Shown here one piece after another: positions 1-64,000 of a stretch of DNA of 64,000 bases. Location of the stretch: NCBI GenBank assembly GCA_020723105.1, contig DYJL01000008.1:10564-74563 (forward strand). Reading direction: 5' to 3'. The notes under the pieces are model-generated. The model had not been told where the DNA came from, ran no database searches, and saw only the letters and a program-made list of their open reading frames with translations. Numbering within the stretch: position 1 is the stretch's first letter; the number at the start of each line of letters is the position of its first letter. This DNA comes from Nitrospira japonica (GTDB taxonomy: Bacteria; Nitrospirota; Thermodesulfovibrionia; UBA6902). Position numbers and translations under genes: made by a program.

Positions 1-1
1 G

Positions 2-1270
2 GGAATAGATGTAAGCGGAAGTATGAAAGGGGTGCCAATAATGGAGGCAAAAAGATCGGCATCAATATTTCTGGATCAGCTTGATAAAAAAGATTTTGTT
101 TCAATCATGAGCTTTGGAAGTAAAGTCATGTTCCTTACCGATTTTACCGAGAAAAAACATGAAGCAAGGGCGAAAATAGAGAGTCTTATTGCCAACGAAC
201 AGTGGACATGGCTGTATCAGGCCACTTATGAAGGGCTGGATAAGGCATCCAGAGCGCCAACCTCAAGAGTTGCTGTAGTGCTTCTCACTGACGGCAAGGA
301 TGAGGGCAGCCATAGGACTGAGGAAGAGGTGGTAGCGAGAATTGGTGGAACGCAGGTGCCTGTGTATACGCTTGGTTTCGGCCAAAATGCGCAGGTGGAA
401 TATCTTAAGAGAATAGCAGGTATAAGTAGGGGATATTTTCTTTTCACTCCAAATGCAGAGGATCTCTCAAAACTATATAGCATGGTGATAGACCAACTGA
501 AAAACCAGTATTTAATCAGATTTAGTCTTACAGGCCCTGCTGGTAACTATACCAGCATCGTAAAGCTTAATTATCGGGGGAAAGTAATAACAGCTCGCAG
601 GGGTTTCATGCATTTTATTGTCGGGCCGGAACCGGGTAGAAGTTTGAATCCGAAATTATGGCTGGGAATAATAACTTTGGTTTTTGTTATTGCAGGTGCG
701 GTCTTTTTTATAGCAAATCGTAAAAAACAAGGACACAAACAACCGCAAGAGAATGGGTCAATACCTGAAGTAAGTATAATGGCAAACAAAAAGATCAATC
801 CGATCGGTTTTTTTTCGGACACCTCGAAAGATTTCACGAAAACAGTTATAACCCCTTCACAGTCAAGGGGTGAGGTGGGTTTTGAAATAGATATACCACC
901 TATTCCGTTCACATTTTCCCTTGCAGACAAAAGAAATAAGAAAGAATATAACGAGGTTATAATAACCCGATATGATAAAGATAAAGAACACTTATTTTCC
1001 AATGAGAAAGTATATCTATTATTTTCAGACAGTTCAGTGTCGCGTCCTGACGAGGGAAGAGAAGGGCATGCCAAGATCTTTGTTGATGAAAGCACACAAA
1101 CATACAAATTGGAAGATCTGGGAAGTGCCTCAGGTACCAGAATCAACAATTACGGGCTGTTAAGGAATGGGGAAGTATGGGTCCTTACAGACGGAGATAT
1201 AGTCATTGTTGGGCATACATCCTTGCAGTTTTATGATAAGAGGCAATTAACTGCTGATACAACATTTTGA
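2..1270 (+). CDS. vWA-TM-FHA protein (5' end outside window)
   Basis: Frame is open from the window edge (nt 2-22 encode GIDVSGS with no stop). GIDVSGSM matches the vWA MIDAS motif DxSxS. A single TM segment follows (LWLGIITLVFVIAGAVFFIA). The C-terminal FHA signature is GSASGTRINNYGL...GDIVIVG. Confidence 0.6.
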   Translation, partial: GIDVSGSMKGVPIMEAKRSASIFLDQLDKKDFVSIMSFGSKVMFLTDFTEKKHEARAKIESLIANEQWTWLYQATYEGLDKASRAPTSRVAVVLLTDGKDEGSHRTEEEVVARIGGTQVPVYTLGFGQNAQVEYLKRIAGISRGYFLFTPNAEDLSKLYSMVIDQLKNQYLIRFSLTGPAGNYTSIVKLNYRGKVITARRGFMHFIVGPEPGRSLNPKLWLGIITLVFVIAGAVFFIANRKKQGHKQPQENGSIPEVSIMANKKINPIGFFSDTSKDFTKTVITPSQSRGEVGFEIDIPPIPFTFSLADKRNKKEYNEVIITRYDKDKEHLFSNEKVYLLFSDSSVSRPDEGREGHAKIFVDESTQTYKLEDLGSASGTRINNYGLLRNGEVWVLTDGDIVIVGHTSLQFYDKRQLTADTTF

Positions 1271-1282
1271 GGAGACAAGCTG

Positions 1283-1921
1283 ATGAATGAAAATGATAAT
1301 AAAACAAACAGAAAATCAGGCAATATTGCTGACTGGATAAATGAACAGAAAAAACACAAGGAACAGCATGGTCGAGGAAAAGATGAAGCAGACAATATCT
1401 GGCCGCCGGAACCGGTAAAACGAAAAGTTGCTGAGAACATGAAGAATCAGAGAACTGAAACAATGCAGGTACACAGCCATGATAAAGAGGATAAAAAAAC
1501 ACCGATCAATAACAGACAAGATGTGGCAGACAATATTGGGCTGCCAACACAGATTGATGGATTACCGCAAGGTATATATGCACATTTTTTGCTGACAAAC
1601 ATATCAGGACTGGGAAGGAAAAAAGGTATACCACGTTATATGAAGCTTGAAAAGACCAAAACGCTTATAGGGAAATATGCAAGTGCCCACATAAGACTTG
1701 ATGACGAAGACACTATTGAAATCAAACATGCAAAAATTATCTTTGAAGATACTGGTGGGAAGAAAGATTTTGTTATTTACCCTATAAATAATGCCAGTTT
1801 GTCTGTAAATGGCAGCACAGTGTCAGATAGCGGCATTGTATTACACAGTGGGGATACGGTAGAAATAGGCAGTGCAGAGCTCATCTTTTTCTATAAAGAT
1901 ATTAAAAGGAACCTATCATGA
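1283..1921 (+). CDS. FHA-domain protein
   Basis: C-terminal FHA motif: GKYASAHIRLDD...SLSVNGSTVSDSGIVLHSGDTVEIG. The polar N-terminal half is low-complexity. A 12-nt gap separates it from the upstream gene, and it overlaps the downstream gene (ATGA). Confidence 0.55.
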   Translation: MNENDNKTNRKSGNIADWINEQKKHKEQHGRGKDEADNIWPPEPVKRKVAENMKNQRTETMQVHSHDKEDKKTPINNRQDVADNIGLPTQIDGLPQGIYAHFLLTNISGLGRKKGIPRYMKLEKTKTLIGKYASAHIRLDDEDTIEIKHAKIIFEDTGGKKDFVIYPINNASLSVNGSTVSDSGIVLHSGDTVEIGSAELIFFYKDIKRNLS

Positions 1922-2643
1922 AAATAGGTCGTATAAGTGACTGTGGCATTGCAAGAGAACAGAACGAAGACTCATATATTATTGACGAAGCGATAGGACT
2001 GTATTTGGTTGCTGACGGGGTAGGAGGACATCAGGCAGGTGAAATAGCCAGCAGAACAGGAGCTGAAACTATTTGCAGAACAATAAAGAATAAACTTGCT
2101 GATCAAGATGGACAGAGTATAGAGTTAATAATAAAAGAGGCTATTGACAGCGCCAATAGGGAAGTATTAAATCAGGCGACAAGTAATTCTAACTTCCACG
2201 GTATGGGTTCTACAGTGGTTTTAGGATTATACAGGAATGACAAACTCTATATTGCACACGTAGGAGACAGCCGGGCCTATTTGATCAATTCTAATGATAT
2301 TATACTTTTGACGGAAGACCATTCTATCGTTGCCAGCCTTGTAAGAGCAGGAAAGATTACAGAAAAAGAGGCAAGAAATCACAACATGCGCCACATCATT
2401 ACACAGTGCCTGGGCAGTCAGGAATATTTTGGTCCTGAAATAAAAATTATTGATTTTAAAAAGGATGATACCCTCCTGTTATGCTCAGACGGGCTTACCG
2501 ATATGGTTGAAGATAGTAAGATTAAAAAGACTGTGCTCAAAAAAAGGAAAGACCTGCAGGATTGTGCCTGGGAATTAGTGAGATTAGCCAACAAGAACGG
2601 CGGACTGGATAATATAACCATTATTTTGGCAGAAAAAAATTAA
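1918..2643 (+). CDS. PP2C-family Ser/Thr protein phosphatase
   Basis: PP2C motifs are present: LYLVADGVGGHQAGEIAS, GMGSTVVLGLY, HVGDSRAYL and LLLCSDGLTDMV. Confidence 0.8.
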   Translation: MKIGRISDCGIAREQNEDSYIIDEAIGLYLVADGVGGHQAGEIASRTGAETICRTIKNKLADQDGQSIELIIKEAIDSANREVLNQATSNSNFHGMGSTVVLGLYRNDKLYIAHVGDSRAYLINSNDIILLTEDHSIVASLVRAGKITEKEARNHNMRHIITQCLGSQEYFGPEIKIIDFKKDDTLLLCSDGLTDMVEDSKIKKTVLKKRKDLQDCAWELVRLANKNGGLDNITIILAEKN

Positions 2644-2655
2644 AGAAATTAAGAA

Positions 2656-3606
2656 ATGTATGGAGGATTCTATATGAATTTTAAAAAGATAAAATTGGAT
2701 TTTGAAAACACTTTTGTGGTGTTTGCTACGGGTGCATTATTAACAGGGTTGATATTCCTGATCTTATACTTTCTACCCAACACTGTTTATTTGCGTATCT
2801 TCTTTTACAGAAGCTGGTATGTACAGTCAATAACAACATGGCTTTTCTGCACAGCAGTCCTATTTGTGATATTTAAATATATGCGTCTTAAGGTAGAAAG
2901 AAGTATCCTTGACAATAAGGTAATTATAGAACGGCTCGACTCCATTACTCTTCAGCACGCAAGAGATGTATTGGAGAAAATACCTGAAAAATACAGGGAT
3001 ACCATCAGTTTCAGACGTATAAGTGAGCTTTTGAGGGGATATATACATAGAGAAGAGGTGGTAAGACTCAATCAGGAACTTTCAAGGAGGGATGTAGAAC
3101 AGATAGAAGGAGGGCATCTTGTTTTAAACTCACTGAAACAGCTTGTCCCGGTACTTGGTTTTCTCGGGACCGTCATTGGTTTATCTTTGGGAATGGTAAA
3201 TTTTTCTGATGTATCCGAAACCGTCGGCAACATAGAAAGTTTGAGGGTTAAATTAAAAGACCTTGCTGCATCCCTCAGCGTTGCCTTTGATACGACACTG
3301 TTAGGACTTGGTTATACGATCGTGCTTGTATTGATTTCATCATTATTAAGACGCAAAGAGGAGTCTTTTATTGCTGATGTAGATAACAAGTCCAGGGCGC
3401 TGATCACGAAATTAAGATATTTTTCAGATGCAGCGGAAAGGTCAGAAGGCAGTCACGATGGTGGTTATGGCAAGGAAATTGTAAATGCTCTCCGTCAGAA
3501 TGGAGACGCCATTTTGAAAAAGTTGGATGAGTTGAAGGACGGCTTACAAAAACCGCCTCACTACGAAATTATTGTTCAGCCTGTAAAAGGAAAAGATGTT
3601 GAATAA
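2656..3606 (+). CDS. MotA/TolQ/ExbB-family proton channel protein
   Basis: There are 2 N-terminal TMs and a cytoplasmic loop. The family-typical motif VPVLGFLGTVIGL sits in TM3, and TM4 has A..L..T..GL..I spacing (LAASLSVAFDTTLLGLGYTIVL). Confidence 0.65.
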   Translation: MYGGFYMNFKKIKLDFENTFVVFATGALLTGLIFLILYFLPNTVYLRIFFYRSWYVQSITTWLFCTAVLFVIFKYMRLKVERSILDNKVIIERLDSITLQHARDVLEKIPEKYRDTISFRRISELLRGYIHREEVVRLNQELSRRDVEQIEGGHLVLNSLKQLVPVLGFLGTVIGLSLGMVNFSDVSETVGNIESLRVKLKDLAASLSVAFDTTLLGLGYTIVLVLISSLLRRKEESFIADVDNKSRALITKLRYFSDAAERSEGSHDGGYGKEIVNALRQNGDAILKKLDELKDGLQKPPHYEIIVQPVKGKDVE

Positions 3607-4546
3607 GAAAGGAAGCATAGAGATACTCATGCTGCTGGGCTGTCTGGTCGGGGTTATTGTCTTTCTGAGCTTTGCAATGGGGGTTTTAAGTCTTGCTTCT
3701 AAAATAGAAAAGGATAATATTCCGGACCATTCCAGATTATTGGAGAAACGGAAGAATTTACTGGAAGAAAAAAAGAAGAAAGAAGAAGATGTTGCGAATC
3801 TTACAAAAGAGAGCGGAGAATTAAGAAATAAAATATCGGAAAAAGAGAAGGATTTTGAAAAAATAAAATTGCCTGAAAAAGAGCAGGAGAAAAAAGAGGA
3901 ATTGATCAGTCTTAAGAAACGGCTCGATGAATTACTTAGACTGATAAAGACTAAACAGGATGAGCTTGAAAAAATCAAACAGGAGTTGGCCGGATTAGAA
4001 GAATATGGAAAAAAAGAAGAAGACCTTAAGAAATTAAGAGAAGAACTGGAGGCATTAAAAAGGAAAAAGAAAGATAAAGAAGAAGAAATAGCAAAAACAT
4101 CTTTTTATAAAAATAATGCAATGATAAAGGAAATAGAAGAACTCAGGAAGGCGATTAAAGAAGCTGAAGAAAAAATGAAAGAGCTGAAAAATAAACTAAA
4201 GGAGGGAAATGATCCCGTATTGGAGGGCATCAGAGGAAGCCTTTCTATAAAAAATCCCCTTTTTGTTGAATGTAAGAATAATATGATTATATTGCACCCG
4301 GATAAAAAAGCCCTGACTGTTTCTGACCTGGGGAAGAACAATACTTTTTCGAATATTAATGTTACGCATAGAGGTATCGTGTTTTTCATAAGGCCGGATG
4401 GTTTTGATACTTTCAACGAAAGTTTTGGACTTGCACAAAAAATAGCAGATAAATCTAATTTGGACCTTGCTTATGAGCCTATTGATTCAGATTATGATCT
4501 TGATTCTTTAATCGAAAAACTGGGGAAAAGAAATGAAAAGAGATGA
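3596..4546 (+). CDS. TolR/ExbD-like single-TM protein with long K/E-rich coiled-coil stalk
   Basis: N-terminal TM (IEILMLLGCLVGVIVFLSFA) is followed by ~190 aa of heptad-like K/E/L repeats. The C-terminal domain (NPLFVECKNNMIILHPDKK...GIVFFIRPDGFDTFNESFGLAQKIADKSNLDL) resembles the ExbD/TolR periplasmic fold pattern. It overlaps the upstream gene by 11 nt. Confidence 0.45.
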   Translation: MLNKKGSIEILMLLGCLVGVIVFLSFAMGVLSLASKIEKDNIPDHSRLLEKRKNLLEEKKKKEEDVANLTKESGELRNKISEKEKDFEKIKLPEKEQEKKEELISLKKRLDELLRLIKTKQDELEKIKQELAGLEEYGKKEEDLKKLREELEALKRKKKDKEEEIAKTSFYKNNAMIKEIEELRKAIKEAEEKMKELKNKLKEGNDPVLEGIRGSLSIKNPLFVECKNNMIILHPDKKALTVSDLGKNNTFSNINVTHRGIVFFIRPDGFDTFNESFGLAQKIADKSNLDLAYEPIDSDYDLDSLIEKLGKRNEKR

Positions 4547-5606
4547 TTTTTCTTTTCTCAAGCTTTTTGAAGACCCGCTTATGACAATCATTGCCATTGT
4601 ACTGTTCAGCACGGTCTGGATGATACTACCCAAAGAGACAAAGCCCGTTGACGCTAAGGTGTATCTTACCCTTGATGAACTTGAAACTCTGAAGAGAGAG
4701 ATTGATTCGCTCGATAAAACAATAAAAAAACTGAAAATGGAAATTAAGCGGCGGAACGAAGAGATCAAATGGATTGAGAGCAGGATAGAAGAAACTGTAA
4801 ATGAGAAAATCAAAGACGTCCAGGGAAAAAATACAGAGCAGTTAAAGAACGAAGCTGCAGCGACAATAGACAGGATCAAGAAAGAAAAAGAGGAACTCAA
4901 CCGCCTGGAAGAGGAATTGGAAAAAGCAAAAATGAAGCTGGCTCAAATTAAAGGTAAAGATAATAGTGAACTTATCATAGAAACAATAAGAATGAAAAAA
5001 GAAATTGAAAAAATTAAAGAAGATATCGGCCTGTTGGAAGAGAGAATAAGACTGGCTTTAAAAGACCTGAAAAAAGAAAAAGACAATAAGAATACCCAGG
5101 AGAATTTGATTGCTCAACTGCAAAATGAATTAAAGACAAAACAGACTGAAGTTGGGCAACTTGAAGAACAGGTAAAAGGAATAGGGACAGGAGGAGGATT
5201 TAAACCAATTGTTAAATCTGAGAAAAACCCTTTCTTTATAGAACTGGTAAACAATCATTTGTTTCCCGTAGATGATGTCCATTATGAAGCTGAATATGGT
5301 TATATAAAAATCAAGGATGGCAGAACAGTGCAGGCATCCAAAAAAATCCGAAAGTCTTCCAGCGGTGAACATATCAGCAAAATTGAGAATTCTGAAAGCA
5401 ACTTCAATAACATATTGAAAAAACTTGATGTTAGTAAAGAACGTATTATCTTCTTAGTCCATAATAATTCTTTTGAGATCTTCAGAAAAGCGAGGGCGAT
5501 AGCTTTAAAAAAGGGGATCGAAACAGGCTGGTGGACACGCGAAGGTGATTCAATAATAATCACTTATGGCGGAGGCGGGACAGACATAGGCTCCTACAAA
5601 GAATGA
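4533..5606 (+). CDS. TolR/ExbD-like single-TM protein with long coiled-coil stalk (paralogue of 3596-4546)
   Basis: N-terminal TM has an acidic residue at its start (FEDPLMTIIAIVLFSTVWMIL), like the conserved Asp of ExbD/TolR. About 200 aa of K/E-rich coiled coil follow. The C-terminal domain (NPFFIELVNNHLFPVDD...ERIIFLVHNNSFEIFRKARAIALKKGIETGW) resembles the ExbD/TolR domain. It overlaps the upstream gene by 14 nt. Confidence 0.5.
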   Translation: MKRDDFSFLKLFEDPLMTIIAIVLFSTVWMILPKETKPVDAKVYLTLDELETLKREIDSLDKTIKKLKMEIKRRNEEIKWIESRIEETVNEKIKDVQGKNTEQLKNEAAATIDRIKKEKEELNRLEEELEKAKMKLAQIKGKDNSELIIETIRMKKEIEKIKEDIGLLEERIRLALKDLKKEKDNKNTQENLIAQLQNELKTKQTEVGQLEEQVKGIGTGGGFKPIVKSEKNPFFIELVNNHLFPVDDVHYEAEYGYIKIKDGRTVQASKKIRKSSSGEHISKIENSESNFNNILKKLDVSKERIIFLVHNNSFEIFRKARAIALKKGIETGWWTREGDSIIITYGGGGTDIGSYKE

Positions 5607-5690
5607 AAATAACTAACAGAGAGCAAGATAAAATACTTTTTCAGGAGAATTAGTCAGTAACAATTTTAATTGGAACAGGAGGGAACAAAA

Positions 5691-7079
5691 ATGAAATTAC
5701 ATCAAATCAAAAAAACAGTTTTCAGAAGCAGTATGCTGGTTTTACTGTTTCTTGTTGCTTTATTTATATTCAACCTTAAAATCTCAAACGCTCAATCCAC
5801 CCTGATAGTAAGTAAAGAAGTTGAGGGCGCAGTCCTTGCTGAAGACTGGGCAAAGGTTGCGAAATTGCTTGATGACGTGAAGGCAGAAACACCCGAACCG
5901 GTACTTCGACTGATCAAAGGACATGCTGATCTGGCATTGAACAGGAACAATGAGTCTTTATGTATGTTCATAAGCGTGGCTTCATCAGATAACGATCTTC
6001 AGGAGTGGGACAAGTGGACACGGGATTTTGCGGGAAGAAATCCAAAAAGCATAATTGCGTATTACTTCAGAGGAGATGCACTGGCAAGAATAAAGAAATG
6101 GGATGAGGCATTGACGGCATTTAACAAGGCTCTGGAACTTAATCCAAAACATGCGATGGTTTTGAATGCGAGAGGGGTTGTGTATGCGGCGAAGAGGGAT
6201 CTGACCCTTGCACGTAATGATTTCGATAATGCTATCAGCATCAACCAGTCTTTCGCAGATGCCTATGCAAATCTCGGTTCAAGATTTATACAGATGAAAG
6301 ACGGAGCGGAAGGAGCGATAAATGAATTTGATAAAGCGCTGAGGATTTCGCCAGGGTTCGCGCTTGCTCTCCATGGAAAGGGGAACGTGGAAGTAATTCT
6401 TTTTCAAATAGAGGAAGCAGAAAAAAATCTTAATAAGGCAAAGGAATATGGGACGTGCGGTAAGGAACTCTTTAATGAAAACATTATTAACATTGCAGCT
6501 TATGTTCATGGAGTGGATAAAAAGGAATTGATTGCAATGATTCCAAAAGATGGAGATGGAATAGGGATGTCATTAAAGAGAACATTTGAAAATCCTGTAG
6601 GTTCATCCGGGTTAAAGCAATTTGAGAATTCATTAAAGAATTTTGAGCGTTTTGGGGGTAAGCCTGGAGTTGGACAGTGGAGTTTTAATAGAGTTGGTGA
6701 AAGTTTCTATCATTTATCTCCTACTGAGAAAATTACAGCCAATAAAATGGTGGATAACTTCCTGGATAAGAATCCAAATTTAAGCAGGCATTTCTATGAA
6801 GGCGCAAAAGATTTCGCACATAATCCTATCAGAAGCTTTGGATACGAAGTAAAAGGGAAAATTGGTGGAACAATGGGTGGGATGGAAGCAGGAGTGAAAA
6901 TTCCCGCCTCTACTTCTGATCAAGCATATAGAGACATCGGCAAGGGGTTCCAAGATAAGGCTATGAATCGTATGAGTAATCTTCCGGAAGGCGTCCTTGC
7001 AAGCCTTGCCGATGCAAATTGGGATGAGGGTCAATGGCCGTTTGTAGAGTACTATGGCCTTATTTACAGCATGAAGTAA
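5691..7079 (+). CDS. Secreted TPR-repeat protein
   Basis: AGGAGGG lies 8 nt upstream of the ATG at 5691, so the longer 5670 start is disfavoured. A signal peptide is present (LVLLFLVALFIFNLKISNAQS). At least 5 TPR-like 34-aa units are visible (AYYFRGDALARIKKWDEALTAFNKALELNP, AMVLNARGVVYAAKRDLTLARNDFDNAISIN and others). Confidence 0.6.
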   Translation: MKLHQIKKTVFRSSMLVLLFLVALFIFNLKISNAQSTLIVSKEVEGAVLAEDWAKVAKLLDDVKAETPEPVLRLIKGHADLALNRNNESLCMFISVASSDNDLQEWDKWTRDFAGRNPKSIIAYYFRGDALARIKKWDEALTAFNKALELNPKHAMVLNARGVVYAAKRDLTLARNDFDNAISINQSFADAYANLGSRFIQMKDGAEGAINEFDKALRISPGFALALHGKGNVEVILFQIEEAEKNLNKAKEYGTCGKELFNENIINIAAYVHGVDKKELIAMIPKDGDGIGMSLKRTFENPVGSSGLKQFENSLKNFERFGGKPGVGQWSFNRVGESFYHLSPTEKITANKMVDNFLDKNPNLSRHFYEGAKDFAHNPIRSFGYEVKGKIGGTMGGMEAGVKIPASTSDQAYRDIGKGFQDKAMNRMSNLPEGVLASLADANWDEGQWPFVEYYGLIYSMK

Positions 7080-7104
7080 TAAATGTTTAATGCGGGGTAT
7101 TGGA

Positions 7105-10100
7105 ATGAAAACAGCTAAATCGAAAACATTGCTTTTTACATTTATTTCCGTCCTGTTTCTCTCTTGCATTGCATATGCGGACCAATTTATTGCCTTTTCC
7201 CTCAATAAAGCAGAAATGGAAATGAGAGAATCAGGACGTTCCCATAAAAACAGGTTATTCGAACTTGGAGGAATAACCCGGCCTGTTGGAATTGTATATG
7301 ATGCCAACCGCAGTGATTTGATTGTAGTTGGGCAGATAAATGAGAAAGAACAAAAAATATCTCTTGATGATTTTGTAGTTGCCTTGAGAGCGATTTCAGT
7401 GTACAAGGAATCTCCGTTGGTGAGCATTGACAGATCTGATGAGACTGAAACAACCAAAAGGCAAAGAGTGCGCTTTGAGGGGGGGATAGAAAATACTAAA
7501 TTCGGAAAAGACTTGCTTGAGGCGGATATCATTCTGAAAAAAATGGGAGTCGGGGAGCTGCGGACCGATATTTGGGGTGTTAAATCCTATGTCGATATGT
7601 CGGCGGAGTATTGGAATAAGACGGGGATTGAGGATTCAGTTTCCAGCCGATTCTGGTTTAAACCTTCAAAAGAAAAATCTTTTGTTGGCGTTCGCGATGG
7701 CGTAGTCATCGTAAAAAAATTAGTAATTGATGTAAAAACGGAAGTTATGGGAGCAATTAATTCACACCGACCTGTGGATGACCGAGCAGGAAGTTATGAT
7801 GAGATCGGAGATAGATTTGCCAGTGCAGTGGCAGCAAATATTGATGATATTGATTCATATTATTCTGAGGTAAAAAGGTTAGACCCTCTTTTTCGATTGG
7901 TTGGTCTGGCTGAGGGTATCAAAAGAGAGGCTTTCAACTTCAAACCTGATATAAATTTCTGGTTGAATGAATATAGAGTAGAACATATAGAAACGCTAAA
8001 GGATTATCCACTGTTAGTGAAAGAAAAGAGACTGGAAAAAAATGGGGAAAACCGTCAAATGACAATTAATGGCGGCATAGAATTAAGACCACTTCTTGTA
8101 GATCTTAATGCTGGTGTTGTAACAGCATTAAGAGATATTGTTATTAAATCCAGACCTGAAGGGAATCCGTTAATATGGAAATTGCCGCTTGAAGGATGGC
8201 AACTACCTGAGGATTCAAAAATAGATATTACTGCATTCGGTAAAAAGTTAAGAGATTCAACTGCGGGGGTAAACGGTATGAGCTTAACTAAGCGGATTTC
8301 CCCTGTTGATTCTCCCGGAAATCAGAAAATAAATTATAAATCATCTCCCCTGTCCGACGGGGGCTCAAACTTCAATTTTACAGATAGATTTTCTCCTCAG
8401 AAATACTCCCCTCACGTCGGCGGAGTTATGCTCCAGGGTGTAGCAAAGGTTTCAGGCGGGGAACAGGCGAAGGTTGATCTCACAAGCGGAAATTTTTCTT
8501 TGATCGTGGGCGGGCAGAATGCGCGGCTTGCACCCGAGGCATACAGAAAATTCATAACAGCGCTATGGTCTGTATATTACAGTCAGAAAGACCCCGGTAT
8601 TTCCATCGATCCGATCGGATGTTTTTATTTTGATCCCTATGACCCTGAAAGGGACAAAAAATTTGCGGAATGCCTGAAACGCTATGAGAAAAAGGAAGAG
8701 AAGCACATGGTCCGCTACATCGGCAAAGTGATCAACACGGACCTTGGGAGAGTCATGCGGGAGGCGGACTACGTGATGAAAAAGTGGTCGGTCGGAACAG
8801 AGAAGCCTGGTATTTCAGGATTCAAAAGCCCGGATGAATACAGGGGCTGGAAAACTACTGATAGCGAAGGATCGAGCCGCTTCTGGTTTGTCCCTGAAGA
8901 TATGAAGTTCAAACGTGGCGGTGACATGCTCCTTTTTGAGGACGGCAGGATGACAGTAAAAACAGAGTATATGTTTAAAAATGATGAAGGTGCACAGGCA
9001 GATCCGTACAACGAAAAGTTTGCCGGGTTCTTTACCGAACACTATGGAGAAATTGCCAATAAATATCCTGTCTATCAGGAACTTTTTGAATATGCGAAAA
9101 TGGTGAGCCTGGCCAAATATCTCAAAGAGCAGGGTCTTCCCATGTTCTGGTTCCTGATGGCTAACAAGGATCTGGTCATTACCGAGGATTCTCCCGGTAC
9201 TGTGGAAGCGCTGGCAAAGGGATCGGATTATTATAAAAACTTATATATAATGGGCGGAGTAGACCTTGGCTTTGATGCCAGACGCGAAGGCAATTATGTG
9301 TATGACCGTGAGGCAGTAAGGGCCATAAATGAAGCTGTTTCCAAGCTCCCTTTAAATGCTTATTCAAAAACCACACTATCTGCAGGGGACATAACTCCTG
9401 CGAGTTCAGAGCCGTTCTCCTTTAACCTTGGAAAGGACAGCTTCACTGTTGTCCCGCAACATTCGCTTACATCAGGCAAGGACAGACATGGGATCAGATA
9501 CCAGACAGACATAGCTTTAAGAGGGACAGGCTTACAACTGACCGGACGGGCGCTTGAGACTATAAAGAACAAAATTATTAGGTGGATGATGGTACAGGAA
9601 CTGAATCCGATATTACGGACTAAAGATACCACTAAATTATCTGAAGCTGAAATTGAAGCCCTTAATAAGAGAATTACAGAAGAAACAGAAAAAGCTAAAA
9701 CGAAAGCAGGAAAGATCATTGAAAAGATGGAGAGTTTAAAAAATATTAAATATACAGATGAAAATAAATTTGTAAAAGCTCTTGAAGAAACCATAGGCCG
9801 GGAAAAAACAGATATTTTTAAGAGAATGGTTATGGAATTTGCCTATTACAACACTAATCTGGACCTCGTACGCTATTTTAAACCGGGACAACAGGACATC
9901 GGAGAGTTCGGTAAAGGCTGGCATTTATTGATACCCTATCGTCTTAAACCCGCAGGCGATGCCAAAAGAAAATTCCTTAATGTGTTGATTCCGGAGAAGA
10001 TGGCTGTAGAAAACCAGCTTACCGGGGATCAAGAGGTGCTCACATTCAGTACAGACCGTTATACAGTTGCAGGTTATGTGCCTGCAAAACTTGAGTCGAG

Positions 10101-10812
10101 TCAGGTGGTGGGACTATTCATGATGTCTGATGCCTCATATCGTCTTGCGGACAAGTTGGGTAATGAGTTTTGGTTTGACCGGGCAGGTTATCTTACCGAC
10201 ATGATCTTTTCTGAGGACCATCATATTCATGTTGAATATGCTGACAGTTTTACTGACGCTTTTGAAGAAATCCCTTATCAGATCCAGCCTGCAGGTAAAG
10301 AGCAAACGGCATTTCTTAATGTCTTCATACCAAGAAAAATGACTGTTAAGAACCTCATCAGTGGAGATAGCGAGATCCTGACCTTCAGTGAAGAAGGCGA
10401 ATTTGCTGGATATGTTCCTGAAAATGCGGAAAAGAGCAGCTATAAAATATTAGCGCTAATGTCAGATGCATCTTTCCATCTGCTTGATAAGAATGGGAAT
10501 GAGACGTCATTCAGTTCCTTGCGGACTTTTGATGGAAAATTTAAAGAGATGGCTTTTTCTTCTGATCGCAGAATGGTGAGATCCGTGTCACAGGGCAATC
10601 AAAAGATCGGTTTTAAATATTCTATAGACAGATCAGGAGAAGTTATGATAGCCAGCGCCAATCTCTCGGAAGGCGAAGAAACAAAACTGAGTTATATAGT
10701 GAAATATAAATATGATAAGGAAGGCAGGCTCTATAGTGTAACTGGGACGGGGAATACAATAGCTAAAACTCAACATCAAAATAATGAAATGCTGATGCAT
10801 GTGAAAAAATAG
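7105..10812 (+). CDS. Large secreted protein (1236 aa), unknown function, internal tandem repeats
   Basis: Signal peptide MKTAKSKTLLFTFISVLFLSCIAYA precedes DQF. An ~100-aa tandem repeat starts at PAGDAKRKFLNVLIPEKM... and repeats at PAGKEQTAFLNVFIPRKM.... A second repeated motif is SSRFWFKPSKEK / SSRFWFVPEDMK. I recognise no known catalytic motif. Confidence 0.7.
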   Translation: MKTAKSKTLLFTFISVLFLSCIAYADQFIAFSLNKAEMEMRESGRSHKNRLFELGGITRPVGIVYDANRSDLIVVGQINEKEQKISLDDFVVALRAISVYKESPLVSIDRSDETETTKRQRVRFEGGIENTKFGKDLLEADIILKKMGVGELRTDIWGVKSYVDMSAEYWNKTGIEDSVSSRFWFKPSKEKSFVGVRDGVVIVKKLVIDVKTEVMGAINSHRPVDDRAGSYDEIGDRFASAVAANIDDIDSYYSEVKRLDPLFRLVGLAEGIKREAFNFKPDINFWLNEYRVEHIETLKDYPLLVKEKRLEKNGENRQMTINGGIELRPLLVDLNAGVVTALRDIVIKSRPEGNPLIWKLPLEGWQLPEDSKIDITAFGKKLRDSTAGVNGMSLTKRISPVDSPGNQKINYKSSPLSDGGSNFNFTDRFSPQKYSPHVGGVMLQGVAKVSGGEQAKVDLTSGNFSLIVGGQNARLAPEAYRKFITALWSVYYSQKDPGISIDPIGCFYFDPYDPERDKKFAECLKRYEKKEEKHMVRYIGKVINTDLGRVMREADYVMKKWSVGTEKPGISGFKSPDEYRGWKTTDSEGSSRFWFVPEDMKFKRGGDMLLFEDGRMTVKTEYMFKNDEGAQADPYNEKFAGFFTEHYGEIANKYPVYQELFEYAKMVSLAKYLKEQGLPMFWFLMANKDLVITEDSPGTVEALAKGSDYYKNLYIMGGVDLGFDARREGNYVYDREAVRAINEAVSKLPLNAYSKTTLSAGDITPASSEPFSFNLGKDSFTVVPQHSLTSGKDRHGIRYQTDIALRGTGLQLTGRALETIKNKIIRWMMVQELNPILRTKDTTKLSEAEIEALNKRITEETEKAKTKAGKIIEKMESLKNIKYTDENKFVKALEETIGREKTDIFKRMVMEFAYYNTNLDLVRYFKPGQQDIGEFGKGWHLLIPYRLKPAGDAKRKFLNVLIPEKMAVENQLTGDQEVLTFSTDRYTVAGYVPAKLESSQVVGLFMMSDASYRLADKLGNEFWFDRAGYLTDMIFSEDHHIHVEYADSFTDAFEEIPYQIQPAGKEQTAFLNVFIPRKMTVKNLISGDSEILTFSEEGEFAGYVPENAEKSSYKILALMSDASFHLLDKNGNETSFSSLRTFDGKFKEMAFSSDRRMVRSVSQGNQKIGFKYSIDRSGEVMIASANLSEGEETKLSYIVKYKYDKEGRLYSVTGTGNTIAKTQHQNNEMLMHVKK

Positions 10813-10906
10813 AATTTAATTTAATTGTTATGATATAAGCTCATTACTGTTCAATCAGGCAAGATAAGATAAAATAAAATTTTTCGGAAACAGAAAGGGA
10901 GACTAT

Positions 10907-11848
10907 ATGAAGAGAATACTCGTAACAGGCGGTGCTGGATTCCTCGGCTCGCATCTTTGCGGGAGGTTGCTGAAAGAGGGGCACGAAGTAATATGTGTTG
11001 ATAATTTCTATACAGGCCGGCGTTCCAACATCGCAGGTTTCTTAGATAACCCTATGTTTGAAGTAATACGACATGATGTTTGTTTCCCTTTATACATTGA
11101 AGCAGATGAAATATATAACCTGGCCTGTCCGGCCTCGCCGATTCATTATCAGTTTGATCCTGTACAGACTACAAAGACCTCGGTTCACGGCGCCATAAAC
11201 ATGCTGGGACTTGCAAAACGGATTAAGGCAAAAATATTTCAGGCCTCAACTTCTGAAGTCTACGGCGACCCGCAGGTTCACCCGCAGCCCGAATCTTATT
11301 GGGGCCATGTAAATCCTATTGGTTTTCGATCCTGTTATGATGAGGGAAAAAGGTGCGCTGAGACCCTTTTCTTTGATTATTACCGACAGCATAAGCTTAA
11401 GATAAAAGTCGCAAGAATATTTAATACGTATGGACCGAGAATGCACCCTAATGACGGCCGGGTAGTGAGCAATTTCATTATGCAGGCCTTGCATGGGGAC
11501 CCTATTACAATTTATGGCAACGGGCAACAGACCCGGAGTTTCTGCTATGCAGATGATATGATAGAGGGCTTTATAAAATTCATGAATTCTCCTGATGATT
11601 TTACGGGCCCGGTAAATCTCGGCAACCCTGGTGAATTTACAATACTGGAGCTGGCTGAAAAGGTTATAAAACTGACCAGGTCCAAGTCCAGGATAGTTTA
11701 TAAACCTCTGCCGTATGATGATCCCTCACAGCGCCAACCCAACATAAAGCTCGCAAAAAGCAAACTCAAATGGGAGCCGAAGGTAAACCTGGAAGAAGGG
11801 CTTAAGGAAACTATCAAATACTTTAAGAAATTAAAAATTGATCCCTGA
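10907..11848 (+). CDS. UDP-glucuronate decarboxylase (UDP-xylose synthase), SDR family
   Basis: The NAD-binding motif [12 protein letters not shown] and catalytic YxxxK (CYDEGKR) are present. There is high overall similarity to UXS/ArnA-type decarboxylases ([15 protein letters not shown]). Confidence 0.85.
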
Positions 11849-11863
11849 AATTTATAATATCGT

Positions 11864-14557
11864 TTGAAAAACATAATTTTAAATATCAACGGCAGAAGTA
11901 TTCAGACTGTTGAAGGCCGAACAGTCCTGAAGGCTGCGAGAGAAAACGGGATCTACATCCCTACCCTTTGTTACCATCCCCGTACAAAACAGGCCGGCAA
12001 GTGCAGAATATGTGTTGTAGAAGTTGAAGGTTTGCCTGGTTTGAGAATATCCTGTTCGCTCGAAGCAAAAGAGAACATGGTCGTGCTTACAAATACAGAG
12101 CGCGTCCTTGAAACCAGAAAGATGATTGTTGAGTTGTATCTGTCAAGCGGCAAACACAACTGTATTTCATGTGAAGCAAACGGCCGTTGTGAACTGCAGG
12201 AAGTTACATACCGTCTTGGCATAGAGAAGTCCACCTTCCCTGTATTGACTAAAGATTATCCGCCTGATACATCCAGCCCGATGATAATCAGGGACCTGAA
12301 TAAGTGCATTCAGTGTTACCGGTGCATTGCCGGATGCAATAATATCGCAGTTAATGAAGTCCTCGATATGGGGTTTCGGGGCAGCAATATGACTGTAGTC
12401 TGCGATACAAACAAGCCGATGGGAAAATCTTCATGCGTGATTTGCGGCGAATGCGTTCAGCTCTGTCCGACAGGCGCGCTGACAGAGAAAAAGGCCTTTG
12501 GCAAGGGAAGGCCCTGGGAGATAAAAAAAATCAAGACCACATGCCCCTACTGCGGTGTCGGCTGTCAGGTTCATCTGCATGTCAAGGATAATGAGATTGT
12601 GAAAGTGACTGGTGTGGAGGAGGTTGCTCCCAATTACGGCAGCTTATGCATAAAGGGAAGGTTCGGATACGATTTTGTTCATTCTCCTGAAAGATTGAAA
12701 ATGCCGCTTTTAAGAAAGAATGGTAAATTTGTTGAAGTCAGTTGGGATGAGGCGCTCGATTTTACTGCAAGCAGGCTCCTTGAAATTAAAAAGGCCCGGG
12801 GGCCGGAATCTATTGTCGGCATCGGCTGCGCAAGGACTACGAATGAGAACAACTATGTTATGATGAAATTCATGCGTGCGGCAGTTGGCACCAACAACGT
12901 AGACCACTGTGCGCGCACCTGACACGCTCCAACTGTAGCCGGTCTGGCTGCAACTCTGGGTGCAGGCGCAATGTCCAATTCCATCAGGGAGATTGAGAAC
13001 AGCCCGGTCCTGTTTGTAATTGGTTCAAATACAACAGAAGCACATCCGGTTATTGCCAACAGTATGAAGAGGGCCGTCAAGAAGGGCAGCATCCTTATTG
13101 TTGCAGATCCGAGAAAAATTCCCCTTACGCGCTGGGCCACAAAACATTATCAGCATAAGGTAGGTTCAGACATTGCCTTGCTGAATTCAGTGATGCATGA
13201 GATTATAAAAAACGGCTGGCACAACAAAGAATTCATCAGCAGCTATACCGAAGGATTTGATGAATTACAAAAGGTCGTCAGCGCTTATCCACCGGAACGC
13301 GCTTCAGAGATATGCGGAGTTTCAGAGGATGGAATCAGAGAACTTGCAATGCTGCTCGGCACGGCTGAGAGAGTTGCGCTTTATTACACACTCGGAATTA
13401 CCGAACACGTTACAGGGACAGACAACGTCAAAACCTGTGCAAACCTGCAAATGCTTCTCGGCAATATCGGCAAGGAATATACCGGCGTTAATCCATTAAG
13501 GGGGCAGAACAATGTTCAGGGAGCCTGTGACATGGGAGTGCTTCCGGATGTGTTTACAGGATATCAGAAGGTGGCTGATGAAACGGTCCGGGAGAAGTTT
13601 GCAACTGCATGGGGTATTAATTCTTTGCCTGAAACCGCAGGCACAAAAATACCGGCCATGTTTGACGGAATGCTTCACGGCGACATTAAGGCGCTCTATC
13701 TTGTTGGTGAAAATGTAGTGATGTCAGAACCCCATCAGGCGCATACAATCAGGGCGCTTGAAAAACTCGAGCTTCTCATTGTGCAGGATATTTTTTTCAA
13801 TGAGACTGCGCAATATGCGCATGTGGTTTTACCGGCTGCGTGCTTTGCCGAGACAGAAGGGACCGTCACCAATACTGAGAGGCGGGTTCAGCGCGTCAGA
13901 AAGGCCGTGGAACCGCCAGGACAGGCTAAGGAAGACTGGTGGATTATCAGTGAGCTTGCAAGAAGGATGGGCTACCTTATGGACTACACGTCAACAGAGC
14001 AGATATGGGAGGAAGTTCGCAAATTAACGCCAAACATTTCCGGTATTACATTTGAAAGGATCGAGCGAGAGGGCCTTCAATGGCCCTGTCCGGATATTAA
14101 TCATGCCGGTACATGTTATCTTTACTGTGACAATATATTTCCCTGCGGCAAGGCCAGGTTTCAACCTGCACAGTGGAAACCGCCGGCAGAGGTTCCTGAC
14201 AGGGAATATCCGTTTGTGCTTACAACAGGCAGAAGGCTCTGGCATTATCACACAGGGACCCAGATACGAAAATCTGCAGGATTTGATGATGTCTTCCCTG
14301 AGGAACTTATCGAGGTAAACAAGGAAGATGCCGGAAGTCTGGGTATAAAAAATGGCGATTATATCCGCGTTGTCTCACGCAGAGGAATGCTGAGAGTAAA
14401 GGCCTGGGTTACGGACCACGTTTCACCAGGCTTGTGCTTTATGACCTTTCACTTTCATGAGGCCTGTGCAAACGCTCTGACGAACAATGCCTTTGACCCG
14501 TTTGCAGGCACTGCCGAATATAAGGCATGTGCAGTGAGGCTGGAGAAAGAGGGATAG
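11864..14557 (+). CDS. fdhA: Formate dehydrogenase alpha subunit, selenocysteine-containing (NAD-type with N-terminal 2Fe-2S/4Fe-4S NuoG-like domain)
   Basis: TTG start. The N-terminus has a 2Fe-2S ferredoxin and 4Fe-4S motifs (CIQCYRCIAGC, CVICGECVQLCP). Context VDHCART-TGA-HAPTVAGLAATLGAGAMSNS places the TGA at 12920-12922 at the conserved Sec position of FdhA/FdhF. The downstream ORF (12971-14557) is in the same frame. A SECIS-like hairpin lies 13 nt after the UGA. Confidence 0.85.
12935..12951 (+). other. SECIS-like hairpin downstream of fdhA UGA
   Basis: GUAGCC-GGUCU-GGCUGC forms a 6-bp stem (including one G-U pair) with a GGUCU apical loop, like the E. coli fdhF SECIS apical loop. Confidence 0.55.
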
Positions 14558-14574
14558 CGTTATGCAGTCCCTGT

Positions 14575-15264
14575 TTATTTCCTTTCTGGCCCCCTCGACC
14601 AAGGCGATTTGTCTCTTACCTCAACTACGTTAATAAGATACCCGAAGGGATAGTCCGGCTGATAAAGATGGAATTTATCGAACTCAAAGAGTTTTCTTGA
14701 GGCCAGGAGGAATCTGTAACAGGGGTTGTCTTTCTGAAGTATTTCCACCTTTCCATTTACCTGAAAGCTTATATACTGCATGCCCTGAGGAGTGTGAGAC
14801 ATTCCAACATAGAGAAGACTTGAATAAGGATTCTCCCTGAGATTCTCAAGGGCCTTTCCTTCAAATATCTCAAGTCCGCCAAGGATGGCTGGATCAAAGT
14901 TGTCTGTATTCTGATAAAGCCTATGAACAGCCTCGATCCTCTTGTGAAGGCTTTCACGCCACGGCATGGCCCGTGCTTCTACTATGGCAGCCTCAAATAT
15001 ATCTGTATAATCCTGAAGATATTTCGCCTTTGGAATGAGGCCGATTCCCTTGACTGTCATATTCACAGGGAACGAATCTCCCTGCCGCCATGTTGCCATC
15101 ACAGGAAGATGCGCAGCAAAGTAACGCATGGGCTGGCCTTCTTTCATATCATTGAGAAATTTAATCCTTGATGATACAAGCCACTCAAGGAAATGTGCCG
15201 GAATTGCATTTAATGTTAAACGTGATGGATGAAACTGTTGTTCTTTTTCTTTTAATTTCATCAT
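14575..15264 (-). CDS. Conserved hypothetical protein (last gene of the molybdoenzyme operon)
   Basis: A 229-aa soluble protein with no recognisable motif. AAGGAGGG RBS lies 6 nt upstream of the ATG. It is co-directional with, and 52 nt downstream of, the gamma subunit gene. Confidence 0.5.
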   Translation of the reverse strand: MMKLKEKEQQFHPSRLTLNAIPAHFLEWLVSSRIKFLNDMKEGQPMRYFAAHLPVMATWRQGDSFPVNMTVKGIGLIPKAKYLQDYTDIFEAAIVEARAMPWRESLHKRIEAVHRLYQNTDNFDPAILGGLEIFEGKALENLRENPYSSLLYVGMSHTPQGMQYISFQVNGKVEILQKDNPCYRFLLASRKLFEFDKFHLYQPDYPFGYLINVVEVRDKSPWSRGPERK

Positions 15265-15315
15265 ACCCTCCTTTACCCTACACCCTCTGCCCTACACCCT
15301 TTTATTTTCTACACC
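15265..15315 (-). promoter_or_regulatory. G-rich (GGGTGTAGGG)n tract immediately upstream of start codon, potential G-quadruplex/regulatory element
   Basis: The minus strand reads GGGGATAAGAAGAAAAAGGGGGTAGGGTGTAGAAAATAAAAGGGTGTAGGGCAGAGGGTGTAGGGTAAAGGAGGG-ATG. That gives at least 5 GGG runs with 1-7 nt loops. Confidence 0.4.
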
Positions 15316-16203
15316 CTACCCCCTTTTTCTTCTTATCCCCATAATTATTCCAGCCTCTATCCCCAGTGTGCCTATGAAAGCAAGCACCGGATAAAAATAT
15401 ATAGTCTCTTTCTCCTCTGTCTCAAGGGCAACATAGTACCATGTAGAGACAACCTTTCTACCGCCCCTGTCACCTTCAGAGCCATTCCATACTGCAAGAG
15501 AAAGTGGGGTGACGCTGCCTTCCCTGAAAACAACGTCGAATTTATCCTGAGATGTCAGGGGCCGCTTAAACACAACAAACCATTTCCCGGACTGCCATTT
15601 TCCGTTACCGCTGATGTTTTGGATATCAGCCTTTTCCAGATCAGTTGCGTTTCCAAAGCCCTGAGCGATTATATTTTCAACAGGTGAAATTCTCGCTCTT
15701 GATACAGGATTGCCGACCTCAAGGCCTCCGGCAAATTCATCTGATGTTGCATAGGTACTATGCATGTCATTTGCATTTTGCCATGAAGCTTTCCAGAACC
15801 AGATATTTACAGGATTGTCTTTGTCGCCCATTGCAAAATGCGGTTTGGATGCAGCAGCAGATGAGGGAAATTCCAATGCCACGGCATCAGAGAACTTATC
15901 TACATCTAATGACGAATCTTCTGAGGCATCACTCCACTCAAGCAGAAAGGCCATTTCTTTTGTGTTGTGCAGGGCCCGGACCTTTAAATTTTTTACAGAA
16001 GATTCATAGGTCCTCGGTTTTGCCATAACCTGTGGAGCGAGGGGAATTTCAATGGCAGATGCATTGTTCCAGGCGCTGTTATCAGCTTCAAGGGGCAGAT
16101 CACCCGATACCTTCTTTGCCATGACAACAAGACCCTGGGAATAGGCATCAAAAGACAGGAGGAAAAAACAGAGAAGAGCGAAAATAGTTATCATTGCGAG
16201 CAT
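15316..16203 (-). CDS. Gamma subunit of type II DMSO-reductase-family enzyme (EbdC/NxrC-like, haem b), membrane-anchored
   Basis: A start at MLAMITIFALLCFFLLSFDAYSQG gives a signal peptide. The longer ORF extending to 16431 consists of REP repeats. The EB_dh-like domain and a C-terminal TM helix (FYPVLAFIGTLGIEAGIIMGI) are present. It is adjacent to the beta subunit. Confidence 0.65.
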   Translation of the reverse strand: MLAMITIFALLCFFLLSFDAYSQGLVVMAKKVSGDLPLEADNSAWNNASAIEIPLAPQVMAKPRTYESSVKNLKVRALHNTKEMAFLLEWSDASEDSSLDVDKFSDAVALEFPSSAAASKPHFAMGDKDNPVNIWFWKASWQNANDMHSTYATSDEFAGGLEVGNPVSRARISPVENIIAQGFGNATDLEKADIQNISGNGKWQSGKWFVVFKRPLTSQDKFDVVFREGSVTPLSLAVWNGSEGDRGGRKVVSTWYYVALETEEKETIYFYPVLAFIGTLGIEAGIIMGIRRKRG

Positions 16204-16210
16204 AGTGTGC

Positions 16211-16301
16211 TGTCCGTAACAGTTCTTTACACTGTCATTGCGAGGGACGAAGTCCCGAAGCAATCTCACTACGAGATTCCTCGCTTCGCTCGGAATGACA
16301 A
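16211..16301. repeat. REP/MITE-like palindromic element, family A (inverted pair of GTCATTGCGAG...GAAGCAATCTC units)
   Basis: The sequence is CTGTCCGTAACAGTTCTTTACAC-TGTCATTGCGAGGGACGAAGTCCCGAAGCAATCTC-ACTAC-GAGATTCCTCGCTTCGCTCGGAATGACA. It lies in the beta-gamma intergenic spacer. Confidence 0.65.
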
Positions 16302-16345
16302 AGCTGTAAAGATATTTAGCTGACAGGACAATAGGAAAGCAATCT

Positions 16346-16396
16346 TTCTTTTGACTACGAGATTGCTTCACACCCTTTGGGTGTTCGCAATGACAT
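16346..16396. repeat. REP family A single unit (reverse orientation)
   Basis: GAGATTGCTTCACACCCTTTGGGTGTTCGCAATGACA has an internal palindrome CACCC(T/A)AAGGGTG. Confidence 0.55.
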
Positions 16397-16440
16397 CTGA
16401 ACTTGTCTTCATAAATTTGAAATTTTCTCATTATCCCCTC

Positions 16441-17637
16441 CTATGTTATGTTATGCCTGTAGACTTGCAGTTTTTCATCATGGAAGGGCCTGATAAAGAC
16501 AGGCTCTTTTAAGGGCACCTTTACCAACTCTTTACCCTTTTCACCATAACCAGTAACAATGCCCTTTGATACCCTGAATTTTGCGGACCAGAACTCTGTT
16601 GAACCAAATAGCGTCAGAGCCCCCAGCAGGGTTTCATCTTTATGGGCATTTTTGTATGCCGCGACCGCATTCGCAGCATCCGGCCCGAACATCTGTATCA
16701 GATAAGGAAGTGGAACATGTATAGGCGGAATATAATATATATTAGGCTCCAGGCCAAGCTGCGGGTAGAGGGGTAACGCAATCTTCTTGATGTGAACCAG
16801 ATAGTCCACAGGATTTGCAGGGTCCGGCTTATCAGGGGTATGCAGCCAGCCATTAAGTCGTATCCTTCCGATGCAGGTTGTCACACACTGAGTCTGGTGT
16901 CCCTGTTCTGCAAGCGGATAGCAACCAATACATTTTTCAGCTATCTTTGTCGTGTTATTGAAAAGAACTTTTTTATAGGGACAGGCCCTTACGCATTCTC
17001 TGTAGCCTCTGCACCTTTTCTGATCCACAAGGACTATGCCGTCTTCCTCTCTCTTATAGATAGCCTTTCTCGGACAGGCTCCCACACAGGCTGGATATGT
17101 GCAATGGTTGCAAATGCGGGCGAGATAGAAATGCCATACCTTATGAGGCATTGTTATAAAATCACCCTTATCTATTGAGCCAGATGGTTCGTCTTCACCG
17201 ATGTTTGGATGGGCCCAGTCAATTTCCTCAGGGATATAGCCCTGAGCCACCTGCCCCTTTGGTGCAGCCTCAAATATTGTATTGCCTTTATAAACTTTCC
17301 CTTCCCATTTTTGAGGGCCCAGTAAATCCAGTATCTTCACGTCCCACGCCAGCGGATAAAACCCATACGGCTTTGACTCAACATTGTTCCAGAACATATA
17401 CTCCTGCCCCTTGCCCGTGGTCCATGTGTGTTTGCATGCCATGGTGCAGGTCTGGCAGGCAATGCACTTGTTGATGTCGAATACCGCGGCAAACTGTTTC
17501 TGCGGCCTTACTTCTTCGTATGGATAATACATCTCCCTCTGAATCTGCCAGTTCTTTACTTTATTTTTAGCCATTAATCCCTTACCTCCGTAGATTGCTT
17601 CGTCATCCCGAAGAATCGGAATTCCTCGCAATGACAA
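16441..17637 (-). CDS. Beta (Fe-S) subunit of Nar/Nxr-type oxidoreductase (NarH/NxrB-like)
   Basis: CIACQTCTMACKHTWTTGKGQEYMFWNNVESKPYGFYP matches the NarH N-terminus. Further ferredoxin motifs are CNHCTYPACVGACP and CRGYRECVRACP, plus CIGC...C. Confidence 0.9.
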   Translation of the reverse strand: MSLRGIPILRDDEAIYGGKGLMAKNKVKNWQIQREMYYPYEEVRPQKQFAAVFDINKCIACQTCTMACKHTWTTGKGQEYMFWNNVESKPYGFYPLAWDVKILDLLGPQKWEGKVYKGNTIFEAAPKGQVAQGYIPEEIDWAHPNIGEDEPSGSIDKGDFITMPHKVWHFYLARICNHCTYPACVGACPRKAIYKREEDGIVLVDQKRCRGYRECVRACPYKKVLFNNTTKIAEKCIGCYPLAEQGHQTQCVTTCIGRIRLNGWLHTPDKPDPANPVDYLVHIKKIALPLYPQLGLEPNIYYIPPIHVPLPYLIQMFGPDAANAVAAYKNAHKDETLLGALTLFGSTEFWSAKFRVSKGIVTGYGEKGKELVKVPLKEPVFIRPFHDEKLQVYRHNIT

Positions 17638-17671
17638 TCATGTTATATGTCATTGCGAGCGAAGCAATCTC
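17591..17671. repeat. REP family A inverted pair in alpha-beta intergenic spacer
   Basis: The sequence is GTAGATTGCTTCGTCATCCCGAAGAATCGGAATTCCTCGCAATGACA-ATCATGTTATATG-TCATTGCGAGCGAAGCAATCTC. Confidence 0.6.
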
Positions 17672-17688
17672 AATTTGAAATTTTAAAT

Positions 17689-20600
17689 TTAAATTACGTA
17701 TCCTCCAATCAGATACTTCTTCATTGCCTCATTTTCATAAGTCGGGCGGTAACCAAGTGAAGCAGGCCTCCAGAGGCCTTTACCCCCGATTCCTCCTTCT
17801 TCTGCCTTTGTGATTTTTACAAAGGCCTCTCTTGGAGCCCCTACAGGACAGTGAATGTCAGGGGCGAAGCCTTTGCCGATCAGTTGCCCAAAGGTCTCTT
17901 TTCTTATCATTGTATCTGTCATTAATGTAGGACCCAGCCAGGCGCGGGTGCAGCTCTGATGACCGCCGTAGCGGAACATGGCCTGATAGTTTGTTTCCCT
18001 GTTTTTTGCAAGTCCGTCAGGATTGCTTTCATGCGCCTTTACTGTGCCGTGGCTGGCCTGATATAAATTGAACCACATAAGCAACACGCCCCGCGGTATG
18101 CCTGCATAATACCTGGCCCGGCACATCATACGGCTTACTTTATAATCTTCATCACCCTTCTTCCATCCTCTGTACGGCCTGTCTTCGGGATCCGCATCTA
18201 TCCAGATATAGTCTCCGTCGTTTATATTCAAATCTCTTGCATCTTTTGGGTTGATATTTACATACGCCTCGCCAACCCAGGGCATTCTCTTGTCGTGCCT
18301 CTTCAGATCCCCGAACGGTCCAAAATATACAGATATGACGTCAATATCAATGGGCGTTGTATGAGCGCCGTGCCTGTATTTTGGGGTGATGAACTGAAAG
18401 GTCATGCCGTCTTTTACCCTGGGATGTCTGGTCTTCTTAAGTTCAGCCCATGTTTTTACAATATTTCTTACCTGCCGAACTTCAACAGAGAGGTCGTCTC
18501 TCTTAAGTCCGTATGTTTCAGGAGATGAGGGCTTAAGATAATCCAGTTGTTTACTCACAATTACATTCGGCTCATAGAAGGTTGCATCAATAGGCTCTCG
18601 ATAAACAGGCAGGTTCTCGCCATGCTCAATGAACTCAGGCTCTTCCCTGTAAAACTCAAGCCTTCCTGTCTTTGTATACCATGGTTTGCTTTCCTGATGC
18701 TGTTCCCACCCTGGAACCTTTGGATAGGTCCTGAAAAGCACAAGCGCAGGTATGCCTTCCTTTGCTTTGTTCTCAAGTTCCTCTATCTTATATCCCCTGA
18801 GAGAGGTGCTTGCATTGATTATTCTCTGTAAGTAAACCTCTACTTTTTTCTCGTAAACGAATTTCCAGTAATCCTCAAATCTCTTTTCTCCTGTAAGCGC
18901 TGCAAGCTGTTTTGCAACGCCCGCCATTGTTTCTATGTCCGCAACGGTATCATGTATTCTTTTAAGCGGGGTCCTTGGATATACGAGCGCAAAGGGATTG
19001 GTAACAGATGCCGTCAAATCCGGATATTTAAATTCGGCCCATGAGTCCACCCCGAACACTATATCAGCATACTCACAGGAAAGCGTCCACCACCATTCAT
19101 TAACTATTACAGTCTCCATTTTCGGGAGCGTATTGTGCATTACATCATAAAACCATTTGGCATTTCCAATCAGGGAATTACTGTTGACGACCCAGAGCAG
19201 TTTCGTAGGTGTTGGTGTATGTGTCCTGCCTGTAAATAATTTATTTCCTACTCTTAAGGGCCTGTCGCCGTAGTTGTAGTAATGGGCTGATTCAAATTTA
19301 AAATACCCCTTTGGCTTTATGGGCTTTGCAGGGTCCATTTCCGGATTAAACGGGTCCTCCATAAGATACTGGGGTGCGCCATTAAATATCGCTATCCTGT
19401 AATTGCCCGCATAACTGCCGGGGCTGCCTCCAAGATTTCCGATATTTCGCGTCATGGCAGATATGAGGTATAAACCTCTGTCTTTCAGAGCGGCGTTAAA
19501 GAACTGGTTGGGCCCCATGCCAACAGCAAAGAGCGTATTACCCTTGTTTTTCGCAATCTGTCTTGCAAGGCTGACAATGGCTTCTTTGGGAGCGCCTGTC
19601 AACTCTGCAGTATTGTCAGGCGTAAACTCCTCCAGATATTCTTTAACAACATCAAAAACCGGTCTCACTTCTATCTCTTTACCGTCAATGGTGCGGACCA
19701 TAAACCTTCCTTCGAGGGCGATGTCTTTCTTCAAATCGCTGAAGTGCTTGCCGACCTGGTCCCTTGAAATAACTGTCGGGGCCTTCTCGTTTTTATCCCA
19801 CATGACAAAATCGCCCCAGTCATTTCTCAATGCTTCGGGCAGATATTGTTCCTTGTGCTGAGGCATTGGCGGAGGGGTCTCTCCCTGCTGCAATACCTTC
19901 ACATAATTGCTCAACTGCACAGGCTTATAGTCAGGTATAATATCGGATGCCTTGAGATATTGAAGGTTGTCAGTTCTCAGGAGCACAGGCAAGTCAGTAA
20001 AGGCTTTCAGATAATCCGGATCATAAAGATTTTCCTTTATGAGAATATGCGCAATGCCCAGAGCCAGCGCCTGATCTGTGCCGGGCCTTATGATGATTAC
20101 TTCGTCAGCTTTGTTAGCAGTGGATTGATATTCAATAGTTATGTCTATAACCTTTATCCCTCTTAGCCGGGCCTCTGTAAGCCAGTGGCTGTCGGGCATC
20201 TTTGTGCTTATCCAGTTCATACCCCAGATGGTAATAAGGTTTGCATTCTCAGTGGCATGAAGCTCAAAGTCTATGGTCTGCTGTCCCGTGACCATCGGAT
20301 GTCCTGGCGGCAAGTCAGTATGCCAGCTATAGTTATCCCAGTACCTGCCGCCAACGGCCTTGTCAGGACCGGCTTTTCTTATATTTTCATCGAGAAGGGC
20401 AAGCATATTTGAGAAACGGCCCATGCCCGCAACCCTTGTTATTCCGAGAAAATGCATGCCTCCCCTGTGTTTGAGAGTCAGGGTGCCGACTCCTTTCATC
20501 CAGTCAATCATTGATTGATCGTAACCCTGAGCCTTAAGATATGCAGCTCCCTTTTCACCGGTATAAGTCCGTGCAATATTTATATACGCCTTTGCTGCAA

Positions 20601-21132
20601 GTCCGTATGCCTCTTCGTATGGCAGTTTAAGCCACTTGTCTTTTCCTCTCTGGAAAAATTTCACATGCGGTTTCCCTGTCTCAGGGTCCCTCGGGAAGCC
20701 CTCCTTAGCCCAGTCGTAAAAACCCTTTCTCACCATGGCGCCCTTGACCCTTCTGTCTCCATAAAATTTCCTTGCAAGTGCCAGTCCCTTCTGGCAGCAC
20801 CTCGGCTCCCATCTGTGAGTCGGCATATTTCCGTAAGGATCTACAGTTTTTCCATATCCATAAGTAGGCATGATTCTCATAATGACGCCATTCTTTACAT
20901 AAGCCCGTAAAAGACAATTATGTGTGTCATTCGGGGCGCAGGTAAAGACAAAGGTATCATCATATTTGAATTTATCCCGGTATAGTTTTTCCCACTCCCG
21001 ATCCGGATATTCTCCCATCGGATTGTCAATACTCACGGGCTGAAGGAATGCAAGCCTTGGAGAGTTTACTGCCAAACCTGCTGCGCCTGCCAGAGACCAT
21101 TTTAAAAAATCCCTCCTGCTGAAGCTTTTCAT
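17689..21132 (-). CDS. Molybdopterin alpha subunit, type II DMSO reductase family (NarG/NxrA-like), TAT-exported
   Basis: 1147 aa. Twin-arginine signal [17 protein letters not shown] is present. An N-terminal Cys/His cluster ([11 protein letters not shown]...CC) fits an FS0-type site. Size and architecture match NarG/NxrA/EbdA-type enzymes. It is followed by the NarH-like beta subunit. Confidence 0.85.
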
Positions 21133-21833
21133 GCGTTAGCCTCCCCTAAACAAAATTGATTTTCTTCTTCTACTTCTTCGATCTTGAAACCAGCCACTTT
21201 TTGCGGCGAAACAGACAGGTATTTACATTCAGCATCAAGCCACTCAATCAGAAACAGGGCGATAGTATGATAAAAGGAGCTTCCATGAAAACTCAGCGCC
21301 TCTGCAAATACGTTTACCCATCTGCCGAGATGGTCCTCTAAAAATTTCTTTTCCGCAGAGATGCAAAGCGCTGCATTTTCATTTTCACTTTTCAGCAGCG
21401 CCTCAGCCTCTTTCATTGTCACGAGATGCATAAACTCAAGTTCTGTTGCAATCTGGTCCGGCCTGTCTTTTATAAAATCCATTCCCCACGCCCTGTAGAA
21501 TCCGGCGATATCAGCCATTTCACCAGTTGAAAATACAGAGGCTGCAGCCCTGTAGTATTCAGTCTCATAAGGAGGACAATTGCTTTTAAGTGTTAAAAAT
21601 CTCACATGCTCATCCACGGCCTGATCTACATTGAAAGCCTGCAGCTTCCTCAGATTTACGACAGGCCCTGCGAGTTCCGTTTCAAGAGGGTATCGTTTCA
21701 GCGCACTCTCTATTTCATTAAAAAATGTCTTGCTCTTCAGGAAATCTGCAAGTTCTTCATCAGGATAAAAAAAACAGTAACTGAGGAGCCGGTACATCTT
21801 TGATCTGTTAAAAGCTGTTTCAGCGTTATTCAT
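21129..21833 (-). CDS. TorD/NarJ/DmsD-family redox enzyme maturation chaperone
   Basis: A 234-aa acidic helical protein lies immediately upstream of the alpha subunit and overlaps it by 4 nt. YETEYYRAA / GFYRAWG-type motifs fit the TorD-like family. Confidence 0.6.
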
Positions 21834-21885
21834 TTAAACCTTCCCTTTCTTAGCAGTTTTTCTACTCCTTACCCTACACCCTGTC
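21834..21885 (-). promoter_or_regulatory. G-rich TAGGG-type tract upstream of chaperone/nxr-like operon start
   Basis: The minus strand reads CGAGGACGTGGGAGTAAGACAGGGTGTAGGGTAAGGAGTAGAAAAACTGCTAAGAAAGGGAAGG. Confidence 0.35.
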
Positions 21886-22614
21886 TTACTCCCACGTCCT
21901 CGGCTTTACACCGGCCTTGTGATATGTATACATGATTACCTTCCACATCTCATCATCTTCCAGTTCCTCGCCCCAGCCCGGCATTGCACTGTTGAACTGC
22001 TTGTCAAATATGCCGCCGTCCCTAACCCTCCAATACACATATGCAAGCGGAAGCTGAGCGATAGTCCCGGGTTCTTTGAAATTGGTTGGCGCAGCAGGAT
22101 ATCTTATGGCATGCGCAACAGGCCCTTTGCCATCAGCCTCTTTCCCATGACAGGGGAGGCAGTTATCTTCATATATAATTCTGCCTTCCTCAATAAGTTT
22201 TGCATCCCATTTGTCAGGGGCTGCAGCCCATTCAGGGACTTTTAAATCTACAACCCATTGAGGAGGTGTTACGTGAGGCTGAAAGAGTTCGCCGGGAGGC
22301 GAGTATGTAACCTTTTCCTTTGAATAGACATTGTATGCAATAAAAACCGGTAGAAGCACCAAGACAGCTACTCTAAGAGTACTCCATATAATGGGAAGTG
22401 AAGACCTGAAAGAGATGAAATCAAGAAATTCCTCAATCCTCTGGTCCTCCAGAGTTATATGGATAATCACCCCAGCTATAACAAACATCATAAAAAAATT
22501 TGTGAGAGTTGAAGGCAGCGGCGGCTCTGCAACAAACCTCATAAGCACATAAGAACCGATGACTATTAATACAGCAAGTACAGCAGAAGGTATGCCTTTG
22601 TTATGATCGCTCAT
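21886..22614 (-). CDS. Membrane-anchored monohaem c-type cytochrome
   Basis: Two N-terminal TM helices precede a single CxxCH motif (CLPCHG). Confidence 0.6.
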   Translation of the reverse strand: MSDHNKGIPSAVLAVLIVIGSYVLMRFVAEPPLPSTLTNFFMMFVIAGVIIHITLEDQRIEEFLDFISFRSSLPIIWSTLRVAVLVLLPVFIAYNVYSKEKVTYSPPGELFQPHVTPPQWVVDLKVPEWAAAPDKWDAKLIEEGRIIYEDNCLPCHGKEADGKGPVAHAIRYPAAPTNFKEPGTIAQLPLAYVYWRVRDGGIFDKQFNSAMPGWGEELEDDEMWKVIMYTYHKAGVKPRTWE

Positions 22615-23036
22615 TCTAATCCTCCACTTTTTATATCCCCTATCTTCACCTTTGGTCTTCCACCAAGGCTTTGCATATACGCAACAACAGCCGTTATCTC
22701 TGCATCGTTGAGATATGCAGGCGCTTTATTTGCTGCAGGCATAACATCGGTGCCGTTATAAAGTATTGCTGCCATTATCTCTGCATCCCTTTCAGCGCCT
22801 ATCCTGGAGAGGTCAGGCCCTCTCAATGTTTCACCTCTGACACTATGACAAACGCCGCAGCCGGCTCGTTTAAAGATATCCCTCCCTGCCTCTGCCAGCT
22901 CTGCTGGTTTCATATCAGGAGTCAGGACTTTTTTCTGAGGGGCTTCCCACGCAGACTGTGGAATGGAATTGCCAAACCAGGCGTAGAGTCCTGTAACTAT
23001 CAGGGCCACAATTATCAGTTTCGTACCTCCACTCAT
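22611..23036 (-). CDS. Membrane-anchored monohaem c-type cytochrome
   Basis: An N-terminal TM (LIIVALIVTGLYAWF) precedes a single CxxCH motif (CGVCHS) with a distal Met-rich region. It overlaps both neighbours by 4 nt. Confidence 0.65.
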   Translation of the reverse strand: MSGGTKLIIVALIVTGLYAWFGNSIPQSAWEAPQKKVLTPDMKPAELAEAGRDIFKRAGCGVCHSVRGETLRGPDLSRIGAERDAEIMAAILYNGTDVMPAANKAPAYLNDAEITAVVAYMQSLGGRPKVKIGDIKSGGLE

Positions 23037-24724
23037 CTTGCACCTCCCTTTTCCGCTCCTGTAAATCTGAATACCAGGCCTATGAGAAAAAGAAATAACA
23101 GAGTTATCCCTGATATGACCAGAGTTGCATTACCCAGGGCCGGAAGCCCTGCATATTTTGACGTATCTTCAAGGACCCCGTAGACATGCCAGTTGAGCCT
23201 TGCTGCTGCACGGCCATATCCAAGAAGGGCCATGGCCCAGACATTAGATACCGCAACTGCAATCAGGGCATATTGAGACCTCGGAGGCATATGTCCCCAC
23301 CGTATCTCGCCAGTCCTCGGAGCGTTTTTTAACAGCAGGCCGTCAAGGAGATATATTAAGCCGATAGCAGGCACCATAAATATGAAGGTGTAGATAGACA
23401 GCCTTATTCTCGTTGTAGAAGGAACCGTGTAACTGTAATAAAGCACCACAAGGTTTACTGCAATGATAAGCAGGATAATAAGCCACTGGATAAATGAATA
23501 AGCCTTTCGGCCTTCGGGAATAATCCGGCCGGCCCGCCTGTTAAGCAGAAATGTAAGGATTACACCAAGGATTGCGATATTTACCGCAGCGATTTTTGGC
23601 GCCATTATGCCAACGGTGCCGAATATCGGATGGGTCCCTCCTGCCATGTCTTCAAGAGAAGCAACCCAGGCTCTTGGGGTAGCCCATACTGCAAAGGCAA
23701 TAATCAGTCCCCAGCTAAGATAGGGAATATATTTTTTATATTTTTCCGAACCGGGGATTCTCTCAAGCCCGAGCCAGAGGTAATAACATATTCCAATAAA
23801 TACTACTGCAATAACTATGGCCTGAAGCAGCCATATCTTGGAAAGCGCCCCGCCCATGAAGGTGATACCCATCTGTGCATTAAACCTGTAAATCTCCATT
23901 CCGAAATAGTATCCGGCAAAGGGAAGGAATATCATTGTGACCACGCCGACAAAGGTGCCGGTATATCCCATCCAGTCATAGTGGGCCTTTTCATTATCTG
24001 TTTCTGCGGAGAGATATTTATATGCAGCATAGGCCGCGCATATGAAACCGCCAAAGGAAACATTGGCAATAAACCTGTGTATGTTTATGGGCCAGAAGGT
24101 CAGATTGAATATCGCATCTTTAAGGCTTACAAACTTGCCTGCGGAATCAACGCCTGCAGGGCTCAGGTGAAAGGACCCCCACATGTTAGCTGTTATCATC
24201 ACAAGGGTTCCAAGTATATTCAGGACCAAACCAAGCAGTATGTGCTGCATCTTTTTTTCGCACTGAAGCTTATCCCATGTAGTCCAGTAAATATAGACTG
24301 CTGTAGACTCGAGAAACACAAGCGCTGCAAAGAGAGCATATGTTGGTTTGAAGGCGACTGTCATGTAATTCATAAATTTCGGGAACAGCGTGCAGCTTAC
24401 AAGAGTGAACAGACCGCCCAGAATAGCTGTAATGGAATAAGAAGGCGGAAGGAGCCTCGCAAAATCCTTTGCAAGCTTATCGAGCTTTTCGTCTTTTTTA
24501 ACATAACCTGCAATTTCAATTATCATGACAAAGACAGGCACAGCCAGTATAAAGGCAGCAAAAAGAAGCATGGTCTGTGCCACAATCCATACTGCATTTC
24601 TGGCGCCGATTACGGGGAATTCTTTGTAGTCAACACCTGCCTGGCCTCCAATATATATACCTGCTGCTGCTATGGCCAAACCAGCCAAGAGAATAAACTG
24701 CTTTTTAATCCAGCCTCCCATCAA
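23033..24724 (-). CDS. Polytopic integral membrane protein (about 13-14 TM), possible cytochrome bd-like/quinol-interacting subunit
   Basis: 563 aa with many hydrophobic helices. It is co-operonic with the cytochromes c and the Nxr-like enzyme. It lacks canonical CydA N-terminal His and Q-loop motifs, so the assignment rests on context only. Confidence 0.4.
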   Translation of the reverse strand: MMGGWIKKQFILLAGLAIAAAGIYIGGQAGVDYKEFPVIGARNAVWIVAQTMLLFAAFILAVPVFVMIIEIAGYVKKDEKLDKLAKDFARLLPPSYSITAILGGLFTLVSCTLFPKFMNYMTVAFKPTYALFAALVFLESTAVYIYWTTWDKLQCEKKMQHILLGLVLNILGTLVMITANMWGSFHLSPAGVDSAGKFVSLKDAIFNLTFWPINIHRFIANVSFGGFICAAYAAYKYLSAETDNEKAHYDWMGYTGTFVGVVTMIFLPFAGYYFGMEIYRFNAQMGITFMGGALSKIWLLQAIVIAVVFIGICYYLWLGLERIPGSEKYKKYIPYLSWGLIIAFAVWATPRAWVASLEDMAGGTHPIFGTVGIMAPKIAAVNIAILGVILTFLLNRRAGRIIPEGRKAYSFIQWLIILLIIAVNLVVLYYSYTVPSTTRIRLSIYTFIFMVPAIGLIYLLDGLLLKNAPRTGEIRWGHMPPRSQYALIAVAVSNVWAMALLGYGRAAARLNWHVYGVLEDTSKYAGLPALGNATLVISGITLLFLFLIGLVFRFTGAEKGGAR

Positions 24725-24761
24725 TTCCTCCTTTTAACAGGCTGCTGAAAAAGTCTGTTAG

Positions 24762-25982
24762 CTATACGCTTTTCTTATTTCCATGTACTCCCAAAGACCC
24801 CTTCAGCTCACCAATCAGTTCAGATGTTATGATTTTGATTCCTCTTTCCTTTGCCTTTGCTTCAATCATTTTTACAATCATGCCTTTCATGAATACCGGA
24901 ATATTTCGCACCCTGTTTTTTGCAGATTCATCCCATTCAAGCTCTGACTGTAACTCAATGTTCAGGCCTACTTTTTCTTTTCCAGAGGGGCTATAAGTGC
25001 ATAACGAATCCTCTCCCATGAAATCACCGGTATCTGAAAGCGCCCTGGCCCTGCAGCCTCCGCATATCTCTGTATATTCACAGATACCGCATCTGCCGTT
25101 ATACATTTCCTGTCTTAACTGCTGCAAAGACGACCCATTTTCCCAAATACTCACTAAAGACCTTTCTTTTATATTTCCCACGACTGCCGGCATATAGGGA
25201 CAGGGAGTTATATTCCCTTCAGGAGTTATCCTCATGTAATGCCTTCCGGCAAGACATCCCCGCGTGCCTTCTGGAATATTGAAATCTTCTTCATAAAGCA
25301 GTCTGTATATATGCGGCGCGCACCTGGCTCTGACCATTACTCTCTTTTCTGAGCGTGACAATTCCACAATTTTTTTCAAGGCTGCTTCATAGTTATAACC
25401 GGATATATTTGTTTTCATAGCCCGGCCCGTGCAGACCAAAAAAAAGAAATTTACTGCCTTGACCGACAAGGCCACGCCTGCCTCTATAACATCTTTAATC
25501 TCATGTACGTTTTCATCAGTCAGGGTCACATCCACCTGTGTTTCAAGGCCCAGTTCTTTTGCGTTTCTGAGCGCACTGACAGACAGCTCCCAGGCGCCGT
25601 CAAGTCCGCGAAATGCATCATGGTATTTGCTGGTTGCAGAATCAATACTTATCCCGACACCTTTTAATCCTGCCTTCTTTAAGGTCTTTAAATTTTTGTA
25701 TGTAAGAAGTGTGCCATTAGACCCCAGGACCGTAATAAAACCTGCTTTTGAAGAATAACCGATGATGTCAACAAGGTCTTTTCTCAGCATTGGTTCCCCT
25801 CCGCTCAGAATAAGCATAAGGCGATTGTTCAGATAAGAGAGTTCGTCTATAACAAATTTTGCCTCTTTTCCTGTAAGTTCAGCCGAAGCCTCTGAGTCAG
25901 CACTGAGATAACAATGAGGGCAGGAAAGGTTGCACCTTTTTGTTATATTCCATGAAACTAAATAAGGCCTGTAATCTTCCAT
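24762..25982 (-). CDS. Radical SAM/SPASM-domain protein with C-terminal PCP_red-like domain
   Basis: The CNLSCPHC radical-SAM motif is present. A downstream Cys cluster (CGICEYTEICGGC) fits SPASM. The C-terminal segment IPVFMKGMIVKMIEAKAKERGIKIITSELI resembles the PCP_red (protochlorophyllide reductase 57 kD) domain. It may be NirJ/AhbCD-like. Confidence 0.75.
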   Translation of the reverse strand: MEDYRPYLVSWNITKRCNLSCPHCYLSADSEASAELTGKEAKFVIDELSYLNNRLMLILSGGEPMLRKDLVDIIGYSSKAGFITVLGSNGTLLTYKNLKTLKKAGLKGVGISIDSATSKYHDAFRGLDGAWELSVSALRNAKELGLETQVDVTLTDENVHEIKDVIEAGVALSVKAVNFFFLVCTGRAMKTNISGYNYEAALKKIVELSRSEKRVMVRARCAPHIYRLLYEEDFNIPEGTRGCLAGRHYMRITPEGNITPCPYMPAVVGNIKERSLVSIWENGSSLQQLRQEMYNGRCGICEYTEICGGCRARALSDTGDFMGEDSLCTYSPSGKEKVGLNIELQSELEWDESAKNRVRNIPVFMKGMIVKMIEAKAKERGIKIITSELIGELKGSLGVHGNKKSV

Positions 25983-26015
25983 CTACCCCTACCCCCTATT
26001 CCCTATGCCCTGTTT
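25983..26015 (-). promoter_or_regulatory. G-rich TAGGG-type tract abutting radical SAM start codon
   Basis: The minus strand reads GTGAAAACAGGGCATAGGGAATAGGGGGTAGGGGTAG-ATG. Confidence 0.35.
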
Positions 26016-27092
26016 TCACAGTTTCCATCCTTTATACTCTTCATGGCTTGCAACATAGACACTGCAGGGAGCAAACCTCACAACGTTTTCTGCAGTGGAA
26101 CCGATATCCATCCCTTCAGTAAAGTGCCTGCCGGTTCTTCCGACAAATATCATGTCTGCGTCTATATCAGAGGCATAATCGCATATCTTTTTGTAAATGT
26201 GACCTTCAAGTACCCGCTTTGTCCGTGGTGAAGAATCAGTCTCGCCAGCAAGCCCCCATCCATTTGTAAGCACAGGATTCACCGTCACAGCACCAAAGAC
26301 CTCCTGCTCTGCCTTATCAAGTATCATATGGCCTACACGTGCAAGCCCTTTATCAATGAATTCATCGTGGATATTCTCCTGCTGTTTCGAATTAAAAGAA
26401 AAGCCTTCCCTGTTGATCAGCGATTCTTTCAATCTCATAAATAGATTCTTGTGCAGTTCTGAATCAAAGCCATAAACAAGATGTATCTGAGCTTCAAATT
26501 TATTGGCTAACAGACGAGCCATTTTCAAGGCGCTGATTGCAGAAGAACTACCGTCCAGACAGACCACGAATTTGGGCTGCTTCAAGGCAACAGGCTTCTT
26601 GAAAATCAGGAAGTTTCTGTCATTACTTCTTAATACCCTTATGCATACGCTCCCTATAAAGCCCTTGCCGTTTCCGTTAAAACCCGAGGACCCAATCAGG
26701 ACCAGATCGCCGCCTTCTTCCTGCAGGATTGAATTGATTGTATTGAAGTTTTTTCCTTCTTTGACTCTGGACCTGTAGCAGATTTCAGCGGCTGAGAAAG
26801 AGTCTTCAACTGGTTTAAGATATGACAGCGATATTTTTTCCATCCCGACATTTATAAGCGTGCTGTGCACATCTCTCTGTTTCTGCAGAATCTCTTCTTT
26901 TTGATAGGCTGCCGGAAGAGTGGGCTCCATAATCCTGAAAGCGCCCTCATGCATGAAGGCGTTGTATGCATGTACCCCGACAACCTCAGAGCCGAAGGCA
27001 CCGGCTAATACAAGCGCTGTTTCAGAGGCCTGAATAGACAGATCGCTATTATCAAAACATAGGATGATCTTTCTAATTGCTTTGTTCATCAT
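26016..27092 (-). CDS. Tandem universal stress protein (2x UspA domain)
   Basis: Two USP-like halves are visible (VVGVHAY...LVLIGSSG and IHLVYGF...MIFVGRTGRHF...GSTAENVVRFAPCSVYV). The start is uncertain: M27, M32 or M33 of the longer ORF are all possible. Confidence 0.7.
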   Translation of the reverse strand: MMNKAIRKIILCFDNSDLSIQASETALVLAGAFGSEVVGVHAYNAFMHEGAFRIMEPTLPAAYQKEEILQKQRDVHSTLINVGMEKISLSYLKPVEDSFSAAEICYRSRVKEGKNFNTINSILQEEGGDLVLIGSSGFNGNGKGFIGSVCIRVLRSNDRNFLIFKKPVALKQPKFVVCLDGSSSAISALKMARLLANKFEAQIHLVYGFDSELHKNLFMRLKESLINREGFSFNSKQQENIHDEFIDKGLARVGHMILDKAEQEVFGAVTVNPVLTNGWGLAGETDSSPRTKRVLEGHIYKKICDYASDIDADMIFVGRTGRHFTEGMDIGSTAENVVRFAPCSVYVASHEEYKGWKL

Positions 27093-27148
27093 AACCTCGT
27101 TATACATGTTGCTTGTAATCCATAAAATTACTCTGTTCCAATATTTAC

Positions 27149-27310
27149 AGACATGGAAGGCTGTCTCAGAATTTCTATACGACACCTTTGAAAAGGGATT
27201 AGGGGATAGGGAGTAGGGGGTAGAAGAAAAGAAATAAGAAAAACAGCTTGAGGCAAAAATGTAATATGCCTTTTGTCGTTTATAGAAATTCTGAGACAGT
27301 CTTCCATGTC
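27149..27310. repeat. Family B palindromic element (162 bp) with 35-bp inverted arms and G-rich core
   Basis: The arms are GACATGGAAGGCTGTCTCAGAATTTCTATACGACA ... TGTCGTTTATAGAAATTCTGAGACAGTCTTCCATGTC. The core contains AGGGATTAGGGGATAGGGAGTAGGGGGTAG. Confidence 0.65.
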
Positions 27311-27447
27311 AGAAAAAGATCTTAAATATCTTTTAAGATGTTTGATTAATAACATAAATATTACCCCTGAGAAAGTATGGCTCAGAAGCAATGAATTTAT
27401 AATTGCCTGAGCTTTTGATGAAATGATAATTTAAAAAAGAGTGGAAG

Positions 27448-28200
27448 TCAGTAACTTAAGTTACAGGACTTTTCTGAGATGGATCCGGAGAGTTTTCTTT
27501 TGTCTATTTTGAAACCTTTTATATTGCTGTCAATGATGATGCCCTGTTTTTTCAGCCTTGACATGGCGCGGGAGACAACTTCCCGGACCGTTCCTGTCAT
27601 TGCGGCAATATCCTGATGGGTTACAGTAAGTACCACTGTGTTGTTATCAGGCGCTTTTTCCTCTGCTAAACGTAAAAGTGAAACCATTATTCTTTGTTCT
27701 ACGTCTTTAAATGAAAGGTCTTCTACAAGCCCCGACATGTATTTTATCCTGCTGCATAACCCGGTTATGATTTTCATGCCCATTTCACTGATGCCGGCCA
27801 TGATTAATTCCTTGAATTCCTTTACAGGTATGACAACAAGTTCGGAATCTTCAAGCGCCACAGCGCTGACAGAATATGTCTTATCGAGATAAAGCGGGGC
27901 GCAGCAGAAGTAGTCATGAACGCCCATGATTTTAATTAAAAGCTCTCTTCCCTCAGGTGAAGTCTTAAAGAGCTTTATCCGTCCTGACTTGATTACAAAA
28001 AGAAATTTTACAGAGTCAGCTTCCCGGAACAGGATATCATTTTTTGCAAACCGTTTCAGGCCGGCTTGTCCCCCGATGACGGCAAGTTCATCGTCTTTCA
28101 GTCCTGACAGACAGGGAAGTTTGCGCAGATCCTGAAATGTTTTTGAAACAGGTTTCGACATGGATGCATTAGCGTATATATTTAATGCCGTTTCTGTCAA
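27448..28200 (-). CDS. Crp/Fnr-family transcriptional regulator
   Basis: A cNMP-binding beta-roll (ILFREADSVKFLFVIKSGRIKL) is followed by a C-terminal HTH (HQDIAAMTGTVREVVSRAMSRLKKQGII). Confidence 0.8.
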   Translation of the reverse strand: MTETALNIYANASMSKPVSKTFQDLRKLPCLSGLKDDELAVIGGQAGLKRFAKNDILFREADSVKFLFVIKSGRIKLFKTSPEGRELLIKIMGVHDYFCCAPLYLDKTYSVSAVALEDSELVVIPVKEFKELIMAGISEMGMKIITGLCSRIKYMSGLVEDLSFKDVEQRIMVSLLRLAEEKAPDNNTVVLTVTHQDIAAMTGTVREVVSRAMSRLKKQGIIIDSNIKGFKIDKRKLSGSISEKSCNLSY

Positions 28201-28248
28201 CCCTCTTTCTCCTTGAAAAAGCAGGGATAAAAGAGGTTAAATACACAA

Positions 28249-28722
28249 GTGGACAACAAGGCAAAGCGGCATATCATTAAATTAGTCAGCAGGTTTCCCT
28301 CAAAAGAATCGGCTCTCCTGCCAGCGCTTGCTCTGCTTCAGAAAAAATACGGGTATATCGCCGAAGACGATTTAGTTGAGCTGTCAGAGATAATGAATCT
28401 TCCAGAGGCCCGCGTATTCAGCACGGCCAGTTTTTATTCGATGTTAAGTTTAAAAAAAACGGGCAGATACCATATACAGGTTTGCATGAATGTGGTCTGC
28501 TCTCTTCTCAATGGTGCATCCCTGCTGAGTTACATTTCAGAGAAGCTCGGCATCAGGGAGGGTGAAGTAACCCCTGACGGACTGTTCAGCCTTGCCTCTG
28601 TTGAATGTCTCGGTTCCTGCGGTTATGCCCCGGCGATCCAGATCAATATGGAACATTATGAAAATATAAGTATTGAAAAAGTGGATGGGCTAATCGAGGC
28701 GATAAAGAAAAAGGAAAGATAG
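28249..28722 (+). CDS. NuoE/FdsG/HoxE-like 2Fe-2S subunit
   Basis: GTG start. The thioredoxin-like 2Fe-2S motif C-x4-C...C-x3-C is present (QVCMNVVCS ... ECLGSCGYAP). Confidence 0.8.
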   Translation: MDNKAKRHIIKLVSRFPSKESALLPALALLQKKYGYIAEDDLVELSEIMNLPEARVFSTASFYSMLSLKKTGRYHIQVCMNVVCSLLNGASLLSYISEKLGIREGEVTPDGLFSLASVECLGSCGYAPAIQINMEHYENISIEKVDGLIEAIKKKER

Positions 28723-28723
28723 C

Positions 28724-29962
28724 TTGGAAAAAATATTATCAAGAAACATAAACGTACCTGATTCTCAATCTCTTGACGTATACATAAAACGCGGCGGATA
28801 CGACGCCCTGAAAAAAGCCCTCTCACTTCCCTCTGAAAAAGTTATTTCAATTGTTGCAGAGTCCGGACTGAGGGGCCGGGGCGGAGCGGGTTTTCCAGCA
28901 GGCATGAAATGGAAATTGCTGCCTGCAGACAGAACCGCTGCAAGATATCTCATATGCAATGCAGATGAGGGAGAGCCCGGCACTTTTAAGGACCGGCAGA
29001 TAATAGAATTGGATCCGCATCTCCTGATCGAAGGGATGACCATTGCCGCATATGCAATTGGAGCCTGCAGGGGGTTTATCTATATCAGGGGAGAATATGA
29101 CTGGATAGCCAGGGTTCTCGTCAGGGCGCTTAGAGAGGCTGAGGATAAGGGTTTCAGTGGTGTTGATATATTAAATTCAGGCCATCAGTTTTGCATAGAT
29201 GTGTTCAGAGGAGCCGGATCTTATATATGCGGAGAAGAAACAGCCCTTATTGAATCCCTCGAAGGCAAGGCCGGGAGACCGAGATTAAAACCGCCGTTTC
29301 CGGCTGCCTTTGGACTTTATGGCCAGCCGACTGTAGTGCAGAACGTTGCAACTCTTGCATCTATCCCGTTTATCATTAACATGGGACCGGATGTCTTCAA
29401 GTCTTTCGGAAAGCCCCGAAGCTACGGAACAATGCTGTTTGGCATTTGCGGGCACGTAAATAAATCCGGCGTGTATGAATATCCGATGGGTACGTCTCTC
29501 AAAAAATTAATATATGAGGTTGCGGGCGGAATCAAAGATAACAAAAAATTAAAGGCCGTTATTCCCGGAGGACTTTCAGCCCCGATACTGAAGGCAGATG
29601 AGATAGACATCGAAATGGATTTTGATTCTCTTATTGCCGCAGGTTCTATACTCGGGACCGGCGGTATTATTGTATTGGATGAGGACGTTTCCATACCCTT
29701 TGTGGCACAGAAGGCAGCCAGGTTTTTTGCCCATGAATCCTGCGGGCAGTGCACCCCCTGCCGGGAGGGGACCAGCATGCTTAAACTTCTGATAGACCGG
29801 ATAGCTGCAGCTGAGGGAAGTTTGGCAGACATTGAACAGGTACTGAGATTGTGCCGCTATATCAAAGGTTCAACCCTGTGCGCCATGGGCGACGCCGCAG
29901 CCTTCTCAGTCGGGACGATGGTGAAGAAATTCAGGGAGGAGTTTGAGGCGTTGGTGAAATGA
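28724..29962 (+). CDS. NuoF/FdsB/HoxF-like NAD(H)-binding FMN/4Fe-4S subunit
   Basis: TTG start. GRGGAGFPAGMKW matches the FMN/NADH site. C-terminal ESCGQCTPCREG is the 4Fe-4S motif. Confidence 0.85.
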   Translation: MEKILSRNINVPDSQSLDVYIKRGGYDALKKALSLPSEKVISIVAESGLRGRGGAGFPAGMKWKLLPADRTAARYLICNADEGEPGTFKDRQIIELDPHLLIEGMTIAAYAIGACRGFIYIRGEYDWIARVLVRALREAEDKGFSGVDILNSGHQFCIDVFRGAGSYICGEETALIESLEGKAGRPRLKPPFPAAFGLYGQPTVVQNVATLASIPFIINMGPDVFKSFGKPRSYGTMLFGICGHVNKSGVYEYPMGTSLKKLIYEVAGGIKDNKKLKAVIPGGLSAPILKADEIDIEMDFDSLIAAGSILGTGGIIVLDEDVSIPFVAQKAARFFAHESCGQCTPCREGTSMLKLLIDRIAAAEGSLADIEQVLRLCRYIKGSTLCAMGDAAAFSVGTMVKKFREEFEALVK

Positions 29963-29994
29963 AACATAACCAATAATAATATTTGACAGGAGAT

Positions 29995-30133
29995 CGAAAA
30001 ATAGAGATAGAGGGTTGTCATTGCGAGCAAAGCGAAGCAATCTCGTCTTTTTCAATGAGATTGCCACGAACCCTTCGGGTTCTCGCAATGACAGGTAGAA
30101 TATAGTGTTTCTCATTCTATCTCTATTTTTCGG
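29995..30133. mobile_element. MITE-like element: 17-bp terminal inverted repeats flanking a REP-family-A hairpin pair
   Basis: Left TIR is CGAAAAATAGAGATAGA (29995-30011). Right TIR CCGAAAAATAGAGATAGAA is the reverse complement at 30116-30134. The interior is GTCATTGCGAGCAAAGCGAAGCAATCTC...GAGATTGCC...CTCGCAATGAC. It produces the spurious ORF 29906-30115 (RLLRFARNDN). Confidence 0.6.
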
Positions 30134-30150
30134 AGGAGAGGTAATAAAAA

Positions 30151-30339
30151 ATGTGTGAATCCAATGTGTATATTGAAAAAGACGGTAAGGAAGAGCTCTA
30201 TCTGGAAAACGTTGACATTCTAAAACCCGGGGATGGAAAAATATTTATGAGAAATCTCTTTGGGGAACAAAAGATTTTTGAAGGCGTAATAAAAGAGATA
30301 TCCCTTATCAAGCACAAGATAGTTCTGACGAAGGGCTGA
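30151..30339 (+). CDS. CooT-family small protein (putative Ni-binding/accessory)
   Basis: It is 62 aa and begins MCESNVYI, where the conserved Cys2 matches the CooT-family N-terminal signature. It lies 11 nt upstream of the next gene. Confidence 0.5.
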   Translation: MCESNVYIEKDGKEELYLENVDILKPGDGKIFMRNLFGEQKIFEGVIKEISLIKHKIVLTKG

Positions 30340-30345
30340 CGGCGC

Positions 30346-31131
30346 ATGCAGTTCATGCGTATTATTACACAGGGCGCACATCAGGCCTTCTTTAACATGG
30401 CGCTTGATGAAGCCATATCAGAGGCTGTAAGGCAGAACCTTTCTCCTGCCACGCTGAGATTATATCAATGGGACCGGCCGTCAGTTACACTGGGATATTT
30501 TCAGAAGATATCAGAGATTAACATGCCTTACTGCATTGAAAAGGGATATCCTGTCGTAAGAAGGGCCACAGGAGGCAGGGCTATCCTGCATGATGCAGAA
30601 CTCACCTACAGCCTTTCCTCATCAAAAAACTTTCCTCTGTTTAAGGGCAGCCTGCTTGAAAATTATGCTGTCATCAGTAAGGCGCTTGTATGCGGACTGA
30701 ACCATGCAGGGATAAAGGCGCAGGTTTCTTTTACAAGGAAACGGGGCCTCAATCAAAGAAATCCTGCATGTTTTAAATCTGTTTCCTTCGGAGAGGTAAT
30801 GCTTGATGGCAGAAAAGTAATCGGCAGCGCCCAAAGACGTTATCACAATGGATTTCTACAGCAAGGCTCTGTTCTCCTGAACTTTCATCCGCGGGAATTA
30901 TGTAACGTGCTGAATGCAGGGAAGGAAGAAGATTTCAACGGGATCGGTTCAATCAGTAATACAGACAGGGAAGTGAGTTTTAATGATTTGACAGGCCCGT
31001 TAAAAGAGGCCTTTGAAAAAAAATTAAATATTAAATTGATTTCTGACAGGCCCTCTAAATTTGAACTCAGCCTTGCCGGAGAGCTTGAGGAGAAAAAATA
31101 TTCGACCCGGGAGTGGAATTTCCTGCGGTAG
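30346..31131 (+). CDS. Lipoate-protein ligase / octanoyltransferase family (LplA/LipM-like)
   Basis: The BPL_LplA_LipB catalytic motifs RRATGGRAILHD and GRKVIGSAQRR are present. Confidence 0.7.
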   Translation: MQFMRIITQGAHQAFFNMALDEAISEAVRQNLSPATLRLYQWDRPSVTLGYFQKISEINMPYCIEKGYPVVRRATGGRAILHDAELTYSLSSSKNFPLFKGSLLENYAVISKALVCGLNHAGIKAQVSFTRKRGLNQRNPACFKSVSFGEVMLDGRKVIGSAQRRYHNGFLQQGSVLLNFHPRELCNVLNAGKEEDFNGIGSISNTDREVSFNDLTGPLKEAFEKKLNIKLISDRPSKFELSLAGELEEKKYSTREWNFLR

Positions 31132-31143
31132 GTTTATTGGGTA

Positions 31144-32058
31144 CTATATATCATATGTTGCTGTATAGACAGGCGGTTTGACAGTCTTTATGTAATAAAC
31201 GATCAGCGCGCTCCAAGCCACGAGGGAGAGATAATTCTGAAAAATAATGCTTATGACAGACAGCGGGATATTGATAAAAGGCAGCATGCCAAGAGGCATT
31301 ATGCTTATGAGGAAGATAAGGTTTATTGCAATTGCGCCCATGAATATCGCCATGAAAAATAAAAAAGCCTGAGGAGTTCTCTTTAAAAAATTAAACGTAT
31401 TCTTTATAGCATCCACAGCCCCTTTCTCCTCCATGACTGCCGATAAAATAGAGTAAACCATGAACATGAGCCAGGCCAAAAAAATTATGGTGCCAAAAAT
31501 CAAGATGAACAACCTGATGAACGAACTGAAAAATGCTTCAACCGGTGTCTCGGCCCCTGAAAAGCCCTGTGTAAAACCGACGATAAGTCCTCCGGATATG
31601 ATAACGGCAGCAAATAATATAATAAAAAGGAGAAGCTGAATTGCAGTCACCCGGAACAAACAGGAGAAAGTTTTATGGGCTTCTCTGAAAAAGGAAGAAA
31701 GACTGAACCTGTACTGGATGTTGACAGCAGAATTTTTTAATACTCCAAGGGTCCCGCCGAGTGAATACAGGATTATTGTGAATACAAATATTGAATAAAT
31801 AATAAATGAAATTCCGATGAGGAAGACAAAGCCGAGATATTTTGATAAAAGGTTGAACGGATCATCCATAAAATCAGGCAGTAAATCCATAGTATGAGAC
31901 AGGTCCCATCCGAGATATGTAACAGCGGCAATCAGCGGCAGTCCCAGAAAAAAAAGAAGGCTTAGAAAATTAATTATCACTACAGCAATCCGCAGGAATA
32001 CGAGCTGATAATTCCTGTTGGCGAGGGTAAAACCTTCTTTAAGGCAGTCAATTAGCAT
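31144..32058 (-). CDS. Polytopic membrane protein, unknown function
   Basis: 304 aa with at least 6 hydrophobic helices and no recognisable motif. Confidence 0.5.
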   Translation of the reverse strand: MLIDCLKEGFTLANRNYQLVFLRIAVVIINFLSLLFFLGLPLIAAVTYLGWDLSHTMDLLPDFMDDPFNLLSKYLGFVFLIGISFIIYSIFVFTIILYSLGGTLGVLKNSAVNIQYRFSLSSFFREAHKTFSCLFRVTAIQLLLFIILFAAVIISGGLIVGFTQGFSGAETPVEAFFSSFIRLFILIFGTIIFLAWLMFMVYSILSAVMEEKGAVDAIKNTFNFLKRTPQAFLFFMAIFMGAIAINLIFLISIMPLGMLPFINIPLSVISIIFQNYLSLVAWSALIVYYIKTVKPPVYTATYDI

Positions 32059-32135
32059 AATGGTTTTTTAGTTTAGGATGACATGGTCCAAAAGTCAATT
32101 CTTGAAAAACATTCTGATTAACTATAGAATCTTAT

Positions 32136-32927
32136 TTGATGAGTATTCTTAATGAAATTATTAAAAACAAAAGGGAAGAGTTGCAGGCTGTTAAAAGTTC
32201 TGTGCCCCTCGCTGAACTGAAAGCCAGGATTAAAGATGCTGCGGCTACAAGGTCCTTCAAGGCTGCGATTAAGAGAGAGATAAACAGCCCTGTTAAACTT
32301 ATCGCCGAGCTCAAAAAAGCCTCCCCTTCAAAGGGATTGATAAGGAAGGATTTCAACCTGTCGGAGATAGTATCTGTTTACAACAGGAAGGATGTGGCTG
32401 CCATATCAGTCCTTACGGAGGAACGATTTTTTTCCGGCAAACTTGACTATCTTAACAGGGCGAGGAAGAGGACGCTGAAGCCCTTATTGCGGAAGGATTT
32501 TATCTTCGATAATTATCAGATTTATGAATCCAGGGTGCATAATGCTGACGCAGTCCTGCTTATAGTGGCAGCTCTGGAGAAAGTTCAACTCAGCGACCTT
32601 TATGAATTATCCAGGGAACTGGATCTGGACTGCCTTGTAGAAATTCACGACTGGAAAGAGCTTGATACAGCGCTGTACTGCGGGGCGGAAATAATCGGGA
32701 TAAATAACAGAGATCTGAAGACCTTGAATATAAGTTTAAGAAACACGCTGGACCTCTTAAAGGATATTCCGGATGACAGGATTGTGGTAAGTGAAAGCGG
32801 AATAGACAAGAGGTCTGATGTTGAAGCCCTTGAGGCTACAAGGACAGATGCAATGCTTATTGGTACGGCTATAATGAAGGCTGAGGATATAGGGGAAAAA
32901 ATTAATGAACTGACGGGCAAATCATAG
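32136..32927 (+). CDS. trpC: Indole-3-glycerol phosphate synthase
   Basis: TrpC motifs are present: LIAELKKASPSKG, DAVLLIVAAL, LVEIHD and IGINNRDL. Confidence 0.85.
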   Translation: MMSILNEIIKNKREELQAVKSSVPLAELKARIKDAAATRSFKAAIKREINSPVKLIAELKKASPSKGLIRKDFNLSEIVSVYNRKDVAAISVLTEERFFSGKLDYLNRARKRTLKPLLRKDFIFDNYQIYESRVHNADAVLLIVAALEKVQLSDLYELSRELDLDCLVEIHDWKELDTALYCGAEIIGINNRDLKTLNISLRNTLDLLKDIPDDRIVVSESGIDKRSDVEALEATRTDAMLIGTAIMKAEDIGEKINELTGKS

Positions 32928-32955
32928 GCGTGGATGGTCATTCCCACGAAAGTGG

Positions 32956-33046
32956 GAATCCGGAAGAAAATGGATTCTCGCCACGGCGAGTCGCTGTGGT
33001 GACCGCATCAGGTGCGGAATGACAGAGAATGGAATCATTAGAAGGA
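32956..33046. repeat. Diverged member of REP-family-A palindrome
   Basis: GTCATTCCCACGAAAGTGGGAATCC ... GGATTCTCGCC...GCGGAATGACAG is an inverted pair with an internal palindrome. Confidence 0.45.
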
Positions 33047-33053
33047 GAAACAC

Positions 33054-33935
33054 ATGAAAACTCTCATCGAAAAAGCAAATATACTTATTGAGTCTCTGCC
33101 TTTCATAAAAAAGTTTTACGGTAAAACGTTTGTTATCAAATACGGCGGGGCTGCCATGGTAGATGAGGATTTAAAACAGGCCTTTGCACAGGATGTGGTA
33201 CTCCTGAATTTTATTGGCATCAAGCCGGTCATAGTGCATGGCGGAGGGCCGAAGATAAACAAGGTTATGGAGCAAATGGGGAAAAAGCCCACATTCATTC
33301 ACGGGCAGCGTTTTACTGACAGTGAGACTATAGATATTGTAGAGATGGTGCTTGGAGGCCTTATCAACAAGCAGATTGTTTCCCTGATAAACAGGCATGG
33401 TGGACGTTCTATCGGATTGAGCGGAAAAGACGGCAACCTTATAAAGGCAAAGAAAAAGGTGATCAGAAAAGTTTTGCCTGAAACAGGAGCGCCGGAGATT
33501 ATTGATCTGGGGCTCGTAGGAGAGGTTGAAAAGGTAAACCCTCAGATCCTTTTTTCAATGGAGAGAGACGGTTTTATTCCTGTAATCGCCCCGATCAGCG
33601 CAGGGCGGAACAATGAGACGCTCAACATCAATGCAGATTATGTGGCCGGATCAGTCGCCTCAGCATTAAAGGCGGAGAAACTGATTCTGCTGACAGATGT
33701 TGAAGGAATCAAAGACAGGAAAAACAAACTGCTCCCAACATTGGATACAAAGAAAATCAAATCCCTCGTCTCAAACGGCACGATATCAGGAGGCATGCTC
33801 CCAAAAGTTCAGGCCTGCCAGAGCGCTATTGAAGGAGAAGTCAGGAAGACACATATAATAGACGGACGGGTGCCTCACGCATTACTGCTTGAGATATTTA
33901 CTGAAAAAGGAATCGGGACGGAGATAGTGAAGTAG
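33054..33935 (+). CDS. argB: Acetylglutamate kinase
   Basis: ArgB motifs are present: FVIKYGGAAM, PVIVHGGGPKI, GQRFTD and LTDVEG. Confidence 0.9.
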   Translation: MKTLIEKANILIESLPFIKKFYGKTFVIKYGGAAMVDEDLKQAFAQDVVLLNFIGIKPVIVHGGGPKINKVMEQMGKKPTFIHGQRFTDSETIDIVEMVLGGLINKQIVSLINRHGGRSIGLSGKDGNLIKAKKKVIRKVLPETGAPEIIDLGLVGEVEKVNPQILFSMERDGFIPVIAPISAGRNNETLNINADYVAGSVASALKAEKLILLTDVEGIKDRKNKLLPTLDTKKIKSLVSNGTISGGMLPKVQACQSAIEGEVRKTHIIDGRVPHALLLEIFTEKGIGTEIVK

Positions 33936-33958
33936 AGTCTGATGGAGCAAATTCCTGC

Positions 33959-34573
33959 TTAATACAGCTTCCAGTAAACCGGCACGATACTGTGTCTGTG
34001 CAATGATTCCACAAGTGCAAGCAGGCCTATAAGCCACATAAACCAGAGGGAATCAGTAAATCTTCCCCTGAGAAATCCGGGTTTTATAGTGTATTCTTCC
34101 GGTTCGCCGAAGTTCAGCAGGGAGGGAATAAACCGGGGGGTTTTTCTCCGGTAATTTTCAAAGGCCTCGTGGTGAATTCCGGCAAGACGTTTTTCTTCCC
34201 TTCTGATTACAAAGGGATAATAGAGTGCAAAGAGGATAAATATAATGAGGGGTATTGCAAATGTTTTTGTAGCCAAACCAACGCCGACAGCGCCCATCAG
34301 GCTGAAAAAATATAACGGGTTTCTGCATATTGAATAAGGGCCGGTGGTTACCAGTAAATTTTTCTTGTATCCGGAGATATACACGGAACACCACATACGT
34401 CCCACAGTTGCAATGCCTGCCAGTATTGCTCCGATTAAAAACAACACCCCGCCGACAACGCTGTTGTCCTCCCAATAACTTCCGGTGAACAGGATCACAA
34501 TCCCGAGACATAAAATAACAAACTGTCCCAGCCTTACCCGCCATTTTGCCAGAGCTTTGTTGGTTTCCATCAC
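33959..34573 (-). CDS. Isoprenylcysteine carboxyl methyltransferase/phospholipid methyltransferase-family membrane protein
   Basis: It has multiple TMs. The C-terminal motif RNPLYFFSLMG...EEKRLAGIHHEAFENY fits the ICMT/PEMT family. Confidence 0.6.
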   Translation of the reverse strand: MMETNKALAKWRVRLGQFVILCLGIVILFTGSYWEDNSVVGGVLFLIGAILAGIATVGRMWCSVYISGYKKNLLVTTGPYSICRNPLYFFSLMGAVGVGLATKTFAIPLIIFILFALYYPFVIRREEKRLAGIHHEAFENYRRKTPRFIPSLLNFGEPEEYTIKPGFLRGRFTDSLWFMWLIGLLALVESLHRHSIVPVYWKLY

Positions 34574-34611
34574 AAGTTCTCCACGTTAAATTTATTTAAG
34601 ATATGTTATCC

Positions 34612-34772
34612 GACATGGCAGCCTGTTTCAGAATTTCTATAATCGACAAACGGCATATTACATTTTTGCTTCAAGCTGTTTTTCTTATTTCTTCTTGACT
34701 ACCCCCTACTCTCTATCCCCTAATCCCTCTTCAAAGGTGTCGTATAGGAATTCTTCTACAGCCTCCCATATC
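34612..34772. repeat. Family B palindromic element, second copy (core inverted, about 90% identical)
   Basis: The sequence CGACATGGCAGCCTGTTTCAGAATTTCTATAATCGACAAACGGCATATTACATTTTTGCTTCAAGCTG...CCCCTAATCCCTCTTCAAAGGTGTCGTATAGGAATTC is the reverse complement of the 27149-27310 core. Confidence 0.65.
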
Positions 34773-34879
34773 TGCTAACTATTAGAACAGAGTTCGCTAT
34801 GAATAGTCGTGACTAAGAATATTAGTGATGAGTATAATCTTTTGTCAATAAGCAGTATTCTATTTGTTATAATCTCTCT

Positions 34880-36586
34880 ATGAATCTTTCTGAAAATGCC
34901 CTCAAAGTTTTGGAAACCCGCTATCTCCTCAGGGATGAACAGGGACATATCAAAGAGACACCGGAGGAGATGTTTCACAGGGTGGCCGAAGCTGTTGCAT
35001 CTGCTGAACTGCTTTATGGAGGAGATGTAGAGGCATGGGCGGCGAAATACTACGATGCAATGAGCAATCTGCTCTTTCTCCCCAACACCCCTACCCTGAT
35101 AAATGCAGGCAAGGAGCTCGGACAGCTTGCTGCATGTTTCGTCCTTCCTGTTGACGATTCCATGAAGAGCATCTTTGATTCTCTGAAGAATGCCGCACTT
35201 ATACTTCAGAGCGGCGGCGGCACCGGATTTTCATTTTCACATCTGAGGCCGCGGGCTGATGTAGTGAAATCAACCGGCGGCATTGCCAGCGGCCCGGTCT
35301 CATTCATGAGAATTTATAACACGGCTACGGAGGTAATAAAACAGGGCGGCGCCAGAAGAGGCGCAAACATGGGCATCCTGAGAATTGACCACCCGGATAT
35401 CCTGGAATTCATCAAAATAAAGCGGCATGAAGAAGAACTGTCAAACTTTAATATTTCAATATCTGTAACCGATGCCTTCATGCAGGCGCTGAAAAATGCT
35501 TCTGAATATAATTTGATAAATCCCCGAAGCAACCAGATTACAGGCCGTTTGAAAGCCACAGACGTTTTCAATGAAATTGTAGAAAGCGCCTGGGAAACAG
35601 GGGACCCCGGCCTTGTCTTTATTGACAGAATCAACAGGGACAATCCCACTCCGCACTTAGGCACAATTGAAAGCACCAATCCCTGCGGAGAGCAGCCCCT
35701 TTTACCTTACGAATCCTGTGTGCTGGGTTCTATTAATTTGTCAAAAGTTACAAAAGGGAGAGAGATAGATCGGGACTTGCTGAAAGACCTCGTTTATACC
35801 GGAGTCCGTTTTCTGGATAACGCTATTGATGTAAATAAATATCCTGTGCCTGAGATAGAGAAGATGCACAAGGGCAACAGGAAAATAGGCCTTGGAGTCA
35901 TGGGCTGGGCGGACCTGCTTATACAGCTTGGAATAAGATACAGCTCTTCAAAGGCGTATGAACTTGCGCGTGAGGTAATGGGTTTCATAAGAAATAATGC
36001 GAGGGCTGCATCAGCAGAGCTTGCAAAACAGAGAGGTATTTTCCCGAATTTCAGGGGTTCCATATATGATACGCCGGACTTTTCTTCAAAAGGCGGATTA
36101 CGTAATGCCACCACAACAACTATAGCTCCGACAGGCACTTTATCATTAATTGCAGACTGTTCAAGCGGCATCGAGCCGCTTTTTGCAATAGCCTACAAAA
36201 GGCTTGTTCTTGAAACAGAGCTTTATGAAATTCATCCTTATTTTATTGAAATTGCAAAACAGAGAGGATTTTATAGTCCTGAACTTATTGAACGTATCAG
36301 CAAAAAGGGCCGTCTGAGGGGCTTCAAAGAAATCCCCAACGATGTCAAAAGGATTTTCCTGACTGCGCATGAAATATCTCTGGAGGCGCATATAGAGGTT
36401 CAGGCTGCATTCCAGGAATTTACGGACAATGCTGTCTCAAAAACAATAAATCTGAAACACAATGCGGGAAGGGATGATGTGGCAAAGGCCTTCATGCTTG
36501 CATATGAAAAAGGCTGCAAGGGGATAACTGTATTCAGATATGGTTCAAAACCCGGGACCCTGGTGAAGCTGGATGAGGTGGACTGA
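34880..36586 (+). CDS. nrdJ: Adenosylcobalamin-dependent ribonucleotide reductase (class II)
   Basis: N-terminal LSENALKVLETRYLLRDEQG matches class II RNRs. The active-site region NPCGEQPLLPYESCVLGSINL is present, and the C-terminus has TVFRYGSK. Confidence 0.85.
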   Translation: MNLSENALKVLETRYLLRDEQGHIKETPEEMFHRVAEAVASAELLYGGDVEAWAAKYYDAMSNLLFLPNTPTLINAGKELGQLAACFVLPVDDSMKSIFDSLKNAALILQSGGGTGFSFSHLRPRADVVKSTGGIASGPVSFMRIYNTATEVIKQGGARRGANMGILRIDHPDILEFIKIKRHEEELSNFNISISVTDAFMQALKNASEYNLINPRSNQITGRLKATDVFNEIVESAWETGDPGLVFIDRINRDNPTPHLGTIESTNPCGEQPLLPYESCVLGSINLSKVTKGREIDRDLLKDLVYTGVRFLDNAIDVNKYPVPEIEKMHKGNRKIGLGVMGWADLLIQLGIRYSSSKAYELAREVMGFIRNNARAASAELAKQRGIFPNFRGSIYDTPDFSSKGGLRNATTTTIAPTGTLSLIADCSSGIEPLFAIAYKRLVLETELYEIHPYFIEIAKQRGFYSPELIERISKKGRLRGFKEIPNDVKRIFLTAHEISLEAHIEVQAAFQEFTDNAVSKTINLKHNAGRDDVAKAFMLAYEKGCKGITVFRYGSKPGTLVKLDEVD

Positions 36587-36609
36587 TACTTATTGCTCCA
36601 GGAAAATAT

Positions 36610-37263
36610 CTATTCTGCAGCGCCTGCTTTTTTGAGGAGCTGTACTATATCATCATGGCCGTTCTGAGCAGCATATATTAACGCAGTACCGCCAAAGTTA
36701 TTTTTCAGATTCACATCAGCTCCTTTATCAAGTAAGGCTTTTACTATGTCGTCATGGCCCTCCTGAGAAGCGATGAACAGGGCTGTTCCGCCGTTATTAG
36801 TCCTTGCATTTACATTGGCGCCTCTGTCCAGCAGTACTTTCACAACATCGCCATAAGCTGTAGCAGAAGCAAAAATCAAAGGACTTTCCCCATTACTGGC
36901 TTTTGCATTTACATCCGCGCCATGATCCAATAAGGTCTTCACAATTTTGACATGTCCTCTGGAAGAAGCAAACATTAAAGCGGTTGTGCCCTTATTGGCT
37001 TTTGCATTTACATCCGCGCCTTTTTTAAGCAGGACCTCAACTATTTTGTCATGGCCTTCCAGGGAAGCATACATCAGGGCTGTTATGCCGTTACTGTTTT
37101 TTGCATTCACATCCGTCTTATTATCCAGCAAAGCCTGCACGCCGTCGTAGTCGCCTCTGAGAGCGGCTTCAGTTAATGTTGTCGTTATTTGCCGGCTGGT
37201 TGCACAGTTAATGAATAATATTGATAACAGCATTATTGACAGCATCTTTAAAGTTCGCAGCAT
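36610..37263 (-). CDS. Secreted ankyrin-repeat protein
   Basis: A signal peptide precedes at least 5 ankyrin repeats (TALMYASLEGHDKIVEVLLKKGADVNAK...). Confidence 0.8.
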   Translation of the reverse strand: MLRTLKMLSIMLLSILFINCATSRQITTTLTEAALRGDYDGVQALLDNKTDVNAKNSNGITALMYASLEGHDKIVEVLLKKGADVNAKANKGTTALMFASSRGHVKIVKTLLDHGADVNAKASNGESPLIFASATAYGDVVKVLLDRGANVNARTNNGGTALFIASQEGHDDIVKALLDKGADVNLKNNFGGTALIYAAQNGHDDIVQLLKKAGAAE

Positions 37264-37320
37264 ATTAATATCTCCATACCTTTATATATCACAATTGGCC
37301 TGATGAAACCAGTTAAATTT

Positions 37321-38730
37321 TTACTTTTCAAGTTTTCCGATAATCCGGTCTTTATCAGCCAGAATTCCCCTTGTGCTGATGAGCACGTATGCCGTATCGT
37401 TCTCAACAGCGCATTGAATTCTGTACCAGGCTCCAAGGCTCCTGACAAAGAGGCCGAGAAAGACAAACAAACATGCAAAACCCACGAGCCAGACCCCGGG
37501 GTCCTTTCTGTAACTCAGAACAGAGCCTTCTTCATAAGCCTTAAATTCAAAAACAACATCTTTTGCTTTAAGCCGTTCGCTGAGCCTGATTTCCCCAAGC
37601 GCCTCTTTTTCTGAAGGCTTATCTTCGGGTGTGTAATAAAGGGTGGTAAGAGGAGTTATTTTTTCTTCTGAACCGTCTTTCTTGAAAAGGGTCCCTGTCT
37701 TTAAATGGTCCACAAAAAACTTCCCTTTTATATCTTTAATCTGAAAAGGCACCCGCGCCTCTGCTATAATTTCTTCTCCATTTACCAGTAAGTTAACCTT
37801 CTGTTCATAACCCATCTGATAAAGCGTAAGAGCTCCGGTCCTGAAGGGTTTGTTTACCCATAATCTTGCATCAAGTATTTCGCCATCAGGTTTTTTTACA
37901 TCGAGATGCGTCAGCCACATCCTGGGCATGTAAGAGAACCCTTTTGTCGAGGGCTCAAGTTTCTTCAGTCCCACACCAAGTTTAAATTTTTCCATCTTTT
38001 CCTTCGGATAATCTATCTTCAGTCCCTGATAATATTCGGTGCGAAACTCTTTAAGAGTAAGAAGGTATTTATCTTCTGCTGTTTCTTCCCGCACTTTCAT
38101 GCCGAATTTTCTGACGTATTGGTTCCACCTTGTTTTGCTGCTGCGAAGTGATATCGTGTCAGGTTTGCCGGGATAAAGAACTATATAATTTTCAAATGCA
38201 AATAACGCTGTCAGGAAAAAACCTGCAATGGCCAGTATTATTCCGATGTGATAAAACCATGAAAGCCACCAGAAGGGCAGGCCTTTCTCAAATATCTTTA
38301 CAGCAGGATGTGGATAATTTTGAATCTCTGCCTTCAGTTTGAATCCGATATTTCTCAGGCGCTTTTCGATATCAATATCAGTGGAAGGCGCAGATGAGAA
38401 GGTATGCTTGAAGGTTACAACATTCGGATTTATTTTTAAGCTCTCAAATTCAACCGGCTTTCTCTTAATCTTTAAGTATATCTTAAGCCTGTCATACAGG
38501 CATACTGAAAGATTTACAATGAGAAAGACAGTAGAGATAATAAACAGAGGCGACATGAAGATGTCGAGAAAATCCAGGGCTCTTACAAAAGAAACATATT
38601 TCCCGCCAGCTTTTATATAGTCTTCAATTTTTTCTCCCTGTGGAAAGATAGTGCCTGCCAAAAAAATGAGGCTCATAACTATAATGATATAGACAGAGGT
38701 TCTGAGTGACGAAAAGAACTTATACAGCAT
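37321..38730 (-). CDS. ccsB: Cytochrome c biogenesis protein ResB/CcsB (system II)
   Basis: The ResB-like N-terminus (FFSSLRTSVYIIIVMSLIFLAGTIFPQ) is followed by a large periplasmic domain and a C-terminal TM. Confidence 0.75.
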   Translation of the reverse strand: MLYKFFSSLRTSVYIIIVMSLIFLAGTIFPQGEKIEDYIKAGGKYVSFVRALDFLDIFMSPLFIISTVFLIVNLSVCLYDRLKIYLKIKRKPVEFESLKINPNVVTFKHTFSSAPSTDIDIEKRLRNIGFKLKAEIQNYPHPAVKIFEKGLPFWWLSWFYHIGIILAIAGFFLTALFAFENYIVLYPGKPDTISLRSSKTRWNQYVRKFGMKVREETAEDKYLLTLKEFRTEYYQGLKIDYPKEKMEKFKLGVGLKKLEPSTKGFSYMPRMWLTHLDVKKPDGEILDARLWVNKPFRTGALTLYQMGYEQKVNLLVNGEEIIAEARVPFQIKDIKGKFFVDHLKTGTLFKKDGSEEKITPLTTLYYTPEDKPSEKEALGEIRLSERLKAKDVVFEFKAYEEGSVLSYRKDPGVWLVGFACLFVFLGLFVRSLGAWYRIQCAVENDTAYVLISTRGILADKDRIIGKLEK

Positions 38731-39619
38731 ATGTATGCATACTGGGAATGTCCAGAAGTTTCACAAGCCAGTTGACTCCCAGAAAAGTCATTATCATACA
38801 GATGAAACCTATTATATTTAAAACCGAAGCAGGCCTGTCTTTCCATCTGCCGATGGTCTTTGTGTGAAGATATATAGCGTAGACAGTCCAGGTGATGAGG
38901 GACCAGGTCTCTTTCGGGTCCCAGGACCAGTATCGGCCCCAGGCGTCATTGGCCCATGCAGCGCCTGAGAAGATTGCAAATGTAAGAAAGGGGAAACCGA
39001 GGAGGACAAGCCTGTGAGTCCATCTGCGGAAGTGTTCGTCTATAATGCCGAAGGCCCTTCTATTATTATGTTGCAGGGACCAAGCAGCTTCGCTCCCTTT
39101 TTTTATTCCGAACCCCAGATAACACACCTCTACTGAGAAACTTACAACAAAAACTGCATATGACAGAAAGGCTGCTATCACATGCACCTCATACCACGGA
39201 CTTTGAAGAGGAGGAGGCACAGGAGCTATTACAGGGTCGCGGCTCAGCAGGCTGTAAAGACATGCTGCCATTGAGATGCCCGCAACAATGAATCCGGGCA
39301 AGTGTACATTTTTCCATCTGCTCTGAGCATACAGGTAAGTTGCGCTTGCAAACCACGCAAACCATGAAAGCGTTTCATATAAGGTCTGAAAAGGCGGTCT
39401 CATCCCCTCGACAGTCCTGAACAGAATGAGTATTGTATGGAGAATTACAGTTATCCAGAGGCCTCTTGTAAGCGTTCTGCCGAGACTTTCTTTTGATGAA
39501 AGCAGATATGCAAGGCCGGTTATAAAACAAATTCCGTAGAGTAATGCAACAAGCCAGAAGAGTTTAAGTTCAAGGCTCAAAAGCAGTGCATCCCGTGAAA
39601 GTAACTGTTCCGGCGTCAT
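38720..39619 (-). CDS. ccsA: Cytochrome c biogenesis protein CcsA/ResC (system II)
   Basis: The WWD domain W-x-WDPKETWSLITW is present and the protein is polytopic. It overlaps ccsB by 11 nt. Confidence 0.8.
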   Translation of the reverse strand: MTPEQLLSRDALLLSLELKLFWLVALLYGICFITGLAYLLSSKESLGRTLTRGLWITVILHTILILFRTVEGMRPPFQTLYETLSWFAWFASATYLYAQSRWKNVHLPGFIVAGISMAACLYSLLSRDPVIAPVPPPLQSPWYEVHVIAAFLSYAVFVVSFSVEVCYLGFGIKKGSEAAWSLQHNNRRAFGIIDEHFRRWTHRLVLLGFPFLTFAIFSGAAWANDAWGRYWSWDPKETWSLITWTVYAIYLHTKTIGRWKDRPASVLNIIGFICMIMTFLGVNWLVKLLDIPSMHTYAV

Positions 39620-40971
39620 GGGTTAAAATCTTCCTTAAGGCGTGTCTTTTCCTGGTCTGCCACGACGACAAGAACAATATTTTCAGGTTCGAGATATTTT
39701 TTCGCAACCCGTAAAACATCTTCTTTTGTCACGCTGTTTATATAAGAAGCATATTTATCAATATAGTCCGTTCCAAGTCCGTAGTATTCAACTGCTAATA
39801 GAAAGCTGGCTATACGTTGGCCTGTTTCCAGTCTCAGGGGAAAACTTCCGGTCAGAAAGGACTTTGCATCAGACAGTTCTGTGTCTGATACCGGCTTGTC
39901 TCTGAGCATCTTTATTTCTTTCAGGATTTCCTCTATTGCTGTATTGGCAGATTCATTTTTAGTCTGAACGCCGACTTCAAAAAGGCCCCCATATTTATTT
40001 GCATCAAAAAAACTGTGAATATCATAAGCGAGACCTTTTTCTTCTCTTACATTCTGCATAAGCCTGGACTCAAAGCCGCCTCCGCCGAGGATGTAATTCA
40101 TAACTGATATAGCGTAAAAATCAGGGTTGTCTCTGCTGACACCTGCGTGCCCCATTATAATGCTGGCCTGAGACAATTCTTTATCTACTGAAATAATCTT
40201 TTTCCCCTTAGCTCCCGCTGAAATCAGGGAAGTGGAACCTTTAATTTCTTTTTTATGCCATTCTGAGAAATATTGTTTAAGCAGATGTTTCACCTCTTCT
40301 GCTGTTATATCTCCTACAACAGACATTATTGCATTGTTGGGAGCATAGTATGCAGAATGAAAATCAGCAATATCGTCTTTATTAATCGTATCGAGTGTTT
40401 CTGGGGCGCCCTGAATCAGTCTGCCGTATGGATGTGTGCCAAATACTGCTTTCTTAAATTCCCGTGAGGCAACAAATTCAGGATTCTCTTCCTGGGCCTT
40501 TAAGCCGCCTTTTATGCGTTCTCTTTTTTTGCTAAGCTCATCTTCCGGAAATGAGGGGTTGAGGATTATATCTGAAAGCAGTTCGAAACCAAGGGTGATA
40601 TCTTTTTTCAGAATGGAAAGAGATACCGTTACATAATCATCATCTGCAGAGGCTCCAAGTGAGGCCCCTACAAATTCTGTTTCCTCGCTGATTTGGCGGG
40701 AAGTTCTGTTTTTGGTTCCCCCTGTCAGGAGACTCGCAGTAAAGTTGGCAAGGCCTGCCTTTTTTTCAGGCTCGATTATGCTGCCTGCCTTGACAGCAAC
40801 AACGACTTTGACTATGGGAAGGTTATGCTTTTCAACAGTCATAAGCGTTAGCCCGTTTTCGAGTACTTCTCTTTTGAGGTCAAGGGCATAAGCATCAGTA
40901 AACAGTGAACAGTGAACAGTAAACAGTAGAAAAACAGTAACGAGTATTATTCCCGGCTTCTCACTCCTCAC
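39616..40971 (-). CDS. M16-family peptidase, non-catalytic partner subunit
   Basis: The M16 fold is present, but the HxxEH position reads GLANFTASLLTGGT, so it has no zinc ligands. It overlaps the upstream M16 gene by 4 nt. Confidence 0.7.
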   Translation of the reverse strand: MRSEKPGIILVTVFLLFTVHCSLFTDAYALDLKREVLENGLTLMTVEKHNLPIVKVVVAVKAGSIIEPEKKAGLANFTASLLTGGTKNRTSRQISEETEFVGASLGASADDDYVTVSLSILKKDITLGFELLSDIILNPSFPEDELSKKRERIKGGLKAQEENPEFVASREFKKAVFGTHPYGRLIQGAPETLDTINKDDIADFHSAYYAPNNAIMSVVGDITAEEVKHLLKQYFSEWHKKEIKGSTSLISAGAKGKKIISVDKELSQASIIMGHAGVSRDNPDFYAISVMNYILGGGGFESRLMQNVREEKGLAYDIHSFFDANKYGGLFEVGVQTKNESANTAIEEILKEIKMLRDKPVSDTELSDAKSFLTGSFPLRLETGQRIASFLLAVEYYGLGTDYIDKYASYINSVTKEDVLRVAKKYLEPENIVLVVVADQEKTRLKEDFNP

Positions 40972-42335
40972 TTTTCACTCCTCACTTTCACAGGGATCAG
41001 GATTCCAACTGTTCGTTTATCTTCAATGAGATATTTCCGGGCCACGCTCTGAACATCAGCAGGGGTAACCTTTCTTATCCCTTCAAAATATCTGTCTTTT
41101 AGTTTCTGGTCTCCGAGCATCTCAAACATCGCTACAATTTCTGCCTGAAAGAAAAGAGAATCCTGCCCCATAAGAAAACTCGCCTCAATCTGGTTTTTTG
41201 CCTTCTGAACTTCACGTTCACTCGGCGGTTCTTTTTTGATTTTTTCAACCTCTGCATATAAAGCCATTTCAACTTCGTCAAGCGCTTTGCCCGGTAAAGT
41301 TGTCGCATCAAGATAGAAAAGCGAAGGGTACTTTCCAAGACTGCTGTAGGATGCGTCTGCTGACAGAGCGATCCGCTTTTCATCAATTAAACTTTTGTAG
41401 ATCCTTGAACTTTTTCCACCTGAAAGCACACCAGCCAGCACCTCAAGAGCGAAGCTGTCATCATTGAAGATATTTGGAGCCTTATAGGCGCAAAGCACAT
41501 ACGGTAATTCGGCCTCCTTTTTTACATACAGCCTTCTTTCTCCCATTTGCTCAGGTTCTGCAATATCGGGATTCCTTATCTCTTCCCCCTTAGGAATGCT
41601 GCCGAATTCATTTCGGATCTTTTTCATCAAAGAGCCTGTGTCAATATTGCCGGCAATAATAATTGTTGCATTATTCGGCACATAATGTTTCCTGTAATAA
41701 TTATAGAGGTCCTCTCTCGTTATTCTCTGTAAATCCTGCATCCAACCGATTACAGGCCATCTGTAAGGAATATTTTTAAATGCAGTTGAAATTACCTCTT
41801 CATATACGAGGCTCTGAGGGTCGTCTTCATAACGCATTCTGCGCTCTTCCATTACGACGTCTCTCTCTGCGAGTGTCTCCTTGGGATCCATTATTAAATT
41901 GCGCATCCTGTCTGCCTCGAGTTCTATTGAGAGATGCAGTTGGTCCGGTGCGAGCTTCTGATAGTAAAATACATAGTCTCTGCTTGTTCCTGCGTTATCA
42001 ACCCCGCCGGCTCTGCTGATAATTTTTGAAAACATCTTTGGGCCATGTTTGGGAGTGCCTTTAAACATCAGGTGTTCAAGCAAATGACTGAGCCCTGTCT
42101 TGCCGACCTGCTCATTGATCGAGCCTGCGTTGTACCAGATCTGAAAAACAGCAAGAGGCGCATTCGGGTCTTTAAGGGCATAAACTTTAAGTCCGTTAGG
42201 GAGTATTTCTTTGTAAAGCGCCCCGTTTTTTTCGGTTGTTACATTAGTAACCGGATGAGCACAGTTAAAGACGGCAAACAATAGCGGCAACAACATAATG
42301 ATGAAATATTTTTTCATTGTCATAAATGCTAACAA
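40968..42335 (-). CDS. M16-family zinc peptidase (inverzincin), catalytic subunit
   Basis: The inverzincin motif HLLEHLMFKGT is present. A signal peptide starts from M7 (MKKYFIIMLLPLLFAVF), so the true start is probably 42317. Confidence 0.8.
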   Translation of the reverse strand: MLAFMTMKKYFIIMLLPLLFAVFNCAHPVTNVTTEKNGALYKEILPNGLKVYALKDPNAPLAVFQIWYNAGSINEQVGKTGLSHLLEHLMFKGTPKHGPKMFSKIISRAGGVDNAGTSRDYVFYYQKLAPDQLHLSIELEADRMRNLIMDPKETLAERDVVMEERRMRYEDDPQSLVYEEVISTAFKNIPYRWPVIGWMQDLQRITREDLYNYYRKHYVPNNATIIIAGNIDTGSLMKKIRNEFGSIPKGEEIRNPDIAEPEQMGERRLYVKKEAELPYVLCAYKAPNIFNDDSFALEVLAGVLSGGKSSRIYKSLIDEKRIALSADASYSSLGKYPSLFYLDATTLPGKALDEVEMALYAEVEKIKKEPPSEREVQKAKNQIEASFLMGQDSLFFQAEIVAMFEMLGDQKLKDRYFEGIRKVTPADVQSVARKYLIEDKRTVGILIPVKVRSEK

Positions 42336-42427
42336 AAATAAAGTTATAGGTCAATTATGCTTCATTCCAAAAAAAGGGGGCAGCCAGGAAATCCCGGCTG
42401 CCAGGACGGAGGAAGTGAAAAATATAT

Positions 42428-42799
42428 TTACCAGCACCTGCAATTGCTGCATCCTTTCATGGCAGTGTGCGGGGCTTTTTCAGAAATCTTTTCCTTCAAG
42501 GCTATAATGTCTTTCTCGAGCATTGACAGTACATCAGGAGATGTCCTGGAATCACGAACGGCCTCACGATATTCAAATTTCTTGTCATGAAGCTGTTTTC
42601 TTAAGTCTTTTGTTTCATTAAGAAACTTCTGATCTAACATCGGTTGGCACATTTCTGTCATTTCATGCATCATGGCGGATCCGCAGCCATGTTTCATCAT
42701 ATTATCCTGCCCCCCTTTGTGCTCAGGGCCATGTGCAAAAACAAGCGCTGCAAATGCAAAGAGTGATATGACAGCTATTGTGATGAATATTTTTTTCAT
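42428..42799 (-). CDS. Periplasmic Met/His-rich protein, Spy/CpxP/ZraP-like
   Basis: A signal peptide is followed by the HGPEHKGG...MMKHGCGSAMMHEMTEMCQPM metal-binding-like stretch. The C-terminal helical LxxxQ-type region is LRKQLHDKKFEYREAV. Confidence 0.45.
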   Translation of the reverse strand: MKKIFITIAVISLFAFAALVFAHGPEHKGGQDNMMKHGCGSAMMHEMTEMCQPMLDQKFLNETKDLRKQLHDKKFEYREAVRDSRTSPDVLSMLEKDIIALKEKISEKAPHTAMKGCSNCRCW

Positions 42800-42963
42800 A
42801 GTATCTCCTTTTTAAGTGGTTTTTACTGATTTGTTGATAACATGTTACCTGATAACTTTGAAGAGAAAATGAATAAAATATGAAGATTATGTGAAGATTG
42901 TGAGTCCATGATATTTTTTTGCCCGGATGAAATGATATACTATTGTCCTGTCAGCTAAATATC

Positions 42964-43064
42964 TTTACAGCTTTGTCATTCCGAGCGAAGCGAGGAATCT
43001 CGTAGTGAGATTGCTTTGGGATTTCGTCCCTTGCAATGACAGTGTAAAGAACTGTTACGGACAG
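42964..43064. repeat. REP-family-A palindromic element (mirror copy of 16211-16301)
   Basis: The sequence is CTTTACAGCTTTGTCATTCCGAGCGAAGCGAGGAATCTC-GTAGT-GAGATTGC...CTTGCAATGACAGTGTAAAGAACTGTTACGGACAG. The terminal 21 nt is the reverse complement of 16211-16231. Confidence 0.6.
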
Positions 43065-43104
43065 CACACTAGCCAAAAATAATTTTAGAAGGAGTTATGA
43101 ATAG

Positions 43105-43686
43105 ATGAAAATAACCAGAACTGCTGCCGGCATGGTTGTTATTTTATTTTCCCTCGGCATATTTCTGTCCGGATGCACAAAGGATAAAAGCAATCATGAG
43201 CTTACTGAAAAAACCCCAATTGCTGAATTAATGGCAGCAATGAATATCAAGCATATTACACAACCAACAGGCGCCCCTGATTTTGAGCTGTTTTCTGTAA
43301 AAGGCCAAAAGGTAAGTCTCAGTCAATATCGCGGCAAGGTTGTTTTACTGAGTTTTTGGTCTACATGGTGACCCTGGTGCAGGAAGGAGTTGCCTTCCCT
43401 GGAAAAGCTTAATCAGATTTTCAAAAACGATAAATTTGTACTTTTAGGTATTGATATAGGAGAAAACAGAGACACCGTCTTAAGCCAGGTTCAGCAATAC
43501 GGGCTTACTTTTGATAATTTACTGGATGAAACAGGTGAAGTTAGCGCTGGTTATGCAGTCCGTTCCACCCCGGTGAAATTTATTATTGATGCTAAAGGAA
43601 ATCTGATTGGGTTTTCACTTGGCTATAATGAATGGGATAGTAACGAGATGCAGTCCTTAATCCGGCGGTTAATGGAGGCAGGCTAA
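43105..43686 (+). CDS. TlpA/ResA-like thiol:disulfide oxidoreductase lipoprotein, selenocysteine in active site (UxxC)
   Basis: Lipoprotein signal ...FLSGC is present. The thioredoxin-fold context VVLLSFWSTW-TGA-PWCRKELPSLEKL puts the TGA at 43369-43371 exactly at the first Cys of the WCxxC motif. ORF 43390-43686 is in the same frame and continues the Trx fold. A SECIS-like hairpin lies 9 nt downstream. Confidence 0.7.
43380..43401 (+). other. SECIS-like hairpin downstream of UGA in tlpA-like gene
   Basis: CAGGAAGG-AGUUG-CCUUCCCUG forms an 8-9 bp stem with a one-nt bulge and a 5-nt loop containing GU. Confidence 0.45.
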
Positions 43687-44015
43687 TAAATAGACCTGAT
43701 ACGCCCTGTTCGGCGGTCAAAAATAATAATATCGACTATTCCTATTTCATCATATATTCTGGCTCTGATAAATCTCTCACCTCTTTTCTCGAGCATAACA
43801 GACAGTCCTTTTCTATTATAGTAGTCTTTTAAGGCCTTCTCAGCATCGTAATCAGTCATTACTGTATTACAAGTGCCGTAGTCCACGCATTTTTTTGGAC
43901 AGGAATCACCATACGGAGTTACCGGTTTACCTCTGGGCCAGGCATAGGTGTCTGAAACTGAAAAGCATAACAATGATACGGACACAATCAGTATGGAGAA
44001 GATAACCTGTTTCAT
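43683..44015 (-). CDS. Small secreted hypothetical protein
   Basis: A 110-aa protein with an N-terminal signal peptide (ILIVSVSLLCFSVSDTYA) and a Cys-containing mature part. It is convergent with, and overlaps by 4 nt, the tlpA-like gene. Confidence 0.4.
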   Translation of the reverse strand: MKQVIFSILIVSVSLLCFSVSDTYAWPRGKPVTPYGDSCPKKCVDYGTCNTVMTDYDAEKALKDYYNRKGLSVMLEKRGERFIRARIYDEIGIVDIIIFDRRTGRIRSIY

Positions 44016-44058
44016 TTCTCAGCCTTCATGCTATTAATCATCAAACATCTATTTAAAA

Positions 44059-44081
44059 TCTTTCAGTTGACATGGCAGCCT
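44059..44081. repeat. Family B minimal/solo-TIR remnant
   Basis: GACATGGCAGCCTGTTCCATGTC consists of the left-arm start and right-arm end only. Its downstream flank (AAACAAAGTTCGCCATGAAT) resembles the flank of the 34612-34772 copy (AACAGAGTTCGCTATGAAT). Confidence 0.4.
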
Positions 44082-44175
44082 GTTCCATGTCAGCAAACAT
44101 TTAAACAAAGTTCGCCATGAATTTATTATACGATAACAAAACAACTTGAAGAAAATATGAATTCATCTACGACAA

Positions 44176-45531
44176 TCAAAATATAACGGTGAATTTTGAC
44201 CCTTCAAGGGGTTTGCTTACAACATCTATTTTACCGCCCATTACCTCAGTCAGTTCTTTTACTATGGCAAGCCCCAACCCTTGTCCGGACGACTCCCGGC
44301 CTTTATAAAATCTTTCAAAAATCTTTGAAAGGTCTTCATGTTCAATTCCTTTCCCTGTATCTTCAACACTAAGGTAAAACCCCTCAATATTATCCTGTCT
44401 GTGTTTTCCCCATCGTATGGTTATCATCCCCTGCTCCGTATTTTTATAAGCATTTGTCAGCAGATTCTTTAAAATGATATGCAGCTTTTCAGGATAGGTT
44501 TTTACAGTAATTGAAGGGCCGCTGGTCATTAAAGAAAGCCCTTTTTCTTCAATCAGCTTTCTCATTCCTTCGGCTGCTGCTTTTACAAATGCTCCGAGTT
44601 CGATTTCTTCCACATCCCCTCTTTTAAAAAAACTTGCCTCAGCCCGTGTCATATCCTCTATCCCTTCAACAAGAGAAATCATCCTGTGGACTTCTGAATT
44701 TATGTTTTTAATTACTTCATGAAGATCTGAAATTACTCCATCTTCAACTGCTTCGAGATTCCCCTTGATAATAGTTAAAGGCGTTCTTAACTCATGTGTA
44801 ATATTGGATGTAAGATGCTTTCTTAACAGGTCCTCCCTTTTAAGCGCCTCAGCCATAAAAGTGAAAGTTTCTGTCAGTTTGTCAATCTCGTCTTTATATT
44901 TACGGGGCTTCTTTGGTGTCTGGATAGTAAACTCTCCTCTCGCTATTTTTTCGGCGGCAGACGTTAAACGTCTGACAGGTGTAGAGATCAATACAGTAAA
45001 CAAAATTGATAAGAACAAAGCTCCAGCACTGGCTATCAGGAAGGAAATAATAAGAAACTCCCTTCCTCTTTTTCTGAATATTTCTTCCTTGAGCGGAATG
45101 GCTCCGAGTCTTTCAAGTGGCCTTATATACAGTTTGCCTATTTCGTGGCCTTCGACGTATAGCGGATACCATGTAAAGTCTCCTTTTCCTGTAGGCAGTT
45201 TCAGGAATGAATGCATTCTGTGCAGCATGTATGAATCCATTAAAAAAATAACATCGGTAGACGATAGTATCCTGCTGCCGGAGGAATCCTCCAGATAACT
45301 CTCGAAACCGAGCATTAAACCCCAGTGGAGCGTTTCATGGAGGGTAGCATGATGCCAGATGCCGTTTTTATAGCTTCCCTCTATAGATGCCAGAATCCAG
45401 TAGATATGATCCTCTTTCGTGCCTTTAACAAAGACCTCGAAATCTTTCATGATAAGTTTTTCAAAAACGATGTTTGAGAAGAGGGCGAGAAGGATGATGA
45501 ATATGAATGCAAAAAATAATTTAGTCCTCAT
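44176..45531 (-). CDS. Sensor histidine kinase (TM-HAMP-HisKA-HATPase)
   Basis: The H-box NITHELRTPLT and N/G-box LLTNAYKNT...GQGLGLAIV are present. The start is set at MRTKLFFAFIF (TM1). The longer 45606 start would overlap the RR gene by 86 nt. Confidence 0.8.
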   Translation of the reverse strand: MRTKLFFAFIFIILLALFSNIVFEKLIMKDFEVFVKGTKEDHIYWILASIEGSYKNGIWHHATLHETLHWGLMLGFESYLEDSSGSRILSSTDVIFLMDSYMLHRMHSFLKLPTGKGDFTWYPLYVEGHEIGKLYIRPLERLGAIPLKEEIFRKRGREFLIISFLIASAGALFLSILFTVLISTPVRRLTSAAEKIARGEFTIQTPKKPRKYKDEIDKLTETFTFMAEALKREDLLRKHLTSNITHELRTPLTIIKGNLEAVEDGVISDLHEVIKNINSEVHRMISLVEGIEDMTRAEASFFKRGDVEEIELGAFVKAAAEGMRKLIEEKGLSLMTSGPSITVKTYPEKLHIILKNLLTNAYKNTEQGMITIRWGKHRQDNIEGFYLSVEDTGKGIEHEDLSKIFERFYKGRESSGQGLGLAIVKELTEVMGGKIDVVSKPLEGSKFTVIF

Positions 45532-46231
45532 CAGGCTGACCGATAAATTTATATCCTGCGCCGTAAACTGTTTTGATATACGAGGGGTTCCTTGGATCTT
45601 CTTCAATCTTGTGGCGGATATTCTTTATATGCGCATCAATGGTCCTGTCGTATCCTTCAAAGTCATACCCCAGGATTACATTAACAAGCTGCAGTCTTGA
45701 GAAGATTTGCCCGGGATGTTCTGCAAGGCATTGCAAAAGCTTAAACTCAGTAGGTGTGAAAGTAACGGGTGAGCCGTCTTTTCTTATTTCAAAACGGAAA
45801 GAATCAATAACAAGGACGCCGTTATTAAAACTTATGCTCTGTTTCGATCCTTTGAATCTTCGCAATAATGCCTTAACTCTTGCAACAAGTTCTCTCGGAC
45901 TGAAGGGTTTAATTACATAATCATCAGCGCCCATGCCGAGGCCTTTTATCCTTTCCTCTTCTTCACTCTTTGCGGTTAACATAATGATAGGTATGTCGGA
46001 GTCTTTACGGATGGTCTGGCAAATGTCCTCTCCATCCATATCCGGAAGCATGAGATCGAGGATTATAAGATCAAATCCTTCCTTCAGCGCTGATAGGGCT
46101 TTCTGTCCGGTATGTGCAACTGTTACCGTAAAACCCTCTTTTTCAAGATAGGCTTTCACGATACTTGCTATTTTTTCTTCATCATCAACGACGAGTATTC
46201 TGCCCCTGTGCATGGTAAAATGATACCACAA
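45521..46231 (-). CDS. OmpR-family response regulator
   Basis: The REC domain (ILVVDDE...DLIILDLMLPDMDG) is followed by a winged-helix domain (LTPTEFKLLQCLAEHPGQIFSR...VYGAGYKF). Confidence 0.85.
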   Translation of the reverse strand: MWYHFTMHRGRILVVDDEEKIASIVKAYLEKEGFTVTVAHTGQKALSALKEGFDLIILDLMLPDMDGEDICQTIRKDSDIPIIMLTAKSEEEERIKGLGMGADDYVIKPFSPRELVARVKALLRRFKGSKQSISFNNGVLVIDSFRFEIRKDGSPVTFTPTEFKLLQCLAEHPGQIFSRLQLVNVILGYDFEGYDRTIDAHIKNIRHKIEEDPRNPSYIKTVYGAGYKFIGQPDED

Positions 46232-46235
46232 AAGA

Positions 46236-46300
46236 GGGCAGAAAGTAGGGGGGGTGAAGAAAGGGAATAGTGTGTAGGGAAGTATGGGGTAGTCTCGATA
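46236..46300 (+). promoter_or_regulatory. G-rich TAGGG-type tract upstream of yggS
   Basis: The plus strand reads AGGGCAGAAAGTAGGGGGGGTGAAGAAAGGGAATAGTGTGTAGGGAAGTATGGGGTAG, ending about 30 nt before the ATG at 46331. Confidence 0.35.
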
Positions 46301-46330
46301 CTTGTTTATCTTGTAAATAAAAAATCGAAA

Positions 46331-47041
46331 ATGTTAGGCTTCTATACAATGGGGATTTTGCAAAACCTCGCAACGGTTCAGGAAAGAATTAATAGTGCAG
46401 CTATTAAAGCTAATAGAAATCCTCAGGACATAAAACTTATAGCTGTCACCAAGACAGTTGACTTGCCGGAAATTATTGAAGCAGTAAAGGCAGGTATATT
46501 GATTTTAGGTGAAAGCAGGGTGCAGGAAGCGCAGAGAAAAGTTGCAAGTTACAAGGTGCAAGGGGTAAGTGAAAGAATTGAGTGGCATTTGGTCGGGAAT
46601 TTACAGAAAAATAAGGTTAAAAATGCCATTCAGTTGTTTGATCTGATACACTCGATTGATTCAATATCATTGGCAGAAGAAATAAATACGCAGGCAAAAA
46701 AGATAAACAAGACACAAAGAGTTCTTGTTCAGGTAAAGATCTCGAAAAAAGAAACAAAACGTGGAGCAGATGAAAAGGACTTAATGGCATTGGTTACGGA
46801 AATTACTGAAACGTCCAACCTCAAACTTGAAGGACTGATGACTATTCCGCCATATTTTGAAGATGCGGAACAAGCAAGGCCCTATTTCAGGAGATTGAGA
46901 GAGTTAAGAGACGAAGCGGAGATGGCAGGGTTTAAACTACCGGAGCTTTCAATGGGAATGTCGAATGATTTTGAAATAGCAATAGAAGAAGGCGCGACAA
47001 TGGTAAGAATCGGAACCGCGATATTCGGGGAGAGGAAATAA
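46331..47041 (+). CDS. yggS: YggS-family PLP-binding protein (PLP homeostasis)
   Basis: The alanine racemase N-terminal-like fold is present: IKLIAVTKTV, HLVGNLQKNK and TIPPY. Confidence 0.85.
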   Translation: MLGFYTMGILQNLATVQERINSAAIKANRNPQDIKLIAVTKTVDLPEIIEAVKAGILILGESRVQEAQRKVASYKVQGVSERIEWHLVGNLQKNKVKNAIQLFDLIHSIDSISLAEEINTQAKKINKTQRVLVQVKISKKETKRGADEKDLMALVTEITETSNLKLEGLMTIPPYFEDAEQARPYFRRLRELRDEAEMAGFKLPELSMGMSNDFEIAIEEGATMVRIGTAIFGERK

Positions 47042-47841
47042 TGAAAATAGGTTTTATCGGCGGTGGTAACATGGCAGAGGCCCTTATAAAAGGGATAAGG
47101 GACAAGGGACAAGGGGTAAGAGAAAATATCTTTGTGTCGGAACCGAGGGATGACAGACGAAGATATTTAGAGCAAACACACGGGATAAAAACAACATCAT
47201 CCAACAAAGAGGTAGCATATTCATGTAATATAATAATCCTTGCTGTCAAGCCGCAGAATATGGAAGCTGTGCTTGATGAAATTAGTCCGGATATTACTGT
47301 AGAGAAGACCGTGGTTTCAATCGCCGCGGGCATTACGCTGGCATATTTATCATCAAAGCTGAAGACTAAAAAACTGATAAGGATTATGCCCAACACTCCT
47401 GCGCTTGTTCAGAAGGGGATGTCAGTCATGTCTCTTTGTGAATGTTTTTCTGATAATGATATATTGGTTGTGAGAGAAATTTTTATGTCAGTAGGCGAAG
47501 TTCTCACCCTGCCAGAGAAGTATATGGATGCTGTGACTGCTGTTTCTGGGAGCGGCCCTGCTTTTATTGCTTTTTTTATTGAAGCGATGATAGAAGCTGG
47601 GGTAAAATTAGGCCTTAGTGAAGAGAATGCATTTACCCTTGCGGTGCAGACTACAGTTGGCACAGCAAGATTATTGGAAACAGGAATGCCACCATCAAAG
47701 CTCAGAGAAATGGTAACATCACCCGGAGGCACTACCGCAGCAGGATTGAAAGCGTTTGACGATAAAGGATTTAAAAAAATTGTGTCAGATGCAATAATGG
47801 CAGCAAAAAACAGGGCTGAAGAGTTAGGGAGAAAGGAATAA
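47041..47841 (+). CDS. proC: Pyrroline-5-carboxylate reductase
   Basis: The NADP-binding N-terminus IGFIGGGNMAEAL and the ProC C-terminal dimerisation region (SPGGTTAAGL) are present. Confidence 0.85.
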   Translation: MKIGFIGGGNMAEALIKGIRDKGQGVRENIFVSEPRDDRRRYLEQTHGIKTTSSNKEVAYSCNIIILAVKPQNMEAVLDEISPDITVEKTVVSIAAGITLAYLSSKLKTKKLIRIMPNTPALVQKGMSVMSLCECFSDNDILVVREIFMSVGEVLTLPEKYMDAVTAVSGSGPAFIAFFIEAMIEAGVKLGLSEENAFTLAVQTTVGTARLLETGMPPSKLREMVTSPGGTTAAGLKAFDDKGFKKIVSDAIMAAKNRAEELGRKE

Positions 47842-48146
47842 TGTTTGTCTTTGGAGATTTGATAATATCAATTGCAAAAATTATTGATATGCTGCTTGAT
47901 ATCTACAAGTGGATTATAATTATTTCAGCGCTTATAAGCTGGGTTAATCCGGATCCTTATAATCCTATCGTACGGTTTCTTCATACAGTTACAGATCCGG
48001 TATTGAGGCCTGTCAGGCGGTTCATTGGTTACAGACTTGGGCCCCTTGATATTTCACCTCTCGTCGTGATAGTCGCTATTATATTCGTGCAATCATTTTT
48101 GATAAAGACTTTAATAAAAATTGGTTTTCGGTTTGGAGGAGGATAA
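47841..48146 (+). CDS. yggT: YggT-family membrane protein
   Basis: A 101-aa protein with 2 TMs and the conserved YggT motif WVNPDPYNPIVRFLHTVTDPVLRPVRR. Confidence 0.7.
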   Translation: MFVFGDLIISIAKIIDMLLDIYKWIIIISALISWVNPDPYNPIVRFLHTVTDPVLRPVRRFIGYRLGPLDISPLVVIVAIIFVQSFLIKTLIKIGFRFGGG

Positions 48147-48147
48147 C

Positions 48148-48621
48148 ATGAGAATAACGCCGCTTGATATTCAGCAAAAACAGTTTTCAACGAGGTTCAG
48201 AGGTTTTGACATGGAAGAAGTGGATTCATTCCTCGAACTCATCAGGGAGGAAATGGAAGAACTGCTGAGAGAAAATGCCAATCTGAGAGAAGAAGCCAGG
48301 AGATACGAAAAACAATTAAAAGAATATAAAAATATTGAGACTACACTGAAAGACACGCTTGTCAGCACACAGCAAATGGTAGAAGAATACAGAAATACCG
48401 CAAAAAAGGAAGCAGAGCTTATTATAAAGGAAACTGAATTAAAGGCAGATGATATGTTAAGAGAAGCTCAGGAAAAAGTTATAAAAATTCACGAAGATAT
48501 TACAGACCTGAAGGGAGTCAGGAGGCATTTCAAAGAGGAGTTGACAAGGCTGATAGAGAGTCATCTCAGAATGATGGAATTCGATAAAGAACGCGAGGCA
48601 GAAACGCCAAATGAAATATAA
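48148..48621 (+). CDS. divIVA: DivIVA-domain protein
   Basis: The canonical N-terminus is MRITPLDIQQKQFSTRFRGFDMEEVDSFLELIREE, followed by a coiled coil. Confidence 0.8.
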   Translation: MRITPLDIQQKQFSTRFRGFDMEEVDSFLELIREEMEELLRENANLREEARRYEKQLKEYKNIETTLKDTLVSTQQMVEEYRNTAKKEAELIIKETELKADDMLREAQEKVIKIHEDITDLKGVRRHFKEELTRLIESHLRMMEFDKEREAETPNEI

Positions 48622-49861
48622 GACGCTGAAAGGCCTCCAGGATATTTTGCCGCCTGATATTCTGATCTGGCAGCATATCGAAACAATATCAAGAGATATC
48701 TTCAAGATATACGGCTATCAGGAAATAAGACTTCCCATACTCGAATCTACTGACATTTTTATCAGAAGCATTGGTGAAACTTCTGATATTGTAGAAAAAG
48801 AAATGTATACATTCCAGGATAAAGGCGGCCGCAGTATAACGTTACGACCCGAGGGAACAGCATCTTTTGTAAGAGCCTATGTCGAACATCATCTATATAA
48901 CAATGCGGTTCCCCAAAAATACTACTATATGGGCCCGATGTTCCGCTACGAAAGGCCACAGGCTTATAGATACAGACAGTTCTATCAGATAGGAGCCGAG
49001 GCTATGGGTATTGAAGATCCAAAACTTGATGCTGAGTTAATCTCCATGCTTGCAAGAATTCTTAATGGTGCGGGCCTTGAAAATCTTAATTTTGAAATAA
49101 CATCAATAGGCTGCAAGCATTGCCGTCCTGCTTACAAAAATGCACTTAAGAACTTTTTACAAAGCAAATTGAACGGGTTCTGCGGCGATTGTCAGAGACG
49201 CTTTGAAATCAATCCGTTAAGAATACTTGATTGCAAGGTCCCTGATTGCATTGCATCAAGACACGGTTCTCCACCCGTGATAGATTATCTCTGTGAGGAA
49301 TGCAAAGGCCATTTTGACGGTCTTAAACATTATCTTAAAATGCTTAGAGTCCCTCATACCATTAACCCCAATCTCGTCAGGGGACTGGATTATTACACGA
49401 AAACGGCCTTTGAAGTAACCAGCGAGTCTCTGGGAAGCCAGAAAGCTGTGGCAGCAGGCGGACGATATGACGGACTTGTAAATGAATTTGGAGGGCCGCC
49501 AGCTCCAGGGATTGGCTTTGCCATAGGCATGGAACGGATTGTCCCGCTTATAAAAGATTCTCTGAAGAAGTCTGAATATCCTGACCTTTTTATATGTCCT
49601 ATTGGTCCGGAAGAATCTGAGGAAGCTCTAATCCTTGCTGAGCAATTACGCGAAAACGGACTGTGGATTGAGATTAATTACGACAAATCTTCCCTTAAAA
49701 GCCAGATGCGCAAAGCAGGCCGACTCGGTGCAAGAAACGTCATTGTTCTTGGTGAGGATGAGTTAAAAAAAAGAGAAGTTGTGGTTAAAGACATGATGAG
49801 TGGGACAGAAGTAAAAACTTCCATTGATATACAGGAATTGATAAAGGCAATTAAAGCATGA
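48611..49861 (+). CDS. hisS: Histidyl-tRNA synthetase
   Basis: Class II aaRS motifs and HisS signatures are present (YRYERPQAYRYRQFYQIGAE, GGRYDGL). Confidence 0.9.
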   Translation: MKYKTLKGLQDILPPDILIWQHIETISRDIFKIYGYQEIRLPILESTDIFIRSIGETSDIVEKEMYTFQDKGGRSITLRPEGTASFVRAYVEHHLYNNAVPQKYYYMGPMFRYERPQAYRYRQFYQIGAEAMGIEDPKLDAELISMLARILNGAGLENLNFEITSIGCKHCRPAYKNALKNFLQSKLNGFCGDCQRRFEINPLRILDCKVPDCIASRHGSPPVIDYLCEECKGHFDGLKHYLKMLRVPHTINPNLVRGLDYYTKTAFEVTSESLGSQKAVAAGGRYDGLVNEFGGPPAPGIGFAIGMERIVPLIKDSLKKSEYPDLFICPIGPEESEEALILAEQLRENGLWIEINYDKSSLKSQMRKAGRLGARNVIVLGEDELKKREVVVKDMMSGTEVKTSIDIQELIKAIKA

Positions 49862-49884
49862 GATTTTAAGAACAGGCATAAACC

Positions 49885-50565
49885 ATGGATAACTTCATTG
49901 AAAATTGCACTGGCGTGATTCTCGCAGGCGGTGAGAATAAAAGAATGCCCGTATTGAAAGGTTTTATTGAGGTTGAGGGGAAGAGAATTATAGAGAGAAA
50001 TCTTGAGACGATGAAACAACTTTTTCACGAGGTTTTCATTGTCACCAACCAGCCTGAGCTTTATTCATATCTTGGGGTTTCTCTGTTAGGTGATATTTAC
50101 AATATACGAGGTCCAATGACGGGTATATTTACTGCATTGCTGAATTCTTCAACTCCCTGGATATTTGTATCTGCATGTGACATGCCGTTTCTAAACGCAG
50201 AACTTATCAGAGCTATGGCTTCGTTTCTGAAATATAAAGCGAACAGATATAGTATTGTTGTGCCAGCTTACCATAAGCATGCTGAGCCGCTTTTTGCATT
50301 TTATTCAAAATCAATTTTAACTTCTTTGGAACATCTTATTTTAACTGGCAATAAAAGCATAAATGATTTTTTACTTAATTGTGAAAAAAGTGTAAAATAT
50401 ATAACAAAGGCTGAAGTCAAACATATTGAGAATGATGCAAGGTCTTTTATTAACCTCAATACGCCGGAGGACGTTAGTTTATATTTACAGCCTGAGGACA
50501 GGTTGAAATTTAAAAAAGGACTAATAAGGAGGAAAAAATGTTCGGACTTGGAACAACAGAACTGA
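49885..50565 (+). CDS. MobA-like molybdenum cofactor guanylyltransferase (NTP-transferase fold)
   Basis: The N-terminal motif GVILAGGENKRM and overall size fit MobA. Confidence 0.6.
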   Translation: MDNFIENCTGVILAGGENKRMPVLKGFIEVEGKRIIERNLETMKQLFHEVFIVTNQPELYSYLGVSLLGDIYNIRGPMTGIFTALLNSSTPWIFVSACDMPFLNAELIRAMASFLKYKANRYSIVVPAYHKHAEPLFAFYSKSILTSLEHLILTGNKSINDFLLNCEKSVKYITKAEVKHIENDARSFINLNTPEDVSLYLQPEDRLKFKKGLIRRKKCSDLEQQN

Positions 50566-50744
50566 TAATAATTTTGGTAATTATAGTAATACTTTTTGGC
50601 TCAACCAGATTGCCACAGATTGGTAAAGGAATAGGGGAAGCTATAAAAAACTTCAAAAAATCATCTTCTGCAGTTGATGAAATTGATGTTACTCCTGAAA
50701 AAAAAGCTGAAGGATCTGAGGCAAGTAAAGAAAGTAAGTCATAA
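50538..50744 (+). CDS. tatA: Twin-arginine translocase subunit TatA/E
   Basis: MFGLGTTELIIILVIIVILFGSTRLPQIGKGIGEAIKNFKK gives a TM and amphipathic helix typical of TatA. Confidence 0.8.
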   Translation: MFGLGTTELIIILVIIVILFGSTRLPQIGKGIGEAIKNFKKSSSAVDEIDVTPEKKAEGSEASKESKS

Positions 50745-51833
50745 GTGGAATTGCAGAACACTTTTGCTGAAGTTGACCTCAAAGCCCTCTCTTGCAACCT
50801 GAGAGTTGTCAAAAAAAAAACCGGCAATAAAAGCATAATAGCCGTTGTGAAGGCTAATGCTTATGGGCATGGTGCAGCAGAAGTCTCAAAATATTTAATT
50901 AAACACGGCGTTTCAAACCTTGGAGTTGCATTCACAAACGAGGCTATTCAGCTCAGAGAAGCAGGAATTACCAATCCTATACTTGTATTCTTCGACAGGA
51001 ACCATATTGAAGAGTATTTCAATTTTAATCTCACGCCTGTTGTCTTTGATTTAAATACCGCTGTTAAATTTTCTAAGGAAGCAGGCAGGCGCAACTGCAA
51101 GATAGCTATACATATCAAAATTGATACAGGGATGGGACGCGTTGGATTTACTCTTGATAGGGCATTAGTCGAAATTCCCAAAATAGCCAGCCTGAAAAAC
51201 ATATTTCTTGAAGGGCTTATGAGCCATTTCTCAGACGCAGACCTGCAGGACAAAGAATTTGCCAATCAGCAATTGAAAAAATTCCTTTTACTCAAAGAAA
51301 ATCTGAACCAAAAAAAAATTGCTTTCAAATACACTCATATCGCTAACAGTGCTGCGGTGTTAACTATGCCGAATGCGCACCTCAACATGGTGAGGCCCGG
51401 TATCATGCTTTACGGTTATGATGCAGATAATCTCAAACCCGCATTAAGCCTTAAAAGCAGAATTTTACTGATTAAGAAAGTCCCTTCCGGCACCCCAATA
51501 AGTTATGCAAGAACCTTTATAACAAAAAGAAAAAGTGTCATAGCGACAATTCCTGTCGGCTATGCTGACGGATACAACAGAAAACTCTCAAACAACGGAG
51601 AAGTGCTTATTAATGGGAAGCGGGCTCCTGTTATAGGCAGAGTCTGTATGGATACCATAATGGTTGATGTAACAGATATATCCGGTGTGAACATGGATTC
51701 CGAAGTAGTATTAATAGGTTGTCAGGGAAAAGAAAAGATTACTGCAGTAGATGTTGCAAGCAGGACCGGCACAATTCCTTATGAAGTACTAACAGCTATA
51801 GGACAGAGAGTTAAAAGGGGGTATAGATACTAA
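50745..51833 (+). CDS. alr: Alanine racemase
   Basis: GTG start. The PLP-Lys motif AVVKANAYGHGA and the C-terminal beta domain are present. Confidence 0.85.
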   Translation: MELQNTFAEVDLKALSCNLRVVKKKTGNKSIIAVVKANAYGHGAAEVSKYLIKHGVSNLGVAFTNEAIQLREAGITNPILVFFDRNHIEEYFNFNLTPVVFDLNTAVKFSKEAGRRNCKIAIHIKIDTGMGRVGFTLDRALVEIPKIASLKNIFLEGLMSHFSDADLQDKEFANQQLKKFLLLKENLNQKKIAFKYTHIANSAAVLTMPNAHLNMVRPGIMLYGYDADNLKPALSLKSRILLIKKVPSGTPISYARTFITKRKSVIATIPVGYADGYNRKLSNNGEVLINGKRAPVIGRVCMDTIMVDVTDISGVNMDSEVVLIGCQGKEKITAVDVASRTGTIPYEVLTAIGQRVKRGYRY

Positions 51834-53464
51834 GAAGCAGACACGACATCTCTGCTAATTTCTTTTATTAAAGTTATTTTTGTTCCGCTCATTATATTTT
51901 CTACAGTTAAGTTATCGAGGTATGTCCTTAGGCGTATATCATCGTTGCCTGACAAGACAAAGTTTTTCTGCGGTATTGTAATTTCTGTTAAAAAAACATT
52001 ATCCTTTAACTTGAATAATAAATGATAGTCTTCGAGACCAGTTTCAACAGTTTTAATGGCATTTGCAAATAAGTCGGTTAGCGCTATTTGCAATGGACCG
52101 ATAACGTCTGGAGGAATATTGAAATTTTCAGCAATATGTTCAATAGTTTTAACAGCCACGAGTTCAGCTTTTGTTGTAGCCGGAATTGTTATATTAAAAG
52201 ATGGTGTTTTGTGAAGACCCGAACATTGGTATTTCTCTCCTATTATTGCATCCTTGATACTATTCCAGGGTGCTTTCTCAATTTCTCTGAAATATAACCC
52301 TTTAATTACATCAATTAATACATTATCGTCAGCGGGTTTAAGTTCACTGAATCCTGTTTCAACAGTTCCGGAAGCCTGTAGAAGGTTTATTATATTTTCA
52401 ATTTCTTCTTGTCGGATGGATAAACTCTCAGATGGAGTCAATAAAACAGCATTAGAACGGTCCTGATAGAGTTGGTAGAGAAAAATGAGGGAAGGTTTTC
52501 TCAGATCAAAATGAGGTACATATGTTTTTAAAATTGAAGTCCAATACATAAATGTCTTGCCTTTTGTAACTTCACTAAGATATATCAGCCAGAAGTTGTC
52601 TTCAGAAAGGACCTTTGATGCTTGCCTTGCAGAGTGAATATAATTTTTTATATAAAAAGGATTTCCATGGAATAGTTCAATGTAATCAAACAGATTTACC
52701 TTTATATTTAATCCAAAAGCCTGACAAGATGTTGTAAATAACTTAAGAGAATCCTCACGCGCAAGCCCTGTAAGGTTAAATAATTCCAGATATTCACCGA
52801 ATAAGGAATCTTCAAAAAACATTTTGTTGAGTTCAGCCTGATATCCCGAGAAAATGTGAGGAGTATAGGGGGACTTTACAGAACTTTCAAATAACATCCA
52901 AAAATTCGAGTTATTGTTTGTTGTGTTTATTTCACAGAACTTTCGCATTTTATGAAAATCATCTATCATGGCGACCACTGGAATGCCTGTCGTAAGATAA
53001 CTGCGGGATGGAGCTGATATGGCAAATAAAAACAAATTTAACGGGTCCGAGTTTTTCTTAACTTCCAAAAAGCTGTTCATAGCATCAATAATCCATTGCA
53101 CGCCTGATTCTTTTGCAAGAAGGACTATATCTTCCAGTGAATAGATGCATGCATTCATCATTGAAATATCTTTTTTCAGGAAGGCAAGGCTTTGAACTAT
53201 AAAAGTGCAGAAATAATCTTTTGAAATATTTTCTATAGAAGTAAAGGCAGTCTTGATTGTATAGAAGAACGGAATAACTTCATTTTGGCTGGTAAAGAGA
53301 TGATAAAACGTTTGTCTTAGAATCTCTGTCTTGCCAATTCCATTTCTTCCGGAAAGAAAAATCCCGGTGGCATTGCCGGACAGTGCCTCTGAATGGATAT
53401 TCCTGAGAATCTCAAGCTCATTATCCCTTCCAAAAAAATTCTTTATAGTAAGCTGTGAATACAT
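51830..53464 (-). CDS. P-loop NTPase (AAA_16/Arch_ATPase-like) fused to putative GHKL-type ATPase domain
   Basis: The N-terminus has FFGRDNELEILRN followed by Walker A GRNGIGKT. The C-terminus LQIALTDLFANAIKT...GLEDYHLLFKLKD resembles an RsbW/anti-sigma-type GHKL N-box. It is co-directional with, and downstream of, the GGDEF gene. Confidence 0.5.
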   Translation of the reverse strand: MYSQLTIKNFFGRDNELEILRNIHSEALSGNATGIFLSGRNGIGKTEILRQTFYHLFTSQNEVIPFFYTIKTAFTSIENISKDYFCTFIVQSLAFLKKDISMMNACIYSLEDIVLLAKESGVQWIIDAMNSFLEVKKNSDPLNLFLFAISAPSRSYLTTGIPVVAMIDDFHKMRKFCEINTTNNNSNFWMLFESSVKSPYTPHIFSGYQAELNKMFFEDSLFGEYLELFNLTGLAREDSLKLFTTSCQAFGLNIKVNLFDYIELFHGNPFYIKNYIHSARQASKVLSEDNFWLIYLSEVTKGKTFMYWTSILKTYVPHFDLRKPSLIFLYQLYQDRSNAVLLTPSESLSIRQEEIENIINLLQASGTVETGFSELKPADDNVLIDVIKGLYFREIEKAPWNSIKDAIIGEKYQCSGLHKTPSFNITIPATTKAELVAVKTIEHIAENFNIPPDVIGPLQIALTDLFANAIKTVETGLEDYHLLFKLKDNVFLTEITIPQKNFVLSGNDDIRLRTYLDNLTVENIMSGTKITLIKEISRDVVSAS

Positions 53465-53550
53465 AGTAAATTAAAGTTAAAAGTTAAAAATATAAAACTA
53501 ATATGGTAATTGTCTTAAGAACATTTTCTCCATAGTTCTGATTGTTAACC

Positions 53551-55590
53551 CTATAAATAAACCACCTTGTTTCCCCCTCCTCTTTTGGCAAGATAGAGCG
53601 CTTGATCAGTTTTTTCAAGGAGTTCTCCAACAGAAGATGCATCATCCGGATAGGTAGCGAGCCCCATGCTGACGGTCAGGGGCATTTCTAATAATTCTTG
53701 TTGCAGGGCTTTATCAATCTTCTCCTTCAGCCGGTTCGTGATATGTATTGCATCGGGTTTTGCAGTTTGAGGAAATATGGCGACAAACTCATCACCACCG
53801 AATCTTGCAGCAATATCAACATTTCTCAGTGATTTTTCCATGATAATTGCTAAAGCTTTTATAAGCCTGTCACCGGTAATATGCCCGAAGGTATCGTTAT
53901 ACTCTTTGAACTTATCTAAATCAAGCATCATGAAACTAAAAGGATGCTTATATCTATTGTAGCGGGTAATCTCTTCAGTAAGTCTGGTGTTAAGATAACG
54001 CCTGTTGTAAATACCTGTTAATGGGTCTGTTATTGATAATTGTTTTAATTCTTCGGACTGCCTGTATAAAAGACTTCTTTCAATTGCAATTGCAGCGTTG
54101 TTGACAAAAGACTGCAATAGTTTTAAGTCTTCTTCAGTGAACGCATCGCCTTTGATTTTATCTGATACATTAAGTACCCCCGTTACCCGGTCGTCAATTC
54201 TTATCAGTATAGTGATAAACGACTTTGTTTTGTAACGTGGTCTGTTTTCACGTTTTACTCTTGGGTCTTTTTCAATATCATTTACGAGAAGAGGTTCTCC
54301 CCTGTCAAGAACTATTCCCGCTATGCTCTCTTCCTTTTTAAGCCTCATCCTTTCCTGTACGGCTTCATCTGGACTCTTTTGAGCTTCCACTACAAGTTCA
54401 GAGGTTTCTTTATCCAGAAGCATGAGAGACGCCTTCTCAGCATTAAGAAGTTGTAAAGATTTTTCAATAAGAACATTAAACAGTTTTTCTTTGTTCAGAA
54501 CTGATATTATGGAATTGGAAAAATCTGCAAAATATGCCAATCTTTCGTCTGCCTCCTTAAACTTCTTTGCAGAAAAACGCAGATTTTGATTTTCAGAGTG
54601 AAGCTGCAGATAATCCCTAAAAGCGCTCATTATTTTTAAATCTTCTTTTGAAAGAAGCCGGTCAAAAATCCCAATAATTTTCCCAATCGTATCACCAAAA
54701 AAAATCGGGAAAAAATAAAAATTTGCAACCTCTTTGAACGAAGTTTCGGGTATAAGTTTTTCTGCGTTAACAGAAGATATATATGATTTTGTATGATACA
54801 TCTCTTGAATAAAAGGGTTCCCTGCATTAAGGCGCAGCTCTGCAAGAGCATCCTTAAGTTTGCCGATACTGTAGGAATTGTTATATGTCAGACTATCACT
54901 ATTAAACACCATTAACGTGGCTGATGTGTTGCCAAAAATAAACTCAACAGTATCTAATATATATCTGTGCAATAATTCCGGATTTCTTGATAACGTCTTA
55001 AAGGTATCACTGTCGAAAAGCGACATAACACGGAAGAATTTTTCTTCAAGTCTGTATCTCTCATCATAATTCAATAATAACCGGTTTATCGTCAGAAAAA
55101 CATATTGCGCAATTGTCTTTGCATGATCTTCTCCTGTGAAATGCAGTGCAATAGCAGATGGAACAGGAGAAAGGTTGTTTGCTTTAACCAACTTCAAGTA
55201 TTTATGCAGATCTTCATAAGAAGCGAAACCCTCTCTTCCCCCTATATATACCTTTTCGCCAAACCGTTCAATGGAGAAGGCAAAATTTATTATTCCAGCG
55301 TCACATTTAAATACTGAAATTTCTTCTGTCTGCAAAGATTCAGCCATTATTTTTTTGCATGAATCAGGACATCTTACACTATCTATCTTTGCTGATTCTA
55401 TTAACTTACAAAAAGGATTCTCTTTGGTAAAAAATAATTCTTCATTGTCTCCACATACGTACAAGTTAAAATTAATTGTTTTTGATAGAACAGTTAAGTA
55501 GTCTGTCCACTCTTTTGAGGATAAAAATTGTGAAAGTGTTTTAGTAATCATTATTGTAATTGATATGTTAAGCAATAACTGCCAGCTCAA
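53551..55590 (-). CDS. Diguanylate cyclase with N-terminal Cys-rich sensor region and GAF domain
   Basis: The GGDEF active site RFGGDEF and the I-site RxxD region are present. A GAF-like middle domain precedes it. The N-terminal ~110 aa contain 5 Cys (CGDNE, CKLIE, CPDSC, CDAG). Confidence 0.8.
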   Translation of the reverse strand: MSWQLLLNISITIMITKTLSQFLSSKEWTDYLTVLSKTINFNLYVCGDNEELFFTKENPFCKLIESAKIDSVRCPDSCKKIMAESLQTEEISVFKCDAGIINFAFSIERFGEKVYIGGREGFASYEDLHKYLKLVKANNLSPVPSAIALHFTGEDHAKTIAQYVFLTINRLLLNYDERYRLEEKFFRVMSLFDSDTFKTLSRNPELLHRYILDTVEFIFGNTSATLMVFNSDSLTYNNSYSIGKLKDALAELRLNAGNPFIQEMYHTKSYISSVNAEKLIPETSFKEVANFYFFPIFFGDTIGKIIGIFDRLLSKEDLKIMSAFRDYLQLHSENQNLRFSAKKFKEADERLAYFADFSNSIISVLNKEKLFNVLIEKSLQLLNAEKASLMLLDKETSELVVEAQKSPDEAVQERMRLKKEESIAGIVLDRGEPLLVNDIEKDPRVKRENRPRYKTKSFITILIRIDDRVTGVLNVSDKIKGDAFTEEDLKLLQSFVNNAAIAIERSLLYRQSEELKQLSITDPLTGIYNRRYLNTRLTEEITRYNRYKHPFSFMMLDLDKFKEYNDTFGHITGDRLIKALAIIMEKSLRNVDIAARFGGDEFVAIFPQTAKPDAIHITNRLKEKIDKALQQELLEMPLTVSMGLATYPDDASSVGELLEKTDQALYLAKRGGGNKVVYL

Positions 55591-55895
55591 TCTCTTAACA
55601 TTCTACACCCCTTCTTTGCTATGCAATAAACAAGCCAAAAGTTAACATATTGAAATAATTAGTTTTTTTCATTTAAGGTACAACAAAACATGTAAAAAAT
55701 AGCGACATATTTTCAGCAGGAAAATTAAATTATTGTTTGAAATTATATAGTTTAGCTCTGTTAACTTATTTTACATTAATTAACTCTAATTATAAATAGG
55801 CAATTTGAAGCCATTAACAAGAAAAAATAACATGTCATAAAAAATAAAGTCTATCGCGGTAATTATCATGACCAAAAAAGCAGAATCACCAGGGA

Positions 55896-57275
55896 TTATT
55901 TTCCTGTCAGCTTCAAAGGGTCAAGAATCCGGGATGCCTCTGTTCTATCTAACATACTTTTCTCAATAACAATCTGCTTCACAGATTTTCCAGTCCGGTA
56001 TGCTTCTTTTGAAATCTCAGCAGCGGCTGCATAACCGATTAGTGGATTCAGTGCAGTCGCCATAGCAAGGGTATTATCAGCGAAAACCATACACTTCTCA
56101 GGATCAGGTTCAATCCCTTTCAGACACTTATGGATAAATACATCCACACCATTGGTTAGAATATCAACAGAGGAGAGCAGATTATATGCTATAAGCGGCA
56201 TCATCACATTGAGTTCAAGTTGTGAAGCCTGAGTCGCGTAAGCGATTGCTGTATCGTTTCCTATAACCTGAAAACAAACCATATTTAGCATTTCTGCCAT
56301 TACTGGATTTACCTTGCCCGGCATTATTGATGAACCAGGTTGTACGGCAGGAAGCTTTATCTCTGCAAAACCTGTACGCGGTCCGGAACTTAGCAAACGG
56401 ATATCATTAGCTATTTTAGTCAGTGTTATTGACACCCCTCTAAGCGATGCACTGAGTTCAAGTGCAGGGTTTACATTCTGAATGCCTTCAAAGAGATTTT
56501 TGCATTTTTTAAATTTAATGCCAGTAATTTTTATTATTTCTCTGATAATATAATTCCGGAAGCCGGGTTTGGCGTTTATGCCAGTGCCAACTGCATTGCC
56601 GCCAATCGGCAGATAAAGAAGTGATTCAGAAGCACGGGAGATACGGTGGATATCGTTTTTAATCGCTTCTGCATAGCCGCTGAATTCTTGCCCAAGCCTT
56701 ATAGGTACAGCATCTTGCAGGTGCGTTCTTCCTGCTTTTACAATCGAATCGAACTCCCTGGATTTGTGGAATAGTGTATTTTCTAAAGTTTTTAAGACAG
56801 GAAGCAGATCGTCTCGTACAGCTTCAAACGCTGAAATGTATATTGAAGCAGGAATTGTATCATTTGTTGACTGGGCCATATTTATATGATCATTCGGATG
56901 AATTATTTTATAATCGCCTTTCTCGCCTTTTAAAATTTCAATCGCTCTGTTTGCGATCACTTCATTGGCATTCATATTCTGGGAAGTTCCTGCCCCCGCC
57001 TGGTAAACATCAACAACAAAATGACTGTCATGTCTGCCATCTGTTACTTCCTGAGCGGCTTGCTCAATAGCCTTTAATAATTTTTTCTCAATAAGACCCA
57101 ACCCGCCATTAGCCCGCGCTGCAGCCAGTTTAATTATCCCCTGTGCTCTGATAAATCGTCTTGGAAGTTTCATGCCGCTTATGGGAAAATTTTCCATGGC
57201 CCTTTTCGTTTGAGCGCCATAATAAACATTATCGGGAAGCTTTACTTCCCCAAGGGTATCTTTCTCAATTCTCAC
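55896..57275 (-). CDS. Aspartate ammonia-lyase / class II fumarase family (aspartase-like)
   Basis: The signature GSSIMPGKVNP is present. The N-terminus MRIEKDTLGEVKLPDNVYYGAQTKRAMENF is closer to AspA than FumC. Confidence 0.85.
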   Translation of the reverse strand: MRIEKDTLGEVKLPDNVYYGAQTKRAMENFPISGMKLPRRFIRAQGIIKLAAARANGGLGLIEKKLLKAIEQAAQEVTDGRHDSHFVVDVYQAGAGTSQNMNANEVIANRAIEILKGEKGDYKIIHPNDHINMAQSTNDTIPASIYISAFEAVRDDLLPVLKTLENTLFHKSREFDSIVKAGRTHLQDAVPIRLGQEFSGYAEAIKNDIHRISRASESLLYLPIGGNAVGTGINAKPGFRNYIIREIIKITGIKFKKCKNLFEGIQNVNPALELSASLRGVSITLTKIANDIRLLSSGPRTGFAEIKLPAVQPGSSIMPGKVNPVMAEMLNMVCFQVIGNDTAIAYATQASQLELNVMMPLIAYNLLSSVDILTNGVDVFIHKCLKGIEPDPEKCMVFADNTLAMATALNPLIGYAAAAEISKEAYRTGKSVKQIVIEKSMLDRTEASRILDPLKLTGK

Positions 57276-57290
57276 TTGTATTTCTCCTTT

Positions 57291-57767
57291 TCATTTGAAC
57301 TTGTTACACAGGTCCTCAATAAACGCCTGAAGTTCATTAGGACTGATGAGTTGTTCTGGCAACTGAATCTCAGTCATCCCCATTGCCTTAAACGTTTTTT
57401 TCAGAAGGTGTATAACGCAGTGGCTGATTATCTCGTCAGGCAGTGAATCGGACGCATTTTCTATCAGCAGCATTTCCTTGTACCAGCCATTGCCTGGAGG
57501 AATAATCCCTGTGCAGTGCTCTCCTTTTATTGCCTTTGGGGTCGCTCCTCTTGATAACGCTATGGCGCGAGCATCGAGATTTACCAGTTGTAATCCTCTC
57601 ATGACAGGGTTGGACATCGGGCGGTGCCGTCCTTTTGTGATGGGCATGAAACGAAACAAATCAACTCCGGTGCAGTAAACAAAAGTACCCTTATTCCTGC
57701 TTTCATCAGGCCTGAATACAAAATATAGAAAACTGTTTATATATTCGTATGATTTTTGTGCAGTCAT
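57291..57767 (-). CDS. Hypothetical protein
   Basis: 158 aa with no recognisable motif. It is co-directional with, and 15 nt downstream of, the aspartase-like gene. Confidence 0.4.
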   Translation of the reverse strand: MTAQKSYEYINSFLYFVFRPDESRNKGTFVYCTGVDLFRFMPITKGRHRPMSNPVMRGLQLVNLDARAIALSRGATPKAIKGEHCTGIIPPGNGWYKEMLLIENASDSLPDEIISHCVIHLLKKTFKAMGMTEIQLPEQLISPNELQAFIEDLCNKFK

Positions 57768-57942
57768 GAAAAGTTAAAAGGTATTAACTAAAGAACACTC
57801 ATAGTTATTCAAAAAAGTTTTGCTATATTATATCGAATTATTTATAAAGAATGTTATAACGATTTTTTTAAAGACGCTTCTTACAGTTTTTGATTTAAAA
57901 TATTTTGACAGTGTTGATATTGCTTCTTTATAATGATTCATT

Positions 57943-58617
57943 ATGATCCCTGTTTATGAAATAATAATAAGACTTCTTCTGGGAGCAATTATAGGCGGAA
58001 TCGTCGGCTTTGAGAGGGAAATTCATGGAAGGGCTGCGGGTTTTAGAACACAGTTAATTGTTTGCGTTGCTTCAGTATTAATAATGATTGTTTCTGAAAA
58101 TTATTATTTCCGAATTCACAGTCTCGATTCAACGCTTCGAATTGACCCTGCAAGGATTGCAGCAGGCGCATTAATAGGAATCGGCTTTTTGGGTGCAGGG
58201 GTAATTATTAAGAGCGGTTTCGCAATAAGGGGGTTAACAACAGCTGCATCCATCTGGATCATCTCCGCAATCGGACTGGCCATCGGCGGAGGACTCTATT
58301 TAGAAGGAATCTCTACCTTTATCATTACCATTATTGCACTTATGTCTCTACGTACCCTTGAGAAAAAAATTAAAGTGCTCAGATATAAAAATATTACTGT
58401 TTCAACGCCATTGTCTCCGGACCATGAAGAAAATATTGCCTCATTGCTTGAGAATTACGGATTTCATATCCATTCAATTAATTACGAAAAAAATCCAGCA
58501 GGAAATGAATTTATATATAATTTTACTGTTTCTTCACGAGATAAAAACTCAATAAGGGAAATATTTCTGAAGTTGAGCTCTATGGACTTTGTTAAGACAC
58601 TGAAAATTAGCGGTTAA
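57943..58617 (+). CDS. MgtC/SapB-family membrane protein
   Basis: The MgtC N-terminal signature is LLLGAIIGGIVGFEREIHGRAAGFRTQLIVCVASVL. A C-terminal ACT-like soluble domain follows. Confidence 0.75.
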   Translation: MIPVYEIIIRLLLGAIIGGIVGFEREIHGRAAGFRTQLIVCVASVLIMIVSENYYFRIHSLDSTLRIDPARIAAGALIGIGFLGAGVIIKSGFAIRGLTTAASIWIISAIGLAIGGGLYLEGISTFIITIIALMSLRTLEKKIKVLRYKNITVSTPLSPDHEENIASLLENYGFHIHSINYEKNPAGNEFIYNFTVSSRDKNSIREIFLKLSSMDFVKTLKISG

Positions 58618-58630
58618 TGATTAACAAAAA

Positions 58631-59545
58631 TTATTGCGCAGTTAACAGTTTATTGAAAGGGTATCTTCTTAAAAAACCCACAAACTGTTCAATGGTATGT
58701 GAAGGTTCTTTTGATTTTCTATAGACAAGAGAAAAATCTCTTACGAACTTCTCCTCTTTAAAGACTGCCGTCTTAAGGCTTCCATAACGGCACTCTTTCC
58801 TGGCGGCCCATCTTGAAAGTACTGAAATACCAAGGCCTTCTTCCACAGCGCTTTTTATGGATTCTGTACTGCCCATGATAATTGATATCTTTAGATTTTG
58901 CTGTGTGATGCCATGCTTTGATAGATATTTCTCTATAGCTTCTCTTGTGCCAGAGCCCTCTTCTCTGAAGATTAGGGGTTCCTTTGCAAGTTCCATGATG
59001 GAAACACTCGATTTTTTAGCAAGGTGATGATAAGGCGACATTATAAGTACCATTTCATCTGGTATGAGTTTTTCAAGAAGAAGTTTTTGCTTATTAACTT
59101 CTCCCTCTACAAGTCCGATGTCAACACTGCCGGCGTTCAGAAAATCTATAACGCCCTTTGTATTACCGACATGTATATGGACGCCAACTTTTGGAAATTT
59201 TTTCTTAAAATCAGATACGACGTGGGGGAGTATATAGTTGCCGATTGTAGAACTTGCTCCGACTGTAATTACACCTTTTACGAGACCAGTGATGCCACCT
59301 ATTTCCTTTTCTGCAGCTTCATAAAGCGAATTAATTTCTTTTGCATACCGATATAGCAGTTCGCCGGCATTTGTTAGAGTGATGACGCATCCGGAACGAT
59401 TAAAAAGTTTGGTGCCATACATCTCTTCAAGCGCTTGAATCTGAAGGCTGACAGCGGGTTGGGTTAAACGAATTATTTCTGAAGCCCTTGAAAAGCTTTT
59501 TGTTTCTGCGACGATGCAAAATACCTTTAACTTGTGATCATCCAT
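58631..59545 (-). CDS. LysR-family transcriptional regulator
   Basis: An N-terminal HTH (FSRASEIIRLTQPAVSLQIQALEEMYGTKLFNR) precedes a periplasmic-binding-protein-like effector domain. The start is set at MDDHKLKVF. Confidence 0.8.
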   Translation of the reverse strand: MDDHKLKVFCIVAETKSFSRASEIIRLTQPAVSLQIQALEEMYGTKLFNRSGCVITLTNAGELLYRYAKEINSLYEAAEKEIGGITGLVKGVITVGASSTIGNYILPHVVSDFKKKFPKVGVHIHVGNTKGVIDFLNAGSVDIGLVEGEVNKQKLLLEKLIPDEMVLIMSPYHHLAKKSSVSIMELAKEPLIFREEGSGTREAIEKYLSKHGITQQNLKISIIMGSTESIKSAVEEGLGISVLSRWAARKECRYGSLKTAVFKEEKFVRDFSLVYRKSKEPSHTIEQFVGFLRRYPFNKLLTAQ

Positions 59546-59700
59546 AATGGTAAGTAATAGTAACTTTAACAAATTGTAAAAGTCAATTCAACCATTTCGT
59601 ATTTCGTTTCGTATTTTCGTATAGATTTTTACGTGAGGCAACAGGTTCATCGAATTACACTTTACACGATTGTCCGATTTTTGGGGGCCACCTCTTAACA

Positions 59701-60807
59701 TTATATTTTTATCAAGATTCTCTTCTTATATAACCAATAACAAAGATACCATTCAAGTCCCAGTATTGTTACATAAGTCATCAGATTTGTAATGCCTTCT
59801 GACGTATTAAGCTGCCTCAATAATCCTTTAGTAAACATAGCTACTGTTTCGTATAGCCACATCTTTCCTATGGTTCTGCTGAAAATATAGATAAAAATAG
59901 GATTTATCCCAATAATGACAAAAGCCATAGCCCACTTTTGGTAACCTTTTATATCAGTCAACCAGTAAAGAAACGCATAAGTAATTAAACACCAACCACC
60001 AGAAGCAATAATAAATGGGCTTGTACTTAAGTGTTTGTTTATGGGAGATATATTTACTAAATCAATTCCATGACCAACTACAACACCTACGATACCAAAC
60101 AGGAGAAGGATTTTAAGCTTCTCAGTAGCATTACGCTGACTCATTAATAGATTTCCTACCACCACCCCCCATATCGCATGTGCCGTTGTGGGAAGAAAAT
60201 TGATAAAAACCCACCCGGCAGGATGAGTTTTTCCCATTAAAACTAAATCAATAAATGTGCCAAAATTTTGTCCTTTTACAAAAAGCTGATCGAAACCGTC
60301 AATTGCAGAAAACCTGTATAATATCTCCGTAATAAGTAGTAGCGAAAAAGAGAAAATCAGTTTAGTGGAATTACGAAACCTGAGAATCAAAAATGTTATG
60401 AATATATTAAGAGATAGTATCGTTAGAATATTCCATAATTCCCACACCAATTTTTGACGAACGCAACATGATAGAACAAGTCCAAGAACAAACAAAATAA
60501 TACTGCGAAATGAAATATGTTTGAACGTTTGTATGTAACTTTCACCCCGGTTCCATCTTCTGTTTATTGAAAGAGCCATTGCAACACCAAGAATAAAGGT
60601 GAAATACGGCTGTATAAGATCCCAAAAATACATGCCATGCCATTCATGATGAAAGAATTGTTTAACGAGTCCGTTAATGAAAGGCTTTTCTGGAGCTACA
60701 AAAGTTAGTAAATAAAAAATATCTACATGTTCCGCCAAAAGAAGGAACATTACTATTCCACGAAAGAGATCAATAGATACTAAACGTTCATTATCTAATC
60801 TGGCCAT
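59701..60807 (-). CDS. Polytopic membrane protein, acyltransferase-3/HGSNAT-like (DUF1624/DUF5009-type)
   Basis: It has about 10 TMs. The N-terminus SIDLFRGIVMFLLLAEHVDIF is typical of this family. Confidence 0.45.
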   Translation of the reverse strand: MARLDNERLVSIDLFRGIVMFLLLAEHVDIFYLLTFVAPEKPFINGLVKQFFHHEWHGMYFWDLIQPYFTFILGVAMALSINRRWNRGESYIQTFKHISFRSIILFVLGLVLSCCVRQKLVWELWNILTILSLNIFITFLILRFRNSTKLIFSFSLLLITEILYRFSAIDGFDQLFVKGQNFGTFIDLVLMGKTHPAGWVFINFLPTTAHAIWGVVVGNLLMSQRNATEKLKILLLFGIVGVVVGHGIDLVNISPINKHLSTSPFIIASGGWCLITYAFLYWLTDIKGYQKWAMAFVIIGINPIFIYIFSRTIGKMWLYETVAMFTKGLLRQLNTSEGITNLMTYVTILGLEWYLCYWLYKKRILIKI

Positions 60808-61152
60808 GTCTGTGTCATATTATTTACTGCATAATTTTCATTAAATTAATTTTATAATCTGCCCCCTCTTGAACTATAAACTTAATTTACAACCATGTGA
60901 TATAGCCTACATTACACCATATCTATATTCATATACTACAACAACCCTATTGTAAAAATAAATGACACTACATGAAAACAAATACAATAGATTACAAATA
61001 CATTTCTTAACGTATTTAAAAAATGACCATCTCAGCAGAAGATCTAAGATACAGCGGTGTAGCTCATATTTCTCTATTCAACATATTTTATTATTAATGG
61101 AGTAGACTATACTTACGCTTACAATTCTTAAACGTTTTATTATAAACCATGT

Positions 61153-62175
61153 TTGGTTGACACAAGAAGTACTATGAAGTTTACTGGAAAAGTATTAACC
61201 ATAGTATTAATAAACGTTATTCTTTTCCTTCTCGTTATTTTTCTGGCAGAAGGTATTTTCCGGATAGCTGGCATTCCATATAACGTCAAATATACCCCTG
61301 ATGAAAATTCATTTGCCAGATTTGATTCGGAACTTGGTTGGTCTTATATTCCCGATAGATCATCAATACACAATACGGAATATACACCGAAACCTGTATA
61401 TCTCGATGAGAACGGCATTCGTGTCCCTTATCCTAGTTTTAAATTTGATTACACTAAACCATCCATACTATTTATAGGATGTTCTTTTACAATGGGGCAT
61501 GGGCTATCATATGAAGAGAGTTTTGTAGGTAAATTTGCTGCTCTTAAGGAACTGCAATATCAGGTAGTCAACTTAGGAGTGCAAGGATATGGATCAGACC
61601 AGGCACTACTCGCATTAAAGAGATATTTACCAAAGTTCAATACTAAAGTTGTTGTATATACTTTTATAGAAGACCACATATTAAGGAATGGAAATTATGA
61701 TCGCCGTATGCTAAATCCTAATGCCAGATTTTTAGGGACTAAGCCTCTATTTGCTCTAAACAGCAACAACGAATTATTCCTTGCTCGAAAAGCGCTCCTT
61801 TATGATGACTATTTCAATTCGTACTTAGTTGATTTCCTAAAGATACGCATTGGCACTCTATTGGGCAACTTCCCCCATTATCCTGATGTGTTAACAAAGG
61901 CCATTATTAAGGACATGAAACAATACAGCAATGAACATGGTGCTGATTTTATTGTTCTTAATTGGAGATGGAACCCAAAAGATTATGATAAGTTATTCCG
62001 ACGTGTAGCAGACATCAATGTTATTGATACAATGGAAGATGCTCCCACCAACTGGGAGAAAATGGTCCTCATAGGAGGAAAACATCCAAATGCCGAAGCA
62101 GGTGAACATGCTGCACAGCTTCTTATTAAGCATTTCCATAAAAAAGGCCTGTTACAGAGTCAGCTTACAAAGTAA
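61153..62175 (+). CDS. Membrane-anchored SGNH/GDSL-like hydrolase-fold protein (putative polysaccharide O-acetylation accessory)
   Basis: An N-terminal TM is followed by a block-I-like motif ILFIGCSFTMG and a later GSDQ block. It is divergent from the AT3-like gene. Confidence 0.4.
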   Translation: MVDTRSTMKFTGKVLTIVLINVILFLLVIFLAEGIFRIAGIPYNVKYTPDENSFARFDSELGWSYIPDRSSIHNTEYTPKPVYLDENGIRVPYPSFKFDYTKPSILFIGCSFTMGHGLSYEESFVGKFAALKELQYQVVNLGVQGYGSDQALLALKRYLPKFNTKVVVYTFIEDHILRNGNYDRRMLNPNARFLGTKPLFALNSNNELFLARKALLYDDYFNSYLVDFLKIRIGTLLGNFPHYPDVLTKAIIKDMKQYSNEHGADFIVLNWRWNPKDYDKLFRRVADINVIDTMEDAPTNWEKMVLIGGKHPNAEAGEHAAQLLIKHFHKKGLLQSQLTK

Positions 62176-62299
62176 TAATCCTTTATAGTTAGTCAGAATT
62201 AGGCCAGTTCTTCTCAATTATTATTCAGTAGACATTTTTATATGTTAGCCAATCTACATATAAATATTTTATAATTAAAAAATTAGCGATAGGAGAATT

Positions 62300-63349
62300 A
62301 TGAAAGATTTTTATAAGGGCAAAAAAATTCTGGTCACGGGTGCTGCTGGCACGGTTGGGAAAGAGATAGTAAAGCAGCTGAACTCATTTACCCCGGCAGA
62401 ACTTCGGTTGATGGACAACAATGAAACAGAGATGTTCTTCCTTATGGAAGCATACAGGGATAAAAATGTTTTTTGTTTTCTCGGTGATGTGAGGGACCGG
62501 GACAAATTAGAAAAATTATCTAAAGATATTGATATAATTATTCACTCAGCGGCTTTCAAACATGTATATCTTTCCGAATATAATCCTTTTGATGTTGTAC
62601 AGACTAATATTATAGGCGTTGAGAATATTATAAGAGCAGCAACAGCATGCAATATAAAACAACTTCTCTTTACGAGCAGTGATAAAGCCGTAAATCCCAC
62701 AAATGTTATGGGGACCTCAAAGCTTATGGGTGAAAGACTGATAACTGCAGCCAATGCTGTACGAAATAATAATAAAACCATTTGCAGCAGCACAAGGTTC
62801 GGCAATGTTCTTGGCTCCAGAGGTTCGGTAGTGCCTCTATTCATGAAACAGATCAAAAATGGTGGTCCAGTAACTATCACGGACCGAAGAATGACAAGAT
62901 TCGTTATGACAATAGAAGAAGCTGCAAGACTGGTGTTGCAATCAGTCCTGATTTCAAAAGGAGGCGAAGTTTTTGTAACAAAGATGCCTGTAGTAAGGAT
63001 TCCGGATCTTGCAGAAGTGATGATAAAACTACTTGCCCAGAAGTATGGCTATAACCCATCGGATATAAAAACTGTTGAAATCGGAGCAAAACCCGGCGAG
63101 AAGTTATATGAGGAGCTCATGACGGATCAAGAAGTTCATCGCTCATTAGAGTTAAAGGACATGTTTGTAGTCACGCCGGCATTTAAATCTCTCTTTCAAT
63201 CCATAACATATGAATATCCTGACATCATTTCCACTCAAATACAAAAATCTTATATTTCTGAAAATGAAACCCCTTTAAATAGAGATGATCTTGAAATGTA
63301 TCTTATTGAAAATAGAGTGCTTGAAAAAGTCGAAGAATCTTATTATTAA
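62300..63349 (+). CDS. UDP-N-acetylglucosamine 4,6-dehydratase (PseB/CapD/FlaA1 family, Polysacc_synt_2)
   Basis: The N-terminus KILVTGAAGTVGKEI is present. The catalytic region reads FTSSDKAVNPTNVMGTSKLMGERL. Confidence 0.8.
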   Translation: MKDFYKGKKILVTGAAGTVGKEIVKQLNSFTPAELRLMDNNETEMFFLMEAYRDKNVFCFLGDVRDRDKLEKLSKDIDIIIHSAAFKHVYLSEYNPFDVVQTNIIGVENIIRAATACNIKQLLFTSSDKAVNPTNVMGTSKLMGERLITAANAVRNNNKTICSSTRFGNVLGSRGSVVPLFMKQIKNGGPVTITDRRMTRFVMTIEEAARLVLQSVLISKGGEVFVTKMPVVRIPDLAEVMIKLLAQKYGYNPSDIKTVEIGAKPGEKLYEELMTDQEVHRSLELKDMFVVTPAFKSLFQSITYEYPDIISTQIQKSYISENETPLNRDDLEMYLIENRVLEKVEESYY

Positions 63350-63360
63350 GTTTCAGCATG

Positions 63361-64000
63361 TCAGGAACGAACTATTAACCTTCTAACATATTCATCCATT
63401 CTTCCAAATCTGAAGTTATCTAAGAGTTTTTTAAACTTTTTCCCGCATCCCTTTTGGTTAGTATACATGATAATTCTTTCCTTAAACCCTTTGATTATTC
63501 TGGGTTGCTCCGGATCCATATCATAAGGATGTAAATAAACGACTGCCGGATATCCTTCAGTATTGATTCTCTTTATCCCTCTTTTTATAAAAGCATATGG
63601 CAGTATTCTGAAATAAAATCCCCCCGAGAAAGGAATTCTAAAGTCTGCATACTCAAGAATAGCTGGTGGAATCTCATAAATTGAGACTCCACCTTCAACA
63701 TTTAAGATATTCGGATGACGAAAAGCTTTATCATCTCCATATTGAAAGGTTTTGAAAGGGAAAATACTCGAGTCATAAAGAAATCCATATTTCTTGAGTA
63801 TCCTCACTACAAAGTCCTTATTCTTATCATTCACCGACCAGTAGGGCGCCCGAAATCCCACGATTTTCTGTTGAGAAATTGATGAGAAAATATCAAGAGA
63901 TTTGTTTAAATCTCTTTCGAACTCTTCAGCAGTCTGTTCAGTAAGCATTTTATGTGAGTAACTGTGATAAGCTAATTCGTGGCCTTCACTGACAATACGT
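63361..64000 (-). CDS. Polysaccharide deacetylase (NodB-domain) protein, 5' part of gene beyond window edge
   Basis: The frame stays open upstream of the annotated Met to the window end. The extension encodes ...IVSEGHELAYHSYSHKML..., which contains NodB motif 2 (HExxxHSxxH). Confidence 0.65.
   Translation of the reverse strand, partial: RIVSEGHELAYHSYSHKMLTEQTAEEFERDLNKSLDIFSSISQQKIVGFRAPYWSVNDKNKDFVVRILKKYGFLYDSSIFPFKTFQYGDDKAFRHPNILNVEGGVSIYEIPPAILEYADFRIPFSGGFYFRILPYAFIKRGIKRINTEGYPAVVYLHPYDMDPEQPRIIKGFKERIIMYTNQKGCGKKFKKLLDNFRFGRMDEYVRRLIVRS

Follow-up and report, generated by a model that had tools for sequence, protein, structure and literature searches.

A conserved Nitrospira japonica gene cluster encoding a candidate ion-driven envelope motor with paired coiled-coil subunits

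Gene content of the locus

The 64,000-nucleotide stretch of Nitrospira japonica DNA analysed here (GCA_020723105.1 DYJL01000008.1:10564-74563; the window) opens with eight co-directional ORFs on the plus strand, which ORF calling recovered at the coordinates of the first-pass annotation, and Pfam and NCBIfam searches bore out its domain calls of vWA-TM-FHA, FHA, PP2C, MotA/ExbB, and TPR. That annotation had also described overlaps or gaps of 14 nt or less and translational coupling for all eight genes; most junctions do lie between -14 and +12 nt, but the spacers are 84 nt between the second coiled-coil gene (CC2) and the TPR gene and 25 nt between the TPR gene and the last, giant gene, and coupling cannot therefore be claimed for these two junctions. 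The locus is flanked by housekeeping genes, with leuB and asd upstream and a sugar epimerase gene and fdhA downstream.

The first gene (2..1270) encodes a vWA-TM-FHA protein whose N-terminus lies outside the window; the full-length gene on the source contig (L001 7056-8597) encodes 513 aa and begins with an N-terminal signal sequence. Its Pfam VWA (54.9 bits) and FHA (25.9 bits) matches both exceed their cut-offs, the MIDAS motif is intact (nt 2-22 translate to GIDVSGS), hydropathy places a hydrophobic helix at aa 219-238 (nt 656-715), and the FHA SR..GH motif lies at nt 1034-1081, the predicted layout being a signal peptide, a periplasmic vWA domain, a TM helix, and a cytoplasmic FHA domain. 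Alignment of seven orthologues shows that the MIDAS residues and the FHA SR, GH, and GT motifs are kept while the sequence of the TM helix is variable, and because this helix is not conserved, its specific docking on a motor is unsupported. The soluble FHA protein that follows (1283..1921; Pfam FHA, 29.9 bits; Yop-YscD_cpl, 27.1 bits, under its cut-off) has a low-complexity N-terminal region of ~110 aa, carries by direct reading of the sequence a Lys in place of the canonical GR arginine, and has orthologues in five other loci (L002, L004, L005, L086, and L087). Overlapping it by 4 nt is a gene for a PP2C Ser/Thr phosphatase of the Stp1/IreP type (1918..2643; Pfam PP2C, 82.2 bits; NCBIfam NF033484, 260 bits against a cut-off of 230). 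A Hanks kinase had been suspected just upstream of the window and was found there on the source contig (L001 4635-6392; Pkinase, 217 bits, followed by a TM helix and two PEGA domains), with genes for a 203-aa lipoprotein and then the full 513-aa vWA-TM-FHA protein downstream of it.

The fourth gene encodes a channel subunit of the MotA/ExbB/TolQ superfamily with four predicted TM helices. This assignment stood, but the start was moved from the upstream ATG at 2656 to 2674, which is more likely judging from a GGAGG 8 nt upstream and from the same start in database entry P0001, giving a gene at 2674..3606. The Pfam MotA_ExbB match (PF01618) scores 45.6 bits against a cut-off of 22.9 over aa 129-242, and a precomputed PF01618 match is present on 78 of 79 clade members. 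The motifs LGFLGTVIGLS in TM3 (3154-3186) and SVAFDTTLL in TM4 (3277-3303) contain residues that are invariant across 20 orthologues (G162, G165, T166, and G169 in TM3; S202, T207, and T208 in TM4), so that the last two TM helices carry the small and hydroxyl pore-lining residues, including the Thr ring, of the superfamily. A conserved PPxYEIxVQP motif (3553-3582) lies in a C-terminal tail of only ~85 aa. The clade is sharply set apart from other MotA/ExbB proteins (at least 178 bits within, at most 91 bits outside), and its profile gave no significant match to solved A subunits (TolQ 9avi, E 0.94).

The last two genes encode exported proteins, N-terminal hydrophobic export signals being found on the vWA, TPR, and giant proteins. 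The TPR protein (5691..7079) has a signal peptide, its hydrophobic segment leading into SNA-QS, then TPR repeats at aa ~110-255 (Pfam TPR_1/TPR_2/TPR_11, 55-60 bits), and, in its C-terminal half of ~200 aa, no known domains. The giant protein of 1,235 aa (7105..10812) has a signal peptide with AYA-DQ, and the internal repeats noticed at first pass are strong in comparisons of aa 60-330 with 470-720 (z 16.7) and of aa 942-1040 with 1055-1160 (z 43.7). The former correspond to two homologous DUF1598-like alpha/beta modules (7282-8094 and 8512-9264) and the latter to a tandem repeat (9928-10224 and 10267-10584) within a C-terminal all-beta, RHS/YD-repeat-like region (9844-10752), which is preceded by a helical segment (9532-9843). 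The sole Pfam match of the giant protein is a sub-threshold DUF1598 (23 against 25 bits), with no RHS_repeat match in Pfam and no toxin domain detected, and its RHS-like region appears to us much shorter than the matched RHS/Tc shells.

A coiled-coil protein pair in the gene slot of ExbD

Between the channel gene and the TPR gene lie the genes for two single-pass proteins, CC1 (3596..4546) and CC2 (4533..5606). CC1 consists of a TM helix (3614-3694), a coiled coil of ~176 aa (~26 nm), and a C-terminal alpha/beta domain (4250-4543), and CC2 of a TM helix (4566-4628), a coiled coil of ~188 aa (~28 nm), and a C-terminal alpha/beta domain (5223-5603). Their description as paralogues, each with an acidic residue at a single N-terminal TM helix and a long coiled coil, held in every part: blastp relates them at E 5e-4 and hhalign of the C-domain families at 88.7% probability (E 2.5e-6), the acidic residues are Glu9 in CC1 and Asp14 in CC2, and heptad periodicity is significant against shuffles (z 6.7 and 7.1). 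The linkers, with 2-3 Pro in ~180 aa, are heptad coiled coils and not Pro-rich. Asp14 of CC2 lies in an F[QEK]DP motif at the N-terminal edge of the TM helix and is invariant (11/11 loci); Glu9 of CC1 is kept in eight of 11 orthologues and is Ala in three. In the family alignment of the CC1 C-domain (A2), P, C, RP.G, F, and E are invariant.

Membership of the ExbD/TolR family, to which the C-terminal domains had been likened, was not recovered in sequence searches: no Pfam family matches CC1, CC2, or 51 relatives, all of these coiled-coil-type proteins stay below 4 bits with an ExbD HMM of 55 sequences, an ExbD/TolR jackhmmer search gave no match in the window, profiles of CC1 and CC2 gave no link to ExbD/TolR among PDB sequences, and hhalign of the two families against ExbD/TolR reached only E 0.026 and 0.18. 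A Foldseek search for the TolR/ExbD fold with a C-domain model (pLDDT 76.5, from a five-sequence alignment) returned no match at E <0.05. The position of the genes is nevertheless that of ExbD. CC1 lies directly downstream of the MotA-like gene in every related locus, and when HMMs of the CC1 C-domain, the CC2 C-domain, and ExbD were run against the ORFs of 90 fetched loci, the slot after the MotA-like gene held a CC-type protein in 26 distinct loci, a canonical ExbD in 30, and both in 0. CC1 and CC2 thus occupy the gene slot held elsewhere by ExbD and are mutually exclusive with it.

The stalk lengths of the two proteins also co-vary within genomes (r = 0.998, about 110-265 stalk residues), the CC1/CC2 spans being 130/139, 134/140, 134/140, 196/213, 205/222, and 281/293 residues as measured from the TM motif to the start of the C-domain and so including the TM helix of ~20 residues. 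A planctomycete version has no coiled coil, and its proteins are ExbD-sized at 178 and 208 aa. In short members of the family an Arg-rich initial stretch leads into LDSFLD[IV]xTN, and since the Arg-rich N-terminus precedes the TM helix, the positive-inside rule predicts an ExbD-like N-in/C-out topology for these relatives. CC1 and CC2 are proposed on these grounds to be a heterodimeric B-subunit pair, in which CC2 would be the proton-binding subunit.

A reverse orientation, with CC1 and CC2 facing the cytoplasm (N-out/C-in) as a scaffold and the MotA-like protein acting as a Zorya-like ion channel or sensor with a cytoplasmic tail, would suit the N-termini of CC1 and CC2 in the window, which are not strongly basic, and the NCBIfam and PADLOC searches with the MotA-like protein, in which ZorA family models scored highest, if weakly (26-28 bits). 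It is nonetheless improbable by a wide measure, given the Arg-rich, N-in-type termini of the short relatives and the position of the conserved Asp, which, like that of ExbD, TolR, and MotB, is at the N-terminal end of its helix. The TPR and giant partners bear export signals, which makes a periplasmic interaction the simpler reading, and the long tail of Zorya belongs to ZorA and not to the B subunit (PMC12505986).

Least probable of all, and scarcely credible, is a divergent Tol-Pal or TonB locus in which CC1 and CC2 are TolA/TonB-like transducers or TolR duplicates serving outer-membrane tethering or uptake. The MotA_ExbB family match would fit such a locus, and the TPR protein could echo YbgF/CpoB, yet the latter scores only 15.6 bits (E 0.019) against a cut-off of 90 with NCBIfam tol_pal_ybgF, and the MotA-like protein itself scores 17.4 bits against 221 with NCBIfam tolQ and belongs to the separate clade delimited above. 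In agreement with the first-pass annotation, CC1 and CC2 are neither TolA nor TonB, having no Pfam or NCBIfam match beyond coiled-coil noise, no TonB_C match, no ExbD signal, and no SHLS/His motif in their TM helices, and no tolB-pal pair is adjacent, with tolB, pal, ExbD, and OmpA genes absent from the window and from 10 kb upstream. Genes for TolB, Pal, TonB_C, TolA_C, and TonB-dependent receptors are likewise absent in or next to all of the loci. A flagellar stator is not indicated either, as there is no OmpA/MotB match in CC1 or CC2 and there are no flagellar genes in the annotated regions of the window.

A conserved core and an accessory signalling module

The conserved core consists of the MotA-like protein, CC1, CC2, the TPR protein, and the ~1,200-aa protein, and it recurs in Desulfobacca-like bacteria, several 'Deltaproteobacteria' MAGs, LCP-89, Desulfobulbia, Planctomycetota, and a Bacteroidales MAG. 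The order MotA/B-pair/TPR/giant is repeated across phyla, the TPR gene following the B pair and preceding the giant gene in L002, L004, L005, L008, L009, L084, L087, L088, L089, and L090. One of these loci, L087, is alone among its relatives in having a ClpB/ClpV-like AAA+ gene. The first-pass annotation would have failed had the block not been kept as a unit in related genomes, and it is so kept in other genomes, its motor core invariably and its signalling half in part: genes for the kinase, PP2C, FHA, and vWA-TM-FHA proteins adjoin it in eight of 14 informative loci, in shuffled order and on either side (upstream in L002, L004, L005, and L087; downstream in L085 and L086), and are missing from the planctomycete and Bacteroidales versions. 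The module is thus accessory and not an obligatory part of the system.

These observations bear on whether the N. japonica locus is two unrelated neighbours, namely a generic STK/PP2C/FHA/vWA signalling operon and a separate motor/TPR/giant operon whose activity is not controlled by phosphorylation. The absence of the module from 6/14 loci speaks for such an arrangement, as do its occurrence as a free-standing four-gene STK/vWA/FHA/PP2C unit elsewhere, for example as reported for Deinococcus DRA0331-0334, and the core proteins, in which no phospho-acceptor site was identified. In the window, however, only 12-30 nt separate the PP2C gene from the MotA-like gene, depending on the start, with no terminator-like site within, and the module adjoins the core in eight loci of different lineages in rearranged order. 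Repeated independent juxtaposition is hard to obtain by chance, and since gene orders and sides differ among the eight loci, a functional link is favoured over inherited synteny. Two unrelated units are accordingly an unlikely explanation, albeit the least unlikely of those set against a phospho-gated motor.

A Zorya-related anti-phage system, with a MotAB-like sensor of envelope perturbation and kinase/phosphatase signalling downstream, is very improbable. The weak ZorA matches, a match of the PP2C protein to the PADLOC candidate PDC-M21C (E 1.7e-17), the patchy spread over phyla, and the position of the L090 cluster near ParDE, integrase, and ParB-like genes would agree with defence. On the other side, no locus contains a nuclease, a helicase, ZorC/D/E, or another effector, the ZorA scores are far under the model cut-offs (28 against 100 bits), and CC1, CC2, and the TPR and giant proteins have no PADLOC match beyond coiled-coil noise and no phage-family signal; moreover, the flanks in N. 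japonica are the housekeeping genes named above, and the obligate partners are large exported structural proteins. Membership of Zorya itself was rejected from ZorA scores of 13-28 bits in NCBIfam (cut-offs 100-700) and at most 27 bits in PADLOC, from PADLOC searches without a match to ZorB, ZorC, ZorD, or ZorE, and from the short tail of the MotA-like protein.

Relation to known systems and a proposed mechanism

The first-pass annotation knew of no characterised system combining a stator, FHA/PP2C/vWA signalling, and a giant protein, and a literature search likewise found no paper describing a coiled-coil-stalk motor with TPR, giant, and phospho-module proteins. GldLM/PorLM of the T9SS has a dimeric single-pass partner that forms a long periplasm-spanning shaft and carries rotation to outer-membrane-proximal components, GldM being a homodimeric chain of folded domains and the key acidic residue lying on GldL. 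An inner-membrane motor with a long shaft on a single-pass partner would be shared with the present locus, but a coiled-coil heterodimer is proposed here, there are no T9SS genes or CTD sorting signals, and GldL, GldM, and PorM have no Pfam or NCBIfam match in any of the eight proteins. The H1 T6SS of Pseudomonas aeruginosa (PpkA/PppA/Fha1) uses a Hanks kinase, a PP2C phosphatase, an FHA reader, and a periplasmic vWA domain as a transmembrane, post-translational switch of that envelope machine. The same four domain types occur here; in that pathway kinase and vWA domain form one polypeptide, whereas here the kinase has PEGA domains and the fusion is vWA-TM-FHA, and T6SS core genes were found in no locus (NCBIfam TagH/VI_FHA, 12.5 bits against a cut-off of 120).

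ExbB-ExbD and TolQ-TolR resemble the core in their MotA_ExbB-type A subunit with conserved TM Thr and Gly residues, in B genes directly downstream, and in a single-pass B protein with a conserved Asp at the cytoplasmic end of the helix, a topology that is predicted for CC2. They differ in that the locus lacks an ExbD/TolR signature and a TonB/TolA partner, has two distinct B paralogues and not a homodimer, inserts a coiled coil of zero to roughly 265 residues (across loci) between helix and head, and has an A subunit with four predicted TM helices, like MotA, and not three. Agl had been set aside as different in composition, which holds insofar as no Glt homologues were detected at the locus (best NCBIfam GltG, E 0.059, 11.9 bits against a cut-off of 650), but the Agl-Glt machinery of Myxococcus xanthus is thematically closer than that judgement allowed: a TolQ/ExbB-like AglR pentamer surrounds a heterodimeric TolR-like AglQ/AglS axle, GltG carries an FHA domain directly beside a TM helix that contacts the motor, and periplasmic TPR proteins and the vWA adhesin CglB belong to a trans-envelope force path (PMC11761067). 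The likeness thus extends to a TolQ-like ring, two different TolR-like partners, an FHA domain next to a TM helix, TPR, and vWA. In the present locus, by comparison, the B proteins have long coiled coils and another C-domain family, the vWA domain belongs to no surface adhesin but forms the periplasmic part of a membrane protein that also carries FHA, genes for outer-membrane beta-barrels are absent, a 1,200-aa protein of DUF1598/RHS-like type is the partner, and a Hanks kinase and PP2C are added. Proteins with an N-terminal TM helix (SHLS motif or trans-pore Asp) and a C-terminal vWA domain, encoded next to tolQ-like motors, have been proposed as force transducers of new PMF-driven envelope systems (Mol Biol Evol 2025, PMC12204202). 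The vWA-TM-FHA protein instead opens with a signal peptide and then the vWA domain, its TM helix varies among orthologues, and its cytoplasmic end carries FHA; coiled-coil B proteins, a kinase, PP2C, and a DUF1598/RHS-like giant protein are not mentioned in that work (PMC12204202).

On balance, the operon is somewhat more probably than otherwise a conserved, undescribed cell-envelope machine, and we put at about 0.55 the probability that the locus encodes a PMF-driven envelope motor of 5:2 type with a CC1/CC2 stalk, phospho-gated in this lineage. The likeliest role is that of a trans-periplasmic force transducer driven by PMF and gated by phosphorylation. Domain content, gene linkage, the conserved Asp, the co-varying stalks, and the mutual exclusion with ExbD are observed; stoichiometry, topology, force transmission, the phospho-target, and the physiological output are inferred. 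In this scheme a membrane ring of the MotA/ExbB-like protein would receive the N-terminal helices of CC1 and CC2 as a heterodimeric axle, with CC2 supplying the proton-binding Asp. The length-matched coiled coils would then join in one parallel periplasmic stalk, about 26-28 nm long in this organism and tipped by two small alpha/beta domains that may be TolR-like. Driven by ion flow, this stalk would turn or be pulled, and its head would perform mechanical work on the two obligate partners, the TPR protein and the DUF1598/RHS-like protein of 1,235 aa, both exported, in the vicinity of the wall or outer membrane; this work could consist of moving, exposing, anchoring, or exporting the giant protein. 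The Hanks kinase may sense an envelope cue through its periplasmic PEGA domains, the resulting phospho-threonine would be read by the FHA domains, one soluble and one tethered under the periplasmic vWA/MIDAS domain, and PP2C would reset the switch, so that transmembrane Thr phosphorylation would gate the motor by analogy with the T6SS threonine-phosphorylation pathway.

More tentatively, and at somewhat less than even odds, the family may represent a new class of trans-envelope machine in which heterodimeric non-ExbD B subunits bear a coiled-coil shaft, tunable in length during evolution (absent, or of roughly 16, 28, or 40 nm), that operates a giant protein and a TPR adaptor, with Thr phosphorylation as an on/off control. 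If so, it would provide the first example of a bacterial ion motor with a coiled-coil drive shaft, and the N. japonica version would be the first ion motor gated directly by a Hanks kinase/PP2C/FHA module.

Gene content and surroundings of the operon

The operon at 2–10812 (+) is real and conserved, and encodes a variant of the ion-driven 5:2 motor theme that has apparently not been described before, in which an unusual pair of coiled-coil proteins takes the place of the B subunits. ORF calling returned the eight co-directional genes at the coordinates proposed in the first-pass annotation, and Pfam and NCBIfam searches agreed with its domain assignments for a vWA and FHA protein (2–1270; VWA 54.9 bits, FHA 25.9 bits), a second FHA protein (1283–1921; 29.9 bits), a PP2C phosphatase (1918–2643; PP2C 82 bits, Stp1/IreP 260 bits), a MotA/ExbB-like channel (2656–3606; Pfam MotA_ExbB 45.6 bits against a cut-off of 22.9) and a TPR protein with detectable repeats (5691–7079). 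The tight gene spacing claimed for the whole operon holds, in gene order, for the first five junctions (+12, −4, +12, −11, and −14 nt), whereas the last two are looser (+84 and +25 nt). The MotA-like gene probably starts at 2674 rather than 2656, since a GGAGG lies upstream and the database entry uses the same start. Its product ends in a conserved peptide, PPxYEIxVQP (3553–3582), common to the clade consensus, through which a cytoplasmic partner might dock. Promoter and terminator scans of the window gave counts equal to those of shuffled controls, and neither Rfam families nor tRNAs were found in it.

A Hanks kinase had been predicted just upstream of the window, and the source contig (L001) carries one there, with a Pkinase domain (217 bits), one TM helix and two PEGA domains. 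The complete vWA-TM-FHA protein on this contig has 513 aa and an N-terminal signal peptide, and translation of nucleotides 2–22 gives the GIDVSGS motif as claimed; the predicted layout puts the vWA domain, with its MIDAS intact, in the periplasm and the FHA domain in the cytoplasm, on either side of a TM helix. Between the kinase and vWA genes lies a gene for a 203-aa lipoprotein (L001 6409–7020) with a VSGC lipobox, a coiled coil, a small C-terminal beta domain and a very weak FlgT_C match (15 bits, under the cut-off); no homologue was found in the other loci, and without a counterpart elsewhere it was not counted as a component of the system.

Further upstream on the contig are leuB, asd and an amidohydrolase gene, and a sugar epimerase gene and fdhA follow 3′ of 10812; no tolB, pal, tonB, OmpA or ExbD gene occurs nearby, in the window or in the 10 kb upstream of it. 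A prophage or defence-island origin was rejected because PHROGs gave generic domain matches only, PADLOC yielded no more than weak matches to ZorA and PP2C, and housekeeping genes flank the operon. The ORFs 11864–12922 and 12971–14557 (+) form one formate dehydrogenase alpha-subunit gene (11864–14557) that is probably read through an in-frame TGA at 12920–12922, in a context (VDHCART-TGA-HAPTVAGL) that we take to be the classic selenocysteine motif of FdhA. On the opposite strand, 15316–22614 and 23033–24724 (−) hold a periplasmic nitrite-oxidoreductase/NarG-like cluster, in which a TAT-signal molybdopterin subunit (1,147 aa) and an Fer4_11 beta subunit are accompanied by a NarJ-like chaperone, a cytochrome c and an EB_dh haem subunit; a gene for a cytochrome bd-like oxidase comes next. 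Genes in this combination are typically found in anammox, Nitrospira or Nitrospina-type bacteria.

A conserved core and a rearranged phospho-module

The block is kept as a unit in other genomes, with an invariant core made up of the MotA-like channel, the two coiled-coil proteins CC1 and CC2, the TPR protein and the giant protein. The MotA-like clade is sharply bounded, with 79 clusters at ≥178 bits and the next group at ≤91 bits. Both the TPR and the giant protein carry N-terminal export signals. The giant protein (7105–10812) has 1,235 aa, its internal repeats are genuine, and its sole Pfam match, to DUF1598, is below threshold; its family is well conserved, with more than 186 clusters of 1,050–1,250 aa, every one named hypothetical. 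An AF2 model (pLDDT 73.9) orders the protein as two homologous alpha/beta modules, a helical segment and a C-terminal all-beta region of ~300 aa, and the two modules are the DUF1598-like regions, which form the most conserved stretch of the alignment.

The gene order of the window recurs in three places, namely two "Deltaproteobacteria" MAGs (L004 and L005) and a Desulfobacca acetoxidans-like genome, where the kinase, vWA-TM-FHA, FHA, PP2C and MotA genes are followed by two small proteins, the TPR protein and a 1,092-aa protein. Elsewhere the phospho-module (kinase, PP2C, FHA and vWA-TM-FHA genes) varies. For example, an LCP-89 locus (L008) has the core, kinase and PP2C with no vWA-TM-FHA match; in two Eisenbacteria loci (L085 and L086) the core has kinase, FHA and vWA genes on its downstream side, with PP2C in addition in L086; and in L087 the same three genes stand upstream, accompanied by genes for a ClpB-like AAA+ protein and an FHA-sigma54 activator. 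The core lacks a phospho-module in a Desulfobulbia locus (L009) and in L084, where PEGA and WD40 proteins stand in its place, and in a WOR-3 locus (L007) only the MotA gene and the B pair (CC1 and CC2) lie ahead of the contig end. Similarly, next to the giant-protein homologues of Planctomycetota and a Bacteroidales MAG lie genes for a MotA_ExbB protein, a TPR protein and two small single-pass proteins, and kinase, PP2C, vWA and FHA genes are all missing there. Phospho-signalling, which the first-pass annotation placed in one operon with the channel, is present in 8 of the 14 informative loci but is accessory and rearranged in position; this distribution argues for a functional link between the two where they occur together.

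Several of these loci have features of their own. A double AAA+ ATPase of the ClpB/ClpV type (786 aa) is encoded among the phospho-module genes of L087 (939–9956), behind an FHA-GAF-sigma54 activator and an OmpA/TPR protein; such content recalls the accessory genes of the type VI secretion system (T6SS), whose core genes are absent. The MotA-like gene of L009 is broken into two overlapping ORFs (9944–10772) and a frameshift divides CC2 of L007 (12095–12989); either case could reflect a pseudogene or a MAG assembly error. In a Planctomycetota MAG (L090), the core, with B proteins lacking a coiled coil, is flanked by a ParD/ParE toxin-antitoxin pair (5196–5815) and by ParB-like, integrase and RadC genes (19636–22392), which suggests that a mobile island can carry the system and that it may be passed on horizontally.

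A distant branch in Planctomycetota and Puniceicoccales (L010–L019, L022, and L063) combines a longer MotA-like protein (~420–530 aa) with a CC2-type protein and a CC1-type protein of far greater size (535–770 aa) bearing Gly/Arg-rich extensions. Since no giant-protein homologue was detected elsewhere in these fetched loci, which reach up to 10 kb to either side, the module of motor and B pair would be of greater age and wider spread than its link to the giant protein. In addition, many alphaproteobacterial MotA/ExbB loci (L020, L024, L032, L035, L037, L041–L043, L047–L049, L054, L055, L058, L061, L064, L065, L068, L069, L071, L073, and L076) show no gene of either the ExbD or the CC type behind the channel gene, and may belong to the tolQ-plus-vWA-pair family (PMC12204202) or encode another unrecognised B-subunit type.

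CC1 and CC2 as candidate B subunits

Several independent lines of sequence evidence place CC1 (3596–4546) and CC2 (4533–5606) as candidates for the B-subunit (ExbD/TolR/MotB) role. When HMMs of the CC1/CC2 C-domains and of ExbD were run on the ORFs of all 90 loci, the slot after MotA held a CC-type gene in 26 distinct loci, a canonical ExbD in 30 and both in none. An Asp in the F[QEK]DP motif at the N-terminal edge of the TM helix is invariant in CC2 (11/11 loci), and the equivalent residue of CC1 is Glu in 8 and Ala in 3 of the 11. A profile search of 1.84 billion representatives yielded 565 family members (B-subunit clusters), the short ones among which (~200–240 aa) have an Arg-rich start, and therefore a predicted N-in/C-out topology by the positive-inside rule, followed by LDSFLD[IV]xTN, a sequence resembling both the PFIDV motif of ExbD and the PLLDV motif of TolR. 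In one planctomycete, the pair lacks the coiled coil and is ExbD-sized (178 and 208 aa).

The two proteins are paralogues, as first proposed, on which the sequence and C-domain comparisons agree, and the heptad periodicity of their charged regions is significant (z ~7). Between the TM motif and the point where the C-domain begins, and with the ~20-residue TM helix counted in, CC1/CC2 span 130/139, 134/140, 134/140, 196/213, 205/222, and 281/293 residues (r = 0.998); spans that differ among genomes and match inside each are as expected of a parallel heterodimeric coiled coil. A TolR-like fold of the C-domains is at best tentative: profiles against PDB sequences, hhalign against a 55-sequence ExbD alignment and the ExbD HMM were all negative at the sequence level, and a Foldseek search of the PDB with the C-domain model gave noise only. 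CC1 and CC2 themselves match only coiled-coil-rich Pfam and NCBIfam families such as SMC, and weak precomputed Pfam labels on their homologues (DUF8429 and PF24161) were not reproduced with the Pfam copy used. The MotA-clade profile found no motor subunit among PDB sequences, its apolipoprotein-like matches being due to the helical tail.

Relation to known motors, proposed mechanism and significance

Five functional kinds of MotA/ExbB-type ion motors are understood, namely flagellar stators, Ton, Tol, Agl gliding and GldLM secretion, with Zorya defence as a recent sixth, and each newly found kind has shown a new route for energy across the periplasm. The Tol-Pal, Ton, flagellar stator, GldLM and Zorya identities were ruled out by their defining features. 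The vWA "ternary" conflict systems of the Aravind type were also rejected, as these are vWA-MoxR-VMAP systems for which a MotA/ExbB component is not mentioned (PMC7159879). The nearest analogue in logic is Agl-Glt, where the FHA-TM arrangement of GltG on AglR resembles the FHA domain tethered under vWA here (PMC11761067); composition does set the present system apart from Agl and the others, but Agl-Glt is closer in theme than had been granted. Nearest in the literature are uncharacterised tolQ/tolR-pair/TPR/vWA clusters, which differ in vWA topology and are described without mention of coiled-coil B proteins, a phospho-module or a giant protein (PMC12204202). Literature searches on DUF1598 and on combinations of the components turned up no account of this system, in keeping with the initial statement that no characterised system with this combination was known. 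The first-pass reading as a whole is supported, with corrections to the phospho half, the TolR-like fold and the comparison with Agl-Glt.

We infer a mechanism in which the MotA-like ring and a CC1/CC2 axle would use ion flow to rotate or pull a coiled-coil shaft in the periplasm, perhaps ~26–28 nm long, whose putative TolR-like head would make contact, close to the wall or outer membrane, with the TPR and giant proteins. In the lineage of the window, the PEGA-domain Hanks kinase, PP2C and two FHA readers, one tethered beneath the periplasmic vWA/MIDAS domain, may gate assembly or activity. PpkA/PppA/Fha1 of the T6SS offers an analogue of such phospho-gating. TolA-like docking on the motor has been proposed for other vWA proteins (PMC12204202), but for the vWA-TM-FHA protein it is unsupported, as its TM helix is not conserved.

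The locus defines another family-level MotA/ExbB-type system, and offers as handles an invariant Asp and a stalk length that varies among genomes and can be compared with periplasm width. Its two obligate exported partners are large families annotated only as hypothetical, and the kinase/phosphatase/FHA switch could reveal post-translational regulation of such motors. It is widely distributed among little-studied anaerobes and PVC bacteria, with 565 representative clusters for the B subunit and >186 clusters for the giant protein, and the presence of the system in at least one cultured species, Desulfobacca acetoxidans, makes it open to experiment.

Follow-up and report, generated by a model that had tools for sequence, protein, structure and literature searches.

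The first three genes of the 64-kb stretch of DNA analyzed here (hereafter, the window; positions 2..2643) probably represent the downstream part of a Hanks-type module that switches a proton-driven envelope machine, the MotA-like/CC1/CC2 complex encoded immediately downstream. The question of the missing kinase is settled and ordinary: a standard bacterial set of Hanks kinase, FHA, PP2C, and vWA proteins is present. This signaling module is of a known kind, whereas for its coupling to the motor cluster no match was found in the literature or among curated families. The five-gene motor cluster is widespread, with no annotation other than "hypothetical," and if the proposed switching is true, it would provide a defined system in which phospho-regulated proton-motor activity can be tested. 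The known non-flagellar motors of the MotA/ExbB family (Ton, Tol, Agl, Gld/T9SS, and Zorya) each opened a field; we know of none under Ser/Thr phosphorylation control, and none appeared in the literature searched. Literature searches for FHA, vWA, PP2C, or kinase combined with MotA or ExbB found no paper on this cluster; in a 2025 paper on MotAB phylogeny, FHA is absent and a kinase is mentioned once.

Signaling genes and the upstream kinase

The initial annotation had described two FHA proteins together with a PP2C phosphatase and a vWA domain, and three consecutive ORFs on the + strand with the corresponding Pfam matches account for all of them. The first (2..1270) is open at the window edge and comprises the 3′ four-fifths of a gene for a vWA–TM–FHA protein (Pfam VWA: 1.6e-14, 54.9 bits; Pfam FHA: 1.4e-05, 25.9 bits against a cutoff of 20.7; one TM segment). 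Window position 1 falls within the MIDAS motif (GIDVSGSM), and the missing 5′ end of the gene amounts to 272 bp. Read from an overlapping contig (L001, positions 7812..9353; see below), the full-length protein has 513 aa and consists of a signal peptide, vWA, TM segment, and FHA; in the window, these features lie approximately at 5..478 (vWA), 656..712 (TM), and 1067..1213 (the Pfam-matched part of FHA), all on the + strand. Topology prediction places vWA in the periplasm and FHA in the cytoplasm, in agreement with the earlier view that both reside on a single TM protein. In an alignment of 20 sequences of the vWA–TM–FHA family, D94, S96, S98, T160, and D188 are invariant, i.e., the periplasmic vWA domain has a complete MIDAS site (DxSxS/T/D). 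The second gene (1283..1921, + strand) encodes a small, soluble FHA protein of 212 aa (FHA2; Pfam FHA: 7.9e-07, 29.9 bits), which also reached 27.1 bits against the Yop-YscD_cpl model, under the cutoff of that model. Its degenerate FHA domain is C-terminal (about 1664..1870), and its N-terminal tail is disordered and little conserved, with a short S/T…(D/N)W…KK motif within. The third gene (1918..2643, + strand) overlaps the second by 4 nt and encodes a PP2C Ser/Thr phosphatase of 241 aa (Pfam PP2C: 6.1e-23) that scores above the NCBIfam Stp1/IreP equivalog cutoff (260.1 bits vs. 230) and shows the metal-binding motifs NEDSY, ADGVGGH, GDSR, SDGL, and DNIT in its translation.

The Pfam FHA matches are weak for both FHA proteins, and sequence alignments suggest that candidate pThr-binding residues are kept in the membrane FHA (FHA1) only. 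In the 20-sequence alignment, R414 and H447 are invariant and S438, R439, S466, and T470 are at least 90% conserved. The canonical Asn is lost, the invariant Arg lies about 10 residues off the canonical GR column, and an insert of 7–11 residues separates Ser from His; the pThr competence of FHA1 is therefore putative. The small FHA is degenerate: aligned with GarA, it has GK for GR, EIKH for SxxH, and no Asn, and among nine orthologs Arg occurs in four and Ser in two. The initial annotation had held that the proposed regulation would fail if the FHA proteins lacked Arg/Ser/Asn, and this objection applies to the small FHA protein, from which the triad is absent, but only in part to the membrane FHA, which has Ser/His and the invariant Arg without Asn.

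No Ser/Thr kinase is encoded in the window, as reported at first: the HRDxKxxN motif is absent from all six frames of the 64 kb, tblastn with a PknB kinase domain found nothing better than E = 0.5, and a profile of seven kinases from related loci matched no window ORF of at least 70 aa at E ≤10. The cognate kinase had been predicted to lie upstream, outside the window, and an intact one was found there. Logan contig SRR13164373_10460 (L001) is identical to window positions 1..6873 (100% over 6,873 bases, no mismatch or gap) and continues 8 kb upstream. Two genes ahead of the vWA–TM–FHA gene, it carries a gene for a Hanks kinase of 585 aa (Pkinase+PEGA; L001 5391..7148, i.e., 935–2,692 bp before window position 1, on the window strand), and between the kinase and the full vWA–TM–FHA gene lies a lipoprotein gene (203 aa, same strand). 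The kinase has a kinase–TM–2×PEGA architecture (predicted topology: kinase inside, as are FHA and PP2C, and PEGA outside, as is vWA), its catalytic motifs are intact by direct reading (GEGGMGVVYKA, VALK, HRDIKPGN, DFG, and SPE), and it matches the NCBIfam kinase-domain model at 1.8e-94. A kinase, usually with PP2C, is present in every locus that reaches upstream of a close vWA–TM–FHA homolog and in most loci whose vWA–TM protein is a more distant one, which bears out the expectation that a combination of FHA, PP2C, and vWA implies a Hanks kinase.

The motor-like genes and their linkage to the kinase

The signaling genes are followed by the motor-like genes, all on the + strand. The first (2656..3606) encodes a channel subunit of the MotA/ExbB/TolQ family (A subunit, 316 aa; Pfam MotA_ExbB, PF01618: 7.4e-12, 45.6 bits against a cutoff of 22.9) with four predicted TM helices and a cytoplasmic loop of ~85 aa between TM2 and TM3. 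Its GFLGTVIGL and AFDTTLLGL helices (GTV.G and TT..G) are conserved in orthologs, and matches to the curated ZorA, ExbB, TolQ, and MotA models were weak, all far under the family cutoffs. Directly 3′ of this gene, both in the window and in the majority of related loci, are the genes for two single-pass proteins, CC1 (316 aa; 3596..4546) and CC2 (357 aa; 4533..5606), and the CC1 gene sits between the MotA and CC2 genes wherever a locus has both. CC1 consists of a TM segment (…GSIEILMLLGC…), a long coiled coil, and a C-terminal α/β domain of ~90 aa, and CC2 of a TM segment (…FEDPLMTIIAIVLF…), a coiled coil of ~180 aa, and a C-terminal α/β domain of 130 aa. The TM start carries Glu in 17 of 23 CC1 orthologs and a carboxylate in CC2 orthologs (Asp in 46 and Glu in 4 of 59). 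The C-terminal domains of the two proteins are homologous (hhalign: 91%, E = 1.1e-06), showing that CC1 and CC2 are paralogs, and we regard CC1 as the candidate B′ subunit and CC2 as the candidate B subunit of the motor. Searches with CC1, CC2, and their orthologs against Pfam and NCBIfam returned coiled-coil noise alone, CC1 and CC2 had no match to ExbD, TolR, or MotB sequence models, and a profile search of PDB sequences found no match for either C-terminal domain. A weak DUF8429 label on the Desulfobacca CC1 was not reproduced on rescan. In a Planctomycetota locus, both CC proteins are without a coiled coil and are near ExbD/TolR in size.

The cluster continues with a gene for an exported TPR protein of 469 aa (5670..7079, start possibly at the ATG at 5691; Pfam TPR_2: 1.2e-16), which has a hydrophobic, signal-like segment at its N-terminus and an ortholog 3′ of CC2 in most loci. 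The last cluster gene (7090..10812) encodes BIG, an exported protein of 1,240 aa with two α/β modules and C-terminal repeats of ~110 aa, for which no adhesin or other known fold was matched, nor any of the PDB sequences. Together with the upstream contig, ten genes form an operon in the order STK, lipoprotein, vWA–TM–FHA, FHA, PP2C, MotA/ExbB-like, CC1, CC2, TPR, and BIG, spaced by −14 to +63 nt, with 12 nt across the module boundary (PP2C end: 2643; MotA-like start: 2656). A divergent intergenic region of 510 bp lies 5′ of the kinase gene and contains an 11/12 sigma-70-like match, and the operon is flanked by leuB/asd on one side and by sugar-nucleotide and formate-dehydrogenase genes on the other.

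The same gene order was found in Desulfobacca acetoxidans (L002) and in two other Deltaproteobacteria MAGs (L009 and L021); the named carrier is an assembly labeled Desulfobacca acetoxidans (GCA_053529335.1). Rearranged versions occur in a Bryobacterales MAG (L030, Acidobacteriota) and in L004, where the motor genes lead and the kinase carries a fused FHA. Among motor-seeded loci, i.e., those found through CC2 or BIG alone, MotA–CC1–CC2 are contiguous wherever the sequence allows. Kinases were counted over the 12 such loci of at least 10 kb and occur in the fetched flanks of nine, a raw count in phyla in which kinases are frequent; in L093, L095, L102, L106, and L108, the kinase adjoins module genes. 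The other three (L088, L096, and L107) have no kinase within reach, showing that the motor can exist without one. FHA also recurs next to the motor genes in five other domain arrangements (vWA–FHA–FHA, FHA–trypsin, FHA–kinase, FHA–sigma54 activator, and a small FHA protein). The motor cluster is distributed over Desulfobacterota, Acidobacteriota, Planctomycetota, Gammaproteobacteria, LCP-89, and probably Bacteroidota. The early suggestion of a hard link between the module and a stator-like complex is supported by synteny that is kept, also in rearranged form, across phyla.

Proposed mechanism and alternative explanations

We propose that an envelope cue would be sensed by the membrane kinase via its PEGA domains and lead to threonine phosphorylation; the kinase is itself a candidate target, and the N-terminal tail of the small FHA protein, with its S/T residues, is a further possible one. 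The pThr would be read by the cytoplasmic FHA of the vWA–TM–FHA protein, and its periplasmic vWA/MIDAS may grip an acidic residue on a partner in the periplasm, which could be the TPR protein, BIG, or the PEGA domains. For the degenerate FHA protein, we propose a role as phospho-independent adaptor, and PP2C would reset the switch. As its putative output, the switch would assemble or gate a proton-driven motor of the 5:2 family, made of the MotA-like subunit and a CC1 (Glu)/CC2 (Asp) heterodimer. Through the coiled-coil stalks and putatively TolR-like heads of this heterodimer in the periplasm, proton flow would be coupled to the exported TPR and BIG proteins. Information flow could also be reversed, with the machine as the sensor and the kinase as the output. 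More tentatively, MotA-like, CC1, CC2, TPR, and BIG may constitute an undescribed functional class of 5:2-type proton motor, i.e., a stator with a paralogous B heterodimer (Glu/Asp) and periplasm-spanning stalks that drive an exported protein of 1,100–1,240 aa with a new fold, and the first such motor habitually switched by Hanks kinase/FHA/PP2C.

The output can be named more narrowly, as a refinement of this main explanation, if MotA-like/CC1/CC2 provides the energy to move or export a component of the cell surface, such as BIG, across the periplasm for adhesion, gliding, or secretion; the kinase would then turn the motor on and off. Comparable systems are AglRQS–Glt (Myxococcus) and GldLM–T9SS (Bacteroidota). 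The combination of one A and two different, putatively TolR-like subunits resembles AglR/AglQ/AglS, the coiled coils are long enough to cross the periplasm, BIG and TPR carry export signals, and envelope machines of this sort typically include TPR and vWA proteins. Furthermore, the cluster in L096 lies directly 3′ of genes for a PorP/SprF-TPR protein, two cohesin proteins bearing T9SS sorting signals, and a PEGA protein, although this neighborhood is a single case. We nevertheless consider a surface motor of this kind unlikely: neither the window operon nor the annotated genes of other loci include a Glt, Gld, Spr, or T9SS core gene, and BIG matched no adhesin or other known fold.

A Zorya-like role in anti-phage defense or envelope surveillance, in which the motor, BIG, and TPR would sense envelope perturbation and kinase/FHA/PP2C would relay or gate the defense, seems to us rather improbable. 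ZorA models are the sole named relatives of the A subunit in PADLOC and NCBIfam (E = 1e-6 to 1e-7); however, the best score is 28.4 (cutoff: 100), the matches do not extend beyond the shared channel helices, and the A subunit (316 aa) is without a long tail. The operon proteins include no PADLOC match to ZorB, ZorC, or ZorD and no nuclease or other effector domain. PP2C matches the candidate defense family PDC-M21C (1.7e-17), as expected of any PP2C, whereas no PADLOC family was matched by CC1, CC2, TPR, BIG, or the vWA–FHA protein; membership in a PADLOC defense system was rejected, with generic PP2C, ZorA-helix, and coiled-coil (JetC/LmuB) matches only. A TIR-domain gene ends the kinase-less locus L088, the Planctomycetota locus L107 adjoins integrase, ParB, ParDE, and RadC genes, and the cluster has a patchy spread over unrelated phyla. 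In contrast, the window operon does not lie in an island (leuB/asd, sugar-nucleotide, and formate-dehydrogenase neighbors), and the conserved partners TPR and BIG are exported.

It is very unlikely that the two modules are mere neighbors, with kinase–vWA/FHA–FHA–PP2C as a self-contained envelope signaling unit that has unlinked targets and with the motor adjacency as inherited synteny. Each module does occur without the other: the signaling module lacks motor genes in L006/L007, L010, and many distant vWA–PP2C–kinase triads, and the motor module lacks a kinase in L088, L096, and L107. Comparable vWA–kinase–FHA–PP2C operons with unrelated proposed roles also exist in Deinococcus. However, the linkage outlasts rearrangement, domain fusion, and replacement of the FHA/kinase architecture in at least four phyla, which is not predicted by inherited synteny, and the genes overlap or lie 12 nt apart over the module boundary (2643/2656).

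Hardly any credence is due to threonine phosphorylation of the PpkA/PppA/Fha1 type for a type VI system encoded elsewhere, which shares the domain vocabulary (Hanks kinase, PP2C, FHA, and vWA), because no T6SS family occurs among the ten operon genes, the annotated flanks, or the called genes of related loci, vWA is on the FHA protein rather than on the kinase, and the conserved partner is the MotA-like cluster. The comparison with T6SS PpkA/PppA/Fha made in the initial annotation thus holds as an analogy only, with no T6SS gene in the operon or annotated flanks. A vWA–MoxR ternary system of the Aravind type was rejected, given that MoxR and VMAP genes are absent here; an eLife 2020 paper on these systems refers to FHA and PP2C in passing and never to MotA or ExbB.

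Comparison with known systems

In Deinococcus radiodurans, the DRA0331–DRA0334 operon encodes a vWA protein, a transmembrane Ser/Thr kinase, an FHA protein, and a PP2C that antagonizes the kinase, and this module is tied to DNA-damage kinases (bioRxiv 10.64898/2026.01.23.701218). The locus described here likewise combines the four domain types in one operon with a membrane kinase and a stand-alone FHA. Unlike in Deinococcus, vWA and FHA are fused across the membrane, the stand-alone FHA is degenerate, no FHA domain is attached to PP2C, and the operon runs into the MotA-like cluster.

In the H1-T6SS of Pseudomonas aeruginosa, the PpkA kinase, the PppA PP2C, and the Fha1 scaffold switch a membrane machine post-translationally, with a periplasmic vWA involved in sensing. 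A set of Hanks kinase, PP2C, and FHA beside a membrane machine is also found here, at the level of genes. However, PpkA carries vWA on the kinase, whereas here the kinase has PEGA and vWA is on the FHA protein; T6SS genes were not found, and the putative controlled machine is a MotA/ExbB-type complex. In Sulfolobus, ArnA (FHA) and ArnB (vWA, MIDAS intact) form a phosphorylation-dependent pair that, with the kinases ArnC/ArnD and the phosphatase PP2A, regulates archaellum expression (PMC6509490). The Arn proteins are archaeal, soluble, and cytoplasmic, whereas vWA here is extracytoplasmic and joined covalently to FHA via a TM helix. The small FHA protein resembles GarA/OdhI in its disordered, S/T-bearing N-terminal tail ahead of FHA, but the ETTS motif is absent and metabolic enzyme partners are not evident. 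It also resembles the FHA of the T3SS YscD/PrgH type, an FHA fold without pThr-binding residues, but has no membrane anchor, unlike YscD.

On the motor side, Tol, Ton, and AglR–AglQ–AglS of Myxococcus are non-flagellar 5:2 proton motors, and AglQ and AglS are two different B-type subunits, as are CC1 and CC2 here. As in TolQ–TolR–TolA and ExbB–ExbD–TonB, a MotA_ExbB A subunit precedes single-pass subunits that carry a carboxylate where the TM helix begins on the cytoplasmic side and a small, putatively periplasmic α/β head. Unlike in Tol, Ton, and Agl, the A subunit has four TM helices, coiled coils of 100–180 residues lie between the B-type TM and the head, and TPR and BIG take the place of TonB, TolA, Pal, or Glt partners. 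A MotA-family channel plus a very long coiled coil is also characteristic of Zorya ZorA/ZorB (ZorA scores are sub-threshold here), but in Zorya the coiled coil is a cytoplasmic tail of the A subunit, whereas here the B-type subunits carry it, in a predicted periplasmic position.

The gene cluster and its upstream kinase

Eight closely packed plus-strand ORFs fill positions 1..10812 of the window. The first (2..1270), open at the window edge with its translation beginning within the MIDAS motif (GIDVSGSM), encodes a vWA–TM–FHA protein (Pfam VWA 1.6e-14; FHA 1.4e-05, 25.9 bits; its FHA domain hereafter FHA1). It is followed by a small FHA protein (hereafter, FHA2; 212 aa; 1283..1921; Pfam FHA 7.9e-07, 29.9 bits), a PP2C phosphatase (1918..2643; Pfam PP2C 6.1e-23), a MotA-like A subunit (2656..3606; Pfam MotA_ExbB 7.4e-12), and two coiled-coil proteins with no Pfam match, CC1 (3596..4546) and CC2 (4533..5606). 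The last two ORFs encode a TPR protein (5670..7079; Pfam TPR) and the large, 1,240-aa protein BIG (7090..10812), which matches DUF1598 alone and below the Pfam threshold. In public gene calls, CC1 begins at 3629 and so lacks the conserved N-terminal GSIE together with the first part of its TM helix; judging from orthologues, the ATG at 3596 is the better start. Other possible starts concern the MotA-like (2656 vs 2674), TPR (5670 vs 5691), and BIG (7090 vs 7105) genes.

The initial annotation had found no Ser/Thr kinase in the window beside the FHA, PP2C, and vWA genes, and predicted that the cognate kinase lies upstream or elsewhere in the genome. Its absence from the window holds: the HRDxKxxN motif does not occur in any frame, tblastn with a PknB kinase domain (approximate query sequence) gave a best match of only E=0.5, and a profile of seven kinases from related loci had no match at E<=10 among window ORFs of at least 70 aa. 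The sole retrievable public contig encoding the PP2C protein (Logan SRR13164373_10460; L001) is identical at 8084..14956 to positions 1..6873 of the window (6,873 bases, zero mismatches or gaps) and therefore shows the sequence upstream of it. There, on the same strand as the operon, lie genes for a 585-aa kinase with Pkinase and PEGA domains (L001 5391..7148, 935–2,692 bp ahead of the first base of the window), a 203-aa lipobox (VSGC) protein (L001 7165..7776), and the complete, 513-aa vWA–TM–FHA protein (L001 7812..9353). GEGGMGVVYKA, VALK, HRDIKPGN, DFG, and SPE are all readable in the kinase sequence, and the PknB-type NCBIfam model recognises the kinase domain at 1.8e-94. The prediction of an upstream kinase is thus borne out, and the missing-kinase question, ordinary by itself, is resolved. 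Because successive genes from the kinase through BIG lie only −14 to +63 nt apart, all ten look like one operon. A 510-bp gap, which includes an 11/12 sigma-70-like match (consensus match only), separates the kinase gene from a divergent leuB-type gene upstream.

Farther along the window, two adjacent ORFs of 352 and 528 aa (11864..14557, plus strand) share a frame and are split by an in-frame TGA at 12920..12922 (context ‘…VDHCART-TGA-HAPTVAGL…’). With Fer2_4, NADH-G 4Fe-4S, Molybdop_Fe4S4, Molybdopterin, and Molydop_binding domains, the pair looks like one selenocysteine-containing formate dehydrogenase alpha subunit. An operon on the minus strand (14575..22614) encodes a type II DMSO-reductase-family enzyme, comprising a TAT-signal molybdopterin subunit (1,147 aa), a Fer4_11 subunit, an ethylbenzene-dehydrogenase-gamma-like (EB_dh) subunit, a NarJ-like chaperone, and a cytochrome c, and is followed by a cytochrome bd subunit I-like gene (23033..24724).

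Signalling domains and the stator-like complex

Using hydropathy and the positive-inside rule, we predict that the kinase catalytic domain is cytoplasmic and its PEGA domains periplasmic. The vWA domain, located behind a signal peptide, is predicted to be periplasmic, and FHA1 on the same protein cytoplasmic. In a 20-member alignment of vWA–TM–FHA proteins, the MIDAS residues D94, S96, S98, T160, and D188 are invariant, as are R414 and H447 of FHA1, where S438, R439, S466, and T470 reach at least 90% conservation and the canonical Asn position is not conserved. Aligned with canonical FHA domains, S438 matches the phosphate-binding Ser and H447 the His, with 7–11 additional residues between them, and the invariant Arg lies about ten residues ahead of the canonical GR column. 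FHA1 can be read as a putative working pocket with loop insertions around it. FHA2, judged by its residues, is clearly degenerate: Arg is replaced by Lys, Ser by Glu, and Asn is missing. Among its nine orthologues, Arg occurs in four and Ser in two, with the His and the GSA motif retained. The N-terminal tail of FHA2 (1283..1420 in the window) and its orthologues is unconserved except for a short motif found in most of them, a Ser/Thr shortly ahead of (D/N)W, followed by a basic Lys/Arg patch (e.g., KKDTTSDW…KKK, SGDLTDWIKRKK, and SGNIADWINEQKK; doubled in the related locus L093), which we speculate may be a phospho-acceptor or docking motif. The PP2C protein passes the curated Stp1/IreP equivalog (260.1 vs cutoff 230), with visible metal-binding motifs.

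On the motor side, the A subunit has four predicted TM helices and a cytoplasmic loop of ~85 residues; only its channel helices match MotA/ExbB/TolQ/ZorA models, far under every curated family threshold. Both CC1 and CC2 consist of a single TM helix, a coiled coil, and a small domain at the C-terminus, and this domain is homologous between the two (hhalign 91%, E 1.1e-06). FQDP opens the CC2 TM helix, with Asp in 46 and Glu in four of 59 aligned relatives, and distant members carry IIDV or FVDI at this position, like ExbD/TolR; a Glu starts the CC1 TM helix in 17 of 23 orthologues. The coiled-coil insert varies from about 180 residues in the window (3596..5606) and about 90 in the Desulfobacca locus (L002 14089..15615) to none in a Planctomycetota locus (L107 13569..14782), where the counterparts (178 and 226 aa) are near ExbD/TolR size, and the TM helix and C-terminal head are kept throughout the lineages. 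TM chemistry, gene order, and architecture (fold evidence is weak) make it most likely that CC1 and CC2 represent two distinct B-type subunits in a motor of the MotA/ExbB family. N-terminal export signals are predicted on the TPR protein and BIG.

Association of signalling and motor genes across genomes

About 50 full-length relatives of the vWA–TM–FHA protein were found. An assembly that carries the label Desulfobacca acetoxidans (L002; 42% identity) has the kinase, vWA–FHA, FHA2, PP2C, MotA-like, CC1, CC2, TPR, and BIG genes in this sequence, an order shared by two Deltaproteobacteria MAGs (L009 and L021). These Desulfobacca-type loci carry, 5′ of the kinase gene, a large multi-TPR protein of 668–747 aa (L002 5967..7973, L021 5828..8071, L009 3..728), to which phmmer relates the TPR protein encoded farther downstream (5e-41). 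In the window genome, this place is occupied by the divergent leuB, and the 203-aa lipoprotein gene stands after the kinase instead. The order is MotA-like, CC1, CC2, kinase, vWA–FHA, FHA2, and PP2C in a Bryobacterales (Acidobacteriota) MAG (L030), and MotA-like, CC1, CC2, BIG, FHA–kinase fusion, vWA–FHA, and small FHA, without PP2C, in L004. Two further loci (L006 and L010) have the signalling genes without motor genes, and distant vWA–TM proteins (Ignavibacteria, Cloacimonadota, Acidobacteriota, Chloroflexota) mostly adjoin PP2C and kinase genes.

To avoid circularity, searches were also seeded from the motor-side proteins CC2 and BIG alone; the CC2 C-terminal domain family comprises 211 cluster representatives. 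In the resulting loci, MotA-like, CC1, and CC2 genes are contiguous wherever sequence allows, usually with TPR and BIG next. Of the 12 motor-seeded loci spanning at least 10 kb, nine have a kinase in the fetched flanks (L092, L093, L094, L095, L098, L101, L102, L106, L108; a raw count), and in the other three (L088, L096, L107) none was found there. The kinase adjoins module genes in L093, L095, L102, L106 (Immundisolibacter), and L108 (LCP-89). Kinase sensor domains differ between loci (PEGA, TPR, or FGE-sulfatase), and other FHA proteins occur beside the motor genes: vWA–FHA–FHA in L094 and L095 (canonical FHA scores of 107 bits), FHA–trypsin in L102, the FHA–kinase in L004, and, directly 5′ of the MotA-like gene, an FHA–sigma54 activator in L092 (988..2862; FHA, Sigma54_activat, HTH_8). 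In the L092 lineage, the cluster may be subject to transcriptional control by threonine phosphorylation.

Proposed mechanism, alternatives, and known systems

The analysis documents the parts list, the predicted topology, and the conserved signalling–motor linkage; the substrates, the direction of signalling, and the task of the motor in the following scheme are inferred. An envelope cue would be sensed by the membrane Hanks kinase; cytoplasmic FHA1 would read the pThr marks, with the periplasmic vWA/MIDAS domain of the same protein holding a periplasmic partner; degenerate FHA2 could act as an adaptor; and PP2C would reset the switch. The output would be assembly or gating of a MotA-like/CC1/CC2 proton motor acting on the exported TPR protein and BIG.

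A surface, gliding, or secretion motor is an unlikely alternative, albeit the strongest. Directly 5′ of the MotA-like gene, L096 (135..8231) holds T9SS-type neighbours, namely a 3×PEGA protein, a PorP/SprF–TPR protein, and two cohesin-domain proteins, both with T9SS C-terminal sorting signals (Por_Secre_tail, CHU_C), which hints at a cell-surface role in that organism, but this neighbourhood is one case only. Somewhat less probable still is a Zorya-like defence system. The A subunit carries ZorA-like helices, a TIR-domain gene (L088 10680..12085) neighbours a kinase-less MotA-like–CC1–CC2–TPR–BIG cluster, and the kinase-less L107 cluster lies in a mobile-element context (ParDE, ParB-like, integrase, and RadC genes; 5196..5815, 19636..23531); however, neither an effector nor a Zor partner was found, and housekeeping genes surround the operon in the window. 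Because partners and orders change around a constant association, the gene neighbourhoods argue, within the limits of a raw kinase count, for a functional link between signalling and motor genes rather than inherited synteny, and we consider it improbable that they are two independent modules that are mere neighbours. A T6SS-type phosphorylation pathway is highly improbable, with no T6SS gene among the annotated operon, flanking, and related-locus genes.

Under the phosphorylation-controlled motor that we favour, the two halves compare differently with described systems. Our literature search found no paper combining FHA/vWA/PP2C/kinase with MotA/ExbB genes, and CC1, CC2, and BIG are covered by no curated family. 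The motor half is a member of the MotA/ExbB superfamily outside its described families, and the motor cluster has a fair chance of being a new functional class; the two different B-type subunits proposed here would be comparable to AglQ/AglS. The signalling half is of a familiar type. Among described systems it is nearest to the Deinococcus DRA0331–0334 operon, PpkA/PppA/Fha1, and archaeal ArnA/ArnB, from which it differs in that a predicted periplasmic vWA domain is fused to a cytoplasmic FHA domain and the second FHA is degenerate.

Follow-up and report, generated by a model that had tools for sequence, protein, structure and literature searches.

The window analysed in this work, i.e., the whole 64,000-nucleotide stretch of Nitrospira japonica DNA, contains an operon on its plus strand that ends with the gene for a large exported protein, termed BIG. 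The following genes and features were identified, with the basis of the assignment in brackets where one applies.

1..1270, plus strand: vWA, membrane helix, FHA protein; its 5' end is cut by the window start
1283..1921, plus strand: cytoplasmic FHA-domain protein, accessory (domain search; comparison with loci L008 and L030)
1918..2643, plus strand: PP2C Ser/Thr phosphatase, an accessory regulator present in some loci only
2656..3606, plus strand: MotA/TolQ/ExbB-family channel protein, 316 aa, four hydrophobic segments (Pfam; hydropathy scan)
3596..4546, plus strand: CC1, membrane protein with one membrane helix, a coiled coil and an FxIRPDGF-bearing C-terminal domain
4533..5606, plus strand: CC2, membrane protein with one membrane helix, a coiled coil and an alpha/beta domain at the C terminus
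5670..7079, plus strand: TPR protein with a signal peptide, 469 aa (domain search; conserved neighbour)
7105..10812, plus strand: gene for exported protein BIG, stop codon included (open reading frame; translation; identical public protein P0001)
7105..7179, plus strand: Sec-type signal peptide of BIG, aa 1-25 (sequence reading; hydropathy scan; homologues)
7180..8079, plus strand: N1, first copy of an alpha/beta domain, aa 26-325, homologous core aa 75-325 (BLAST; hhalign)
8080..8490, plus strand: linker, or mid1, aa 326-462, partly of low confidence, with segments of pLDDT <50
8491..9342, plus strand: N2, second copy of the domain, aa 463-746, homologous core aa 468-719 (BLAST; hhalign; alignment)
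9415..9534, plus strand: beta segment, aa 771-810 (the equivalent stretch matches Pfam DUF6531 in homologues P0155 and P0107)
9544..9843, plus strand: helical insertion of four helices, aa 814-913 (homologue comparison; AF2 model)
9931..10227, plus strand: R1, first beta repeat of ~100 aa, aa 943-1041 (sequence self-comparison; hhalign)
10270..10575, plus strand: R2, second beta repeat of ~100 aa, aa 1056-1157 (sequence self-comparison; hhalign)
10705..10731, plus strand: canonical YD-repeat motif YKYDKEGRL, aa 1201-1209, within the beta tail at the C terminus (motif scan)

The open frame at 7105-10812 of the plus strand is as the sequence-only reading had given it, and encodes 1235 aa followed by a stop codon, which had been counted in the figure of 1236 aa stated there. 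The start at 7105 agrees with that of P0001 (1235 aa, 100% identical) and has a GGGG stretch 9-12 nt upstream, whereas an alternative in-frame ATG at 7090 would make BIG 5 aa longer. The signal peptide noted earlier was found, by sequence and hydropathy, to be of the Sec type: a basic MKTAKSK precedes the hydrophobic core LLFTFISVLFLSCIAYA (Kyte-Doolittle 1.85), with cleavage predicted between AYA and DQ. Equivalent N-termini, followed by the conserved mature start xFxAFSLxEA, are present in every full-length homologue. This Sec signal is the sole targeting element of BIG, and no lipobox Cys is conserved in the signal peptide region. The placement of BIG as the terminal gene of the operon is also supported: it lies 25 nt after the TPR gene, and at no other locus does the NAD-epimerase gene, here 94 nt downstream, adjoin a BIG homologue.

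BIG is a member of an unstudied family. A total of 185 homologues besides P0001 were retrieved at E <= 1e-3, and the full architecture is kept in more than 100 of them, all annotated "hypothetical". The carriers are all uncultured metagenome-assembled genomes (MAGs) of at least 12 phyla, and no homologue was found in the phage or plasmid collections searched. The distribution across phyla is sporadic at 40-60% identity, which suggests horizontal transfer. Consistent with the earlier failure to recognize a catalytic motif, no Pfam, NCBIfam or PADLOC family scored above threshold, and the sole match was one to DUF1598 (PF07643) below the cut-off. This match covers aa 119-162 of N1 (23.0 bits, E 9e-5, cut-off 25) and is confined to the C-terminal half of the Pfam model, which has 84 residues as compared to the ~250-aa domain of BIG. 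Precomputed PF07643 matches exist for about 25 BIG homologues, and the entry carries neither a function nor a paper. The N-terminal domain of BIG is probably a distant relative of DUF1598 rather than a certified member.

The two internal repeat families reported before are both real. The SSRFWF motif, at aa 181-186 in N1 and aa 591-596 in N2, proved to be merely the most visible piece of a duplicated domain of ~230-250 aa, as seen by hhalign (aa 75-325 vs 468-719, probability 99.7%, E 2e-25, 228 columns) and BLAST (aa 73-275 vs 466-676, E 1e-10). The C-terminal tandem duplication stands as claimed, with 48% identity over 100 aa between aa 943-1041 and 1056-1157 (E 2.6e-24), and a comparison of family profiles by hhalign gave a probability of 99.9% and an E of 2e-37. 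Each of the 119 homologues examined has both duplications, which are therefore of ancient origin rather than a matter of chance.

N2 is far better conserved than N1, for which the AF2 pLDDT is mostly 80-95. Across phyla, N2 has a mean column identity of 63% and identities of 57-80%, and its 66 invariant columns include D, K, H, N, R, E, Y and S residues. Three motifs are invariant: GISIDP, KHxVRYIGxVINTDLGRVMREADYxMKKW and NKDLVxTEDSPGTV. No fold match to a solved structure was obtained for N2. This very high conservation suggests a specific chemistry, for which the structural explanation preferred below does not account. N2 and the C-terminal region together form the invariant core of the family, whereas the N-terminal parts are variable, and the linker between N1 and N2 is the site at which some homologues hold extra domains, such as the ~300-aa insertion in P0012 and P0021.

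The C-terminal part of BIG is an open strip of Rhs/YD-type beta-hairpins, the tandem repeat included. In the AF2 model (pLDDT 81.5, pTM 0.76) this region adopts the beta-hairpin fold of a YD sheet, with strands E746-785 in the region of the segment whose counterpart in homologues matches DUF6531, an Rhs-associated domain. The helical insertion that follows is present in the family members of ~1200 aa and missing from those of ~1100 aa. A GxGW motif (GKGW, aa 936-939) is located immediately ahead of R1 and is kept in 113 of the 115 full-length homologues; the motif YxYDxxGRL occurs in 74 of these 115, with Y, Y and L invariant in alignment A1. This short sheet, which lacks the features of Rhs toxins, is the sole recognizable part of BIG.

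The closest and most constant partner of BIG is the upstream TPR protein, which had not been singled out earlier; its gene is immediately upstream of the BIG homologue in 29 loci. It has a conserved motif in its C-terminal part, G-x-W-P-F-x3-[YF]-G-L-x-[YF], here GQWPFVEYYGLIY (nt 7029-7067). Domains are exchanged between this partner and the BIG family: N1 is fused to a TPR protein in L025, and a ~270-aa domain that is carried by the TPR protein in L001 is found elsewhere inside or at the N terminus of BIG-type proteins.

Further upstream, the channel protein scored 45.6 bits with Pfam PF01618 (cut-off 22.9), in addition to weak matches to ZorA, ExbB and TolQ profiles. In its last two membrane helices it contains Thr172, in LGFLGTVIGL, and Thr213/214, in FDTTLLGLG, which are putative counterparts of the functional Thr of TolQ/ExbB. 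In the 5:2 motors MotAB, ExbBD and TolQR, an Asp in the membrane helix of the B subunit is essential and faces conserved Thr residues of the A pentamer. A comparison of CC1 with CC2 by hhalign (E 2e-22) shows them to be paralogues. Both have a single N-terminal membrane helix with a conserved acidic residue and are adjacent to the channel gene. CC2 has an Asp at the start of this helix (FEDPLMTIIAIVLF), found in 15 of 16 aligned sequences as read from alignment A4. In CC1 this residue is a Glu (SIEILMLLGCLVG) and in distant members an Asp ('PFIDVL', more generally 'PF[IL]D[VI]L'); Glu or Asp is present in about half of the aligned sequences. The label ExbD-like used in the sequence-only reading is not confirmed by sequence, although the conserved acidic residue agrees with such a role: neither protein matched the ExbD/TolR family (PF02472) or a MotB/OmpA-type domain in Pfam at E <= 10, the hhalign probability with E. 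coli TolR was 3%, and the profile search against the PDB returned coiled-coil matches alone. BIG may be either of the two things proposed earlier, cargo or structural partner, but a periplasm-spanning appearance is a property of CC1 and CC2 instead.

Of the three genes ahead of the channel gene, those for the FHA and PP2C proteins are accessory. The vWA-FHA frame holds the MIDAS motif D-V-S-G-S at nt 8-22, and its homologue in L008 has ~100 additional N-terminal residues that include a signal peptide. Genes for the vWA-FHA, FHA and PP2C proteins recur in L008 and L030, while in L045 an FHA domain is fused directly to MotA_ExbB and a PP2C gene is close by.

Conserved gene order lends support to the link between BIG and the MotA-like genes. 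Among the 32 informative loci, which are those with enough flanking sequence, 27 have a MotA/ExbB-family gene within 10 kb of the BIG homologue, in at least 12 phyla. The order of genes at these loci is often preserved across phyla, and the MotA/ExbB gene is usually accompanied by two paralogous single-pass coiled-coil proteins with an acidic residue in the membrane helix. No MotA gene was present nearby in five loci with ample flanks (L023, L034, L035, L042 and L044). The earlier reading had made the link depend on BIG not matching a well-characterised family that occurs independently of these genes; no such match was found. That BIG is nearly always beside the TPR protein and the MotA/ExbB-type module suggests an undescribed proton-driven machine of the cell envelope.

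We regard it as somewhat probable that BIG is the exported periplasmic end-component, or partner, of an undescribed Tol/Ton-like proton-driven envelope module composed of five parts, namely, the MotA/TolQ/ExbB-type channel, CC1, CC2, the signal-peptide-bearing TPR protein and BIG itself. Together with the MotA-like pentamer, CC1 and CC2 would make up a 5:2 proton-driven motor in which they are the inner, heterodimeric 'B' part, and their coiled coils, which vary in length, would carry the globular C-terminal domains across the periplasm. There, these domains may work on a complex between BIG and the TPR protein, in a way comparable to the action of TolQRA on TolB/Pal or of ExbBD-TonB on its receptors. 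In the lineage of the window and a few others, the motor may in addition be controlled by Ser/Thr phosphorylation via a sensor with periplasmic vWA and cytoplasmic FHA domains, the FHA protein and the PP2C phosphatase. The module showed neither an outer-membrane component nor one that binds peptidoglycan.

Part of the same evidence could be read as an envelope-surveillance or conflict (defence) system, in which the TPR/BIG complex and the vWA sensor detect damage or an invader and the MotA-like motor with the FHA/PP2C/kinase module relays the signal inward, as in Zorya but with periplasmic long coiled coils. The best named profiles for the MotA-like protein are indeed ZorA subfamilies, although weak (26-28 bits), the PP2C protein matches the PADLOC candidate PDC-M21C, and the sporadic, presumably horizontally acquired distribution at 40-60% identity would suit such a system. 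Several loci also have neighbours of the conflict-island type: ParDE, an integrase, RadC and ankyrin in L002, TPR-CHAT in L047, WD40 in L035 and L046, kinase-FGE-sulfatase in L001 and nearby transposases in L044 and L046. We nevertheless consider a defence function unlikely. The 316-aa MotA-like protein does not have the long ZorA tail, a peptidoglycan-binding protein of the ZorB type is missing, as are nucleases or helicases of the ZorC/D type, and the module is devoid of a conserved cytoplasmic effector. BIG, the TPR protein, CC1 and CC2 gave no PADLOC match except coiled-coil noise, and the searched phage and plasmid collections contained none of the homologues. BIG might also be an enzyme of the periplasm whose substrate is a polymer or lipid of the envelope; N2 would then be the catalytic part, and the TPR protein and motor would position or activate the enzyme. 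The N2 identity of 57-80% between phyla, its 66 invariant columns and the invariance of N2 and the C-terminal region next to variable N-terminal parts point in this direction, as does the variant P0175 with an N-terminal class-3 lipase domain (23.1 bits, cut-off 22). Yet the lipase match is marginal and limited to one variant, N2 matches no known catalytic motif, Pfam/NCBIfam family or solved fold, and its conservation could equally stem from an interface with multiple partners, so that we judge an enzymatic role to be quite unlikely.

The Rhs/YD-like fold of the C-terminal region, DUF6531 in homologues and the YD and GxGW motifs raise the question of whether BIG is an Rhs-type polymorphic toxin, or a cargo, whose export is aided by the motor module. 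This is very unlikely, and the toxin reading is largely refuted. The YD-type sheet comprises ~400 aa, as compared to the 1000-2100-aa target chains of solved Rhs/Tc cages, and RHS_repeat/YD-repeat HMMs (Pfam, NCBIfam/TIGR) gave no match at E <= 10 in the C-terminal 320-496 aa. Instead of a variable toxin domain, BIG has a short C terminus that is conserved family-wide; the autoproteolysis motif DPxG[LWF] is absent from BIG and from 114 of 115 homologues; and no delivery or immunity genes (PAAR, VgrG, T6SS, TcA or a small immunity-like gene downstream) were detected in the window or in L001, L002 and L044-L047. An adhesin or surface-layer protein, functionally apart from the motor genes and next to them by coincidence, would account for the size, signal peptide, repeats and beta-rich C terminus of BIG, but is exceedingly improbable: it is disfavoured by the recurrence of the adjacency, across phyla and often in the same order, at 27 of the 32 informative loci. 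Moreover, Pfam scans found no signal for secretion or anchoring at the surface, such as a T9SS C-terminal domain, PEP-CTERM, LPXTG or autotransporter barrel, and BIG has two repeats per type, unlike the arrays of adhesins.

The preferred reading, BIG as the end of a proton-driven envelope module, can be set against known systems. With the Rhs/YD-repeat proteins (the Tc toxin TcB-TcC, the T6SS effectors RhsA, RhsP and Tse5, the N-terminal domain of SpvB, and teneurins), BIG shares the sheet, which is however an open strip and not a closed cage; it follows two copies of an unrelated domain, has single motifs only (YKYDKEGRL and GKGW), and comes without an encapsulated toxin, the aspartyl autoproteolysis motif or a PAAR/VgrG/TcA context. 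Tol-Pal (TolQ-TolR-TolA-TolB-Pal-CpoB) similarly combines a MotA/TolQ/ExbB channel and single-pass proteins, whose periplasmic parts are extended helices, with a TPR protein and a large beta-rich protein, both of them periplasmic. However, the N2 profile matched E. coli TolB with a probability of 0.2% (hhalign), CC1 and CC2 are not TolR-like, a domain search of the window operon found no Pal/OmpA-type peptidoglycan binder, and the BIG module is patchy and accessory, whereas Tol-Pal is near-universal. The Agl-Glt gliding machinery of Myxococcus has one TolQ/MotA-like channel, AglR, with two TolR-like partners, AglQ and AglS, and, like the BIG module, TPR proteins and large periplasmic proteins. 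In contrast to Agl-Glt, no Glt homologues or outer-membrane components were detected in the BIG module; FHA is mentioned in a paper on an Agl-Glt structural model (PMC11761067).

Zorya ZorAB resembles the module in its MotA-family channel, for which ZorA matches are partial and confined to the channel core (18-28 bits vs NCBIfam cut-offs of 100-500), and in having long coiled coils. Here, however, CC1 and CC2, the single-pass partners, carry the coiled coil and the channel does not, equivalents of ZorB, ZorC and ZorD are missing, and no other Zor component was matched by the eight operon proteins. Section 8 of PMC12204202 describes TolQ-like motors of PVC bacteria, Proteobacteria and Bacteroidetes that have heterologous TolR-like or vWA 'transpore-helix' pairs and a TPR gene, and states that further trans-envelope systems of such type await discovery. 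As in the motors of that section, a TolQ-like gene is here combined with a heterologous pair of single-pass proteins, whose helix has a conserved acidic residue, and an uncharacterised TPR gene. The force-transducing C-terminal domains are vWA domains there and an alpha/beta domain behind a coiled coil here, the vWA protein of the window is oriented the other way round in the membrane (signal peptide, vWA, helix, FHA), and that section contains no mention of a BIG-like protein.

Taken as a whole, the channel, CC1/CC2, the TPR protein and BIG may represent an undescribed class of proton-driven trans-envelope machine, a proposal to which we assign slightly less than an even chance. Its working end would be N2, a new fold, on an open Rhs-like sheet, and the machine would be regulated by Ser/Thr phosphorylation and have spread horizontally among uncultured bacteria of many phyla. 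If true, this would add a distinct output of 5:2 motors, beside Tol-Pal, Ton, Agl-Glt, GldLM and Zorya.

The big gene, at 7105-10812 (+), is an uninterrupted frame of 1235 codons closed by a stop codon. With the alternative ATG at 7090 the protein would be 5 residues longer; the start at 7105 is that of P0001, a homologue in public data that matches at 100%, and GGGG is present 9-12 nt upstream of it. The N-terminus of the protein (BIG) was found to have the form of a typical Sec signal, namely MKTAKSK, a hydrophobic core and AYA|DQ, as judged by sequence reading and a hydropathy scan. A comparable signal is present at the N-terminus of all full-length homologues, where it is followed by the conserved mature start xFxAFSLxEA. 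By its signal peptide, BIG is shown to be a predicted exported protein.

The sequence-only reading had described two internal repeat families in BIG, and self-comparison confirmed both. The C-terminal pair of ~100-aa beta repeats (R1, aa 943-1041, and R2, aa 1056-1157) shares 48% identity (self-BLAST, E 2.6e-24) and was recovered with family profiles at a probability of 99.9% and E 2e-37 (hhalign). The N-terminal pair was detected by self-BLAST between aa 73-275 and 466-676 (E 1e-10) and by family profile between aa 75-325 and 468-719 (hhalign, 228 columns, probability 99.7%, E 2e-25). The SSRFWF motif noticed earlier as a repeat is therefore genuine but merely the most conspicuous piece of a larger duplicated domain of ~250 aa, since the family profiles extend the match to 228 columns. 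The two copies of this domain are referred to as N1 and N2.

A sequence search of a collection of 5.8 billion proteins identified 186 BIG homologues, and all those named by their source are labelled 'hypothetical protein'. Per-segment BLAST showed that the order N1, linker, N2, mid region, R1, R2 and tail is kept in all 119 retrieved homologues (119/119); a helical insertion of ~110 aa (aa 814-913 in the window protein) is missing from family members of ~1100 aa. Exhaustive comparison of the N2 profile with 1.84 billion cluster representatives gave 178 clusters at an E-value limit of 1e-30 and 2423 at a limit of 1e-3. Variant architectures have an invariant core of N2, mid region, R1, R2 and tail, and the N-terminal part is variable, being N1 in the window type and another extension of 550-1000 aa elsewhere. 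Across phyla, N2 has a mean column identity of 63% with 66 invariant columns; D502 (in GISIDP) and D546, R552, D555, Y556 and K559 (in NTDLGRVMREADYxMKK), by protein numbering, are among its invariant residues. One protein with an N2/Rhs-like core, P0175 (1520 aa), has a marginal match to the class-3 lipase family PF01764 at aa 83-165 (23.1 bits, cut-off 22).

When a single genome of each GTDB species was scanned, 39 loci came to light, all of them from metagenome-assembled genomes. The carriers belong to Bacteroidota, Planctomycetota (Pirellulales, Brocadiia and Phycisphaerae), LCP-89, Desulfobacterota, Acidobacteriota, Ignavibacteria, Nitrospirota, Binatia, Verrucomicrobia, and Beta- and Gammaproteobacteria (Accumulibacter, Lamprocystis, Immundisolibacter and Arenicellales). 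The plasmid and phage collections contained no homologue. A fragment of a family member on a 1.7-kb contig (L033) of a genome labelled Thermococcaceae archaeon looks like a binning artefact, because the contig is very short and the distribution is otherwise bacterial.

The genes upstream of big are on the same strand and tightly packed:

1-1270, +, vWA - membrane helix - FHA protein, 5' end missing at the window edge, frame open from nt 2
upstream of big, +, FHA protein and PP2C phosphatase (domain scan)
2656-3606, +, MotA/TolQ/ExbB-family protein (45.6 bits against a Pfam cut-off of 22.9)
3596-4546, +, CC1, single-pass protein with a long coiled coil
4533-5606, +, CC2, single-pass protein with a long coiled coil
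5670-7079, +, TPR protein with signal peptide

This neighbourhood recurs. A TPR homologue is directly upstream of big in 29 loci. Of the 32 loci with enough flank, 27 have a MotA_ExbB gene within 10 kb, usually with CC1- and CC2-type genes between it and big, often in the order of the window. No MotA gene was detectable in five long-flank loci (L023, L034, L035, L042 and L044). These results show a genetic coupling of BIG with the TPR protein, the MotA-family channel and the two coiled-coil proteins that have an acidic residue in the membrane helix. Its placement as the terminal gene of the operon also held, in that big is the last conserved member, given that the downstream epimerase is conserved in no other locus.

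Genes for phospho-signalling are accessory: those of the vWA-FHA, FHA and PP2C types recur in L008 and L030, and a kinase gene precedes the MotA gene in L001. On a 570-kb metagenome contig (L045), a MotA_ExbB protein carries an N-terminal FHA (Yop-YscD_cpl/FHA) domain (2998-4317), a predicted direct fusion of a phospho-peptide reader with the channel, and downstream of big are genes for a PP2C phosphatase and a LysM protein. In the window, the MIDAS motif (IDVSGSM) of the vWA-FHA gene is encoded at nt 8-22, and the ORF tool starts the gene at ATG 23. Its product is predicted to have a periplasmic vWA domain, a membrane helix and a cytoplasmic FHA domain, because the L008 homologue has ~100 extra residues with a signal peptide among them.

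CC1 and CC2 are paralogous (hhalign, E 2e-22) and have a C-terminal alpha/beta domain in common. The start of the membrane helix is acidic in both, with Glu in CC1 and Asp in CC2 of the window, and distant members have PFIDVL or LLDTMTN at this helix; the length of the coiled coil differs from lineage to lineage, between almost none and ~200 residues. Neither a PDB profile search nor hhalign against E. coli TolR gave a significant match to ExbD/TolR, so that we infer the role of CC1 and CC2 as 'B' subunits of a 5:2 motor from their architecture and adjacency.

The TPR proteins have the C-terminal motif G-x-W-P-F-x3-[YF]-G-L-x-[YF] in common. In some of them (L002, L022 and L031) a Cys directly follows the signal sequence (e.g. 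LSALAC, LSAGC, LLQAC), which suggests lipoprotein anchoring; the window protein has no Cys there. In L025 (3370-6318) an N1-type domain is fused to the TPR protein, and in L007 (2234-3277, Brocadiaceae) an extra N1-like coding stretch is located between the CC2 and TPR genes. A further domain of ~270 aa, starting with ..VTFYVTDFGI.., makes up the N-terminal part of the TPR protein in L001 (7217-9967, first ~300 aa), is inserted in the BIG linker of P0012/P0021 (aa ~385-670) and forms the N-termini of many N2-core variants, among them P0129, P0155, P0139 and P0193. The TPR partner and the BIG family thus exchange domains, and fusions of this kind are a classical sign that two proteins are linked functionally or physically.

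An AlphaFold2 model of residues 26-1225, based on 109 aligned sequences, had a mean pLDDT of 81.5 and a pTM of 0.76, with the final ~300 residues all-beta at pLDDT > 90. In the model BIG comprises two N domains along with an open Rhs-like sheet, and sequence features agree with it: in two homologues the segment that immediately follows N2 matches the Rhs-associated Pfam domain DUF6531, GxGW stands before R1 in 113 of the 115 full-length members, and a canonical YD motif closes the protein in 74 of these 115 (YKYDKEGRL, aa 1201-1209, in the window). PDB searches with the single sequence and with a 109-sequence profile returned no match, nor did Pfam, NCBIfam and PADLOC scans of whole BIG and three sub-fragments give anything above threshold. 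N2 was also compared with E. coli TolB, without significance.

We lean slightly towards BIG being a component of a proton-driven envelope motor module together with the TPR protein, the channel and CC1/CC2. A channel pentamer and a CC1/CC2 heterodimer would form the 5:2 motor, the coiled coils would carry the C-terminal domains of CC1 and CC2 across the periplasm, and the TPR/BIG complex would be what these domains act on, in a manner resembling the action of TolQRA on TolB/Pal or of ExbBD-TonB on receptor plugs. Ser/Thr phosphorylation, recognized by FHA domains, may gate the motor in some lineages. Section 8 of PMC12204202, on recently proposed TolQ-like motors, describes pairs of heterologous helices with an accompanying TPR gene that resemble the present module; the proposed transducers are of the vWA type, and that section makes no mention of a BIG-like protein.

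An envelope-surveillance or conflict system would fit the patchy distribution, the neighbours resembling conflict islands and the weak similarity of the MotA-like protein to ZorA, but it would have to do without any conserved cytoplasmic effector, and we consider it unlikely. Compatible with the motor reading, though rather improbable, is that BIG is a periplasmic enzyme with N2 as its catalytic domain. The Rhs-like sheet raises the question of an Rhs-type toxin or cargo, which is very doubtful: the Rhs/YD repeat HMMs do not match BIG, the beta region extends over only ~400 aa, the autoproteolysis motif DPxG[LWF] is missing in 114 of 115 members, and the C-terminus is conserved, not polymorphic. 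Rhs toxin identity was rejected, with motif, length and genomic context all against it. Least credible is an adhesin unrelated to the motor genes, which recur beside big.

Elsewhere in the window, a gene of the formate-dehydrogenase alpha type (11864-14557, +), encoding 2Fe-2S, 4Fe-4S and molybdopterin domains, appears as two ORFs in the gene list; both belong to one frame, broken by a TGA at 12920-12922 (HCART*HAPT), which we take to be a classical selenocysteine site, and its product is probably a selenoprotein. Downstream of big on the opposite strand, 15316-16431 (-) codes for a product whose haem-binding domain is of the ethylbenzene-dehydrogenase type (PF09459, E 2e-34); this gene adjoins other large genes (17689-21132) and has no relation to the BIG finding. 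Rfam gave no match in the whole window.

Neither the BIG family and its N domain nor the five-gene module seems to have been described before. A literature search returned no paper mentioning DUF1598, Kaur et al. 2020 do not mention MotA/ExbB in their work on vWA/FHA conflict systems (PMC7159879), and a paper on MotAB evolution does not describe the present module (PMC12505986). The 5:2 motor principle itself is already known. Ion-driven 5:2 motors, namely MotAB, ExbBD, TolQR, GldLM and ZorAB, are emerging as a general bacterial means of passing inner-membrane energy on to the periplasm, the outer membrane or the cytoplasm, and new biology came with each newly understood output. If true, the present reading would add a new output, consisting of a TPR protein and a ~1200-aa protein whose best-conserved domain is without a known fold, and the Rhs/YD sheet of BIG would represent a use outside the toxin cage. 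In some lineages the motor module would be coupled directly to FHA/PP2C phospho-signalling, FHA-MotA fusion included. The module is found in environmentally important uncultured groups, such as anammox-related Brocadiia, Accumulibacter, Desulfobacterota, Acidobacteriota and Planctomycetota, and the analysis provides a concrete basis for annotating > 170 protein clusters now labelled 'hypothetical'.
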